NCBI GenBank assembly: GCA_047495785.1
Contig: JBLDXI010000002.1
Coordinates: 620,001 to 684,000 of the forward strand
Origin: Lepidodermella squamata
Taxonomy: Eukaryota; Animalia; Gastrotricha
Length of the DNA: 64,000 nucleotides
Direction: 5' to 3'
Shown: positions 1-64,000 of the stretch, piece after piece
How the letters are laid out: the number at the start of each line of letters is the position of its first letter
Numbering within the stretch: position 1 is the stretch's first letter
Made by a program: the position numbers and the translations under genes
The notes under the pieces: model-generated
Told to the model about the DNA's origin: nothing
Seen by the model: only the letters and a program-made list of their open reading frames with translations
Databases searched by the model: none

Positions 1-1290
1 GACAGCAAGTAAGCCGCTGTTTTCATTTTTTCTTGCCTAGCTGCGGCGAGCAACGGCGTGAATTGACGGTCGTCTATCGCTTCGAGATTGGCGCCGTGTT
101 GGGTGAGAATTTTAACAGCAGCTAACTGGCCTCTTGCCGCAGCCCAGGATAAAGCTGTATCGCCGCCCCATCTCTTAGCATTCACCTTATAAAAAATCGA
201 TAAAAATTTGAAAATTTGATATATCGATTCCAAGTATCGATTTTAAAATCATTGATTTTTTCGATATCGATCAGGAAAAGAAAAATCAGAAATTGATAAA
301 ATTCGGAAAATTCTGAAACAGGACGAGTTAGCGCTGGAACGTCAATATTAGTTCCATTAATATGGAAAAAATTGATGGAAAAATAAAAAAAAATGAATTA
401 AATTTGGGACACTTATTGGGAATGCTTTCCAACCTTTTAAACAATTATTTTAATTTTTCTTTGATATGAGCTAAGATTTGAAAAATTAGAAAAATTCTGA
501 TTGGGATTTTCATAATTTTAGCTTAATTGCTCACCTTAGCGCCGCAATCGATAAGCATCTGAACAGCCGCAACTTGACCCCGAGAGGCCGCCATCATTAA
601 GGCGGACCAATCGAACGCATTTCGCGCCTCCAATTTCGTCTCAGGCAGCAACAGCAGCAGGCGCAGTCGCTTCAACTTGCCGTCATTGGCCGCCTCCATC
701 AACCGCGTCCATTTCGCCTCGTTTCGTTCCGCGATGTGGCTCTTCTCGAAATTCACGCCGTCTTCGATGAGAATTTCGCGAATCGTGGCGACCGCGTCTT
801 TTGACCCAGATTTCGCCAATTCTTGCGCCCATGTAACGTCAAACTCCTCGCGAACTTTGGCGCCTTTTTCGAGAAGAATTTTCGCGAAAGCTGCGTGGCG
901 GCGTTTCAGAGCCCAGTCGAACGCGGTTTGGCCGTTTGCATCAGCGTGATTGATATCACCAGCGTTCGGCTGATCGAGGTGGTCCTTCAAATCGGCCGAG
1001 TTACCAGTTTTGACAATTTTGATCAGTCGAGCGTGCCAATCATCTAATTGGGTCAAAAAAGCAATAAGTTATTAAGCGGATCTTTTTAAATTTTCTAAAA
1101 TTAAATCAGAATTTAAAAATTCAATTTCAATTTTCCAAAATTGTTTAAATTTAATTCAAAAATTTAAATAAGCGAAATTTGTTAGCCAAATTTATTCGAA
1201 ATTTGCGGGAAAATATTGAAATTTTTTACCTGCTGCTGAAACCAATCCAGCTAACAGAAGAAGGATACACAAGTGCATAGTCTTGCACAT
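1..1290 (-). CDS. Ankyrin-repeat protein with N-terminal signal peptide; 3 exons seen (1290-1230, 1043-535, 185-<1), runs off the window
   Basis: Exon 1 reads MCKTMHLCILLLLAGLVSAA then GT. It splices phase-1 into DDWHARL (ORF 523..1056). Ankyrin motifs: GQTAFDWA, WTRLMEAA, WSALMMAASRGQ; exon 3 reads GDTALSWAAARGQ and FTPLLAAA. Confidence 0.8.
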
Positions 1291-2119
1291 TATCTACAGG
1301 TTTAGAAATCCCAACAAAAATGTGTGTAGCAAAGTGTTTTGAAAGTGAAAAAGGTAGTCTTGAGTCTACTTGTTTCGTATTTAAAGGAGGAAAGGTCGCG
1401 CGATGTCAACATGGTGTCGAGTTATGGACAGGCGAGCTCATCAGATGTTGGGACTACCGTATCCGCCATTAGACGCGCCACCTTGCAATAGATAATTCGC
1501 GCGAAAATTACTGAAGGTAATAATAACCAGAATACCAAAGCTGAAGCTGAAATAATTTAGAAAGTCTCAAAAATTCTCAAAATTTCATAAAAACTTGTTT
1601 ATCGAATCTAGGTACAGCTTTACAGAGCTTCACTTCAAACAGAACCAGATTACCTGAGAGCGGAAAAACGTCAAAAATTTGGATATTATCACAATTGTTT
1701 TTAATTTTTTTTTAAATTTTACCAACCTTATTTATAAAATACCCAAATTTTGCAACGAAGAACTACAACTGAGGCTCCCGCAAATTTTCTGCAAAAATGG
1801 TCTCTAACACCAATTGCCCCAAAATGTCCCAAATAATTGCCCTCAATCACCCCCTCGAATAAACTAAGTTCCGAGAATTTGTCAAAATTCCCTAAAATTT
1901 ATGTTTTGAAATTTTTGAAAATTTTAGGTTTACAATGAACACCAGAGCAAAATTAATTTTGGAGTATTTAGGAGATGAAATGAGCAAAAAAGGCAAATAT
2001 ATTCGAAGTTAAGTTTATTTTTTATTTTAATTCAAAAGGTATATCACTTGGATTAATCATCGAAGATCGAGTAAAAATTGAGCAAATTGTCAAAAAAATT
2101 GGAATTATTTATCGGCTGA

Positions 2120-3085
2120 TCACTGCGTCTCCGCGTCGACCTTGCGAATGTCCTCACGAGCCGCCAAAAACTGCTCCTCTTCATTCAAACCAGTCTTCAG
2201 ATGAGTCGGCGAAGACTTGCGAGCCGATTCAACCGGGGTCAACGGCGTGGAGGCCAGCGGGATTTTACGCACCCGTTCCGTGATCTCCCTGATCTCCTCG
2301 ACCGGATACGGGGCGAAACTCGTTGAAGCTGATTTGGGCGTGGTCGATTTCACCTCGTGGCTCGTTGTAGTGCGGGGTCGCTGGGTTGTAGTCGCGACTT
2401 TCGGGGTCGTTTTCTTGTGGTGATGGCTGACAAAGTGTTCGCCGTGTTGCGATTTTTCTTTGCTCGGCTTGGTCAGCTCCTTGATTTCGCCGCCCTTTTT
2501 CGACTCGCCGAGGTCAGATTTGAAACCGTGAACACGGATCTCAGGACCGGCCAGTTGTTGCTCCTCCGACTTGGTGAGTTCAGATTCGAGTAGACGCTCG
2601 GGCAAACGAACGCTGACCGCCTTGTGGATGACCTTGAACTGGGTGATGGCGCCTGGGAACAGCGAGGTTTCGCGAATATCACCCTCAGATGTCAGAACGA
2701 TGTCACGCTCAGCAGACTGAAAAAATAAAAAGTTCATTTTTGAAAATTAAAATTTTGAAATTTCAAGAATGAAAACTCTTGAAATGTAAAAAAATTCGAA
2801 AAGTTCAAAAAAAATAATCGTTGAATTTTAAATTTTTAAATTTCAAAATTTTCAATTTTCAATTTTTTGAAAAATTTAAAACATTTTATAGAAAAATTAG
2901 GAAAATTTGGAATTTAGAAATTTTACCTCGTCTGATGAATCACTGCTGCTGCTGCTATCCGCCTCGGTAGTCGTTCTTGTTTTCGGGGTTGTTGCGAACA
3001 GCTTCACGTTCGGCCGGTGGGTCGTGTTGGCCAAGGCGGTCGCAATCAGCGCGAAACCAAACAGGAAAATCAGCTCGAGTTGCAT
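2120..3085 (-). CDS. Secreted Thr/Ser-rich protein of unknown function, 2 exons (3085-2927, 2716-2120)
   Basis: Signal peptide MQLELIFLFGFALIATALA. A phase-0 GT-AG intron joins ORFs 2897..3085 and 2120..2737. A TATAAA-like element lies at ~3163-3169 on the minus strand. No recognisable domain. Confidence 0.7.
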
Positions 3086-4300
3086 GTTGCTTTAGCTGTT
3101 GTATTGATAGAAATGATTGGAAATGCTTGGTAGATGATGTTTGATGACTGAAATTAGGCAGTATTTATACCTTGGGGCCCACAATTTGTTCGATTGTATG
3201 TAGCTGTTACGTGGATTTTTGGGTGATTTAACACTATTACCGAACGGAAGCAGTGTAATAGTTGTAAGTTTACAAAAATTTTAAATTATTGTCTCAGTTA
3301 CGAGCCCATATTACAGGGAGCAATTTTTCAAAAATTAATGAAAGGAAATAATTGAAATTTAATTCCATAAGAGGTTTGAAGATGACTGAGCTGCCACTGA
3401 GTATTATTCCATGGAAAATCTAAATATTCACCAGATTTATTTTTCGCGATGATTTCTATAACCTTATAGTGTTTTCCTTCAATATTCAGAATTATAGGGC
3501 CCAATTAAAAATTAAAAATAGAAACACTGATCGCGGGATATTTGTCCATCCTAAACCACTGATGTGTGAAATCGATGCTTCGAAACGATATCGGCTCTGC
3601 AGGCTGAATTATAATATTCAAGATTTCAAAATAATTTTTCGAATTGATGAGAATGCTGAAAACGCCTATAAAAAATTCATGTTTGGCTTGTCCGAAAATG
3701 TCTTTTTCGGGAATTTAAAGAAATTATTCAAGCGAATATTTTCAAATTTCTTTTTTTGTACCTTTGCTAATTTTTACTTTCAGACTCGATCCGACTGAAC
3801 TTAACTGTCTTGTGTTGTCGAGGGTTTCTAGGGCCTGAAAAAGCATCGATTCTGAAAGCAGACGTTGAGTGATGAAAATTTAATGTCACCATATTAGGTG
3901 TGGAGAGGCGCTAGGAGCTCAGCCAAACAACAGACATTTTCGAAAAAAAAACAAGCGGGAAACAAACTTACCCAGACTTGGCGATGCTTGCCTATACCAG
4001 TCAAATAGTTTCAATCAACGGCTGAACTCAAAATAATACCGGACGTCATATCCCGGTCCAGCCTGACCCATTTTAAGGCCGATCACAAAATTGAATAAGT
4101 TTATCCAAGTTCATACGCCACTCGACAGCTATAGAATCACATGACAGCAGAGGGGCGAAAATAGAGGCAAGAGGCGAGTCAAAACCTCGATGTACCCGAT
4201 CAGCCGTGAAATAAGGGCAAATAACAAATAAAGGTGTTGTAAATAAATCCCCTGCTACATATATGAATGAAAGCAAAGTCTTGAAATTTCATAAATCACA

Positions 4301-7003
4301 ATGACGGCGCCGGTTTTCCTGAAAATTATCATCTTAACACTCCCAGGTAGGGTCATCATCATCATACAAGTTTCCTAAATTTTCCCTAAATTTTCTGAAT
4401 TATTAAATTTTTTAGAAATTAATTTTTTTTAGAAAATTTTAGAATTAATTTTTAGAAATTAATCTCATTTTATACCCTGAGACCTCCAAATTCGCTGAAT
4501 TTTAAAAAAATTTAGTAAAATTCATAGGCCTCGGGCTTCTTTTATCTAGGTAATTAAAGGTATTATAGCTTAATACAGTATTTTTCTACGATTGAACGGA
4601 AATATCCAGAAAAAAATATTTTCCTGTATTTTCGGTATTTGCCTTTCAATTTTTTTAATCCCAACCCTCAGCTTTCAAAGACTTGATAATCTTTATGCAC
4701 CGCCAAATTTGATATTCCTATAGCGTCATGCTTCGCCGTTTGTCAATCGCTCTATCAACAATGTGGCGGATCAACGTGGACTGGGTCGACATGCTGCCAA
4801 TCTGGCGTTACCTGCGTCTACCAAAACGACTTCTACTGGCAATGCCTGTACGCGAATGAAACGCAAAGTAGTTCAACTTCAAGTTCGCCATCTACGGCAA
4901 CTTCAGTAACTACAACGCAATCTACATCGTCCCTCAAATGGTCGAGTTCCAGCCCAGCAACTACAACTACAACGCAACAAACGAGCACGACATCCACAAA
5001 AACATCAACTTCATCGACCAAAACTACAACTGCTGCTGCAACATTGCTAACGACAACTTTGATAAGTTCAAGTGCTCACACGTCGCCTTCGACCAAATCA
5101 TCAAGTTCCTCGGTTTCTCCTACATCAAGTCCAAAAACGTCGACGTTAGGTTCCATCTCGAATGGGACAAGCGCAGCAACTTCGCTATCTTCGATCATAC
5201 CATCAAGCTCTGCAATTTCTTCTTCTTCGAGTCCAAAAACGTCGACATTGGGTTTCATCTCGAATGGAACAAGTACTGCTTTATCTCCATTATCCTCGTC
5301 GATCTATCTAGGCTCTATAACAAATGCTTCTAGTCCTTCGACTGCATCATCAAGCTTCTCGGTTTCCTCTACATTAACTCTGACATCGACTACTTTGGGT
5401 TTTATATCTAATGGGACGAGTACTGTAACACCAGGTATCACGACTTCGACTGAGGATTCAACTTCTCCCATTACTACAACGACAGCCTCAATGACGGATT
5501 CGAGTTCGATAGCCTCTAGTTCTGATCCAAGCAGTTCCGATTCTTCGACCTTATCAACAATCTCTCTTAATGTCTCTGAATCTCTCTCTACAGACGCAGA
5601 GACTACAACAGAGAAGAGTCCGAGCACCGATGTGGCTCCTACTACAACGTCGACCTCAATAATCGATTCGAACTCGATAGCCTCAACTTCAGATTCCACG
5701 ATGAACGATTTCTCAACCCTCTCAGAAGCAAGTGATTCCAACTCCAAGGAGGAAGAGAACACGCCCCAAACAAGTTCGAGTCCGAGCACTGAAGCGCCAG
5801 ACTTACCATCAATAAACGCTTACTATGACATAGAATCGGGATCCTTACTTTGCGACCCGATTACAGGCTTCCCGATGCCACCCCTAGTCCAAGGACATGC
5901 CGTGCCACTCGTCAGCCTTAACAACCTACTTCAATGCGAAAATATCTGGCCCGAGAATCTAGCCCCGGACCCTGTTTCGCCAACAACAATATACGCGAGC
6001 ATAACAAACAGAAAGTTGGTCGAAATCGACAGTATGAAAGAAACAATCACCCTTTTCACGGACGTTCTCCTCCAATGGCGGGTGAGGTCATGCTCAACTA
6101 CTAGCGTTTCAGGCGGCGTGAATGAGATCGAGCGCGTTGTAGTGGTCGATGATAGGAAAGTCTGGAAGCCTGAAGTGATTTTCACAAATTCAAGCACGAA
6201 AGACATCAAACTGTCGGAGCGGAAAAACTTCGGTAGTGATATGCACATTCTTTACGTTCCGACGAAACCGAATCGAACGCTCTTCTTCTATTGGGCTCGG
6301 TCAGGGATAGTCACGTCAAAATGCCGACTGGACGCCCAAAAATTCCCGTTCGACATTCAAGTCTGCGATTTCTATTTATTTTTGAAGGTAAATCTCAGCA
6401 AACTTTTGAAAGAAGGAAGTTGACCCCGTTTTTTTTCAGGAGCCTTCAACCTTGACAAATTTCGGAGGAATTTTTCTGAATGGTGTCAGCTTGACGAATG
6501 ACATGTGGACCTTGGCTGGCCAATCGAATCGCAGTGGCTTAGTTTCGAAAGGTCCCCGTCAATTCAGCTATGTTTGCTTCAGCCTAACTTTGAAACGGAA
6601 CCCGAATTACTACTTAGGTAGTTTGCTGGTCCCTTGCCTCATACTGGTTGTTACAGTGTTCGGTTCATTCGCCCTACCAGCCCGATCAGCAGAGCGACCC
6701 TCTCTCTGCGGCACAGTGCTGTTAGCGCTTTTGGTCATGAAAAACTACGTCATGAAAGAAGTACCGCACAAAACTGCGAACGTAGTGTTTTTCGAATATC
6801 TATTCCTAATTGCCAATTTGACGGTTTTAATCACTCTGCACCACATGGTAATGTGCGCGGTCGGGCGATCGAAGGTTCGAAAACTCACATTTTTGTCCAC
6901 CAGAGTAATTAAATTAACGAGGGCTCTCGATACTTTCATGATGATAATTTTTGCTACATTTTTCACCTGCATTAGCGCTAATGCATTCTCCAAATTGGTA
7001 TAA
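4301..7003 (+). CDS. pLGIC-1: signal peptide - 1x CBM1 - Ser/Thr stalk - Cys-loop ligand-binding domain - 4 TM; exons 4301-4346, 4724-6387, 6440-7003
   Basis: MTAPVFLKIIILTLP|ASCFAVCQSLYQQCGGSTWTGSTCCQSGVTCVYQNDFYWQCL is in frame with ORF 5044..6423. Loop A VWKPEVIFTN, Cys-loop CRLDAQKFPFDIQVC, pre-M1 LKRNPNYY, M2 ERPSLCGTVLLAL. Confidence 0.88.
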
Positions 7004-7047
7004 ACATTTATTCACTAATTTGACAATTAATGAAAGCTGTTGACTGA

Positions 7048-10000
7048 ATGATGATTCGCTTTCTATTACCTTTGCTCTATGTTGGACTTCTTGGTAAATT
7101 TCAAGTAAAGATTCAAGATGATAAGAAGTACATTTTTGTTAGATGGCGCCATAAATCCCGAACCTTTGACCAATGTGATTCAGCTGCCACCCCTGTTTCA
7201 ATCTGCAACATATCTCCAGTCGTTTTCATTCGATTTCGAAAACAGCAGTGCTCCAACATCAACTGCTTTAACGGTTTATTTAGCAGCGAAAAGCACGGCT
7301 TTAGGTTACGAGCTGGTATCAGTAGCGAATTCAGCCAATCGACAGGGAGTAGCTAGATTCCCAGCGGTAATTATCTCCAAATCATATTAATCCTTGGTAA
7401 AATTGGGTTTCTTAGAAACTGGATCCTGCTGTAGCTTCGAGCTTCAGAATCGATTTATCTGTCGATGCGAATTACTCAATATCAGGACAATGTGCTTGGT
7501 TTGGATTCCTATTGCACGATTTATACACAAGTTCAATGATTTGTGAGTTATTCATAGTGAATTATTAGTGCTCCACTTCTTCCTTCGTCCTCAAGATCCG
7601 AATGATACGATGTCGTCATTCAAAGGGGCGTATATCTGGCACCAAATCTGTCCGAATGGCTACGTATCTGCTGGCATACAAAATACGGTAAGAACTACTG
7701 CTTTCGGCCCGGCGGACCTCGCGAGCGTGCCATCCTGCACTCAATGCCGGAATATCTTAACTACTACGGGAATTGCGAGCTACCAAATGTCTATTCAAGT
7801 TTTGAATGACGCCGTGACCACCGCAATGTATACTGGAACCGGGACTCCGATCGCGTTCCCTACAACCTGCTTCAACGGGGCTATGATCTCTGGAATCAAT
7901 ACCTTGATCTCAAGTGGGACGTTCATGAGTTTGGTTGGGCTGGGAGGCAGCCTTGCTACGATAAGAGTGAGGAGTCTGCACTTTTTCCAGCTTCAAGCGA
8001 CCTCGCTTTCTGGTACATTCCGTTTTATTCTTGGAAATTTGACCCGATTTTTGTTATGTTAAGCTGCAAGTCGCGGTCCGAATGAGTTCATGTTGCCCTA
8101 TCCACCTCAAATGACATCGTACACCTATTTGGCTAACCAATCGTTCGACTCGCTCGATTCGGCTCCACTGACTAACTGGACCACCTACAACAACTTTAGA
8201 GTCAGTGGAGGGGTCGTGCAAGTTGGCGATAATACGACTTCTCTTGAATCATTCATCAAATCACCGGTTTGTTTTTCATTTTGCTCGCATTATGAAGTTA
8301 CGTTTCAGCTTTCAGGTTATTCCAGCAGTGAGTCCTACGACAGCTTTTCGAATCGAAATTTCCCTTCGAACACTGCAAATGCTGTACCCTGGATCCGGCG
8401 ATGGAACAAGAATTTTATTCAATCTTGGATATTACAGCGCCCCACTGTATTTCTGGAGCGTTTACAGCACCGATACTTTGAACGGGTTCCAGGGGCTACT
8501 TTTCGGGTTTTCATTCCGGCAAACAACGATAGACGTTATTTTCGTGTACAGCGCGGCTGCAGTTTCCAGCTACCCCTTCACAGCTAATCGAGTTGCGGCC
8601 TGCTCCGGATGTTCTCTTGTTCCTTCTGATTTTGTCAGTGGTGTTAGGGTTGTTTTTCAGATCTACAATGATCAGACAACTGTAAGTGGGCGAATTTCAA
8701 TGCAGATTAATTTACAATGAATTTTCAGATCGCGGTTTACGTCTCAGGAGATGATTTCCCAATGATGTGCTACAACCGAGTTAGCACACCGGGACTTCAG
8801 TCGGCGATCTTAGCTCTAGGAGGAGGCGTAGTGCAACTAAACGATTTCAACACAAATGTAAACTTGGTCTATCCAATTGTTTCAGAGTTCAACGTATTTT
8901 ATATCACCCCATCTCCATGGATAAGTACGTTTTAGGAGGTTCAAGCTTCAAGCTTGATGTTAACCTATTATTGCTTGCAGCCACGACTGCTGCGGTATGT
9001 GCCAACATCCTTTATAACCAATGCGCAGGAATAGGATGGTCGGGTGCAACTTGCTGCCCGGCGGGTTCAGTGTGCACGTACGCTTCTACATACTACTCTC
9101 AATGCTTAGTTGGCACAGCGCCAACTGCAGCTGTAGACACAACGACAACGACCATTTCTTCCTCTACAACTTCAACTTCGGCGTCTACTTCGACGACCTC
9201 AAAAAGCACTTCGACTTCGACTACAACTCAGAGCACGCCAACTACAACAGTAGTTTCAACAACGACGTCCACACCATTGACTAGCTCATCAACTTCTACC
9301 ACGGCTGTTACAACTAGTAGTAGCTCGACTACGGTATCTACAAGCTCTTCAACGTCCAGTCCCCAAACATCGGTTACGAATTACCAGAGCACGGCGTCGA
9401 CTTCAACCTCGACAGCCTCTACAAGTGGGACCATTACGGCGTCATCAGGATCTTCTTCGTCCAGTTCGAGTACATCGATTTCCACCAGCGCTGTTACGCC
9501 TGCTTATTCGACAGTTTCATCGACGGCATTTCCTTCATTTTCATCTCCATCTTCGAGTGGACCAGGTACTGTAACTACGTCTTCAGGTTCTTCTTTGTCC
9601 AGTACAAGTAAATCGATTTCAACGAGCTCTGCTGTATCTTCGACAGCTTTGTCGTCTCCTTCAGCTTCATCTTCATCAATTTCAACTTTATTACCAACAA
9701 CGACAGGCTCAACTTCTAACATGTTAAATACAGGCAGCTCTCCGGGATCTACGAAGACTATAACCTCTGCAACTAACAGCGTTTCATCTGGAACTACATC
9801 TACTATCGCCACAAGTGGGATGAATTCAATAGGTTCAACTGCGACTTCTGTTGGCTCGACGCCAACTTCGAACTCCACGTACTACAGCAGTTCCTCGAAA
9901 ATGGCCACTACAGCTGTTTCCACAACTCAGATGACAAAGCAGCCGAATCTTACAAATGACTTCAGCATCTATACAAACATCGAAAGCAATCCTCAACTTA

Positions 10001-11167
10001 TCGACCCTCAAACTGGATTCCCTATCCCGCCTCTAGTCGAAGGTCACGCCAGACCTTTGGTCTCAGTTGAAGACATTCTGAATTGTCCGAATGTCCAGCC
10101 GGAAGTCCACGCGCCTGATGACGGCAATTCAACGAAAGTCTACTTCACAATGACAGTAAATCGACTGCTAAACATTGATAGTTTGAATGAGACAATGTCG
10201 ATTTTCGCTAATGTCTACCTGCAATGGTCGGTGAAAACGTGCCCAGCCGCGCAAACTGCAAGTTCAGTTGCAGAGCTCGAGCGAGTTATTGTTGTTAATG
10301 ATGAATCGATGTGGAAGCCACGAATCGCATTTGCCAACTCGAGCAACAGAGATATCTATATGCAATCGAAGAAAAATTTCGGCAGTGACATGCAGGTTCT
10401 CTTCGTCCCAACAACGCCAAATCGGACAATGTTCTTCTATTGGACGAGAACGGGCATTTTAACAACTAAATGTGAAGTTGATGTGGAGCTGTTCCCTTTC
10501 GATAGCCTAACTTGCGATTTCTTCTTTAGCTCTAAGGTAAAGGAATACGAAAAGTATAATGTCTATAAATTATTAGAATTCTCAGGAACCTACAAAAATG
10601 ATCGAGTTCGGGGGAATCTACGCTGATATTCTGAAAATGTCACCTAATAGTCTTTGGAAATTCGTCAAAATTACAAATGGGACCGGACGCAGCTCCATTT
10701 CTACTGACACGAAACAATCCTATTCCCATTCTTATGTCAGGATCTCGTTAAAGCGGAACGCCTCTTACTACATCAATTCGCTTCTAGCTCCTTGTTTGAT
10801 TCTGATATCGACAGTTTTCGGGTCGTTTGCAATTCCTTACCATCAAAACGAGCGGCCTTCAATAGTTGCTACAACACTTCTGGCTCTTGTCGTAGCTCAG
10901 ATAAATGTGATGAAGGAAGTCCCGAAAACTTCGCAGAAAATTCTGTTCGCTGAATACATCTTTTTCACGAGTTTACTAACAGCGCTTATTACAATTTACG
11001 ACATGACGATGTGCTTGCTTGGCAAGGCTTTGCATGGAAAGAGTATTGACTTTTCTACTATTGGACGAGTTGGCTTAGCAGATTTGCTCGATTATGTTGC
11101 GATCGCGAGTTCGGTAGCATTCTTCGCAGCTATTAATGCAAATGCATTCGCACGATTTCAACTCTGA
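7048..11167 (+). CDS. pLGIC-2: signal peptide - 2 lectin-like domains - 1x CBM1 - stalk - Cys-loop LBD - 4 TM (multi-exon)
   Basis: Exon 1 (7048-7093) MMIRFLLPLLYVGLL splices to DGAINPEPLTNVIQLP. CBM1 at 8998-9108 is CANILYNQCAGIGWSGATCCPAGSVCTYASTYYSQCL. Cys-loop CEVDVELFPFDSLTC; M2 ERPSIVATTLLALVV. Confidence 0.85.
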
Positions 11168-11463
11168 CATTTCGGACTTAGGACAAGCCATTGAGAATAA
11201 AACGATTTGACGCTGTTTTTCTCCATTTATTGTCTCCCCTTACGAAAAATCGAAATGAAATCTATCTATTGAGTAGCTTAGCTTGCCGTGTTCTGAAAAA
11301 TGAGTGTAATAAAATAACTCCCAGAATAATAAATTGCTTGAAAACAATAAAAAATCACTTAGGCTGGGCACCCTGTGTACGTTAAGCAATTTCAGCCTCC
11401 GAGTCTACACGAGTGGGCTCGGCAATCACTCAGTTTTTCAACTGTCTGCGATTTTTTAGAAAT

Positions 11464-14400
11464 ATGTTCAAGCGTTTATCCATTGTCGTGCTAGCTGTTG
11501 TAACTTCTGTGATCGGTAACAGACTATTTTTTAATTGCATTTTCATTTTTTGATGTTCTGTTTAAAGTACGAGCTGCACCGATGACGAAATATTTACAGC
11601 TACCGAAAGGATACCAAACAGCTACGCTGGATTCAGATTTGTCTTTCGACTATCTCAATAGCCCAGTTGTCCCCGGGCCTTCGCTAACTCTAGAAAAGGC
11701 AGCTCAAAATTCAACCTTGGGAACTGGCTACGATCTATTGACAAGCAACTCAACTTTTCGGCAGGGCGGGATCTTTTTCTCAAAGGTTCGAAAGATTGTC
11801 ATGAAATGCTATAAATGATGACGATTTGATATTACAGAAATTTGCATCGCACTGCAATCTAGGCTTCAGAGTGGAAATCGCCGTCGAAGCTAGTTATGTG
11901 ACCACTGGACAGTGTGCTTTGCTAGCGTACCTCGTTTACGATATAGGCGTGAAACCGGAATCAGGTTAACTTTTGAAATCTAAACTAGATTCATCATCGT
12001 TTGTTCTTCTTCACCCAAAGGCACGAATGACACTATTTCCAGCTTCACGGATGTGGCATTTTTCCACCAAATTTGCCCAAATGGATCGTTTTGGACGATT
12101 CCGAAAGGTCGAACGACCAGTCAAGCCTTCACCCCATCAAATGTTCCTGGTATAATATCTTGTTCAGCCTGCAGCGAATTTCTACCCTCAACTGGTAGTT
12201 CTAAGTATAAAATCATCATTCAGAGTGTTGGGGACTTAGTTACTGTTTGTTTGTTACGAAAAATTGGATCCTATTTATATATTTTGCATATCGTTCTTAA
12301 AGGTTGTTATGGTATCAGATTCTGGCTCTTCAACCTTTTGCTACAGCTCAGCTAATTCGGTTGGATTATCTGCATTGGCAGGAGCTTCAAAGGCCACAAT
12401 GGCATTCATTGGACTAGGAGGAAGTTACGCCAGCATTCGTCTGCGATCAGTCAACTTTTACACCTTTGCTTCAAACTCCATATCACGTACTTCATGGTCA
12501 CCCCATTTGCGTGATAATGTTTACTGGTCCATTTTTAGGTGCATATCGGCAGCCGAATGAATACATGTTGCCGTACCCTATCGATCAGAGTACATTTACG
12601 TACTTATCGAACTACTCCTTCGACCCCAACAAGACATCGCCCCTCGCTAATTGGGTTACCCTGCACGACTACGCAGTAACAAGCACTGCTGTTGTTGTGG
12701 GTGGCAATAATTCTGGCGTTGAATCCTTTATCAAATCACAGGTTAGGAAAACAGTCCGGTTGAAAAATAGGCCGATTTTTGATTGAACAACAGACTCTGC
12801 CCATCGTCCCACCTAGCTACGGATTCCGCGTTGAAATTGCTATGTCATCGTCACCTTTGCAAATGGCTAGCTCATCACGTGGGTCTATGATTTACGTGCA
12901 CCTCGGCTTTATCGATCAGCCGGGGTACTTCAGTGACATCGCAACATCTGATCAGCTGCTGAATTTTCGTGGCCTCGCTCTTGGATTCGCATTTTACGCG
13001 ACAACGGTCGATGTCAGCCTGATTTATTCGCAGAAATTGAATAACAGTTTGGTCTATTCGACAAATCGAAAGCTGCCATGTTATACGTGCACCCTGACAC
13101 CGACTCAATTCCTAATTGGGGTAGAGCTGGTCATTCAAGTGGCTCGTGACCTAGCCACCGTAAGAATATCAAATCAAACTACTTAATTAGTTTTGTTTAA
13201 TTGATTTTCAGATTTCAATCAAAGCATATGACGATCTCTTTCCCAAGATATGCTACAGCAATTACCCCGTTCCTGGTCTGTCAACCGTAATTTTGACCCG
13301 GGGAGGAGGTGTAATTGAAATTTCGAGTCAAAACGCTAACAACGTGAACCAAGTCTACGCATTCATTGCACAGCTGAATGTTTTTCACTTGACACTATCA
13401 TCTGGGCTAAGTACGTTTCAGCTATATATTTTCTAATATTTTGAATGACTTTTTTCATAGCAACCCAAACTCCAGTCTGCTCCATCGCTATGTACACCCA
13501 GTGCGATGGGATGGATTGGACTGGGGAAACGTGTTGCCCGCCTGGAGGGGTGTGCACTTTCAGCAGTGCTTATTACTGGCAATGTTTGCCTGGGTCCCAA
13601 GCTACAACAACACCGCTGGTTTCGTCCGGCTGCACTATTCCTGTGGCATTGTGGCAGCAATGCGGGGGCATAGGATGGACAGGATCGACCTGCTGTACAT
13701 CGGATGGTGTATGCACCTATCAGAGTGACTACTACTGGCAATGCATTCCCTTGCCGCAGACTACAACCGCAGCCCCAACATTTCAAACCACAACAGGTCC
13801 TTGTACTGGCAATGTTTCCTCGTGGCAGCAATGCGGCGGGATAGGGTGGACTGGGGCGACCTGCTGTACCCCTGATGCCTTATGCACCTATCAAAACGAT
13901 TACTACTGGCAATGCATTCCATTGCCGCAGACTACAACCCAAGCTGCGACAATTCCAACTACGACAGGCCCTTGCACTGGCATTGTCTCGTTGTGGCAGC
14001 AATGTGGTGGAATAGGTTGGAATGGGGCCACTTGCTGTACCCCTGATGGCTTGTGTACCTATCAAAGCGATTACTATTGGCAATGTATTCCGATCCCACA
14101 AACTACTGCAATAGCTACAACATTTTCAACAACGACAGGGGCTTGCACTGGTAACGTATCTGCGTGGCAGCAATGCGGTGGAATTGGTTGGGCTGGGGAC
14201 ACCTGCTGTAGCCCTGATGCCTTATGCACCTACCAAAACGACTACTACTGGCAATGCATTCCCTTGCCGCAGACTACAACCGCAGCCCCAACATTTCAAA
14301 CTACGACAGGGCCCTGTACTGGTAATGTTTCCTCATGGCAGCAATGTGGCGGGATAGGATGGGCTGGGGACACCTGCTGTAGCCCTGATGCCTTATGCAC

Positions 14401-16568
14401 CTACCAAAACGACTACTACTGGCAATGCATTCCCTTGCCGCAGACTACAACCGCAGCCCCAACATTTCAAACTACGACAGGGCCCTGTACTGGTAATGTT
14501 TCCTCATGGCAGCAATGTGGCGGGATAGGATGGGCTGGGGACACCTGCTGTAGCCCTGATGCCTTATGCACCTACCAAAACGACTACTACTGGCAATGCA
14601 TTCCCTTGCCGCAGACCACTACCGCAGCCCCAACATTTCAAACTACGACAGGGCCCTGTACTGGCAATGTTTCTTCGTGGCAGCAATGTGGCGGGATAGG
14701 ATGGGCCGGAGACACTTGTTGTAGTTCCGATGCATTGTGCACCTATCAAAATGATTACTACTGGCAATGTATTCCGATTCCTCAAACGACTACTGCAGAA
14801 CAATCAACAGCCTCAGATACGGGTATCCCTGATTCAACATCCTCATCTAGCCTTGCTACTTCAAGCTCTACTGCTGTTTTCACAAGTTCTTCATCAACGG
14901 AATTGCCCACTACACCCACTTCAACGTCTACTGAGATTTCATCGAGCTCTGGGACCAGTACAACATCAACCGAAACTTCGACCTCCATTCCTAGCTCTAG
15001 TTCCACAGCAACGTATGGCTCCATTACCACTACGTCGTCTGTGAGTTCTACTACAGGAGCTTTATCATCTTCATCGACTGGTTCCAGTTCTACCACCATC
15101 TTACCGTCCACTTCCCTTTCAATCCTACCTACATCTTCCTCCTCGATAAATCCTACCGCCACATCCTCTGTAAGATCTTCTACTGGGAGCTCACTGGCAT
15201 CAATCAGCATTCAGCCGAGTTCGACTGCAATACCTACGACTGCTATTCAAAGTTCCATAGCAACATCGCTTGTTGCAATAAGTAGTTCTCCAGCTACTTT
15301 CCCAGCTTCTACAATGCCCTCAGGGAACCCAACTACCTCAATCGGAGGGTCAACGACAGTGGCAGACCGTTTCGAGGCTTACTACGACATCAAAAGTTAT
15401 TCCTTTCTAAGCGATCCTAAAACCGGCTTCCCGATGCCTTCGCTCGTGTCTGGCCGGGCAGTGCCCCTCATAAGTCTTGAAGAACTCCTCAAGTGCCCAA
15501 ATATTTGGCCTGAAAATCTGGCGCCGGACGCTGATCGGCCAACTTTTCTCTACTTCACCCTTTCAGTCGATAAATTAGTAAATATCGACAGTCTGAATGA
15601 ATCGCTAACAATCCTGGGCAGCATTTACCTTCAATGGCGGGTCAGATCGTGCCCAGCCGAGCTGATTGCGGGCGGGGCGAATGAGCTTGAACGCATTGTA
15701 GTGCTAGACAACAAGAAGGTCTGGAAACCTGACCTTGTCTACGCGAATTCCACCGCGAGGGACATCAAAATGGCTTCGAAGCGAACGACTGGCTCGGATA
15801 TGCACATCCTTTACGTGCCGACCAAGCCGAATAGGACGTTATTTTTCTACTGGACGCAAGCAGGAATGCTGACTTCGAAATGCAAACTTGATGTCACGCT
15901 TTTCCCATTCGATGTTCAATTTTGCGATTTCTTTTTCTACTCTAAGGTTTGAAAGGAAAGCTCGCCGAAATCTGACTGAATATTTTGTTTAGGAGCCCTG
16001 GACGTTGACAACTTTCGGCGGGATTTTTCTAGATGAAATTCAGCTTTCAAACGATATGTGGAAGATAATTGGTCAATCAAACGGTACTGGATTAGGCCAG
16101 ATGACTGAAAAAGGTCTTGTACCTTTTAGCTACGCCTACGTTCGGCTTGAATTAGCCAGAAATCCTGCTTATTACATCAACTCTTTGCTGATACCCAGTG
16201 TCATTCTTATCTCCATTATTTTCGCCTCATTTTTGATCCCTTGCCGATCTGCTGAACGGCCGTCGTTATGTGCGACTGTTTTGTTGGCCTTCGTTTTGGC
16301 GCAGAGCAACGTTATCAAGGAGATACCTAGGACCAGTGAGAAAGTTGTATTCGTCGAGTTCATCTTTTTGACAACGAATCTGACGGCATTAATCACGCTG
16401 CATCACATGATGTTGTGTATGATTGGACGATCTAAATCTCGGAAAGTAGCTATTCAAAGCCTTTCAGGGATGAAACTTACTCGAGCCCTGGACATCTTTG
16501 TATTTTCGTTATCTGTTATTTTTTACGCTGGTATCTCAGCGAATGCCTTTACGCAGCTTCGTGAGTGA
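11464..16568 (+). CDS. pLGIC-3: signal peptide - 2 lectin-like domains - 8x CBM1 - stalk - Cys-loop LBD - 4 TM (multi-exon)
   Basis: Exon 1 (11464-11515) MFKRLSIVVLAVVTSVI splices at 11568 to VRAAPMTKYLQLP. Eight CBM1 modules in ORF 13445..15952. Cys-loop CKLDVTLFPFDVQFC; TM exon is ORF 16005..16568. Confidence 0.87.
13478..14773 (+). repeat. Tandem array of 8 CBM1 modules, mostly on a 171-bp (57-aa) period
   Basis: Unit CTGNVSSWQQCGGIGWAGDTCCSPDALCTYQNDYYWQCIPLPQTTTAAPTFQTTTGP. The same nucleotide word occurs at 14311 and 14482 (171 bp apart). Units 5-7 are nearly identical at DNA level. Confidence 0.93.
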
Positions 16569-16669
16569 TATTGTAATGAAATCGAAACATTTCTTTCAAT
16601 GAAGCTAATAAAAAATAGGTGAAAGCATGCCTTTGGCAATATTTCGGGCTCCCTAGCTCGCGATCAGTG

Positions 16670-16707
16670 GCAAGCCATAATAGCAAGCCATAATAGCAAG
16701 CCATAAT
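16670..16707. repeat. 13-bp minisatellite GCAAGCCATAATA x~3
   Basis: Read directly, downstream of pLGIC-3. Confidence 0.8.
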
Positions 16708-17414
16708 CTGGCAATTATGAACATAGGAGGGAAATAACCGATTCGGAGCTTATGGTATCTATACAGCCTCCGAGTACATTGTTTATATTGTCTAAGTTTA
16801 GTATCTGTATGGGAGCTTTCAAAGCGAATTCATGCTGCCACAAGCAACAAAATAATGCTTTTTTATCTGACCCATAAGACATATTCGGAGTTCGGAGACA
16901 CATCTTTCTATAGGTCAACCTCAAGGCATGATTTCAAGGCTAGTCGATTTTTGAAAAGGCATTTATAGCGTCTTGAGTCTTGATATGTTTATGTTGAAAG
17001 TTCTCAACCTTATTTATTTTCGAATGTCTTTTTTGACCTCCCATGTCATTGTACGGTTCTTTAATGCGTTCGACAAGTTCCAGGTTCCACGCGAAATGAA
17101 GTGTCTTTCTTTTTCTGTGAGTTATCACTCGTCTTGTGGTGTAAATAAGCTGAGTGCGCGCCACCTGGAGCCTCCTCCACCTCTAAACAATTCATGATTC
17201 TACGCTACTGTTTCGCTAATGAACTGCTGGCGTCCGGTAGTGAACTCAGCAATTAGTCATGTTTATTCAGAAGTAATCACCGACACAAATGTTGATGTTA
17301 TTGCTCGCGTTCGAAAACCCACGGCTTATCGACATTTGACAAAAAATTAAGACAAACTTCACAAAGCTATAGCAATGTAATTTTCTCAGTCGCTGAATTG
17401 AGCATTGGTAGAAA

Positions 17415-20400
17415 ATGATTTCCCTGTTCATGTTTTCTATACTTCACTTGAACCTCATTCCAAGTCATAGTATGCTAACTTTCGAATCTGCGCCACTTCG
17501 TATTTAATCTTCAATTATTTCAGGTGTACCACTCACTCAGTATTTACAACTGCCGATTAATTACCAAGTGGCAACTCTTGATCCCGATTTTTCTTTCGAT
17601 TACGTATCAAACTCATCATCAATCGGTCCCAGTCTGCAAACTGATAAAGCTGCTCAAAATGCGACAACGGGGAAAGGTTATTCGCTCATTACTGGACCGA
17701 GTTCAACTTACAATCAGGGTGGTTTGTTCTTCTCTAACGTAAGTACATCAAGATGACATCTTCCGAATTTCATTTTTTTTATTCATGAAAGGCTTTACAA
17801 CCAGGTTGCGCCCACTCATTCCGAGTTGAAATTAGCGTAGAAACTAATTTTTCGACATCCGGAGCGTGCGGTTGGCTTGGAATTTTATTTTTCGATCTGA
17901 CCAAAGTGCCGAACCTGGGTTGGCCCTACTGATTTTACCATAATGACCTTAATTTTTGAAATATTGCAGAGCCAAACGATACGATTTCAGGTTTCTCAGA
18001 CACAGCATTTTTTCATCAAATTTGCCCCTCTGGTGGTTTGAAAGCGATACGAAGTGGTACAACTTCGGGGCAACCTTTCAATCCAGCTGAACTATCTGGG
18101 CAACCTTCTTGTTCGAGCTGTAGTGAAGTACTAACAAACTCTGGAGCTTCGAAATATCCCATCATCATCCAGGCGATTGAAGACTCTTTCACTGTAAGAC
18201 AATTTCGAGCCGGGACATTTGATAATTATTATCCGCTTTAAGGTGGTTTTGGTGACACCAGATGGTCCAACTTACTTTTGCTACAGCTCCGTCGAACTCC
18301 CAGGATTTTCAGCCCTTACTGCGATGGCCAAAACCAAAATGGCGATAGTTGGACTTGGAGGAAGTTCCGCTGATATCCGGATTACATCAGTCAGTTTCTA
18401 CGTTCTCAGTTCCAGTCATGCGAATCGTAAGAGCCTGTTCTAGTTCCTCATTCTAACCAATCGATTTTTCCGTAGGTGATGTGCGTAAGCCGAACGAGTA
18501 TATGTTCCCCCTGCCCACGGATCAGACAACCTATACCTACTTACCGAATCAATCGTTCGATAATTTGAAATCTTCCCCGCTTGCAAATTGGACAACGTAC
18601 AACGACTACGCAATTTTAGGGAATGCCGTAGTGGTTGGAAGCAACTCAACCACTTTTGAATCACTAATCCGATCTGGGGTACGATTTTACAGGAATTTTT
18701 TCGGAATTATATTTGATTTTATGCAGCGTATGCCAATCGTTTCACCGAATGCTGGATTTCGGGTGGAAATCGCAATGTCTTCTTCAAATTTGCAAAACCC
18801 AAGCACAACCCGCGGCTCGTTAATTTTCGTTCATCTTGGATTCATCAACGAGCCGGCTTCTTTCAGCGATATTGTTTCATCCGACAAGCTTTCAAACTAT
18901 CGAGGCTTGGCCTTAGGATTCGCATTCTACAACACACGGGTTGAAGTCAGTTTGGTGTATTCGCAAACTTTGAGTACTAGCTTAGCGTACTCAACTAGCG
19001 TCATTTCGCCCTGTTCGAGCTGTAGTTTGACTCCGGGAGATATTGCTGACGGCATTGAGATTGGGATTCAAGTCTATAAAGACATGGCTACTGTTGCTAT
19101 CATGGTTGATGACGCAGAATTTCCGATGATTTGCTACCAAAACTTACTGTTGCCTGGCCTTTCATCGATCATCCTATCACGCGGAGGTGGGACAGTCGCG
19201 ATTTCAAGCCAAAATAGCAATGGGGTGAATATTGCTTACGCAATCATTGCAGAACTCAATGTTTTTCATCTGACGTTATCGGCTGGTTTAAGTAAGTTGA
19301 TTACGGAGATCTGGAAGGATTTTCATTGCTCTTTCACCCAGCTACCCCTTCGACTGTTTGCTCGAATGCAGTGTACACGCAATGCGACGGGTTCGATTGG
19401 GCGGGCGAGACTTGCTGCCCAGCTGGAACGGTTTGCAACTGGAACAGCGACTATTTCTGGCAATGCGAGCCCACAGCAACAACTATTTCAGTAAATTCAA
19501 ATTCGCCGTCAGGCCCATGTGCCACATTGTACAACAAATGCGGCGGGTTAAATTGGAATGGAACTACGTGTTGTGAACCAGGGTCGGTTTGCGTCTATCA
19601 AAACGATTTCTACTGGCAATGCGTCGCTAGTGGTATCCCAGCTGTTGTTGCATCATCCTCATCACAATCATCAACGTCACTGCCGTCAGTATCATCAGGA
19701 CCCTGTGCTGCCTTGTACCAGCAATGTGGCGGTATCAATTGGAATGGGACCAATTGCTGCGAAACTGGGGCTGTCTGTGCTTATCAAAATGATTACTACT
19801 GGCAATGCGTCGCTAATGGTACCTCAGCTGTAGCTGTAATAACCTCAGTCTCATCATCATCAGCAACCACAGCATCGTCATCAGGGTCGTGTGCTGCCCT
19901 ATATCAACAGTGTGGAGGAACCAATTGGGCTGGGAGCACGTGCTGTGCATCCGGTTCAGTTTGCGTCTATCAAAATGATTACTACTGGCAATGCGTGGCT
20001 AATGGCTCACCAGTGGTACCTCCAACAACCAGCTTAGAATCGTCGACTATATCTTCCCTGTCTCAAACATCAACCGCGATTAGCTTGTCATTGACTACGG
20101 CTTCACCATCCCAAACGTCCTTTACTCCACTTTCGACTACGTCTTTATCAGTCCCAACATCAACCACGATTTACGCTTCGTCGACTACGTCCACGCCGAT
20201 TCGAACATCAACTGCGAGTGGCCCATCTTCGACTACACCTTCGGTAACATCAACTGCGAGTGGCCCATCTTCGACTACACCTTCGGTAACATCAACTGCG
20301 AGTGGCCCATCTTCGACTACACCTTCAGTAACATCAACTGCGAGTGGCCCATCTTCGACTACACCTTCAGTAACTCGAACTCAATCTTCAACTACAACAA

Positions 20401-22164
20401 CGCCAACTCAGCCATCAACTACGACTATTCCAGCTTCGACTTCGCCTCCTCGAACCCCAACATCATCTCCTATTATACCATCTTCAACTACGTCCATGCC
20501 GAACCAAACGTCAATTGCAACTACTTCATCGTCTACGACTTCTTCGCCAACTCAAACTGCGATTACTTCAGTCAATTATTCCAGCTCAGGAACGACACCT
20601 GGCCCCGAATCGACTTCTAATGCATCTCCTGCCCGATTTGGGGTGACGCTGGACCCTTACTACCCCTACTACGACATAGGTCCTGGCTCCTACCTTAGCG
20701 ACCCAAGAACAGGCTTCCCAATGCCACCTTTGATCACTGGAAAAGCCGTACCACTTGTCAGCCTTGAAGATCTACTGAAATGTGGGAATATCTGGCCAGA
20801 AAATTTTGCGCCAGATGCTGATCATTCAACTGATGTCTACTTCACCGCTAACATCGATAAATTGATCAATATCGATAGTTTGAACGAAACTATGACACTT
20901 TTCGGTAGCATCTTCCTGCAATGGAGTGTTAAGTCATGCCCTGCCGAGCTGATTTCTGGAGGAGCCAACGAGATGGAGCGAGTCATGGTGATAGACGACT
21001 CTGCCGTGTGGAAGCCTGAGATTGTCTTCGCGAACTCGAGCTCGAAGTATTACGAAGACACAACTACTCGGAAGAAATTTGGCAGCGATATGCATATCCT
21101 TTACGTTCCGACGAAACCGAATCGAACTTTGTTCTTCTATTGGGCTCTAACTGGTGTTATGACATCAAAATGCCGGCTTAACGTCGCAAATTTCCCGTTC
21201 GATACTCAAATTTGCGACATTTACCTGAATTCAAAAGTTAGTTGTTTTTGTATTTAATATTAATGAATTCATATGTCTGTTGCTTGAGTGCGTTATTTTT
21301 TCGCATTCTGATTTTTCTAAACATCAATTTGCTCATAAACATCGGAGGTGTAGAGTCTAGATGAGTGCAAGGCTCTCAATTATTTTATTTTCCCTAGTTT
21401 TAAAAGCGTTTTTAGCTTCATCTATTATGTACATTTTAAATCCCATAAAATCAATCAAAATTTGCGTCTCAAAAGTTGAATTTTGTACGTTTTCTTGGGT
21501 TTCATCCTAATTCTTGAAATAATTTCAATTATTATTAAATTCTTAAATTAAATCATTGATTTAATTAATGTTAATTACGAAGGAACCTTGGACATTCATC
21601 ACATTTGGAGGAATCTATCTAAACGACATCCAGTCATCAAATGAAATTTGGACCATCACGAAAAAAGAAAATGGAACAGGCTTTGGACCTGGCGCCCGTG
21701 ACTCCAGTATGACCTACAGCTACGCCTATATCCGCCTTACTATGAAGCGAAAGTCATCCTATTACATCAACTCGCTATTGATTCCTGCGGTAATATTGAT
21801 TTTCCCAGTGTTCGGCTCTTTCGGGATCAGGCCTCGTTCCGGGAATCGGCCAGCCCTCTGTGCTACTGTGGTCCTGGCGTTTGTTGTAATGCAGAGGCGC
21901 GTTTTGAAAGAGGTCCCACGCACTAGCGAGAAGATCATGTTTGTCGAGTTCATCTTTCTTACCGAAGTTTTAACATCAGTGATCACGCTGTACCATATGG
22001 CTCTGTGCGTGCTTGGTTGCTCTGTGATCCGAAAGTTCAGGCTGGTCAGATTCGGACACTTCAAAGCGACTAAAACGATAGACCTCATTATGTTAGTAAT
22101 CTCAGTCGCAATTTTCGCTAGCATTGCTGTTAGCACTTTTTCGCAGTTAATCATTCCAGGCTAA
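17415..22164 (+). CDS. pLGIC-4: signal peptide - 2 lectin-like domains - 4x CBM1 - stalk - Cys-loop LBD - 4 TM (multi-exon)
   Basis: Exon 1 (17415-17469) MISLFMFSILHLNLIPSH splices at 17524 to SVPLTQYLQLP. Four CBM1 modules at ~19359-19997. Cys-loop CRLNVANFPFDTQIC; intron 21237-21582; M2 NRPALCATVVLAFVV. Confidence 0.85.
20205..20372 (+). repeat. 42-bp coding tandem repeat x4 (TSTASGPSSTTPSV) in the pLGIC-4 stalk
   Basis: ACATCAACTGCGAGTGGCCCATCTTCGACTACACCTTC(G/A)GTA repeated four times. Confidence 0.92.
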
Positions 22165-22754
22165 TATCAAATGTCTAACTTGAAATATGGGGATTCGAAA
22201 TAAATTCACCAGTGGTATAAGGTATAAGCATCCTGGGACATTTTGGCTTCTGAGTTTTCTTGTGAGTTAATAGGTATAAACCCAAGTATTTGATTGATCA
22301 AGTGTAAAGTGCACCATATGGTTGAGCCTTTCCAAATTCAGAATATGTATCACGCGTTATATGACACGCTATCAACACCTCTGTCTCAGGGCTAATCAAT
22401 GCGACAGTGGACAGTCGACGTGGGCGCAAAGTAGTAGTGCAGGAGCAATGAAGATGTTGGAAACCCGAATCGCAACTGCTGGTTTAACGAAGATAAAATC
22501 TGAAATTTAATTCCGCACTCAAGAATTTCACCATCGATTACAGCCCGTGTCGACCCAGTTTTTCTGAATTCAGTTTTTATGTACCTATACTGTATGAAAG
22601 GGGATTAATATCCAAGCCGGAAATGCGATAACTTCCGTTTAATTCAATATTTTTTATTGACAATTTGATTAATTATCACACCTTTTTGTGGGAAAACTAT
22701 TCAAGTGCCGATTTTTAATTAAAACGAATTGCGTAGCGATTTTTTATCCTGGTT

Positions 22755-22799
22755 TATAAGGGCGGCAGTATGCTTGGAACTTTCAGCTTTCAGCTCCTC
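22755..22799 (+). promoter_or_regulatory. Probable TATA box / core promoter of three-finger gene copy 1 (paralogous element at 26907-26951)
   Basis: TATAAGGGCGGCAGTATGCTTGGAA is conserved upstream of both paralogues. In copy 2 it lies ~64 nt before the ATG. Confidence 0.55.
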
Positions 22800-22801
22800 G
22801 C

Positions 22802-23023
22802 CACTTAAGCTACTAAAAATAGACTACAAGATTCGACATAGATATTAAATTTTGGCGTTATTCTAGAGTTATTTTCAAAGAACTGCTCAGAGTTTGCGGT
22901 GTCTCCAGGATCGCCGGGCCACAGTCTACACCCTGCCGTCAGGCGTTTTGCCATCCTTGACAGAACCATCAGGATTTAGATCCAAATATCGGATCTTGCA
23001 GTCTATTTTTGGCAGTTGAAGTG
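22802..23023. mobile_element. MITE-like insertion (~222 bp) with imperfect terminal inverted repeats starting CACTT
   Basis: Left end CACTTAAGCTACTAAAAATAGACTACAAGATTCGACAT; reverse complement of right end CACTTCAACTGCCAAAAATAGACTGCAAGATCCGATAT. Absent from the paralogous site at ~26951. No clear target-site duplication. Confidence 0.75.
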
Positions 23024-23044
23024 TTAATGTTTTTCTTGAAAACA

Positions 23045-23506
23045 ATGTTTGCTCATATTTTGGCCTTCACGCTATTCGTCGGCGGCTGTTTTGCTATCAA
23101 GTGTTACAATGGTCAAGCAACCGGATATGCCTACAATGCAACGAGGGATACTGTTTATTCGTCGACGGAAACGTTTTATGAGAAGTTGATGTTCCAAATT
23201 CGCGACAACTGCAGCCTCTGCTTTCAACAAGTCACAATCTCGTCCAAGGACAGTTATGTCAAAGGTAACGACTCCTACCAGCTCATCAAAATAGAATGGG
23301 AATGTGATGAGGGTGGCGGAGGCAGACCTTGCCAATCCTCCCTCAGTGTGACTGGCGACGTGCATGATTATGGCGATGATCCAGGCAGTTACATTACAGG
23401 CATATGCTATTGCTGCAGCGACAACTGCAACGCCAATTACGACTGTGGCTTAAAGGTGCCGGAACTTGTCGAGAGAACCGAGTCCAAGCGAATTCGCAGA
23501 CACTGA
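23045..23506 (+). CDS. Secreted Cys-rich three-finger (Ly6/uPAR, quiver/sleepless-like) protein, copy 1, intronless
   Basis: Signal peptide MFAHILAFTLFVGGCFA, mature start IKCY, 10 Cys in the mature chain, C-terminal CYCCSDNCN (CxCxxDxCN). No hydrophobic GPI tail. Confidence 0.68.
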   Translation: MFAHILAFTLFVGGCFAIKCYNGQATGYAYNATRDTVYSSTETFYEKLMFQIRDNCSLCFQQVTISSKDSYVKGNDSYQLIKIEWECDEGGGGRPCQSSLSVTGDVHDYGDDPGSYITGICYCCSDNCNANYDCGLKVPELVERTESKRIRRH

Positions 23507-25199
23507 ATTACAGAATGAGAAGACAACTCAGATGACTCTTGCTTGGTAATTGTGTTTCAAATTGTGTTTCAAGTAGTAAGTTAATCTTTGACCCTCAAGC
23601 ACCATGTAATTTAGCTCAAGCACAAAGTAGTAAGTGATTAATTAATATGTAATGAATAAATATGGAACATCCTAGCGCCTTGGAAATGCATGTTGTTTTT
23701 TCGTACAGGCTAGATTTTACCTGACGGCATGATTAATTGAAATTTAATAGGTAATTGAAAAAGAAAACTCCAAAATGAATTTCTTGGAAAACCCCGAGAA
23801 ATTTTCTTATACCTAATTTAGAAGTTATAAAATGTGGTTTTTCAGTGTCAAATTCGAAAGTTTCCTCGCCTCGCTCGAACGCTTAGTTTAAATGTCACCT
23901 GAGATTTCTTCAATTTCGAGCAATACGTTGCCATCAAAAATCAATGTTAAAAGCAATCAATTTGTAACTCAAAAAAGTACCCATTTCCAACCAAATGTCA
24001 TTCATTTTAGCAAGGCATTCTCTTAGGACACTACTGTGCAATACAAGACAACAAGTTTAGGAACCGCTGGTCTACAGTAACAAAGCAGAGCCAAGTATGA
24101 CGAATTCACTTCTGTTAGCAGTTAGCATGTTGTAGTTTTATTATTATAGGCCCTCCGCCGCCTTATGACACTATAATGCACAATGTTTGACGGAGCACAA
24201 AAATGATTAGCCCGCATGCTAATCAGAGGTCAAGTCGAATGACACACACATGAATCTCGATCAGCAGTTATATACTTATGAGTTTATTGTTTATGTAATG
24301 TTTTAACTTATGTTTTTTGAATATTTGTGTGGACAGAAAAGTAGAATATTGCAGATTCGTTTGTCGACTGTCGCGGCTTCGACTGGCAGGGAGAAAGGCT
24401 CATTTCAGGGCTAATGGCCAGGCCTCAAGGTGTGTATTCTAAAAATATCGAAGAGGCAGATATTTACTCATATGAAAACGGCTTGCACCAAAGGATGCAT
24501 ATCCTCCCAGATATCACACCAGGCTCTTCATAGGGCTAAAGGCTCTCAGGATGAGGGCTCACTGATCCGGTGTTAGGTGTCAGACTCACACTCTGGATTT
24601 AGAAATTACAGCGGCTCATTTATGACTTACATGCCAGGTTATTCGGGAAGGCTCAGGGCTAGTGCACAGAGACTAGCAGGTCCTAAAGGCTCAACAGGGA
24701 AACACAAAGAAAACATTTATTTATTTATTAAAGAGCATTTATCCCCACAAGTTGAAAGCTCGGTTATAAAAAATTGTCAGTGAGGAAAAACGTAACAACA
24801 AAGTCATGCTGATTATTCAGTCCGGTTCAAGATTCAAGAAAATGTAAAAAAAAAATCAACAATTATTTGAGATCGACAGCAGCTTGTTATATTTACGCTC
24901 CATCCGTGTAAGACATGACAGTAAGGGTCTGTGATTCTCTTGTTTTGCGCCTGTGAAGGGGGCAACATTGCGGCGTAGGTACCAGGCCGGGCAGTAATGG
25001 TCGAGCATCCGCTTGTCGACGGTATCAGGCTGGGGACTGGCGATATACTGCAAGTACTCTATCATGCCATTGTTCGCGGTGAGACAGCGTGCGCACCATA
25101 TTAGCGCTCCAGTTATTTCTTAAAGACGTCGCTGATTGCTGCAGCCTTCACTTCTACGACGACGCCAAAGGAATCGCACTGAAATGGTCGATCCTTTGC

Positions 25200-25316
25200 C
25201 CCTCTTAACCCTTCTGCTTGAAAATTTAATTGTCGCTGCTCGAAACTTTTTGGCAGACAGTACCAGGCAAACGACCCATATGTGAGCACGCTATCGATGA
25301 GAACTCGGCTAAACAT
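25200..25316 (-). mobile_element. Possible decayed non-LTR (LINE) ORF2 C-terminal fragment
   Basis: VLIDSVLTYGSFAW...QLNFQAEGLR resembles the post-RT 'LLYGSEAW...L..FQ...LR' segment of LINE ORF2 proteins. Short and degenerate. Confidence 0.4.
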
Positions 25317-25445
25317 GATGCAAAGACCGCTAGGGACAATACGCCTACAAGCTATTCCGCTGAGGCAGGCAGCTCGCGGTTTCGTCTTCGCAGAGAGACG
25401 GTCGAGTTGGCGACGACAGTTTAGCCGTGATTCCCAGGTAATAAC

Positions 25446-26371
25446 TTAAGGGATTCGTTGACCAGGGGCGAAGGTTTCATTCATATTGATGAAAGGAATA
25501 TGGTGATTGCCAAGTGCAACAAGGCGAGCTTTCCACTTATCAATCATTAAGCCGTTACCCGAGACGTCAGGGTTGTACTTGACACGGAGAACCGCTATAA
25601 CCGCCATTTTGAAGACCACTGCCGCCAGAATTCGCTTGCGGTTCCCTCGGAGATCGGCATTCGTGCCCGAAATGTCCCAGTCGACCACAGCTCCTACATG
25701 CCATGGTGGCCTTCTTATTGTTACGGAACTTGCCGTGGCCTGTTTTCAAAGCGTCGTTTGAACTCGTACCGCTCGCTCGATTCGATTTGTTCGACCTCAG
25801 TGTGGGACATCGTAGATCCTCGGTTGCCAAGACAGCCTCGACATTGGTAATCTAGAGATTTCGTAATTCGGAGCGCAGTTACCAGCTGGTTATAACTGGC
25901 CGGGAGACGGGATACTATTCAAAATAATGAAAAAATATTGAGAATCCGGCAGGAGAATCCGGTCAGTTGATCGCGAATTCGCCTCAGACGATGCAGGTGA
26001 TTCGTCGGAGGGAATCGCCCCCACGCAGCGTCGTAGTGAAAAGCTGTTGAGTTAAAAACATCAGGCTACCATTCGATATATTTTCAAGCCGAGCTTTGAG
26101 TGCAGTCATGGTTGTCTTTGCATTGTCCGTGTCAGGCAGCAGCCCCAGAATCGACGCGAAAATGCCGCAAATCACGTGAGTTGTAGCGCGGAGGTGCTTC
26201 GTCGAGAGAAGGCAGTGCGCAGCTGGCTACGTCAGCCGAGTCATGCCGTCCCAGTCGAGCTCTGGGTCGGTTCCAGCACGACACCCCCGAGATCAGCCGA
26301 GACGAGATTGATGTGGACTTGCTTGTACCAAGCCGTTCAGTTCTCAGCGCCAGTAAGAGTGATAGGATCAC
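25446..26371 (-). mobile_element. Degenerate, internally deleted Ty1/copia retrotransposon relic (gag + RT fragments)
   Basis: Gag-like NAKTTMTALKARLENISNGSLMFLTQQLFTTTLRGGDSL (25984..26175). CCHC zinc knuckle CRSCGRLGHFGHEC (25567..25830). Copia RT motif KWKARLVALG...ETFAP (25446..25688). Frames broken; no LTRs identified. Confidence 0.8.
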
Positions 26372-26970
26372 TTTTAAGGTTGTGGTTGTTTTCAGTCATC
26401 AGAAGAATAAGACCGACAAAATTAAGGTAGCGAAATTGTGAAACTGGAGCTAAAAAAAATTGCGGCGAAAAATTGTGCTTAGTTGGGCATTGGGCGCAAT
26501 CTGGGCCCATAGCTAATAACCAGTAATGACCCAACCCAGTAATTATATAAGAATAATAACACTATTGATTTTCATCAACAAGTTCACCTCAATTTTGAGC
26601 CTTGGATGTTGGAGGTAGGAAACAACTGCTGGTTCGACGAAGATCGAATCTGAAATTTTATTCTGCACTCAAAAATTATTTCATTTTTAATTACAGCCAT
26701 TGTCGACCCAATTTTTCTGAATTCAGTTTTTATGTACACGCTGAAGAGGTTTTTTATGATATCCAAGCAGGAGTGCGCGAGAACCTACGAGGTTCGTTTT
26801 AATTGAAAATTGGCTCTTAATAGATTGTCACACATTTTTGTGGGGGAATTAATTAGGTGCCAATTTTCAATTAAACCAATTGCGTCGTGATTTTATCAAC
26901 CTGGCATATAAGGGCGGCAGTATGCTTGGAAATTTCAACTTTCAGCTCCTCAACTTTTTTCTTGAAAACA

Positions 26971-27438
26971 ATGTTTGGCCATCTTTTCGTCTTCACTCTA
27001 TTCGCCGGCGGCAGTTTTGCTATCCAATGTTACAGTGGCCGAGCAACCGCAAAAGCCTACAATGCAACGAGGGATACATTTTTTTCGTCGACGGGAACGG
27101 TCTACGATAAGCTGGATTTCGAAACTCATAACATGTGCAACCGCTGCTTGCAACTAGTCAGAGTTGTGTCCAACGATACTTTTGTCGATGATAACGGCGC
27201 CTTCCAGCTTATTGAGATAGAATGGGACTGTGATGAGTCTAGCCGTGATCAAAGAGCACCTTGCATACCCTCCTTCATTGCGTCGGGCGATGGGCATGAA
27301 GATGACATTAGGCCAGGCCGTTACCTTTTCGGCGTATGCTATTGTTGCAGCGACAACTGCAACGCCAATTACGACTGTGGCCTCAAGGTGCCGGAACTTG
27401 TCGAGAGAACCGAGTCCAAGCGAATTCGCAGACACTGA
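26971..27438 (+). CDS. Secreted three-finger (Ly6/quiver-like) protein, copy 2, intronless
   Basis: Signal peptide MFGHLFVFTLFAGGSFA, mature IQCY, same Cys spacing as copy 1 and an identical last 33 aa. Confidence 0.68.
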   Translation: MFGHLFVFTLFAGGSFAIQCYSGRATAKAYNATRDTFFSSTGTVYDKLDFETHNMCNRCLQLVRVVSNDTFVDDNGAFQLIEIEWDCDESSRDQRAPCIPSFIASGDGHEDDIRPGRYLFGVCYCCSDNCNANYDCGLKVPELVERTESKRIRRH

Positions 27439-28331
27439 ATTTTGAGATGAGAAACCTACTCAGATGACTTTTGCTTGATTAAATGATTAAATGATTAATT
27501 AATAATTAATGAATACATATATGATGCTTGAAATCGCGATGCCTTAGAAATCCATGTTGTTTTTTCTTTTTCAGCGCCGTCCTTTCCTCAGCTAGATTCG
27601 TGACCCAAAAAGATTCTGGAAACAATTGTGATGTACAAATCCCGGAATTCGTATGAGAAAAATTGATGATGATTTTTGGCAAAACAAGGACAGGCTTCGC
27701 TATTGACAATAAACAATAAACATCCTTTTTTATTTGACTTCATTCCACTTGTTTCTCGGCGTGCGTCTCAAATAGTAGTGATATGCCACTATTGGGACAT
27801 AATCACCGAGATCTGAGAGTGATCCTTTTTGCGCTCAATTTATTATTCCAAGTTCAACATAAGAAAATTGATTCCCCTGCATTTTTTTCTCAGGCATCCT
27901 TCTTCTAGTTCGCGCTAAGGCTCTCGAGAATTAACATCACGCGCTATTAGAAACGGAACCCTTGAGGTTGATAATTACGATGCAATAATTCGAGCGGTGT
28001 TTACTTGAATTACTTCCTCGAGTAATCACTTCGCACCGGTTGCCAAGCTGCCGGGCCCTGATCGCGAGTGGGCTGAATGCTGAAAACTGAGTACGCGAAA
28101 GTGCTGCTTGACTTTACGCCGTGGCAACAAATGACTTTGGACACGAACAGCGCCGCCTGGCCAGATCAAGAAGCGGCACGTGAAATTGATACGAATGACT
28201 CAGCCTCCGGTTGATCACAGTGGAAAAAAACGAACCGTCCGAATATATTACGCTGCCACTTGATCATTTCCTATATATCTAATTATTTCATCCTAAATTG
28301 ATATACACTGCCGGAAAACTGATCGGAAAAA

Positions 28332-31300
28332 ATGAACATTCGAGTAGCAATTCGAACGAGGCCGTTACTTGCGAGGTAATTAATAGAATAATTAATTGAT
28401 TATCTTTTATTGATGATTTTTAATTATTATCAGTGATTATCAGCGGATAACGAATCATGCTAATGGATTGGCCCAAGCAGTGCATGTTGTCGATGAGAAT
28501 AATTCGTTACTGATATTGGATCCCCAAACCGCTAAGCCGACCCATCAGTACTATTTCGGTTCGTCTTAATCCGATAATGATAAAATTAAAAGGCAAAAGG
28601 CGCAATTGAAGCTATAAAAATCAATTTTCAAACGAGTATCCCTAGTAGGGTGACTAGATCTAAATGCGCAAAAAGATCGTTATACTAACCAGATTTCCCC
28701 CAATCAAATTTTTCGAAAAATCTTCCTTGGAATTTTCGAATTTAGTGAATAATTCAACTTTAAATTCAAAACTGTACAGCCTAACTAAATTCGGTGAATT
28801 TCAAGGTTCCAGCGTTAAACTTAAGGCTTAACTACTGAAGTTCTCCTTAATAGGACTTTTCGAGATTCACTCCTTTAATTTTTCCCCTCCGATTCCCAAC
28901 CTCACTATTGCGAGTATTATGCATTGCGAGTTGTCAGTTTTTGAGTTTTACTACGGCCTACTAAGCCGATATCAATTCCTATTATCGATTTTACAAATCA
29001 GTGATTTTTCCGATATCAGAACTTTGAAAGACCAAATTCGACAGATTCCCATCTAGCTGATGGTACCAGGTAGCCATAATGTCATCGGGGATCCTTATGA
29101 ATCTGGAAAAGAAAGCTGAAAATCTCCACGACCATTTTGTCCAATTTGACCTTAGGTCATTTTCCATTTTTCCTCTATTTTTCTCAAATCTAACTGATTT
29201 ACCGAATTATTTTTATTATTTCACAGACAAAGTGTTTCAGCCTGAGGAGTCGACTGAGGAAGTCTACAACATCGTGGTAATTTATAATAAGGAAATGAGG
29301 TCAAATTTTCCTAATTTTCTCGATTTCAGGCTAAACACATTGTGTACCACGCTGTGAAGGGCTACAACGGAACAATTTTCGCGTATGGCCAAACCTCAAC
29401 CGGCAAAACGCATACCGTATTCGGCCATTCCGAAGTGTCGCCCGGCATCGTGCCCATGGCAATCAACGACATTTTCGACCAGATCGAACAGGCCGGAAAA
29501 TCGCGGCTCTTCTTCGTCCGACTCGCCTGCCTTGAAATCTACAACGAAAAACTGACCGATCTAGCGGCTTTCGATGTTGGTAAACAGAATATTGGCCCTA
29601 AGCTGAAGACGCTGCGAATTCGCGAAACCCAGGGCGGGTTCATTTTCGTTGAAAATCTCATCGAAGAGGTGTGCACAACGCGAGAGAGTGCGCATTACTT
29701 TTTGAATGAATGTCTCACCCGGCGGCATATGGCTCAGACTTTGGCTAATCAAGACTCATCTCGGTCTCATGTGATATGCCGGGTGATAGTTGAAAGCCGC
29801 CCTGTAGCCGGGTCGAGCCGGCAGTCTGTCAATGGCGAAGAGGCGATGGTTGACTACGACCAGGCTCCGACAACGATTGGCGAGTTGAATTTTGTGGATT
29901 TAGCCGGGTCCGAGGCTGCGGTTAAGGTCGTTGCCCCTAGCAACGGGGTGGCGAATAATTTAGCGATTGGGGCTAATATTTTACCGCCGGAGACTGTTGC
30001 GAGGATGAAGGAAGGCCGGGCGATAAATCGCAGTTTGTTGATGCTGGGCATTGTCATCAATCAGCTGGCTGAGAATCGGTCGATTGTTCAGTATCGAAAT
30101 TCGAAGCTGACCAGGATTCTGCAGAATGGATTGGGCGGGAATTCGCTGACGGCCATTGTTTGTACAATTTCACCGACTGAAGCTGATAAGCGGCAGACAA
30201 TTAGCACACTACAGGTCAGTTTTAATTTCAACGCGGGACAATGAAAATTTGAAAAAAATCAAAGATTTTTATATTCAAGCGAAAAATAAATGGAAATTAA
30301 ATAGTAAATATTAGGCGTGAAAATTTGAGCTGTAAAAAGTTCCTCTTGATATTAGGAATTTTTTAGATTTTTTTGGCCGAATGCCAAAGTAAGAAATTTT
30401 CCTTCCCTAATTTATTATGTCCATATATCTTAAATTTTTAATTTTAACGCGCCTAGAATTTCAGGCTTATCTTTATTTGCTTTTATTATAAAGTCTCATC
30501 AAAGGTTTTATATAGGATCAAGAACATTTCACATTTTCTCTAAAAAAAATTTCAGGCGAAAAATCTTGGAATTTCCAGAGAATTCAACATCTTGGAAAAA
30601 ATGGAAATTCTCGTACTGTGTGACTATTTCTGGTTTTAGATTGGACTCGATTTACATATTTGAGGCTCAAGACTAAATCCCCTCTAAATATGATTTTTCC
30701 GGGTTTAAATCTTCCTTAAATTTTTAATGTTTAATTTTTATATTTTTTCATTCGTTTTGAAATTTTCTAAATTGAAAAATTGTTGAGCCGATACATATTA
30801 AACTTATTACAAATTCCTGAGAAAAACAGGTGACTAGAAGGAAAGGTTTCAGAGTTAAGGATCACAACTATGAAAAAGGAAAAATTAAAAATGAGAAAAT
30901 GTAGTGTAATAGGAAATTCTTTTAAAACTTCAATTTTGAAAATTTTTCCTGAATTTCTATTGAATTTTAAATTCTATCATTTACTTTGAACTATTCTTCA
31001 AAACCAACTCTTCATGCTGAGTAAAAATTTGTATAGCTCTATTAAAATTCTCATTTTTTCTCAGTTTGCAAGCAATGCGAAATCAATAAGGACAAAGCCG
31101 CGCCTTAACGAAACGTATTCGCCCGACCAAGCAATTCTACGCCGCCTTCAGCTCGAAATCGAACGACTGCGCCGGCGAATAGTTGAACTCGAAATGCAGC
31201 AATCATTCCCTAGCAGCCAGATAAATTCATCAACTGCCGAGCGGCAACAACTGCACGAAAACGAACAGCTCCTGCTCGAGATGATCGCAGGCGGGCGGCG

Positions 31301-32690
31301 AAATAGTAAGGTTGAAAATCGCGAGAATAACCGTCAGCAGTTGCTGACATCGCGGCCGCCGGCGCCGTCTCGCCGCATGACCTGGGCGCCGACCGAGTCT
31401 GGTCACGCTCTGCTGATGTTCACGGGCGATAAGGACGAGCGGGCCGAGTCACAAATGGCGGGCAATAATAACGAGAAATCAGTCATGTTTCACGGCGTGT
31501 TGGAAAAAGTTAGCAGTCAGGATTTGATGTCGTCTACGGGGGATATGATATCGCGGACGGCGAGTCAAGGCTCGACTGTTAGCCCCGTCAAGTCGAATGA
31601 TAGTGCTGGTACGAGGTTTGAGCCGATTTCGGCCACGATTGAACGGATTGCGAATGAGGACGAGTTTCGGGAGCGGTTTGTTGGCCGCCAGTACTTTGAA
31701 ACTGTGGCGAAAAATTACGAAAAATTGAAACACGTTTTGGAGCAAAGCTTAGGTGGGATTTTGCTACTTCGAATTGAAAACAAATTCAAATTGAATTTTT
31801 TTAAATTTTATTAAAATATTAAGAAGATTCCTAAACTCTGTGTGACTTCAATTGAAAAATATTTATTACTTACATTTTAAAATTTTTAGCTTTTTTATTT
31901 CAAATTTCAAAATTTTAAAATTCAAAATTTCAAAAAATCACAAATTTTAATAATAATTCTGATTTCAAATATTTCAATTTTAATTTGAATAAAATTTCAA
32001 AAATTTCATTTTTGAAGTCGCATATTCTGACATTTTTCGATTTTTTTTCTAGGATCGCCAATCGATGAAGAGGGAGATTTTGCGGACGTGTCTGATAAAA
32101 TTTCAACCCTAGTCGCGAAAAGCCGGCAGTCATCCCAGGTTCACTCAGCCGCGACGACTCACCCATCCAGCCGTAACGTGACCCCGACAAAAGAAGTTGA
32201 ACCCCTCGTGCCTGAAAACAGCAATTCAAGGCCGAAATCGAGTTTCATGTCCTCATTTGCGCCTGCTGAGACCAAATCGGAGGATCGGCCGCCTATATCG
32301 GCTAAAATGTCCTCGCCACCGCCTGTTACCGGCCGACTTGGATCGCCCATTGTTCCGATTCGAATTATCCGAAGAACAGCAACTTCAGCCAGATTGCCGC
32401 CGTTATTAGTCACGTCAAACTTATTCAGGACAAAAACAATAATTGGCTACCATGTCGGGCCGGAAACAGGGCACATTACGCGACCAGTCAGTCGGACTAC
32501 AACAGTCACCCTGACTGATTTAGGGTCGAGGCGGATGTCGAGTGATAATAATAATAATAATAATGGCGTCCACAATTCGAACAGCAGCGATCAAGGAATA
32601 GTCGCGGATCACGTTGCGTCCTCGGACGACTCATCCGGGTTCATTCAACACAATTCAAGCGACGATTGGACCGACATTTCATTGAGATGA
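28332..32690 (+). CDS. Kinesin-7/CENP-E-like motor protein, short tail; ~6 exons (28332-28375, 28434-28558, 29227-29276, 29330-30214, ~31065-31752, ~32053-32690)
   Basis: MNIRVAIRTRP; P-loop GYNGTIFAYGQTSTGKT; switch I NQDSSRSH; switch II DLAGSE; YRNSKLTRILQ; post-motor RRMTW motif like CENP-E RRVTW. Confidence 0.85.
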
Positions 32691-33226
32691 AACTTTTTGT
32701 CAAAACCCGATTATTGAATATTTTCAATTTTTTTTAATTTTTCAATTAAAATTCCATTCAGCCGTGACCGTGATTGCCTTTTAATTTCCCTGTGCATTTA
32801 ATTACAAGTAATAATAATTTTCTATTAATTTATTTTGGATGGAAAAAATAAAATATAATTTTGTGTTGGCTATTTTTTCAGTGTTTTTCCAGGTCACGAA
32901 ATGAGTGTGCACCTGACCTAGGTGTAGTCAAGCAAAACAACAATAAAAACAAGCGAAAAAATTGCGTGCGCATAGCTGAGCAGGGTGGATTAAATCGATT
33001 AATTTCGAGCAGCAAGAAATACAGGCAAACAAGCCATTGAAAGTCAAAGCTATAAGAAATAATTATTAATAATCTCAACGAACTGATTCAGCGTTTTGTT
33101 GTATGATGAGCACTTGAAGTGTAAACAATGGCTTTTGTTGTTTTCGTTTTTAGGATATATTTATTCTATCAATTTTGAGTTTAAAGGCAACTCTCAGTTT
33201 CGATGCTTGAGGCTTTGCATTTAACC

Positions 33227-35826
33227 ATGAATTGCGTCCCACTTAAAGTCGCTGTTCGATTCAAGCCTTTGACCAGGTAATTTTTGAAATTTTTCTACTT
33301 AATTTCAAAAAATTATTCGAATTTTCATTCAGCGCGAGTCCAACTAGGCCTGAGCCTGTAAATCGGTCCCCAACTCGAGAAGGGACATTCGATTGCTCCA
33401 GGCCTCAGTCGGTCAAGCATGGCCATCCCCAGCGCCAGTCGACGTTTGGAAATTTCCAGTCTCTTTCGTTGACGGTTAATAAAGAAGAATCTTCGGTGAC
33501 CTTCAACGATTTCAACCCGAATACGAATGGGTTGAAAGTTGCGGATGAGTTCAAATTCGATGCTGTCTATGAACCGCAAGATTCGACGAGGGATGTCTAT
33601 CATGATAACGCGAAGGAGCTAGTAGCTAATGCTCTCCAAGGCTACAATGGTAAGCATATGGGAAATTTCGGAAAATTACTAATTGAAATTTCGAAATTTT
33701 TGAAATCTAATGAATTTATCAGAATTTAAAGTTCTCAATTTAAATTTTCTTGAAACTGAGAAATAAAAATTTCGAATTTTTGAAAATTATGAATTTTTTT
33801 GAAAATTCCGAATTATGGTTACAGTGAAAATTTAGAAAAATCAGAATTCTCAAGTTATGTTTTCATCTTTCATCCCAACTCTTCCACTTTTTTCAGCAAC
33901 CATTTTTGCTTATGGCCAATCGCGAACGGGCAAAACCCGTACGATGTTTGACAACCAGCAGCTCACGGGCATTGTCTCAATGGCTATCGAGGACATTTTC
34001 AGCCATATCCACGCGGATACCAATCGCTTCTATATTGTTAGAGTCGCGCTGCTCGAAATTCACAAGGAGCGACTTTTCGATCTGGCCAACCCTAACACGA
34101 ATGGATACGCTAAGCCACTGCGACTTCGAGAAACTTCTGTAAGCTCAACAGTTTTCATTTTCTCGTTATTTTACTTTTCAAAATTTAAAGAGTGGATTCC
34201 TGTTTGTCGAAAATTTGATCGAAGAAATTTGCGGCGATGCTTGGTCAGCTCGCCAATTCGTCGCCCGTAACATCGGCCGGCGCCGTAATAGCCACGTAAT
34301 TTGCCGCGTCATCATCGAAAGCCGCCAAATCGAAGGCCTCGACAAGCTGGGCCCAGGCCAAGAAGTGCCAACTCGCGTTTCCGAGATCAATTTCGTCGTA
34401 TTGGCCGGGTCGGAAGGCGCGATGCGTAAAGTGTCTCTGAAACCTATCAAAGCCAGCGAACGAGCGGCCCAGGCTGAAATGTTGAAGGAATACAACGCTA
34501 TCAACCGAAGTCTTTTAATGCTTGGCTTGGTTATGCAACAACTCAGCGATGGCCAACAGACGGCAGCGAATTTCCGGAATTCTCTCCTGACTAGGGTGCT
34601 TCATAACGCACTGGCTGGTAACTCTTTCACAGCGATTATCTGCACTCTTTCGACCAAGCCGTTCGACATGAAGCAGAATCTTAGTACCTTGAAGGTATGT
34701 TGAGTCGAAATTCAGCCAAAGCGTCCCTAGTTACCAGGTAAAATCAACCCGTTGCTAAGGACTTTTGTTTTCACAGTTTGCGTCAATGGCACGAAAAATA
34801 CAAACAAAACCGCAGCTCAACGGTGTTTTCCCGATCGAACACGCTATATTGCCGCGCCTTCAAATACGAACGGAGTCAATCAAGCGTAGAATGTCCCTAA
34901 TGGTACCCGCTGTCGAGGTTAGCAAGGCGGAAACCGACGAAAACGCGTTCGATGCGTCATCTGACTCACTGTGTATCCGCGAGCAGTTGATGAAGGAAAT
35001 TTTCTCCGACGACCTAGAGGACTGTACTACGGCGACCAAATCAGCCCGATCCTCCCTAGAGTCGCCGATCAGCCCTGGACGCCGTACTTCGATGACACGG
35101 AGAATGTCGTGGGCCACGAGCGAGAATGGGCAACATGCAATTCTGAAATTACTGCCAAACGCTGCGGCAACATCGAAGGTTCACAGCATTGAAGAGGATG
35201 AGGGCGTGGCGTGTTCTGAAAAAGCTCAGCTGATCGTCAATCCGGACCCTCCAGCTTACGCTAGGGCGAAGAACAACTTTATGCCCCTAGTTTTTAGCAC
35301 GATAGTCAAGTCAGAAAACGAAAAACCCTCGGAAAATCGACGTGTATCTAATCACCAGCCAGCTGAAGAGATTTTCTATGAGAATCTTGTGATTCCGAAG
35401 AAAGAGAAGCCGAAAAAGGACCTGTTCGAGGTTGATTTCAGTAGTGATGAGACAGAGGAAGATGAGAGCGATGAACTCATCAAATTGGCTGATTCATCAA
35501 AGCTATGCTTTATCGTAGGAGACGACTCCGAAGAATCTATCCCTTCTCTGTACGGGGATAAACCAGAACTGGACAACAATGGCGGAATGTCAGTGACTGT
35601 CGATTCGACGTTAGATAGCGAGGAACAGGATTTCGTTGCGCGTTCGGAATTCGATGCGCTGAATGAGCGAATGAAGGCTATGAAACGAATGTTGATTGCT
35701 AAATTGCCGCCTGTTGAACGCGTGCTGACTGCGGAGACGGATGAATTTGAGGTTATCCTTGAGCGACTATGCACTACGCTGAACTCGCAAGGCTACAACA
35801 GCAGGAAGCATTCAATCGCTTACTGA
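33227..35826 (+). CDS. Kinesin-7-like paralogue with degenerate switch I/II; ~5 exons (33227-33277, ~33333-33649, 33897-34138, 34191-34695, 34776-35826)
   Basis: MNCVPLKVAVRFKP; P-loop GQSRTGKT; RRRNSH in place of NxxSSRSH; VLAGSE in place of DLAGSE; FRNSLLTRVL; RRMSW. Confidence 0.8.
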
Positions 35827-36989
35827 ACGATATTTCAATATTTGGATCTCTGATATCCTTTCGAAGCTTCTTCTCCTGATATGAAAACTGTGCTTAAGTG
35901 TTGTTGTCTTCTGACGAAGTGTGACTGATATCGTACGTATCGAAATTTTAAAGTTGTTACGCCTCATTAGGTTTAAAATCGATTAGATACTTTAATAGAT
36001 AGTACTCCAACTCTATAGCATCTAGCTAATTGTTCTCCTTGTTCAAGTTCATTGGAACAATTCTCTGGTGAATTTTGCCTTTAATGAAACAAATTTATTT
36101 CAACATTTGTGCAAAAGTGTCCTAATCTGAGATTTTGGCATTCTATGTTGTAAAATTCTTATCGGCCATTTCTGCGAATGTTTAAATTACTGTACTCTGT
36201 ACTCTGTACTTTGTGACCTAGTTATTAATTGAGCAGGAAATTGCGACTTGATTGCTAAAGCAACGAGCTCAATGTGGAGCTCAAAAAAATGAAATTTACT
36301 AGTCACATTATTTAATGTATGCAGTTTGAAGTTGTTTTATTAACGACTGCACTGGTTTGGAGTTTTCTTCAATAAACCTGCGCGTGGGTATAACTTTTCC
36401 GGGCTTTAATTCTTTCCACTGGTTCAAGACACGCTGCACTTGTGATTAGGGTGTGTACAACGCGTAACGCCCGAAAAACTACGAATGAAATGCCTGTTGT
36501 AATAGTAAAAGAGTCGCAGCAGTGGAACTAAGTTGCCTTTTGTACAAAATCATACGACTCTAGCACGTTGTGCGCATAAATTACCTGGTCACGGCGCCAA
36601 GAGCAGTGCGCGCGCATATCCGTCGACGAAAAACGAACGATGATGAGTTTCGCAACAAACCGTGGCCGCGCGCGAGCAGCATTATAGATACAAAACTACT
36701 ACAAGTACTTGCCATGCCTGTTGTAATATATCTCTCTGACTCAGCGCAGGTGATACCCCATTTTTAGCGAACTAAAATTTATTTTTTGCACACTCACAAT
36801 CGGTAAAATCATCGATCCGTGACCGTGAAAACAGCCAGCTATGCGGTGCTATCAATTTTTCGAGATCGTTTTTCGTTTATTTTAGACCTGCTGTTTTTTG
36901 TAATCTCGAGTGTAATGCGCGATAATTTAGGTGCGTTATCCGCAGTTGCAAGCTCGTAGGCTTTTTTCGACTGAAAAAACTCATCAAAA

Positions 36990-37858
36990 ATGTCGAGGTT
37001 CTACTCGGAGGCGTCGCGGGAGTTAAATCGCCGAAAATCAGTCGATTTCAATGATCCGTTGAAATTCGTCAGAGTGAGTGATTCATCGAAATTAATTCTT
37101 TTCCTTGATCAAAGCTTTTTCTACAGGACATGGGTGGTTTATCGCTTAAGGAAACGGCAAAGCACCAATTGGAAATGGCCGAGAAGAATCGAATGGTTAG
37201 GGATGAAGTTGCAGAAATGGAGAAGCGCCGAATGCAAGCTCAAGCCAAAGTTCTTGAACAGGACGAACTCATCATGCAGGTAATGCGTCTCAAAATTAAA
37301 AAATTCCGCCTTAAACATTTTCTTTAGTCCGTTACTAACTGGTCAGAAAGGCGTCGAAAGAGCTTTGCAGGTGGCGAATTACCCGGTTTACCCCAAGTAT
37401 CAAACGACTCATCATCAGGCTCACCGCCAAAGTCTTCCTCAGAGACCCCAGTCATACCAGAAGAACAAGAACCGTCATCTCCATCTTCAAAATCAGCATT
37501 AAGACTGTCACAAACAACAATCGAAACCGCTACGGTTGTGCTAGCCAGCGACAAAGTCGAGCCTGGTATGAGTATCAGGCAGATGAGTGTAACCAGGACA
37601 GTCGATGATTCAGTTACGTCTACGGCGACGACCTCTACGCACGTTAGAATGGCCCGTCGTGCTAGCAGTTTTGTACCCCAGGGCAGTTCAAGTGAGTTCA
37701 GTGCTGCGAAATTGTCCTCAGCTTCATTCACACATCGCGAATTGAACCCACAGCTTTTCCGTACGCCAGCCCGTTTGACCAGTAATCAACGCATCAGCTC
37801 AGAAATGTCGGCTCCAGATTCCGGTTATGGCGGGGCCGAGGACGAGCCGTTCGTGTAG
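36990..37858 (+). CDS. Hypothetical protein (~255 aa) with a short coiled coil and Ser-rich tail; exons 36990-37073, 37127-37279, 37328-37858
   Basis: Three segments joined by short GT-AG introns in phase 0 (..LKFVR|DMGGL..LIMQ|SVTNW..); AATAAA at ~38074. No recognisable domain. Confidence 0.6.
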
Positions 37859-39253
37859 CCGCAGGAAGCCAGAGATCAAACAGCTCATTCGCCATTGTAA
37901 ACAAACTATATATCCACCTCAAATTTGTTGCATTCCGAAGAACCTAATTGGCGTGTTTAAATCTTCCCGGTTTTCTTATATTTATTTTGAGATTTTTTCG
38001 AAATTTATTTTCAAAGACTGCAACACGCTGATTGGTCTGAACCTTTAAATGTTAATATAACTTATTTGTTGGCAATAAAATAAACCTTTCGGAAGTTTTC
38101 TTAGCTGCAGTGACTAAGCATTGTAGTGTAGGGTATGGGAATTGTATGGAATTTGTATTCCGCTGCTACCTGTATCATTTCATTAATTTTTGAGCTCAAC
38201 CTGATTTTCTAGAAATTCTGCAAAAAAGGTCCAAACATGACGCATGTTTTGAGAGTGACCTTTGTACCCATTGTTTGAGCTACTGTAAACTGAGTGATAG
38301 ACCTTGAACAAAATCAATTTAGTCAGGGCGATTTCCGACTATTAAATTCAAAAAATGAATGAGAACAAATTGGAAAGAAACCCATAAGTCGATGGTTCAT
38401 AAGAATTATCGAAATTGAAAAATATTTGAAATTACTAAAAAATTGGGCGAATAAATAAATTGTCATGCATTTAATTTCAAAATTTCTTTTAAAAATTTAA
38501 AATAATTTCTCTGGTAATTTTCGATGAACTTTTCACATCAATTTTCAATATTAGGGACTTCTCCAAAAATATTAGGGAAAAGTTAGAACGCTGCGCGACC
38601 AGGACCGCTTTGTCTGACCAGAAATTAGTTTTTCAATCGCTAAAATTCTCAAAATGGGCTTGGAAAAGTCGAAAAAGGCAACAGAAACATAAAGCTGAAT
38701 TTTGCTGACAATTTCAGCCATATTTCAGTTCTAATATAAACCCTGGCTTATTGCAGCAGCCAAAATTCGGGAGAAAATAATTGCTATTGCAAGCAGTAAA
38801 ATTAGTATTTTTCAGAATTAGGACAAAATACTAGATTTTATCGTGACGCTTCAGCTATGTGAAAATAGCCTTTAAAGCCTTCAAATCGTGCTTAACTTGA
38901 AAAATCAAAGAATATGCGAAACAGACTTGAAGAAAATAAACGAAACTTATGAATAACCAATAGTTGATTGTCTCAGCTTTGAATGAGGTCAGTATGATGT
39001 GGTGTATGGTAGTGTATGGAATTGTATGTCGAAATCGAGGACAGTGCGTGATTGTGTAGTGGCGTCATACATTACAAACAATTCACCATACGTATGCATT
39101 CTTAGTCACTGCTTAGCTGTCATTGATCTATCGGATTTCCCAATTAGAAAGAAGCAAGAAAAAGGTTCGATTAAGTTGGATCACTGATGTCTTCTAAATT
39201 GCATGCAACTGAAACTTTATTGATAATTGTCAGCAAAAACTTGTATTTTTCGA

Positions 39254-42200
39254 TTAAAATATCGCGAAAACGTAGGCATTGACAAATGCGAAGAAAATGA
39301 CCACGATTGCGAAGCTGAGTAGATCCAACAGTCGAGATGCGGGGACTTTCATGGAGAGAATAGTATATTTCTCCTTTGCAGCTGCTGATTTACAGAACCA
39401 GATCATAGCCATATCATAAAGACTAATCGCTGCAGTCATCCCAGTGAAAAACATGATGTACTGTGCTAATAGGATCTTCTGAGACGTCTGTGGGACTTCT
39501 TTCACCACTTGAGATTGGGCCACAGTGAAAGCTAGTAAGACTGTACAACACAAAACTGGACGATCTGGCCGATCAGGTGGCATGAGGAAACTACAGAAAA
39601 TTATCGCAAGCAGGACCAAACAAGGGGCGAGAAGGTTCGATATATGGTAGTAAGGACTTCGAGCGAAATGAAGTCTAGCTCTTCCATAGCTCGACTTCAC
39701 GTTCAAAGCAATTGCTGAGTTTGTGAAACCTAATAACATAAGCTTTACATTTAGATGAGATTCAATCGTGTAAAAATTTCATACCAAGCTCATAACTATT
39801 GTTGTTGAGCTTCCATTGACTGTTGGGTGATAAATCTGGGCTCTTCACAAAGAACCCAGCGAAAGTCACGAAATTGTACGGTTCCTTCATAACGAAAGTG
39901 AAATCACACACTTGCTCATCGAAAGGGAAAGCTTTAAGATCTAGCGAGCATTTTGATTTTAGTATCCCCGTTCTAACCCAGTAGAAATAAAGGTTTCGAT
40001 ACGGCTCCTCGGGTAGATATAAAACCTGCATGTCACTCCCGAATTTGGTCGACTGCATGTAGACGTCCTCGCTCGAATTCAAGAACAGCATTGATGGTTT
40101 CCAAACTACCGAAGGGTCAGTAGCTATCACCCGTTCTTTCTGGTCTACCTCGGGAGCTGTGTAGTTCGAATGACAAGTTTTGACCTGCCATTGTAAGCTA
40201 ATAGCAGCAGCAATTGATATCGTTTCGGATAAATCGTCGATGTCTAGCAATCTATCTATTGTCAATTTAAAGTAGACATTTGTTGGATATTTCGGATTCG
40301 GTGCTCGATTATTAGGCTGAATATTTTTGCACTTCAAAATATCCTCCATGGTGACCAAAGGTACAGTGTTACCCTTGATCAAAGCCGGAATAGGGAATTT
40401 GGTTTCATCGCTTTCGAGTATCTCTATCACTTCCACCGCCTCCGTGAAATCTGAAGTTGAAGAAGTACTTGAGCTGATACTTAACGTTGAAGTTAGTGCG
40501 GTATTTGAGACTACGTGTGCCGAAGTAACGGAAGTTGAAGCTTGACCTGAACTTGGCGAAGTGTTAGTCAAGCTTGTGCTCTGCGCTGTGGTGCCGATAG
40601 AACCAGCTTGGGGCGAGGTTATCGTTGAAGCTGTCCCGAGCGATGTGCCCGTTGAGCCAGTAATGGCTGAGATTCCGATCGAGCTAGCTGCCACAGATGA
40701 AGCTGAACTTGAACCTGTTAGGGTTGAAGCAGCAGCCGCCGAAGTAGATGTACTCGCAGCCGTAGTTGATGCTATAATTGACGTAATAGCAGTAGTAGTT
40801 TCAACCGAGGTTGCAGCAGATGTGGTTGCTGCTGCAGTTGACGTGGATGTAGATTCACTCGAAGTAGGAGAGGTTTGTGTTGAAATTGACGGCGACATTG
40901 TTTCAGTCGAAGTTGAAGTTGGCGAGGTTTCTGTCGCAGTTGTTGACGTGGAAGTAGTTTCAGTCGACGTGGTTTGTGTTGAGGTTGACGGAGATTCAGT
41001 CGACGTCGAAGTTGTTGAAGTCGATGTAGTTTCAGTCGTAGTTGAAGAAGACGTGGTTTCGGTTGCGGTGGTTGCTGTCGTAGTTGTGGACGTAGAAGTT
41101 GTAGTAGTTGTTGTCGTGGGCAGTGATTGTCCTTAATTCAAGGTTAACAGGGGAATATTTGGCACAATCAACCTACCCGGCTCCAACACGACGTAGTAAC
41201 TCATACTGAACAATGTAATTGTACCGTTGCTCGCAGGGTTAACTTGGCCGATCTGAAGAACGCCGTTCCCACTGGAAACCAGCGCACCAAGCCCAGTGAC
41301 AGCCACATTAGTGAAACACACCGTGGGGGAGTTCCAACCGGGCATTATTATTGACATCTGTTCAAAAAAGCTCCAGAAAACGAGATCGAGGAAACAACGT
41401 AGTATTTACCGACAATAAATCGTTGTAAACTTCGATAGCTATTCTCGGATAATTACTATTCATCATTGTGTAGGAATAACCTCTATCCGCACACGATTGA
41501 CAACTGTCGGTGATCGAACCCATGTTGAGATTGTATGGTGATTGAAATGAAGATTCGAAGAGCAATTTGTTGCTCGGCGAAGCGGCCAGTGTTGGGCTGA
41601 GCAAGAATCCTCGAAATGATGGCAATTGAAAAGTGTTAAACAGGTCAGCTGAATCAACCATCAAATCTATATAGCTCTATTGTTCAGCGATAAAAGTTAC
41701 CAAACGCTAGCGGGGGTGAAGCAGCACTATCCAGGACTGCGATTATCATCTTCGTATAATCTGAATCTCTTTCAATATCAGTTGCTTGAAAGTTCAGCTC
41801 GATCCGAAAATTTGGTCCATAACTCGGAAGAGTCTAAAATAAAACATGAGGTGAAATGCAGAGAAACAAAAAATTATTCTAACCGCTTGAGACAAAAGAT
41901 AACCCTCAGTATTCTTCGAAGTTTGCACAAGGACGACGGTCGGTGTGATAATTTGTACGGATGATGACTTGGTATAGCGAAACAGCGCACCTTAATTGCA
42001 ATGCTTAGTGCAATTTATTATAAATAAAGAAATCATACTATTAGGAATAGTAGCAGGTCTAAATGATAGGTCCGTGTTGTAGTAGGCAGTTCCAACAACT
42101 GGGAGCAACGACGGATTCGCGTTCATCATGGCGAAGTCTGAGAGAAAATTATTAGATTTGGCTTATGATCCGAATATGCAAATTAACTCGGGATAGATGA

Positions 42201-45055
42201 AGTTTGAAGGTCGAAAAAACGCAGCTCCGGCACTTTAATAGAGGCTCTTGAGATTTTTGTAGCAGCTAAGACTATTGAAAAGCCAGAGTTGCTTAGAGAA
42301 CTTAGTTCATTCATCAGGGTGCTTGAGAAACAAAATTCTGGATATGCGGAGCTGTCATGCTTTAGTACCATGGTTAGCCGGCAGTCTACGGTGTCCTCCA
42401 CAACCTGGATTATCATGATAACGCTGGCTGGCATCGGTGTTGGCAGCATACACTGGCCGCAGTTATTTATAGTCGCCGAATCAGGAGGTAGGATATCCAT
42501 GGGTGATGATGTCTGGTATCCGAAAACCCGACCGCCCTGGCATATCTCCAGGAAGAAACCAGCTCCAGAGAAACTGTTAATCGCATCGTCGGCTTTAAAC
42601 AAAATTCAATTGTAATTAGAGGCAAGTTATCAAGCATACCTGACGAAAGATCTATGCTGGGATCTTTTGCCTGAAAGATGATACCAAATGTCGCACATCC
42701 GCTGGGACCAATGTACGACAAGTCAAGAGCAAGCTCCACTCGCCATTGCAAGGATAGTATCCACTAAGGGTACAATGTCAAAAAAGCTAAATTTCAGATA
42801 CGCAAACAAACTGTGCCCTGTGTAGTCAGAGCCCCTTTGATATCGCCGTTGCTAGTGTCCGTCAACAAAACTGCGGTTGAGCTGTTAGTAGCTGCGTTCA
42901 TTGCAGCCCAGTTGGTTGCATCAACAGCCTCCCCTTGAGTGTTGTAGTCGAACGAGTAGAGGGAATTAAAAGACGCCGTGTATCCGATTGGCAAGGCCAA
43001 ATAAGCCACGCGTGGCACTTTGTTCGATCCTGGAGCAGCAGTCGTTGTAGTTGTTGTTGTAGTTGTAGTGCTAGTTGTAGTCGTCGCTTTTAATTTAAAA
43101 TTTAGACCTTGCCAATGTTGCTTAGAAAAACTCACTTGTAAGTGAAAGGGCGTAGGTATTGACTAATCCAACTGCAAAGGTTGCAGTTCTATCCGTATTT
43201 GACTGGCCTATCTGCACTTTGGCTAAACCCCCTGCCACAAAGCTAGCGAAGCCAGTTACAGGGATGTTGGTATAGCAAACCGTTGGCTGCAAATCGCCAG
43301 GGAACATGAGAGCCATCTAATAGGAAAATTTTAGAATAGTCCCAGTCTTATAGAGGGGTGAGACTCACGTTAAGCACATCGTCTACGATTTGAACTGTAA
43401 GGAATGGAGCCGTAGGGTAAGTTCCGCTGGTTTGAAAAACTGTGTAGGAGGAAATCCTGGAACCACACGGGCTGCATTGAGGCGTGATATCGGTCGAAGT
43501 GAAACTGAACGGGCTCTTCAAGGTGCTCGAAAACAGCATTGAAACTGTTGGAGACCAGCTAGTAAGGGATATTGAAAGCAGCAATCCTCTGAAACTTGGA
43601 GCACTCATCGTTGAGAAGAGGCTAGAGACGGATAGCGGCAATGAAATAGAGCGGTCTAAGATCCCAAAATTGAATCGAGTCTCGTAGTTAGCTGAAGCGC
43701 CGTAATAAGCAAGACGAAAGCCGATTTCGAATCGAAAGCTCGACTCAGTAGCCGGGAGATACTGTGAGGAGAAGGAAATAGCCTTTTTTAAAAATCAGGG
43801 CTCGAACCCAAAATTTGAGGTTTGTTTATTCTTTATACTACTTAACATTGGAGATGATAGTTTTTAAACTCACCGTTGAAGCCATAATATTTCCCTCCGT
43901 GTAAGTAGTATTCGATACCAGGTTGAAGATGTTGCCACTTCTCGAGGCTGCGCCGTATACCATAAACGAAGTTGTACCTAAAACAGCGCAATATTCAAAT
44001 TTTATCAGAAGAAAGACAACAAGTTACCATCTGCAATGCTGGTTGAGTTCGCGGATAAACCAGCCAGTCGAGTTGCTATCCGACCAACTTGTAACAACCC
44101 GTTGTCCGGCAATTGTGCTACAAGAAAACCTTGCATTAAAAGCTACTTATTCGATTCAATTAGGGCAACCTGGGGCGGTCGCTGAAGATAGCGAGAAGAA
44201 CCATAGCCGTGTCACTTTTATGATTGCATTGAACCCCTTGAACACGCCAAGTATGATGAATGCATTATTACTGCTAATGAGATCCTCCACCCATGAAAGT
44301 TGGTTGTTTGATAAGCAGTAAGTTGGTACAGTTGCTCCCCCAAGGAACGCTGCTACAGTCATCCTGCCAGCCGTATGCTGAATGATTAGTTTCGCACTTG
44401 TTGTGAATGACGGTGTTGATGGGAGTGAGCAGGGAGAACACCTCGAAACATTCGATACAGGCACTTGCCCGTCACGGTATGTAGTTGTGTATCCGCTCAA
44501 TGTCCCATCTTGGCAAATATTCCAAAACAAAGCGAATCCACTTAAAGCCTCCAAATAGTCGGGATCTAAAATCTTCTGTATCAGTCTCACTCAAAATTAG
44601 AAAATGATTGTTAAACCCGAGGCGGCAAAATAAGCATTAGGATCCTCTAGAAACAGCGAAAACACTGCGCAGTTGTCGCGATTTGTTGGCGTATGTTGCA
44701 ATTGCAGTTCGAGCTCGATACGAAAATTCGAATCTCTTATAACCTATTCCAAGCTATTGTAGCACTTGGTTTGAATATTACGGAATAAGAGCCTCACCGC
44801 ATTACTTGTAAAAAGCCCCGTCTCTGTGCCTGAAGTAGCCGATAACAAGAGGCCAGATGACGTATTTGTTGGAGAGCCAGTAGTGACCCAATCGTCATTA
44901 TTAGGTCCCAAGTTAGTAAGATTGTAGTCAAAAGACAGAGCCGGCTTGAAAAGCGGGCTATAGTAGCTGGTTGGTAGATCGAGAAGGTCAGTCGAAGGCA
45001 CTGGATCGGCCGAGATCATGATCAAATCAATTGCCAACACAATGAAGGACCTCAT
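39254..45055 (-). CDS. pLGIC-5: signal peptide - 4 lectin-like domains (2 pairs, Thr linker) - stalk - Cys-loop LBD - 4 TM; no CBM1
   Basis: MRSFIVLAIDLIMISADPVP. Lectin-like exons in ORFs 44744, 44156, 43348, 43122, 42794, 42467, 42183, 41362 and 41133. Cys-loop CSLDLKAFPFDEQVC; M2 DRPVLCCTVLLAFTV. Confidence 0.82.
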
Positions 45056-45737
45056 TGAAATCGGCGTTTACTGATGAGTAAATTGTGTCTGGTACATTAA
45101 GTTCCAATCTTTTTTGTTCAGTCCAAATTGCATTTTCAACTTCTTACATAATTTATTGGACATATTATCACGAGATTTGAAAATCCAAGCATTTTGTTGC
45201 GAGGCAGCTTGATACTATTGGGATTGTCCGTTTCTAAACCCATGAATTAACAGTCGCCAAAAAGCCAGTTGGGTTAAAAAAGGTTCTATAATCTGGTCTA
45301 TAAATATATCAATTTAATTTATACGAACCCACACAAGCGGATTGCGACTCAGAATTAACCGATGCTACTATGGCGCATTATGAATAAGTGATGAAATGAT
45401 TCTGCGTCCATTTGTCCATGACTAGGAGTTCATTTCGGACAAGATTTTGATTAACGAATTTTCAACCTCGATTTATGGGAGGATCTGCACAGTGTGACGC
45501 GAAAGTACTGATAAGCCCTCAAGCGACCCATGGAGCTCTCACTCGGTAACTATGGCCTCGTCTCACCCAGTCAAAGAATGGGACGGGATCTCTTAAAAAT
45601 ACAAAAAATTGTCGAATTTTCGAATTTCAGCAGTCAGCAGGCAGCTAGATTTCTTCAGATGTCGAGAATTCCAAACCATAACAACGCAGAAAGGCCAGTT
45701 TATTTTCGTATAAAAACTACAAAACAAGACAAAATAC

Positions 45738-48700
45738 TCAGAACATCGCGAAGATGTAAACATTGACAATGGCGAAGAAAATGACAGTAATTGCGAAGCT
45801 GAGAAGATCTAAAAGTCGAGCCGCTGCGATTTTAGTAGAAAACACGCTGTATTTCTCCTTCGCAGTTGCAGATGCGCAGAACCAGATCATAGCCATATCG
45901 TACAGACTTATCGCCGCAGTCATTCCAGTAAAAAACATGATGTACTGTGCTAATAGGATCTTCTGAGATGTCTGCGGAACTTCTTTCACCACTTGAGATT
46001 GGGCTACGGTAAAAGCTAGAAGGACTGTACAGCACAAAACTGGACGATCAGGCCGATCAGGTGGCATGAGGAAACTACAGAAAATTATCGCCAGTAGGAC
46101 TAAACAAGGGGCGAGTAGGTTCGATATATGGTAGTAAGGACTTCGAGCGAAATGGAGTCTAGCCCTTCCATAGCTTGACTTCGCGTTCAAAGCAATGGCT
46201 GAGTTTGTGAAACCTGTAAAACTCAAGTTTTAAAATTGAGATTTAATCACTTCGAAATTTCATACCAAGCTCAAAGCTGTTGTTGTTCAACTTCCATTGG
46301 CTGTTAGGCGATAGCTCAGGGCTTTTAACAAAGAAGCCACCGAAGATCACGAAATTGTAGGGTTCCTTCATCACAAAAGTGAAATCACACACTTGCTCAT
46401 CGAAAGGAAATGTCCTGAGATTCAACGTGCATTTCGATCTCAAAATGCCAGTTCTGACCCAGTAGAAATACAGGTTTCGATATGGCTCCTCGGGTAAATA
46501 CAAAACCTGCATGTCACTGCCAAATTTGGTCGATTGCATGTAGACGTCCTCACTCGAATTTAAGAACAGCATTGATGGTTTCCAAACTACTGAAGGGTCA
46601 GTTGCTATCACCCGCTCTTTCTGGTCGACTTCAGGAGCTGTGTAGTTCGAATGACAAGTTTTGACCTGCCATTGAAGATTGATCGCTGCTGCTATTGAAA
46701 TCGTCTCAGATAAATCGTCGATTTCTAGCAATCTGTCGATCGTAAGCTTGAAGTAGACATTGGTCGGAAATCTAGGATTGGGGGCGCGGACGTTTGGTTG
46801 GATACTCTTGCAAGCTAAAAGATCATCCATGGTCACTAATGGAACAGTATTTCCTTTGATCAAGGCTGGAATAGGGAATTGAGTTTCATCGCTTTCAAGC
46901 AGCTCGATCTTTTCCGTGGTGTCGCTAAGGCCTGGAGTTGAAGATGTTGAGGTGAAAACAGCTCTTGTCGATGAGGAGGTTGACGACGTCGCAGCTAATG
47001 TTGTCGTTTGGGTCGTGCTTGTTGATTTGGTTTTAGCAGCGCTAGTTAGTGGTGTCGTGCCGGTCGAAGCAGTTGTGGGCGCTGTTGATATTGACGAGGA
47101 CGATGTTCCTATCGAGCTAGATGTCGATGAGGCCCCAATTGAAGAGGTACCAACAGTTGAAGTCGATGTTGTAGTTGAAGACGTAGTAGAGCTTTCAGTC
47201 GTTGTTGAAGTAGGCGTGGTTTCAGTCGAGGTGGATGCACTTGTCGAGGTAACTTCAGTTGTAGTTGACAAAGTCGAGCTGTCAGTTGTTGTTGGTGTCG
47301 ACGTGGTTTCAGTTGAAGTGGACGTGGAAGTAGATGCAGTCGTAGTAGTTGTGGTCGACGTAGAAGTAGTTGTCGTTGTTGTAGTCGGCAGCGATTGGCC
47401 TGAATCCGTGGAAAGTATGGAAAAACTATAAAATATCCTAAAGAAATTACCAGCTTCCAACACGACGTAGTAGCTCATGCTGAATAATGTAACTGTACCA
47501 TTGCTTCCTGGGTTAACTTGACCAATCTGAACGACTGCTGTTCCATTCGAAACCATAGCACCCAGCCCAGTTACATCGACATTAGTGAAACATACAGTGG
47601 GAGAGTTCCAGCCGGGCAACATTATTGACATCTAAACAAATTCTGGTATTTATACAAGGGAGTTATTCGAAACCGTTCCTTCACTACCGTTAATAAATCG
47701 TTGTAAACTTCAATTGTTATTCTCGGAAGGTTGCTATTCATAATAGTGTAAGAATAGCCTCTATCCAAACAAGGTTGGCAGCTGTCGACGATGGAACCAG
47801 GCGGCAAACTCATGAGATTGTATGGAGACAGCAACGAAGATTGATACATGAGTTTGTTACTTGGCGAGGTGCCTAGAGTCGGGCTCAGTAGGAATCCGCG
47901 GAATGAGGCCAGTTGGAAAGTGTTGAACAAATCGGCTTTAGGATCAAACAAAATTATAAAGCTTGATAGTTCAAAGATGCCTAGTTACCAAACGCTAGCG
48001 GAGGTGAAGCTGAACTATCAATGACTGCGATTACCATCTTCGTGAAATCTGTAGTTCCTACTTCTATATCATTCGCTTGAAAGTTCAGCTCAATTCGAAA
48101 ATTTGGTCCATAGCTTGGTAGAACCTTCGAAAAATTGAATAAAAATTAGTAAAAAGAAACCCTAATTCTTACGGCTTGAGACAAAATATAGCCTTCTGTA
48201 TTTTTGGTTGTTTTCACGAGAACTACTTTGGATGAGATGATTTGCACGGAGGTTGACTTGGTATACAGAAACTGAGCGGCTAAATAAGAAACAGTTAGGA
48301 AGGCGAATTTGAATCAAGGAGTCTTACGAATAGGAATAGTTGCAGGTCGAAATGATAGGTCCGTGTTGTAGTAGGCAGTTCCGACAACCGGGATCAACGA
48401 CGGATTGGCGTTCGTATTGGCGAAGTCTAAGAAACAAATCATTGACTAGCAGAAGAGTTTTGAGAGAAGGAGTTTTACTTGTCGGAAGTACTGCCGGAGG
48501 TGTGAGATCGAAAAAGCGCAACTCTTTCACCTTAATAGTTGCTATCGCCGCCTTTGTTGCTGTTAGTATGAGATTGACACCGCTTACTCCTACGGCGGAT
48601 AAATCTGTTGGGTAGTTGCTGGAGAAACAAAATTCAGGGTAAGCCACGCTATCTGGTTTCAGTATCATCGCTAGTCTGATGTCGCCACTATCGTCTTCCA

Positions 48701-49441
48701 CAATCTGGACAATTAAGATAACACTAGCGGGCAGAGGCGTAGGTAATTTGCATTGGCCACAGTTGCTTATTGAAGGTGCAGTTGGTGGGTCCACTTTATC
48801 GTTCGATTGTGACTGGTAGCCGTAAACTCTACCGCCGGGACAAACTTCGAGAAAAAGGACGAGCCCCATGAGACCGTCGATTGCGTTGTCATTACCTGAA
48901 ACACTCATACGTTCAAAAGCTCTTTCCAAAGTCACTTAAAACTTAGAAGTGACACTCATTTGCCTAACGACCAGTGAGAGTGGTGCTTCTAAGCGGGATT
49001 TAAAGTGTGCCAACTGCTTCTTACCGGATATAAGGGCTATAGCACTATCTTTTGCCTGGAACATCAACCCGAACACAGCACAATCCGAGCCGATATAAGA
49101 CAAGCTCATCGCCAGATTGAGGGCAAGCTCTATTCGCCATTGAGCGGGAGGTTGTAACCACTGAATAAAAAAACAATAAATCATGAACTTTATTGCTAGA
49201 AGGCAAACTGTCACCGTTGCTCCTGAAACAAATTTGACTAGCATTTTTCCAAGTTCAATTTTCTGTTGCATCTGGTAGCGGGCGTTTCCAGCTTCCTCCA
49301 TAATTTATCCGAACATTTTGGCGAAAATTCCCAATAGATTGTTGAGCGTTGATTGCCCGGAAACATGCGAGGCAACATAACGTTTCCCGCCACTTCTGGG
49401 AATTTAGAGTCAAAAATTCCGTAGCGGGTAGAGGACCGTCA
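45738..49441 (-). CDS. pLGIC-6: 2 lectin-like domains - stalk - Cys-loop LBD - 4 TM; 5' end unresolved, possibly disrupted
   Basis: Cys-loop CTLNLRTFPFDEQVC; TM exon nearly identical in protein to pLGIC-5. At ~49441 DGPLPATEFLTL matches paralogue starts, but the frame then loses similarity and hits a stop. No clean ATG or signal exon found. Confidence 0.65.
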
Positions 49442-49626
49442 AAAACCTTTGATCATTAAAAACCCATTCAAGCCCATTAAAATCGATATTGAACTCGCGG
49501 ATAGCGACTAAAAATAAGCTTATATTGGCTTTATTTAAAGATTAAGGCAACGTTTTATCAATAATTACAGTTCGATTATCACTTAGAGGCCAATGTCACA
49601 AGTCAGTTTATTAGATTTTCCCATTG

Positions 49627-52600
49627 TTACCATATTGAATAGAATGCGTAAATATTGAGAACTACGAAAAATATGATGACCAGGGTCAAGCTGATCAGAT
49701 CCATAGCTCTGGGTGCCGAGACGTGGACTTTCGATTGCAGGAGTGGTACTTTCATCTTTGAATAGTGCGTCTTGCAAAACCAAACCATGCCCATATCGAA
49801 CAGCGTAATCGCTGCCGTCATTCCAGTAAGAAACATGATATACTCGGCCAGTAAGATCTTCTGCGAGGTTTGAGGGACCTGCTTAACCACTTCTGATTGC
49901 GAAACAGTGAATGCGAGAAGGACCGTGCAACATAATACAGGCCGATCAGATCGATTAGGCGGCATGAGGAAACTTGAGAAAACAATGGCTGTTAGAACCA
50001 GACAAGGCGCCATGAGATTCGTCATGTGGTAGAAGGGTGACCGAGCGAAATGAAGCCGGGCCTTGCCAAAACTTGACGGGCTACCCAAAGCGATCATTGA
50101 ACTGGTATTTCCTATGTCATAGCTACTATTTGTTAATCGCCACTGATTGTTTTTCGACAAATCCGGAAATCGGACAAACACGCCGCCAAAAACCACGAAT
50201 TGAGCCGGTTCTTTCATCACGAAGGTGAAGTCGCAAATTTGTTCATCGAAAGGGAAGATGCGGAGATTCAGCTCACATTTCGATATGAAGATCCCGAGCC
50301 GGGTCCAGTAGAAGAACAAATCGCGATAAGGTTTTTCAGGTATATACAAAATCTGCATGTCACTACCGTATTCATTTGCCTGCATGAAAACGTCATCGCT
50401 TGAATTCGCGAAGATCAAAGTAGGCCGCCAAACTAGAGCAGGGTCAGTCACAAGAACCCGCTCTTTTTCATTCGCACCAGGTGCGGTGTAGTTGGCAGAG
50501 CAAGACGTGACCTGCCATTGAAGCGTGATCGAAGCCGCAATCGAGATAGTCTCTGAGATATCGTTTATCTCAAGAAGCCGATCAATTCCCATTCTGAAGT
50601 AGATCAAAGTTGCCGTGTCTGGATTGGGTCCTCTTACATTAGGCTGGACGTAGTCACATTGCATTATGTCGCGGACAGTTACTGTTGGAACGGCACTGCC
50701 TTTAACCAGAGCAGGAATTGGGAATTTCGTTTCGTCACTGGCTAATTCTGCATAAATGTACGGGGTAGTTGAAGGCTCGGATGTTGAAGAAGTTCCAGAA
50801 GACGCTGCCCTAGTCGTTGTTTGCATTGTAGTTGAAGTTGAAACAACGGCGTTAGTTACGGTCGTCGTCGCGGCAGCTGTGGCGGTAAGAGGAACGGTAG
50901 CAGCAGAACTAACTGCTGCGCTAGAACTAGAAGCTGAGCCCAAAGTGCTAGCCAAGGTTGCTGCAGGAGATGTACCCATACTAGTCGTTACAGAGCTTGT
51001 CGAGTCAGCGGCCGTTGTCGGAGCAGCAGTTGTTGTTGGAGTATCAGTTGTTGTAGTAGTGGTAGTCGTGGTACTTGTCGTTGTCTCTGGAACTATAGTA
51101 GTTGTTGTAGTCGTAGTATCAGTGGTGGTAGTGGAAGTACTTGGCGATGTCGTAGTCGTTGTACCTAAGAAATCAGCGTTATTCAATCCAAGCGATACAA
51201 CCCAACTTACCAGTTGGAGTAATGCTGAAGAAATTCACGTATTCTGTTTCAGAATCAGCTGACCTAGCGCTGCTATACTGTCCGATCTGAAGTTTCGCCC
51301 CGGATTGTATGACAGACGCCAATCCAGGAACTGGGACATTCGAGTAGCAAACTAAGGGTTGCTCGTAGCTATATTTAAAGGCTATTGACATCTGTTCAAA
51401 CGAATATTAGCAATATCGTCAAAGTTGCACTATATCATTACCGTTAGGAGATCGTTGATAACTTGAATTGTGAAGTAAGCAGTTTTGGGATACCCAATCA
51501 TTGCATTTTTAACAGTGCCCAAATTGTAACCAGTGCAAGAACTGCATTGCTTAACGCTGCCTGTTGCAAGTCCAACGTTGGTTTGGGTGGTCGACGAAAA
51601 CACCAGGTTATGGTCGTATAGAACAGGGAAATCGTTGCTCATTGCCAAAGTAATGCCCATCCATAGACCTCGGATGGTTGAAATCGAATTCATCCCTAGG
51701 ATAGACGCTGCGAAAAAAGACGAAAAAAAGTTACGCAAGATATTTGAGAGTTTGTAGAATTTTTACCTGAGCTCATCGGTAGACTGATGCTACTGTCGAT
51801 AATTGCGATGATAAGCTTGACATCCCCAGCCGGTGAAAACATAAAATTAACGATGCGGTGAGCAACTTCTAGCCTGAAGTGATTCAAGCTTGTTGGTAAG
51901 ATCTTGGAAAAAAGCTTTATGAAGTAAATCATTCAGTCACCCAATTTTACCATTTGTGACACAATGTTGCCCTCAACGTTAGGCTGATACGGGGTCAAAT
52001 AGACTGAGGTATTCAAAGTTGCTTGGTCGAATAGATTATACTTGAACGAATCTATTAAACAAATCCTGTGAAATACGCCTATTAAATCTTAAAACTGACT
52101 TGTTGGGGTGATTGATGGGCTAAACGAGTAGTCACTTAGATAAGCCTCTGTTCCGCCAAGTTGAAGAAATCTGGTATCCGCAGTTTGCGCGGCAGGGTCT
52201 AAATTGTAGGCCGTTGAATATTCGGCAAAATTTTAGTCTCAGACCTACCTGGGGCTGAAACTTGAGCTGATGGAAGATCGAAGAACCACAGCCTCGGAAT
52301 TCGAATGACAGCATTGTAGCCTTGAAACGCGGCAACAGCGACTTGAAATCCTGACGAAAGGATACTTGAAATCGCCGAAATATCAGCATGGGAAAAGCAG
52401 TAATCTGGCATAACCTGACTGCCAGAGTACATCACAACGGTAAGCTTAGATCCAACTGATTGCAGCACTATTTTGATCGAGGAAGGAACAGGACTGGTAA
52501 TCGAGCATAAACTGCATTGGACAACATTGCCAGACGGTATTGTAATAGCCGTCGAGGTCGAATAGGCATTCAGGTACGCCCGCCCACCGTTGCAAATGCT

Positions 52601-55173
52601 CAGGAGAAAAACAAGCCCGAGAGATTGCCCGAGCTGGTTTGAGGTCGATATGTCAAGCGTTACTGATCTATCCTGTAGTATCAAGCCAAAAATAGCACAG
52701 TTATCGCCATACGACGGGGTGTGTGTGACTGCCAGATCTACTTCGATCCGAAAATTAGTCGTGGTATAAATCTGTTAATTGGAGAAGAATGATTGATTTA
52801 TTACAACTATCGAAATAAAATATACGGTTTGTGAAATCAGGTAGCCTTGTAGTCCCCCGGGATAGGTTGCTGTGACGAGGAGACCGGTTGATGAATTGTC
52901 TGGGGTGAGATGCGCGTCCCACTTTGTCGCTCGAACGGCATGACCGGTCAAATCATAGTCGAACGACAAATCCTTTTGATACGTTGCAGAGTTGTACTTT
53001 CTCGGGAGTTCTAGAAGTGAAGATCTCGGTACAGGCGACGGGGCCATGTACTCAGTGGTGGTTGATGGTGGGGTAGTAGTAGTTGTTGTTGACTCAGTGG
53101 TGGTTGATGGTGGGGTGGTAGTTGTTGTTGTTGACTCAGTGGTCGTTGATGGTGAGCTAGTTGTTGTTGTAGTCGTTGTAGTTGTGGCGGAGGGAGCGGC
53201 TGTTGTAGCAGGAGGCGAACCTTCATTAAAACGCGAGGAAATCAAATTTTGAAAGATCGAAATAAGAGCTCATAGGACTACCTGATGGTGTTATGCCAAA
53301 CAATGAAATATCCGTGATTTCAACGGTACCAGCCGTTCCTTTGTTAAGCTGGCTGATTTGAAGTGACGCTCCCCCTGCGATAATATCTGCAAGCCCATAG
53401 ACCGGGAATTTGTTATAGCAAACAATTGGCTGGTAATCCCCAGACGTTGTGAAAGTCATCTAGTAAAAGGTAAGCAGAGGTAAGCATTTGTTTGGCTAGA
53501 AGTGGAAACTTACTGTAAGCTCGTCGTAGTAAACCTCTATTGTCAAATGCGGATGTTGTGGATAGTTAGAAGAATCGTAGTGAAAACTGCTGAAACCAAG
53601 ATTTGAACACGAACTACATTGAACTGCGACGTTGCCATTTAAGTCCAGATTGCTCTGATAGGTAGGCGAAAACACCAGCTCGTTATTATACATTCCGTTG
53701 TCCATTCCCAGTGAGACGTTCAGCCAGAGGCCACGAAGTTCCATAAAAGATCGGTATGCATCAACATCACCTTTGCAAGAAGAGCGATACCAATTATAGG
53801 ACAATTTTATCGCTCAAACCTGCTAAAATCGGGGTTGATGCCGAGCGGTGAATGATTGCGACTATCAGTCTGATGTCGTCTAGAGTTAAAGGGTTGTAGT
53901 ACGGGATCCAGAATCCGATCTCGATGCGGAAACTTGAATAAGTAGGCGGGATATACTGAAAACAACAGCTGTGATATACTGAAGTGAAATTCCTGTGAGT
54001 TTTACCTGTTGAGACAACATTATCCCCTCGGCGTTTGTTGAGTTCGGTACCAAAATGATAGCGTCCTGTGATGGACTTTTGATAACCGTGGGAAGGATTT
54101 TAGAATATTTGAAGTTCGAAGCTTGGTGAAATCAGAAGTATAGGTTGTTTGCAATTTAGGAAACTACAAGTTCTTACCAATCGTTGCTGGCGTGAACGAG
54201 AAGTCGGAATCGTACGTATATGTTCCACCAACTGGTAGAAAAGCAGGATCCGGGGTCATAGATGCAGGAGCTGGAACAAAAATTATCGCTGAAGGAACTA
54301 TTTCATTACACTTTTTCGACAACATACCTGGCTTATCGGTTATGCCTAATTCAAACACCAGAAACCGTTCAATCCTTATTACAGTGTTATAGGCCTTGAA
54401 AACAGCCATCGATAGCTTCAAGCCATCGTTGGTGATACTGGATGATGATGTATCGGCGTGCGAGAAGCAGTAATCGGGAAATCCCATATTGTCGTAGTAA
54501 AGAACGGCAGTAAATCTGCTCATAACGTTTTGAAGGACCAATTTGATTGAACTTGGCGCGGGATCGGGCAGACTACACGAGCTGCAAGAAGCCAAATTAC
54601 TCACTGGCGTCGATATTGTAACAGAGCTACCAGCGGTGTAGCCGTAGGCACGGCCGCCAGCGCAAATTTTCAAGAAAAACGCCAACCCATCCATTGTAAC
54701 TCGATCGGGTGGGCTCACTTGAACAGTGCTGATTAGCGGATAATTCAAGATGAAGCTGAAAATTGTGCAGAAATCGCCGTTTGTTGGTGTGTATGTGATG
54801 GCAAGGTCTACTTCTACTCGCCAATTCGCCAAACTAAACTCCTGCGGTGGAAAAATCAAATTCAGAAAGTGCGCAGTTTCAACTTGAGACTAATTACACC
54901 AGAAGTGGTCATGTAACTTTGCTCGGGTCCCGGGCTGGCAGAAGTGATAACGTAACCACTCGAAGTGTTCGATGTAACCATGACATTGGCCCAATTGTCG
55001 CTTCTGATGCCTTTCATTGAAGTCGCATAGTCGAACGATGCAGTGTCGGTGTAAGTAGCCATGTAGTGCCGCTGAGGCAGGCTGAGCAAGTTTTCCCTAG
55101 GAGTAGGATTTACAGCGAACACAGTTACCCGACCAACAGTCCATAAGAAGGAGATCGCAAATACCCCAAACAT
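49627..55173 (-). CDS. pLGIC-7: signal peptide - 4 lectin-like domains - stalk - Cys-loop LBD - 4 TM (stalk+LBD+TM in one exon); no CBM1
   Basis: MFGVFAISFLWTVGRVTVFAVNP; MDGLAFFLKIC. Uninterrupted ORF 49627..51186 carries the Cys-loop CELNLRIFPFDEQIC and M2 DRPVLCCTVLLAFTV. Confidence 0.85.
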
Positions 55174-55358
55174 TTTTTTATTTAAACACAAATAAAAATC
55201 CCAACTTCGAGCCAACTTTATTTATAGTCTCCCCAGAAAAAATCGCTAAGCATGAAATGCGCAATGTTAAGTGATTTTAATAATTCATTCCGATTAAATT
55301 GAAAAGGTCGATTTCCTCTGGGAAACTCCATGGTTGCAATTAAATGCTACCAATTTTT

Positions 55359-58300
55359 TCACCAGACGCAGCTAAAAGCGTAGATATTGACAACGGCGAA
55401 CACGAAAATGGCCAACGCCAACGCAATCAGATCCAAAGCTCGCGATGCTTCGATTTTCATGCCATCATAAAACACTGACATGTCCCGTTTGGATAATTCG
55501 CTTTTGCAAAACCAAATCATCGCCATGTCGTAGAGCGTGATGACAGCAGTGAGTCCGGTGAAGAAGAAAATATACTCGGCCAGCATGATTTTCTGTGACG
55601 TTTGGGGTACTTCCTTCAAAACTTGAGATTGCGCCACTGTGAACGCTAGCAAAATCGTGCAGACTAGGACAGGCCGATCAGCGCGACTGGGTGGCATGAG
55701 AAAACTGCCATAGACAATGATGAGAAGCACAAAACACGGAGCTAAGAGATTCGCGATGTGGTAGTACGGATTTCTCGAAAAGCGAAGCTTTAGGCTCGCA
55801 TAGCTTGACTGATTCGCCAGAGAAATAACAGATTCAGTATAACCGTAAGTCAAACTTGATTTCTTGAGTTGCCACTGCCCGTTTGGCGACGTTTCAAACT
55901 TGGTCGCGTAAAATTGGGCAAATTCAACGAAATGGCTTGGCTCTTTGAGGACGAAAGTGAAATCACACGTTTGTTCATCGAATGGGAAAGCTCTGATTTC
56001 AAGCTCACACTTCGACCTTAAAATACCATTACGGGTCCAGTAAAAATAGAGGTCTCGAAAAGGATTGTATGGTAGGTAAAGAATTTGCATATCGCTCCCG
56101 TAATTGCTCACATCCATAAACACGTCATCACTTGAATTTACGAAGATCATCTAAAATGAGGAAGTCGTATTTTAATAACCGCAGAATAGGGATTTTCCTT
56201 ACATCGGGTGTCCAAACATCTCCAGCGTTAACAACTATGACCCGTTCACTTTCTTCAACCCCAGGGGCAGTGTAGTCGCTTGAACAAGTCGAAACCCGCC
56301 ATTGAAGATATAGTGAAGCTGAAATTGCGATGGTTTCCTTCAAGTCATCAATTTCCACCAATCGGTCAACTGTTAGAGTGAAAATGAGGCCCGTGGATGC
56401 ATCAGGATCTGGGGCTCGAACTTTTGGCTGGACAAAGGGGCAATCGAGAAGGGACTCGAGGGTCACAAGAGGGATTGCATTGCCTTTAATGAGGTCAGGA
56501 AATGCGAAATCCGAATCCCTGTCAATCGAGGTCACGTTTTTCTTGACCGTGGACGTAGAAGTGGAAACAGCCTTGGTACTTGATGGAATCGTAATTGATA
56601 TCGGGTTGGTGGAACTTGTAGAAGATCCAACAGACGACGTCGCGCTGTTCTTAGTTGTAGAGGAAATTGTTGAAGTCTTCAAAGTGGAAGTTGTTGCGAC
56701 GCTTGAGCTCGTGGACGCTAGGGAAGTTAAACCGCTCGAAGTCTTGGCTGCTGTTGAAGTTTCCAAAGAGCTAGTCGATGTCGAAGGGCTAGAGGTCACA
56801 GTCGAGGAGGTTTCTGTAGCCGTTGTTGTCTTAGTCGTGGACAGACTAGTACTGGCTGTCGAGACTGACGTTGTTACCGATGTTGAAGTAGTCGATGTTG
56901 ACGTTGTTACATCCTGGGTAGTAGACTGGGTACTTGTCGAAGGGGTGGCAGGAGGTGTTCCGCCTTAAAATAAAGAGATCAGTAGTTATCCTTTCTCCTC
57001 CCTCGTTTCTTACCTTCGCCTAAGATCGCGAAGTATTTAAGCTTCTTCACGGTCACTGTGCCAATATTAGCCGCATTGTATTGGCCGATTTGTAAGACAC
57101 TGTTACCCTGGGCAATCATGCTACCCATTCCTGCGATGTGGAGATTCGAATAGCAGACAGTTGCAGCATCGTAGTAACCAGGCAATGTCAAAGAAACCTG
57201 AAATCAAAGGGATGACAAACATTGTGAAGAACAGTTTGATTAATTTACAGAAAGTTTATCGTTGAAAACTTCCAGAGTTAGAATCGCGTCACTTGCCATC
57301 TGGGTGTATGAATAACCGCTGGCAATACAGGATTGGCAGCTAGGCTGAGCGTTACTTATCAAGTCGTAGTTATCCACTGTATTAGCAGAGAAGAGGATTG
57401 TATTGTCAGGCGATGAATTTATCCCAAAGCTCATCCAAAGACCTCGAAATCTTGATAATTTCGAAGTAGCGTAAATATCGGCTATAAGAGACCCCAGTTC
57501 ACGAAATCCTATTCTAAAAAGCTGTCACTTACCAGCTTGGAGAGGTAATGATAAGGAATTATCAAGCATTGCGAAAATAAATCGTCCCGTTGCGCCGTAA
57601 GCGTAGAAATTCGCAACTGTGAATGTCATTTCAATGCGGAAATTTGACCCGTATGAAGGCAATGTCTTTTGTGAGAAAATATTCCCTTCACTATTTGAAG
57701 AAACCTGAACGAGAACTACAGAGCCACTGCTAGTTGAGGCTGCCCCGTAACTGGTATAGTAAAAACTGGGAGCTGTCGAACGAAAATCAAATTACAAGCT
57801 GTTTTCATGTCGAAAAGATTACTCACATCCGATAGTTGATGAATCGAAGGACAAATCGCTTATGAAGTAGTCAGTGCCCCAAATAGGCAGAAGCTTCATA
57901 TCGGCGGATGTGCTAGCAGCAGCTGGCGCGTTAGTTGCTGCTATTTGGAAAAAACTAAATTTCGGAATTTTGATCACAGCGTTGTAGCCGTTCATTGCTA
58001 TCAGAGCAACTTTGAACCCCGAGGATGCCGTCATCGTGTTCATTCCACTGATCAATGTGTTCGAAAAGCAGTGTTCGGGGAAATCTGAGTTGTCGCTGAT
58101 TCCAACAATCGCGAGCCGCTCATTGATACTTTGAGCAGCGATTGTTACAGTCGAAGGGACGGGCGTGGGTAGTGTACAAGAATTACACCCCGGGATGTTA
58201 CCGGCAAAGTTGGAAACGGTCGAAGGGGATGTGGCAAATAGGCCAGCTGAGGTCCCTCCATCGCAGATCTTCAAGAAGAAACCCAGGCCTTTGAAGTTTC

Positions 58301-58909
58301 CAATCTGGTTAGGACCTATTACAATTTTCTCATTCATTGAAACATTTAAAAATTGCATCAGGTCAAACTCGATAGATCGATGTTGAAGGCTTGATCGATT
58401 AGAGCGATACCGAAAATAGCACATTCCCCAGCCGCTGTGGGGGTGTACTGCAGCTCTACGGTTGCTTCGAATCTCCAATTCAATGCGTACGAGGTCTATT
58501 GAAAGTTGATGACAAACTGGCTAATATAATGACAATGATGGCTAATATAAAACCAATACCGTGCCTGTCACAGCTGCGCCTTGTTGATTTCCCGGCGATG
58601 TTTCTGTTAGGAATAAGCCGTTCGACGAATTAGAAGCTGCGAGTTGAAGGTTCCATGCAGAACTTCTCAGGCCATAGCCATCTATTGTGAAGTCAAAGGA
58701 AAAAGCATCGAGGTAGGTTGCGCTCCAATAAGACGTAGGTAATGAAAGGAGGGCATTATTCGTAACAGAAGTAGCGAGAACACCTAAAAAAATTAATTAC
58801 ATACCATAGGCTTCTAAGTCAGTCAAACTGTGACGCAATGGAGCAAACCTTGAACTACGGCGAAAAGTAAGAATAACTTCTTGTACTTATGCTGGTTACT
58901 TAAATACAT
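55359..58909 (-). CDS. pLGIC-8: signal peptide - 2 lectin-like domains - stalk - Cys-loop LBD - 4 TM; no CBM1
   Basis: Exon 1 MYLSNQHKYKKLFLLFAVVQ|GVLATSVTNNALLSLPTSYWSATYLDAFSFDF; NFKGLGFFLKIC. Intron at VWTPD|MIFVN. Cys-loop CELEIRAFPFDEQTC. Confidence 0.83.
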
Positions 58910-59840
58910 TGTATTTAATACAATAAGTAAAAATGCTTCTTTCTAAGGCTATATGGTGACCTTTTACGTCAATTATCGTTGAATCGAGTATTGTACGTCA
59001 TTCGGATGGGCAAAACAGGGAGTTTCATGACGTCACTATCGATCGGAGTCCGCGTAAAAGCTTTGACCTCACTCGAGGCTGTCCGAGGCGCAGACAGCCT
59101 GAAAAATCAACGATTTCAAGGTAAAAAGCTGCTCCTGTTTGGACCTCTCTACTGCCCTGGATAATGAACCTTCGCATCTAACCTTGCCTATAATCATTTG
59201 AAATGCATTAACTCGGATCGGAGCGAGGTATGGAATTATTTTTGAGTGAATATCACCCGTTTGTTTTCGCGCAAAATGAATGAAAGGGTCCCCACAAAGC
59301 ACCAGGATAAACCAAAAAAGGCAGTACACGCCACGCAAAAATAAATCGAATTAATTACAATAAACGACTTTCGAAAAACGACTTTCTTGCCCAAATTGAG
59401 TTGCATTATGGAGTTTTCATGACTCATATTCCTCAATTTTTGGCGTGGAAAGCTAGAATAGTTGACCATCATGTTAGTCCATTGGTTGGAAATCAGAGGC
59501 TGAGCGCCTGAGCGCCTGCTGGGATGAATTTTAGCGCGTTTATCCTCGCGTTTATCAAGCCATCCTCAAGTTGGAGACCCTAATGAAAGCCATGTTTTTC
59601 GGCATGATTTTGATAATGATTTCCGATTTTCAACTCTGCAGCTTGCGAGCTTGATCATTGATCATGCTTGAAACTGTCAATCATTTGCAAAGGTTGAAAA
59701 GCTGTCTTAATACTATAAACTTGAATTTTCCTCGATGTCGAGAATCGACAGGATGGCTGATTCATTTTACTGTTTTCAGAGTTCGATGAAGCGTGACCAT
59801 AGTAGATAACGGCGTGCTCTTATTCACAGTTAGCAAGACA

Positions 59841-60028
59841 TCGTTAACGACCTTGAATAACTCGGATTTAGGCTTGTTTACGTCCCTTCCAAGGTCACTG
59901 GTGTCAAGTGAAAAATGGTTTTTTGACGTGAATGAAGAGGCGAAAACGGTAAACTTGTTACTCGACACCTATCACCTTGAAATAGCTGTAAACAAGCCTA
60001 AATCCGAGTTATTCAACGACGCTAACGA
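59841..60028. mobile_element. Foldback/MITE-like long imperfect palindrome (~190 bp)
   Basis: TCGTTAACGACCTTGAATAACTCGGATTTAGGCTTGTTTAC matches the reverse complement of the right end, TCGTTAGCGTCGTTGAATAACTCGGATTTAGGCTTGTTTAC. Weaker pairing continues inward for ~40 more bp. Confidence 0.7.
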
Positions 60029-60179
60029 CATATCATTTTCTAGGGCGCAACCTTGTGAAGTGTAAAGATAAGACTTTATTTGCAGATGATGTCTATTTTG
60101 AATGGAAGATGAATAACAAGGTACATGAAATCTGAAATCTGAAAAACAGGTCAGTTCTGAAAAACTTTTCAACAAAACT

Positions 60180-60758
60180 ATGAACAAAGTAGAGTCGCTG
60201 TTTCAAGCTACTAAATCAGGTGATGTCGAATCAGTTCGAAAACTACTCGACAGGGACAATAGCTTAGCATTGGAAAGAGATGAATGTGATGGACGGCATT
60301 CATTCTGGCGGCTGCAAGAGGATACTTCGAGTTCTCTTGAAAAAAGGTGCAGCTATCAATTGGCGGACAGCCGACGGATGGACAGCGCGCAATCAAGGAC
60401 GGCCACGTCGAATTAGCTCGTTCGGAGGGTGTGGACGTTAACGCATCTTGCAAGGGTGGACTGCTTTATTAATGCTTTATTGAGCGCTATAAGTTATGGA
60501 TATGCTGATATAGCTAGCCTTTTAGTCGAGGAAGGTGCGGACGTGAATGCCAGAAACAATGAAGGCTGGACACCGCTTATTTCAACAGCTAAAATAGGTT
60601 CTGTCGAAATATGTCGGATGTTGCTGGATGCCGGAGCGAAAAGCGACGCCTTCATAATCAAAGCTAATAATGCTAGATTTACAGCCTTACGTATGGCTAA
60701 GTATGGAAAATGGCCTGAAGTCATTGATTTATTGCTGAGTCGAGGTGCTCCGGAATGA
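60180..60758 (+). pseudogene. Frameshifted, internally deleted ankyrin-repeat gene, paralogue of 62300..63426
   Basis: MNKVESLFQATKSGDVESVRKLL matches MSRIDSFFQATNSGDVKSVRRLL. The frame breaks after ERDEC; the GWTAFILAAARGY repeat is in another frame; GWTPLISTAKIG resumes later. Confidence 0.7.
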
Positions 60759-61149
60759 ACATATTACAAATATTTCGGTAGTTTTTCGGGATTTCTACCG
60801 AAAAAGTACCTCTTAACTACCGCAAGACTACCGCAATGAGAAACAAATCACAAATATGACCTAAAAGGCGTCCTTTTGACCATAATTAACAAAATATCGA
60901 TTATCTAGCCGATTTACGTTGGAAAACTTAATATTTCAGCCAACAATAATTAATTTCGCTTGAAAATTATAAGAGGCCGCAATGACCTGATTTTCATTCA
61001 TTATGAGTGCAATACGCGAATATTTCTCATTTCTCCAGCGTAAGTGGCATTATGAATGAGGTTATATGATCACGTGGCCGAGTACTGCCATTAATAAGTA
61101 ATAAAATGTAAACAACTATGATAGCAATACATTTTTTATTATTACTAAG

Positions 61150-61418
61150 GCGGCCATTTCGAGATAGCTCGCTTACTTAACGAGAAAGGCGCGGACGTGA
61201 ATACCAGCAACAATGAGGGCTGGACACCACTCATTTCAGCCGTTTTCATGGGTTCTGCAGAAATATGTGAGCTTTTGCTAGATCGCGGAGCGGAAGTCAA
61301 CGCCTTCGTAAGAGTCACATCAAAGAAAAAAGCTAAATTTACAGCTTTGCGTATGGCTAGATGGCGAAATTGTCCAACAATTGTCAATTTGCTGCTGAAT
61401 CGTGGCGCTGCATTGTAA
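61150..61418 (+). pseudogene. Ankyrin-repeat 3' fragment (duplicate of the C-terminal part of the neighbouring ankyrin genes); could be an alternative last exon
   Basis: GHFEIARLLNEKGADVNTSNNEGWTPLISAVFMG...FTALRMA parallels 60429..60758. No N-terminal part. Another remnant (GATGGACGGCATTGATTCTAGCGGCT) lies at ~61913. Confidence 0.55.
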
Positions 61419-62299
61419 ATGGCAACACATTTGTTTGATCGACCTGATGTAGCCTGAGCCCTGAGCTTGGCAGATTAAACAGAATTAAACAACAAAGTCA
61501 ATACAAGAATAGTTTGGCGAAGCTTTTGCATTAGAAAGGTTATAGCGTCCTAGCTACGTCTCATGTATTTTCCGGCGTCCGGCCTTCGGCTGCGCCTCGG
61601 CCCTACATAGCGAGCCTTAAGGCCAATATCTATCGTGCTATCCACCTATGATATCCACCCGGATATTGTATACTATTATGGCGCAAACCCCGTGGAGTGT
61701 ACAGATGAGACTATATTTGCGCATCATGTCAATTTTGAATGGACGATGAATACTGACCACGCTGATTTTGATCCTGCAATACGGATTCTTTTAATCATCA
61801 TTGCGGATTGCAATACCAAGATCGAGCATCTCGAGCCTGGAATTAGCACATATAAGAGGCGAAACATCACGTTTTTTCGTAAAAATCGAAAATGTTCGAA
61901 CGACGAACGACGGATGGACGGCATTGATTCTAGCGGCTTGAAGGTAAGGTCGGTTGACTTGCATTGAATTGTAATGCTGTTCGGTATTTGAAATATTTCT
62001 CCTGTCTCCTATGTTCGCTTCGCACGTTTTTCAGTCGAAGCATATATTAGTTTTGTGGTCATGTTACAGTGATGAGAAGTTGATTCATTTTGTTCAGAGA
62101 AGAATGATTCTTTTATCTATAATCTCAGCAGGCTTTTTCCTATCGTCAGCAACAAATATCAAACCTCGGGGCTTGAAAAGATAAGAGTTTATTTTTCACT
62201 TTGTGGCCATTATTATTCATATTAAATAGAAGATGAATACACTGTGGGTATAAAACCAAATGTTGCGATTGAGCACGCGTAACAAAGCAAAACCTCAAA

Positions 62300-63426
62300 A
62301 TGAGCAGAATCGATTCTTTTTTTCAAGCTACTAATTCAGGCGATGTCAAGTCAGTTAGAAGACTGCTCATCGAGGAAAGTAGCTTAACATTGCAAATAAG
62401 AGATGAACGCGGATTGACGGCATTGATTCTTGCGGCGGCTAAGGGTTATCTGGAGATCGTTCAACTTTTGCGAAGCAACGGAGCGGATATCAACGCACAA
62501 TTGGCGCAAGAATGTACAGATTTAAGCGAAGTGCCAGTCAAACATTCCAATAAGGGTTGGACAGCTCTGATTGCGGCAACGTTCAACGGCCATGAAGCAG
62601 TCGTGCGGTATCTGCTGGAGCAAGGTGCGGATGTAACGTTGACCGATGATGGCGGTTGGACCGCATTGCATGCTGCAGCTAGGCGTATGCATGAGCATCT
62701 AGTCCCGATTTTAATTGAGCGTGGAGCAGATGTCAATGCTAGGGAATGTAAAGGACTCACTCCGCTGAATGTTATCGCTATTTCTACGGGCGGAGAAGCT
62801 GAGGTGATGAGAACATTCTTGAAATGTAAGTTCAAAGGTTTTAACAGGCTGCATGAAAATTGGGAATCGCCGAGTTTTTATTTAAGATAAAGATAATGTA
62901 TTCTATACTCACAGATGATGCTGATGTTAACCTGGCAGATAATAACGGCTCAACGCCGCTAATGTACGTTTCCAAGCGTGGCGATTCTAAATCGGCCAAA
63001 TTGCTGCTTGACAATGGGGCTAAAGTCAACAACTTCACAGAAAATTATAATTGGTCAGCCTTGACTATGGCGACGAAAAATGGTCACCTTGAAGTAGTTC
63101 GTCTACTATTGGATCACGGTGCTGATATCAATTGGAAGACTGATGACGGATGGACACCGTTATTGAGCGCTTTGAAAGGGAAATTTGAGGAGGTGGCTCT
63201 TCTGCTCATCGAAAAAGGCGCAGACGTAAATGCCCGCGACAATAAGGACTGGACACCCCTTATATCGGCCGCGTTCATAGGCTCCCTGGAAATTTGTGAA
63301 GTTTTGCTTGATAATGGCGCTGATATCAATGCTAAGAACAAGGATGGATATACGGCTTTACGTACGGCTAAACAGAGAAATTACCCAGCAGTTGTTGAAT
63401 TATTGCAGCGACTCTCTGAACAATAA
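62300..63426 (+). CDS. Cytosolic ankyrin-repeat protein (~9-10 repeats), 2 exons (62300-62826, 62915-63426)
   Basis: Repeated G(W/L)T(A/P)LxxAA..G motifs in ORFs 62300..62890 and 62860..63426, joined by a GTAAGT...CACAG intron. AATAAA at the stop. Confidence 0.85.
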
Positions 63427-63838
63427 ATAGACCGGCCAATCACAGACAACGACACGAAAAGGAAAAATAGAATGCAAAAAATAAATCGATAATTGATTGA
63501 CAGAGCTAAAAGTTATATTGATTTGCCAGCGAAGAATTATCAAGAGATGCTTCTCGCTTACGTCGCTTGCATTTAATATAATTAAACCGAAATTAATAAA
63601 TGCTTGATATTATTATAAATCTTTTGGTTCATCAGCACTTCTGAGCCTAAGGAATTTGAAATGCCTGTCTAAAATGTACACGCTGTCTACAGAGTTCAGC
63701 TTGTCATGCAAGAATGCACTGAAAAATCCTAGAAAGCTGTTTTTCAGTTACGATGATTGTCCGGAAATTTAGAGCAGATATGGCCCCATAATTAGCCTTC
63801 ATAGCTCTAGGATTTTTACTTCGTACTTCGTACGGTGC

Positions 63839-63880
63839 TACAGTGAACCCCGATATTTGCATGGGGGCCGGTTCCAGGGT
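63839..63880 (+). mobile_element. Possible left end of a Tc1/pogo-type DNA transposon or MITE
   Basis: TA|CAGTGAACCCCGATATTTGCATGGGGGCCGGTTCC resembles TA-flanked CAGT-starting terminal inverted repeats. The partner end is not in the window. Confidence 0.3.
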
Positions 63881-64000
63881 AGTTTGGGTAATTTTGGTAT
63901 TCGTTCATTGTCAAGCTGAATTTCTTGAATCGTCATTTGAATAATTTGACGGTCATCATTTAAAGCATGCCGTTTTGTGTTGGGATTTTCTGATAAACCG

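Follow-up and report, generated by a model that had tools for sequence, protein, structure and literature searches.

What would an ion channel do with modules best known from fungal cellulases? Cys-loop receptors are sensors of small soluble transmitters whose ectodomain normally starts directly after the signal peptide; CBM1 modules are typical of fungi and have already been reported in the cellulases of bdelloid rotifers. In the window (the whole stretch of 64,000 nucleotides analysed here, from the gastrotrich Lepidodermella squamata), four genes of the plus strand join the two (Table 1). The answer that we favour, with a probability of roughly 0.4, is that the products of these genes are subunits of a divergent nicotinic-type channel bearing a CBM1/lectin antenna, which would act as a contact sensor (“taste-by-touch”) for solid polysaccharide.

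CBM1, a Ser/Thr-rich stalk and a Cys-loop LBD share a single open reading frame in each of the four plus-strand genes; as the sequence-only reading had maintained, the fusion thus does not rely on guesses about splicing. The genes hold 1, 1, 8 and 4 CBM1 copies (14 in total by Pfam and HMM), and a six-frame HMM scan of the window confines all 14 to these four genes. In Pfam, the frame at 13445–15952 returns eight CBM_1 modules (E 1.8e-77) together with Neur_chan_LBD at 41.7 bits (cutoff 26), that at 19326–21257 four CBM_1 modules and the LBD, and that at 8917–10626 one CBM_1 module and the LBD; the CBM_1 scores of 255.3, 132.6 and 36.2 bits compare with a gathering cutoff of 20.6 (PF00734). 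The CBM1 core of gene 1, recognised with an E-value of 1.1e-16 by an HMM derived from the window’s own copies, lies in a stop-free frame shared with the LBD reading frame at 5044–6423. The stalks extend over 207–329 residues with a Ser plus Thr content of 54–62%. Also as proposed, the four-TM exon follows after one intron, which is GT-AG, of phase 0 and at the same position in all four genes (...K / EP..FGG); the minus-strand paralogue m3 is intron-free and reads through this position. The gene models were obtained by comparative splice inference, and all four are intact, encoding 757–1544 aa with a signal peptide, four hydrophobic TM segments and no further TM segment.

The arrangement upstream of CBM1 differs between the genes. 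CBM1 had been taken to form the tip of each subunit; this is true of gene 1, where the signal peptide is joined straight to CBM1 with no lectin-fold domains and where the start first placed at 4301 was borne out. The introns of this gene, both GT-AG, measure 377 and 52 nt, and the first donor (GTAGGG) is weak. In genes 2–4, by contrast, the CBM1 exon is joined, across a conserved phase-1 intron, to upstream exons that encode a signal peptide and then two ConA-like lectin-fold domains (about 520 aa), and the lectin/CBM1 splice junctions are conserved across these three paralogues. Positions 8917, 13445 and 19326, at which the reading frames of the sequence-only reading begin, are not gene starts, upstream exons being spliced on; ATG 8917 was rejected as the start of gene 2 because the other haplotype carries a net +1 indel between this ATG and CBM1, and because the conserved phase-1 intron explains the region. 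An in-frame 48-nt intron (18679–18726) in D2 of gene 4 was recognised against genes 2 and 3. As for the fold, an AF2 model built on the paralogue alignment is a ConA-like β-sandwich with a pLDDT of 72, the alignment being needed for a usable model (single-sequence prediction of D2 reached a pLDDT of 38). The top Foldseek matches are legume lectins, Emp46p, ERGIC-53, VIP36 and PL7 lyases, with a probability of 1.0 and moderate TM-scores by target of 0.45–0.57. These domains gave no match in Pfam and a best E-value of 0.29 in a profile search against the PDB; the Asp of their “DG.AF” motif is kept in some copies only.

Table 1. Channel genes in the window and their parts (D1 and D2, lectin-fold domains).
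Feature	Positions	Strand	Remarks
Gene 1	4301–7003	+	757 aa; exons 4301–4346, 4724–6387, 6440–7003; intact ORF
Gene 1 first exon	4301–4346	+	signal peptide; phase-1 donor
Gene 1 CBM1 core	4753–4845	+	CBM1 HMM
Gene 1 stalk	4846–5832	+	
Gene 1 LBD	5833–6387	+	Pfam LBD
Gene 1 4-TM	6440–7003	+	
Gene 2	7048–11167	+	1238 aa; 9 exons
Gene 2 signal peptide	7048–7093	+	
Gene 2 D1	7143–8012	+	
Gene 2 D2	8064–8924	+	
Gene 2 CBM1/stalk/LBD exon	8981–10536	+	
Gene 2 CBM1 core	9013–9105	+	
Gene 2 stalk	9106–9981	+	
Gene 2 LBD	9982–10536	+	
Gene 2 TM exon	10586–11167	+	
Gene 3	11464–16568	+	1544 aa; 10 exons
Gene 3 signal peptide	11464–11515	+	
Gene 3 D1	11568–12486	+	
Gene 3 D2	12539–13410	+	
Gene 3 CBM1 ×8	within 13461–14770	+	copies 2–8 are a 171-nt tandem unit, 13631–14827
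Gene 3 stalk	14771–15391	+	
Gene 3 LBD	15392–15946	+	
Gene 3 TM exon	15993–16568	+	
Gene 4	17415–22164	+	1349 aa; 9 exons
Gene 4 signal peptide	17415–17469	+	
Gene 4 D1	17524–18426	+	
Gene 4 D2	18476–19291	+	
Gene 4 CBM1 ×4	within 19342–19994	+	
Gene 4 stalk	19995–20678	+	includes 42-nt ×4 repeat, 20204–20374
Gene 4 LBD	20679–21236	+	
Gene 4 TM exon	21583–22164	+	
CBM1-free channel paralogues, at least 4	39254–58800	-	lectin-fold ×2, Ser/Thr stalk, LBD, TMD
m1 LBD/TM ORF	39254–40898	-	
m2 LBD/TM ORF	45738–47631	-	
m3 LBD/TM ORF	49627–51186	-	LBD + TMD without intron
m4 LBD/TM ORF	55359–56799	-	

The nearest solved structures of the channel part are nAChR subunits. The LBDs of the four plus-strand genes score 38.9–50 bits against the Pfam cutoff of 26 (PF02931), that of gene 3 having nAChR α3 as its best PDB match (E 4.8e-09), and a Cys-loop of the form C-x13-C with FPFD is read in all four genes, with C164 and C178 invariant in alignment A1. 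M1, M3 and M4 are visible by hydropathy, and M1–M3 aligns to nAChR α7 (E 1.1e-06), the M2 motif being shared; among the PDB matches of the TM exon, the octopus chemotactile receptors 8EIS and 9E6B rank second and fifteenth. The TM exons score 17–24 bits with Neur_chan_memb (PF02932), below its curated cutoff of 28.1. The pore carries Leu at 9', Glu at -1' in genes 1–3 and Asn at -1' in gene 4, with E[IV]P.TS after M2; the M3–M4 loop is very short, and a conserved pre-helix segment (FP.P.L..G.A.P.V...L.C) would lie on top of the LBD, at its apex. In an HMMER alignment of paralogue m3 with nAChR α6, neither the Trp of loop B nor the Cys-Cys of loop C is conserved, and the loop C region of genes 1–4 contains no CC. 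Judged by its residues, the channel is nicotinic-like by descent, lacks the acetylcholine-binding residues and is not an acetylcholine receptor; it is probably cation-selective.

The binding face of the CBM1 modules is likewise recognisable: their six Cys, Trp/Tyr, Tyr-Tyr pair, Asn and Gln align to those of EG-I (4BMF) and CBH-I (1CBH), with which the motifs W/Y-x-Q-C and N-D-Y-Y-x-Q-C also line up, and none of the 14 copies deviates in the Cys columns, in W.G or in the terminal QC. With synonymous sites near saturation, comparison of the cores gives a pN/pS of 0.16 among the copies of gene 3 and of 0.35 across genes, and the cores are clearly under purifying selection.

The antenna extends beyond these four genes. 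On the minus strand, lectin-fold exons sit between the LBD/TM frames m1–m4, and the frame at 46243–47631 runs from the end of a lectin-fold domain through a stalk into an LBD. Relatives on environmental contigs have lectin-stalk-channel layouts, which include lectin-fold or LamG heads on stalks. Minus-strand paralogues and environmental relatives share with the plus-strand genes the divergent channel clade, the pre-LBD motif, an extra Cys pair, the two lectin-fold domains and the stalk; CBM1 was found in none of them. The antenna is thus a trait of the whole channel family, while the gain of CBM1 is lineage-specific and, since the paralogues and environmental relatives are without it, looks like a single local acquisition. 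Other searches added no relatives: a word-index protein search with the gene 4 LBD gave no match, which carries little weight since an exhaustive HMMER search found relatives; a scan of JGI metagenomes with the LBD alignment gave 103 pattern matches, of which none was confirmed; and an ESM Atlas feature search with the CBM1-stalk-LBD exon of gene 1 gave no usable match. Long matches in Owenia (annelid) and Mactra (bivalve) were considered as N-terminally extended precedents and rejected, each containing two LBDs and thus being a tandem-fused prediction of ordinary nAChR-like genes. The window also encodes a CENP-E-like kinesin, whose matches (best identity 44%) are spread across eukaryotes.

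How might such a protein sense a surface? In the contact-sensor reading, the extracellular N-terminus is built out as an antenna made of a signal peptide, two lectin-fold domains (genes 2–4 only), one to eight CBM1 modules and a mucin-like stalk, the latter presumably carrying O-glycans and measuring tens of nanometres. Each pentamer would then display 5 to 40 CBM1 modules, and the CBM1/lectin heads could attach with high avidity to insoluble β-glycan surfaces, candidates being cellulose-walled algae or oomycetes, plant debris and chitin. Such binding would hold or cluster the channel where contact is made, and the channel would answer contact with a current that depolarises the surface or sensory cell bearing it. 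Gating could be achieved by tension of the stalk onto the pre-helix segment at the LBD apex or, equally, by a small ligand at a non-cholinergic site. By analogy, a contact- or tether-gated function of the CBM1 channel is plausible. A more specific version, in which the solid itself is the ligand and stalks anchored to crystalline cellulose or chitin by 5–40 CBM1 modules are pulled by movement, making this a tether-gated pLGIC that detects cellulose-walled food, substrate or parasites by contact and that arose when a horizontally acquired fungal-type module was shuffled into the gene of an animal receptor, seems unlikely to us. Several points count against the contact-sensor reading: allosteric signals pass poorly through a flexible stalk of 200–330 residues, the ligand of the LBD may be an ordinary soluble one, -1' is Asn in gene 4, and the PF02932 scores stay below the cutoff.

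In a second reading the antenna is only an anchor, localising or immobilising a channel gated by a soluble ligand in the animal’s own coat (chitin-containing structures or glycocalyx), so that contact would have no role in gating. CBM1 can bind chitin too; direct coupling is improbable through so long and flexible a stalk, and the CBM1-free paralogues retain the same LBD features, which suggests that the LBD has a conserved ligand or trigger of its own. However, the absence of the acetylcholine-box residues in loops B and C leaves no known transmitter indicated, and the expansion to eight selected CBM1 copies suggests that avidity for a crystalline surface outside the animal, and not just retention, is at stake. 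We regard anchoring alone as possible but on the doubtful side.

An improbable alternative is that the antenna serves pathogen recognition, sensing oomycete or fungal walls (cellulose, glucan, chitin) for fast defence; oomycete walls do contain cellulose, and a fast-evolving tandem family with variable heads resembles families of immune receptors. A neuro-immune role has been proposed for the lectin- and pentraxin-bearing Cys-loop receptors of lobster (PMC8221624), but the selection on the CBM1 cores described above is purifying and not diversifying.

That the fusion does not work at all, either because the copies are unexpressed or decaying or because mRNAs remove or separate CBM1 and the stalk, is very unlikely. 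The models do come from comparative splice inference, and gene 1 has its weak donor and 377-nt first intron; against this, the four open reading frames stay intact across 2–9 introns, the CBM1 cores are strongly constrained between paralogues despite saturated synonymous divergence, and the location of CBM1, stalk and LBD in one exon means that their separation would take unusual internal splicing. The X1 contigs, which represent a second haplotype or strain, argue in the same direction: the listed differences, which cover the channel exons of gene 1 and the lectin-fold exons of gene 2, comprise 40 substitutions, 34 of them exonic (25 synonymous and 9 non-synonymous), and five indels that all fall in predicted introns or intergenic DNA, those at gene 2 (7131, 8929, 8934 and 8966) lying inside predicted introns. 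Finally, although CBM1 is typical of fungi, it is extremely unlikely that a chimeric assembly or contamination has linked fungal DNA to a channel gene of the animal, as four diverged paralogues all show this junction, the CBM1 exon is flanked by host-type introns of 46–58 nt, and contigs of an independent run (X1 record 4, 8695–9243) span the lectin-to-CBM1 junction.

The locus illustrates how an animal lineage adds large modular antennae to Cys-loop receptors. If the CBM1 array acts in gating or targeting, the sensing repertoire of pLGICs would extend to insoluble polysaccharide surfaces, and the family would offer a natural test case for the coupling of force or avidity through a mucin stalk. 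It would also be a clear example of how phase-1 introns let a module of probably foreign origin be shuffled into a receptor of neuronal type. Anchoring alone would still constitute a new way to position ion channels on the extracellular matrix.

Parts of this architecture have counterparts in known systems. The CBM1 modules belong to the same Pfam family as those of the fungal cellulases Cel6A, Cel7A and EG-I (1CBH, 4BMF) and show the six-Cys pattern of the Cel6A type; the flat aromatic face and the Pro/Thr linkers between copies, known from these cellulases and from tandem-CBM1 adhesins such as oomycete CBEL, are also present here. In those proteins, however, CBM1 is carried by enzymes or secreted adhesins, and none was found on an ion channel. 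The yeast sensors Wsc1 and Mid2 combine a Cys-rich glycan-binding head, a Ser/Thr-rich O-glycosylated “nanospring” stalk and a membrane anchor to sense force between wall and membrane; they too place a glycan-binding head on a Ser/Thr stalk above the membrane, but are single-pass signalling proteins of unrelated sequence and not channels. Prokaryotic pLGICs such as DeCLIC, whose NTD modulates gating (PMC9897478, PMC12664993), share β-rich accessory domains N-terminal to the LBD, but have no Cys-loop and no CBM1, and their NTD packs on the LBD without a stalk. Closer to the present genes are the Cys-loop receptors of lobster that carry C-type lectin, pentraxin or LDLa domains (Polinski et al. 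2021, PMC8221624), a published exception to the view in the sequence-only reading that animal pLGICs normally have nothing but a signal peptide ahead of the LBD, and an indication that the principle of lectin-channel fusion occurs in animals. Both systems join extracellular carbohydrate- or pattern-recognition domains to a Cys-loop LBD and TMD in an expanded, lineage-specific family, an innovation that the lobster study called crustacean-specific. The domains differ, being CLECT, pentraxin and LDLa in lobster, none of which Pfam detects in the plus-strand genes, and CBM1 with a ConA-like fold here; neither CBM1 nor a long mucin stalk is reported in lobster. As far as could be tested, the CBM1 version is undescribed, as first claimed, no CBM1 on a pLGIC being found in the literature searched or among database relatives. 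The octopus chemotactile receptors, nicotinic-derived contact chemosensors (10.1101/2025.03.03.641191), are pentameric cation channels employed as “taste by touch” sensors, and they stand among the best matches of the TM exon to solved structures. Their ligands are small molecules of low solubility, taken up in the orthosteric pocket, and they have no N-terminal add-on, while the gastrotrich channel has a separate module fused to it that would bind solid surfaces.

Four paralogous genes (genes 1-4) lie on the plus strand between 4.3 and 22.2 kb of the window, and the sequence-only reading that CBM1 modules, a Ser/Thr stalk and a Cys-loop ligand-binding domain (LBD) share one frame in them is confirmed by Pfam domains, by the stop-free frame of gene 1, by a six-frame scan with an HMM made from these copies, which returns exactly 14 CBM1 modules, every one in genes 1-4, and by the stalks of 207-329 residues (Ser+Thr 54-62%) that separate CBM1 from the LBD. 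The same window-derived HMM, again scanned in six frames, found no CBM1 in the paralogues of the minus strand, nor in environmental contigs bearing relatives.

Coordinates (window positions) of the channel genes, their paralogues and the sites of allelic indels
Feature	Position	Strand	Basis or location
Gene 1 CBM1 core	4753-4845	+	stop-free frame common with gene 1 LBD ORF
CBM_1 x1 + Neur_chan_LBD (gene 2)	ORF 8917-10626	+	Pfam
CBM_1 x8 + Neur_chan_LBD (gene 3)	ORF 13445-15952	+	Pfam
CBM_1 x4 + Neur_chan_LBD (gene 4)	ORF 19326-21257	+	Pfam
At least four paralogues: two lectin-fold domains, Ser/Thr stalk, Cys-loop channel, no CBM1	39254-58800	-	
Examples of conserved LBD N-terminus	15392-15500, 20679-20790		also database proteins P0151, P0004, P0005
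X1 indel	7131		gene 2 intron 1
X1 indels	8929, 8934, 8966		lectin-to-CBM1 intron of gene 2
X1 indel	11225		intergenic

In the predicted models, a phase-0 GT-AG intron lies between the LBD exon, which ends in "...K", and the "EP..FGG" of the next exon; it is 346 nt long in gene 4 but only 46-52 nt in the other three genes. The position of this junction between the LBD and the four-transmembrane domain (TMD) is fixed because a minus-strand paralogue (m3, 49627-51186) has no intron there and reads continuously across. A single exon of m3 encodes both LBD and TMD; minus-strand intron positions are unlike those of the plus-strand genes. Upstream, genes 2-4 possess a conserved run of short exons for a signal peptide followed by a pair of mutually homologous domains, each ~250 aa long. 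Between the final lectin-fold exon and the CBM1 exon lies a phase-1 intron of 50-56 nt whose donor (GTAAGT or GTACGT) occupies an identical codon position in all three genes. Gene 1 has upstream only a signal-peptide exon (4301-4346), whose donor and the acceptor at the CBM1 exon are both phase 1 and so compatible, which points to the lectin block being a phase 1-1 cassette absent from gene 1. Since signal-peptide and lectin-fold exons are predicted to be spliced on upstream, the ORF starts at 8917, 13445 and 19326 do not mark where genes 2-4 begin. The ATG at 8917 was also ruled out as a conserved start by a net +1 shift between it and CBM1 in contigs of X1, an independent DNA run and the only public one found to contain this stretch. 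All four models are intact (757, 1238, 1544 and 1349 aa for genes 1-4 in order), each with a hydrophobic N-terminal signal and hydrophobic M1, M3 and M4 segments; hydropathy disclosed no further membrane segment in the four. Gene 4 contains a 48-nt plus-strand intron (18679-18726) that is in-frame and stop-free, so the ORF stays open; what revealed it was that genes 2 and 3 carry out-of-frame introns of 49 and 52 nt at the matching position and that AF2 confidence was low there.

The X1 contigs are 95-100% identical to the window and cover 5400-11300, so that genes 1 and 2 alone are compared. Their divergence from it is roughly 1%: across 5.9 kb, 64 substitutions were counted along with 5 indels. 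X1 is probably a different haplotype or strain, not the very DNA that was assembled. All five indels fall at predicted non-coding positions, and 34 of the 40 substitutions listed (of 64) lie in predicted exons, 25 of them synonymous and 9 non-synonymous. Among the 14 CBM1 cores, pS is about 0.7, with synonymous sites near saturation, and pN/pS is 0.16 inside gene 3 and 0.35 between genes; the only recent CBM1 duplicates are gene 3 copies 5-7. The indel positions, the synonymous excess and the pN/pS of the cores together show purifying selection on the CBM1 modules, lectin-fold exons and channel exons.

The channel has a canonical Cys-loop (C-x13-C with FPFD), and an M2 that has 9' Leu, lacks a -2' Pro and carries Glu at -1' in genes 1-3 but Asn in gene 4. 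M2 is followed by an E[IV]P.TS motif, and the M3-M4 loop is short, at about 20 residues; established selectivity rules applied to M2 would make the pore cationic. Among solved structures, nAChR subunits match it best, with E-values of 4.5e-15 (intron-free paralogue), 4.8e-09 (gene 3 LBD) and 1.1e-06 (gene 3 TMD). Two hallmarks of the ACh site, Trp in loop B and Cys-Cys in loop C, are absent in the alignment of the intron-free paralogue to an nAChR structure, so no known transmitter is indicated as orthosteric ligand. Two features outside the canonical Cys-loop receptor set are family-wide, namely an additional Cys pair, invariant at C35/C87 of the family alignment A1, and a conserved stretch preceding helix 1, FP.P.L..G.A.P.V...L.C; through them the stalk may dock on, or be coupled to, the LBD.

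The CBM1 copies show the Cel6A-type six-Cys pattern and share the aromatic and polar residues of the binding face with the modules of EG-I and CBH-I; the Pro/Thr linkers between copies resemble those of cellulases. The two upstream domains gave no Pfam match and no significant PDB sequence match; their AF2 model (24-row paralogue alignment, pLDDT 72) resembles ConA-like beta-sandwiches such as legume lectins, Emp46p, ERGIC-53, VIP36 and PL7 lyases. The motif Asp is conserved in part of the copies only, and the domains are predicted to be ConA-like at fold level only, with putative sugar binding.

HMMER, run exhaustively against 1.84 billion representative sequences, gave 2620 matches, the best ~30 being unnamed environmental-assembly proteins at no more than 44-50% identity; no CBM1 was found in the best 150. 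Relatives' contigs bear animal-type genes (e.g. astacin, BBS7, Kunitz, Sushi). One relative, P0151, unites a pair of lectin-fold domains with the channel by way of a Thr linker, all in one ORF, P0005 has the order lectin fold, stalk, LBD without CBM1, and other relatives carry LamG_3 or EGF domains as stalked heads. In P0004 one ORF supplies the channel together with a signal peptide, a small head containing Cys and a stalk rich in Thr, with astacin, BBS7 and Kunitz-type genes as neighbours on environmental contigs L002 and L003; one or more further uncultured small animals therefore have the stalked-channel family. Genes 1-4 form one clade with P0002 and P0005 (support 100/99), and the minus-strand paralogues m1-m4 a separate one (97/93), the branch dividing m1-m4 from genes 1-4 having 100/99. 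We infer that the ancestor of genes 1-4 acquired CBM1 once, between lectin fold and stalk; the gene would next have been duplicated in tandem, CBM1 numbers would then have risen internally from 1 through 4 to 8, and gene 1 would afterwards have lost the lectin cassette. Within the minus-strand group, m1 and m2 stem from a recent duplication and are nearly identical (branch lengths 0.04-0.06), and an additional lectin-fold pair followed by a Thr/Pro-rich linker (52775-55221, minus strand) lies directly upstream of m3's own pair, which either brings m3 to four such domains or belongs to a separate gene between m3 and m4 for a secreted lectin with no channel. Elsewhere, a CENP-E-like kinesin motor ORF (29342-30244, plus strand) reaches a best database identity of only about 44%, with matches across all eukaryotic groups, which places the genome in a fast-evolving or poorly sampled lineage; ankyrin-repeat ORFs (62300-63426, plus strand; Pfam Ank, E 7e-31) occupy the window's right end.

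Genes 1-4 encode a nicotinic-type channel bearing an antenna of secreted topology, selected as coding sequence. The CBM1 array and lectin-fold domains would bind an insoluble beta-glycan surface, multiple CBM1 copies adding avidity, while the stalk, presumably O-glycosylated, would hold the heads tens of nanometres off the membrane and the channel would signal contact as a cation current; gating could come from stalk tension, from a captured small ligand or from neither. We give this contact-sensor reading a probability of about 0.4. That the antenna serves pure anchoring, the case of neither form of gating, is a somewhat doubtful alternative, and a pathogen-recognition role for the same heads is improbable. 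A non-functional or spliced-apart product is more improbable still beside four intact models and the signs of purifying selection, and an artefact is very unlikely.

Literature searches found no paper on CBM1 together with ligand-gated channels. Animal CBM1 is documented in a GH45 of the bdelloid rotifer Adineta ricciae. In the lobster genome, CLECT, pentraxin or LDLa domains were described on Cys-loop receptors that the authors termed crustacean-specific (PMC8221624), and N-terminal accessory domains are otherwise reported in prokaryotic pLGICs, e.g. DeCLIC (PMC9897478, PMC12664993). What is specific to the locus of genes 1-4 is the CBM1 sub-clade of lectin-stalk channels. Among PDB matches of its transmembrane exon, the 2nd and 15th are octopus chemotactile receptors, which are themselves nicotinic-derived contact chemosensors.
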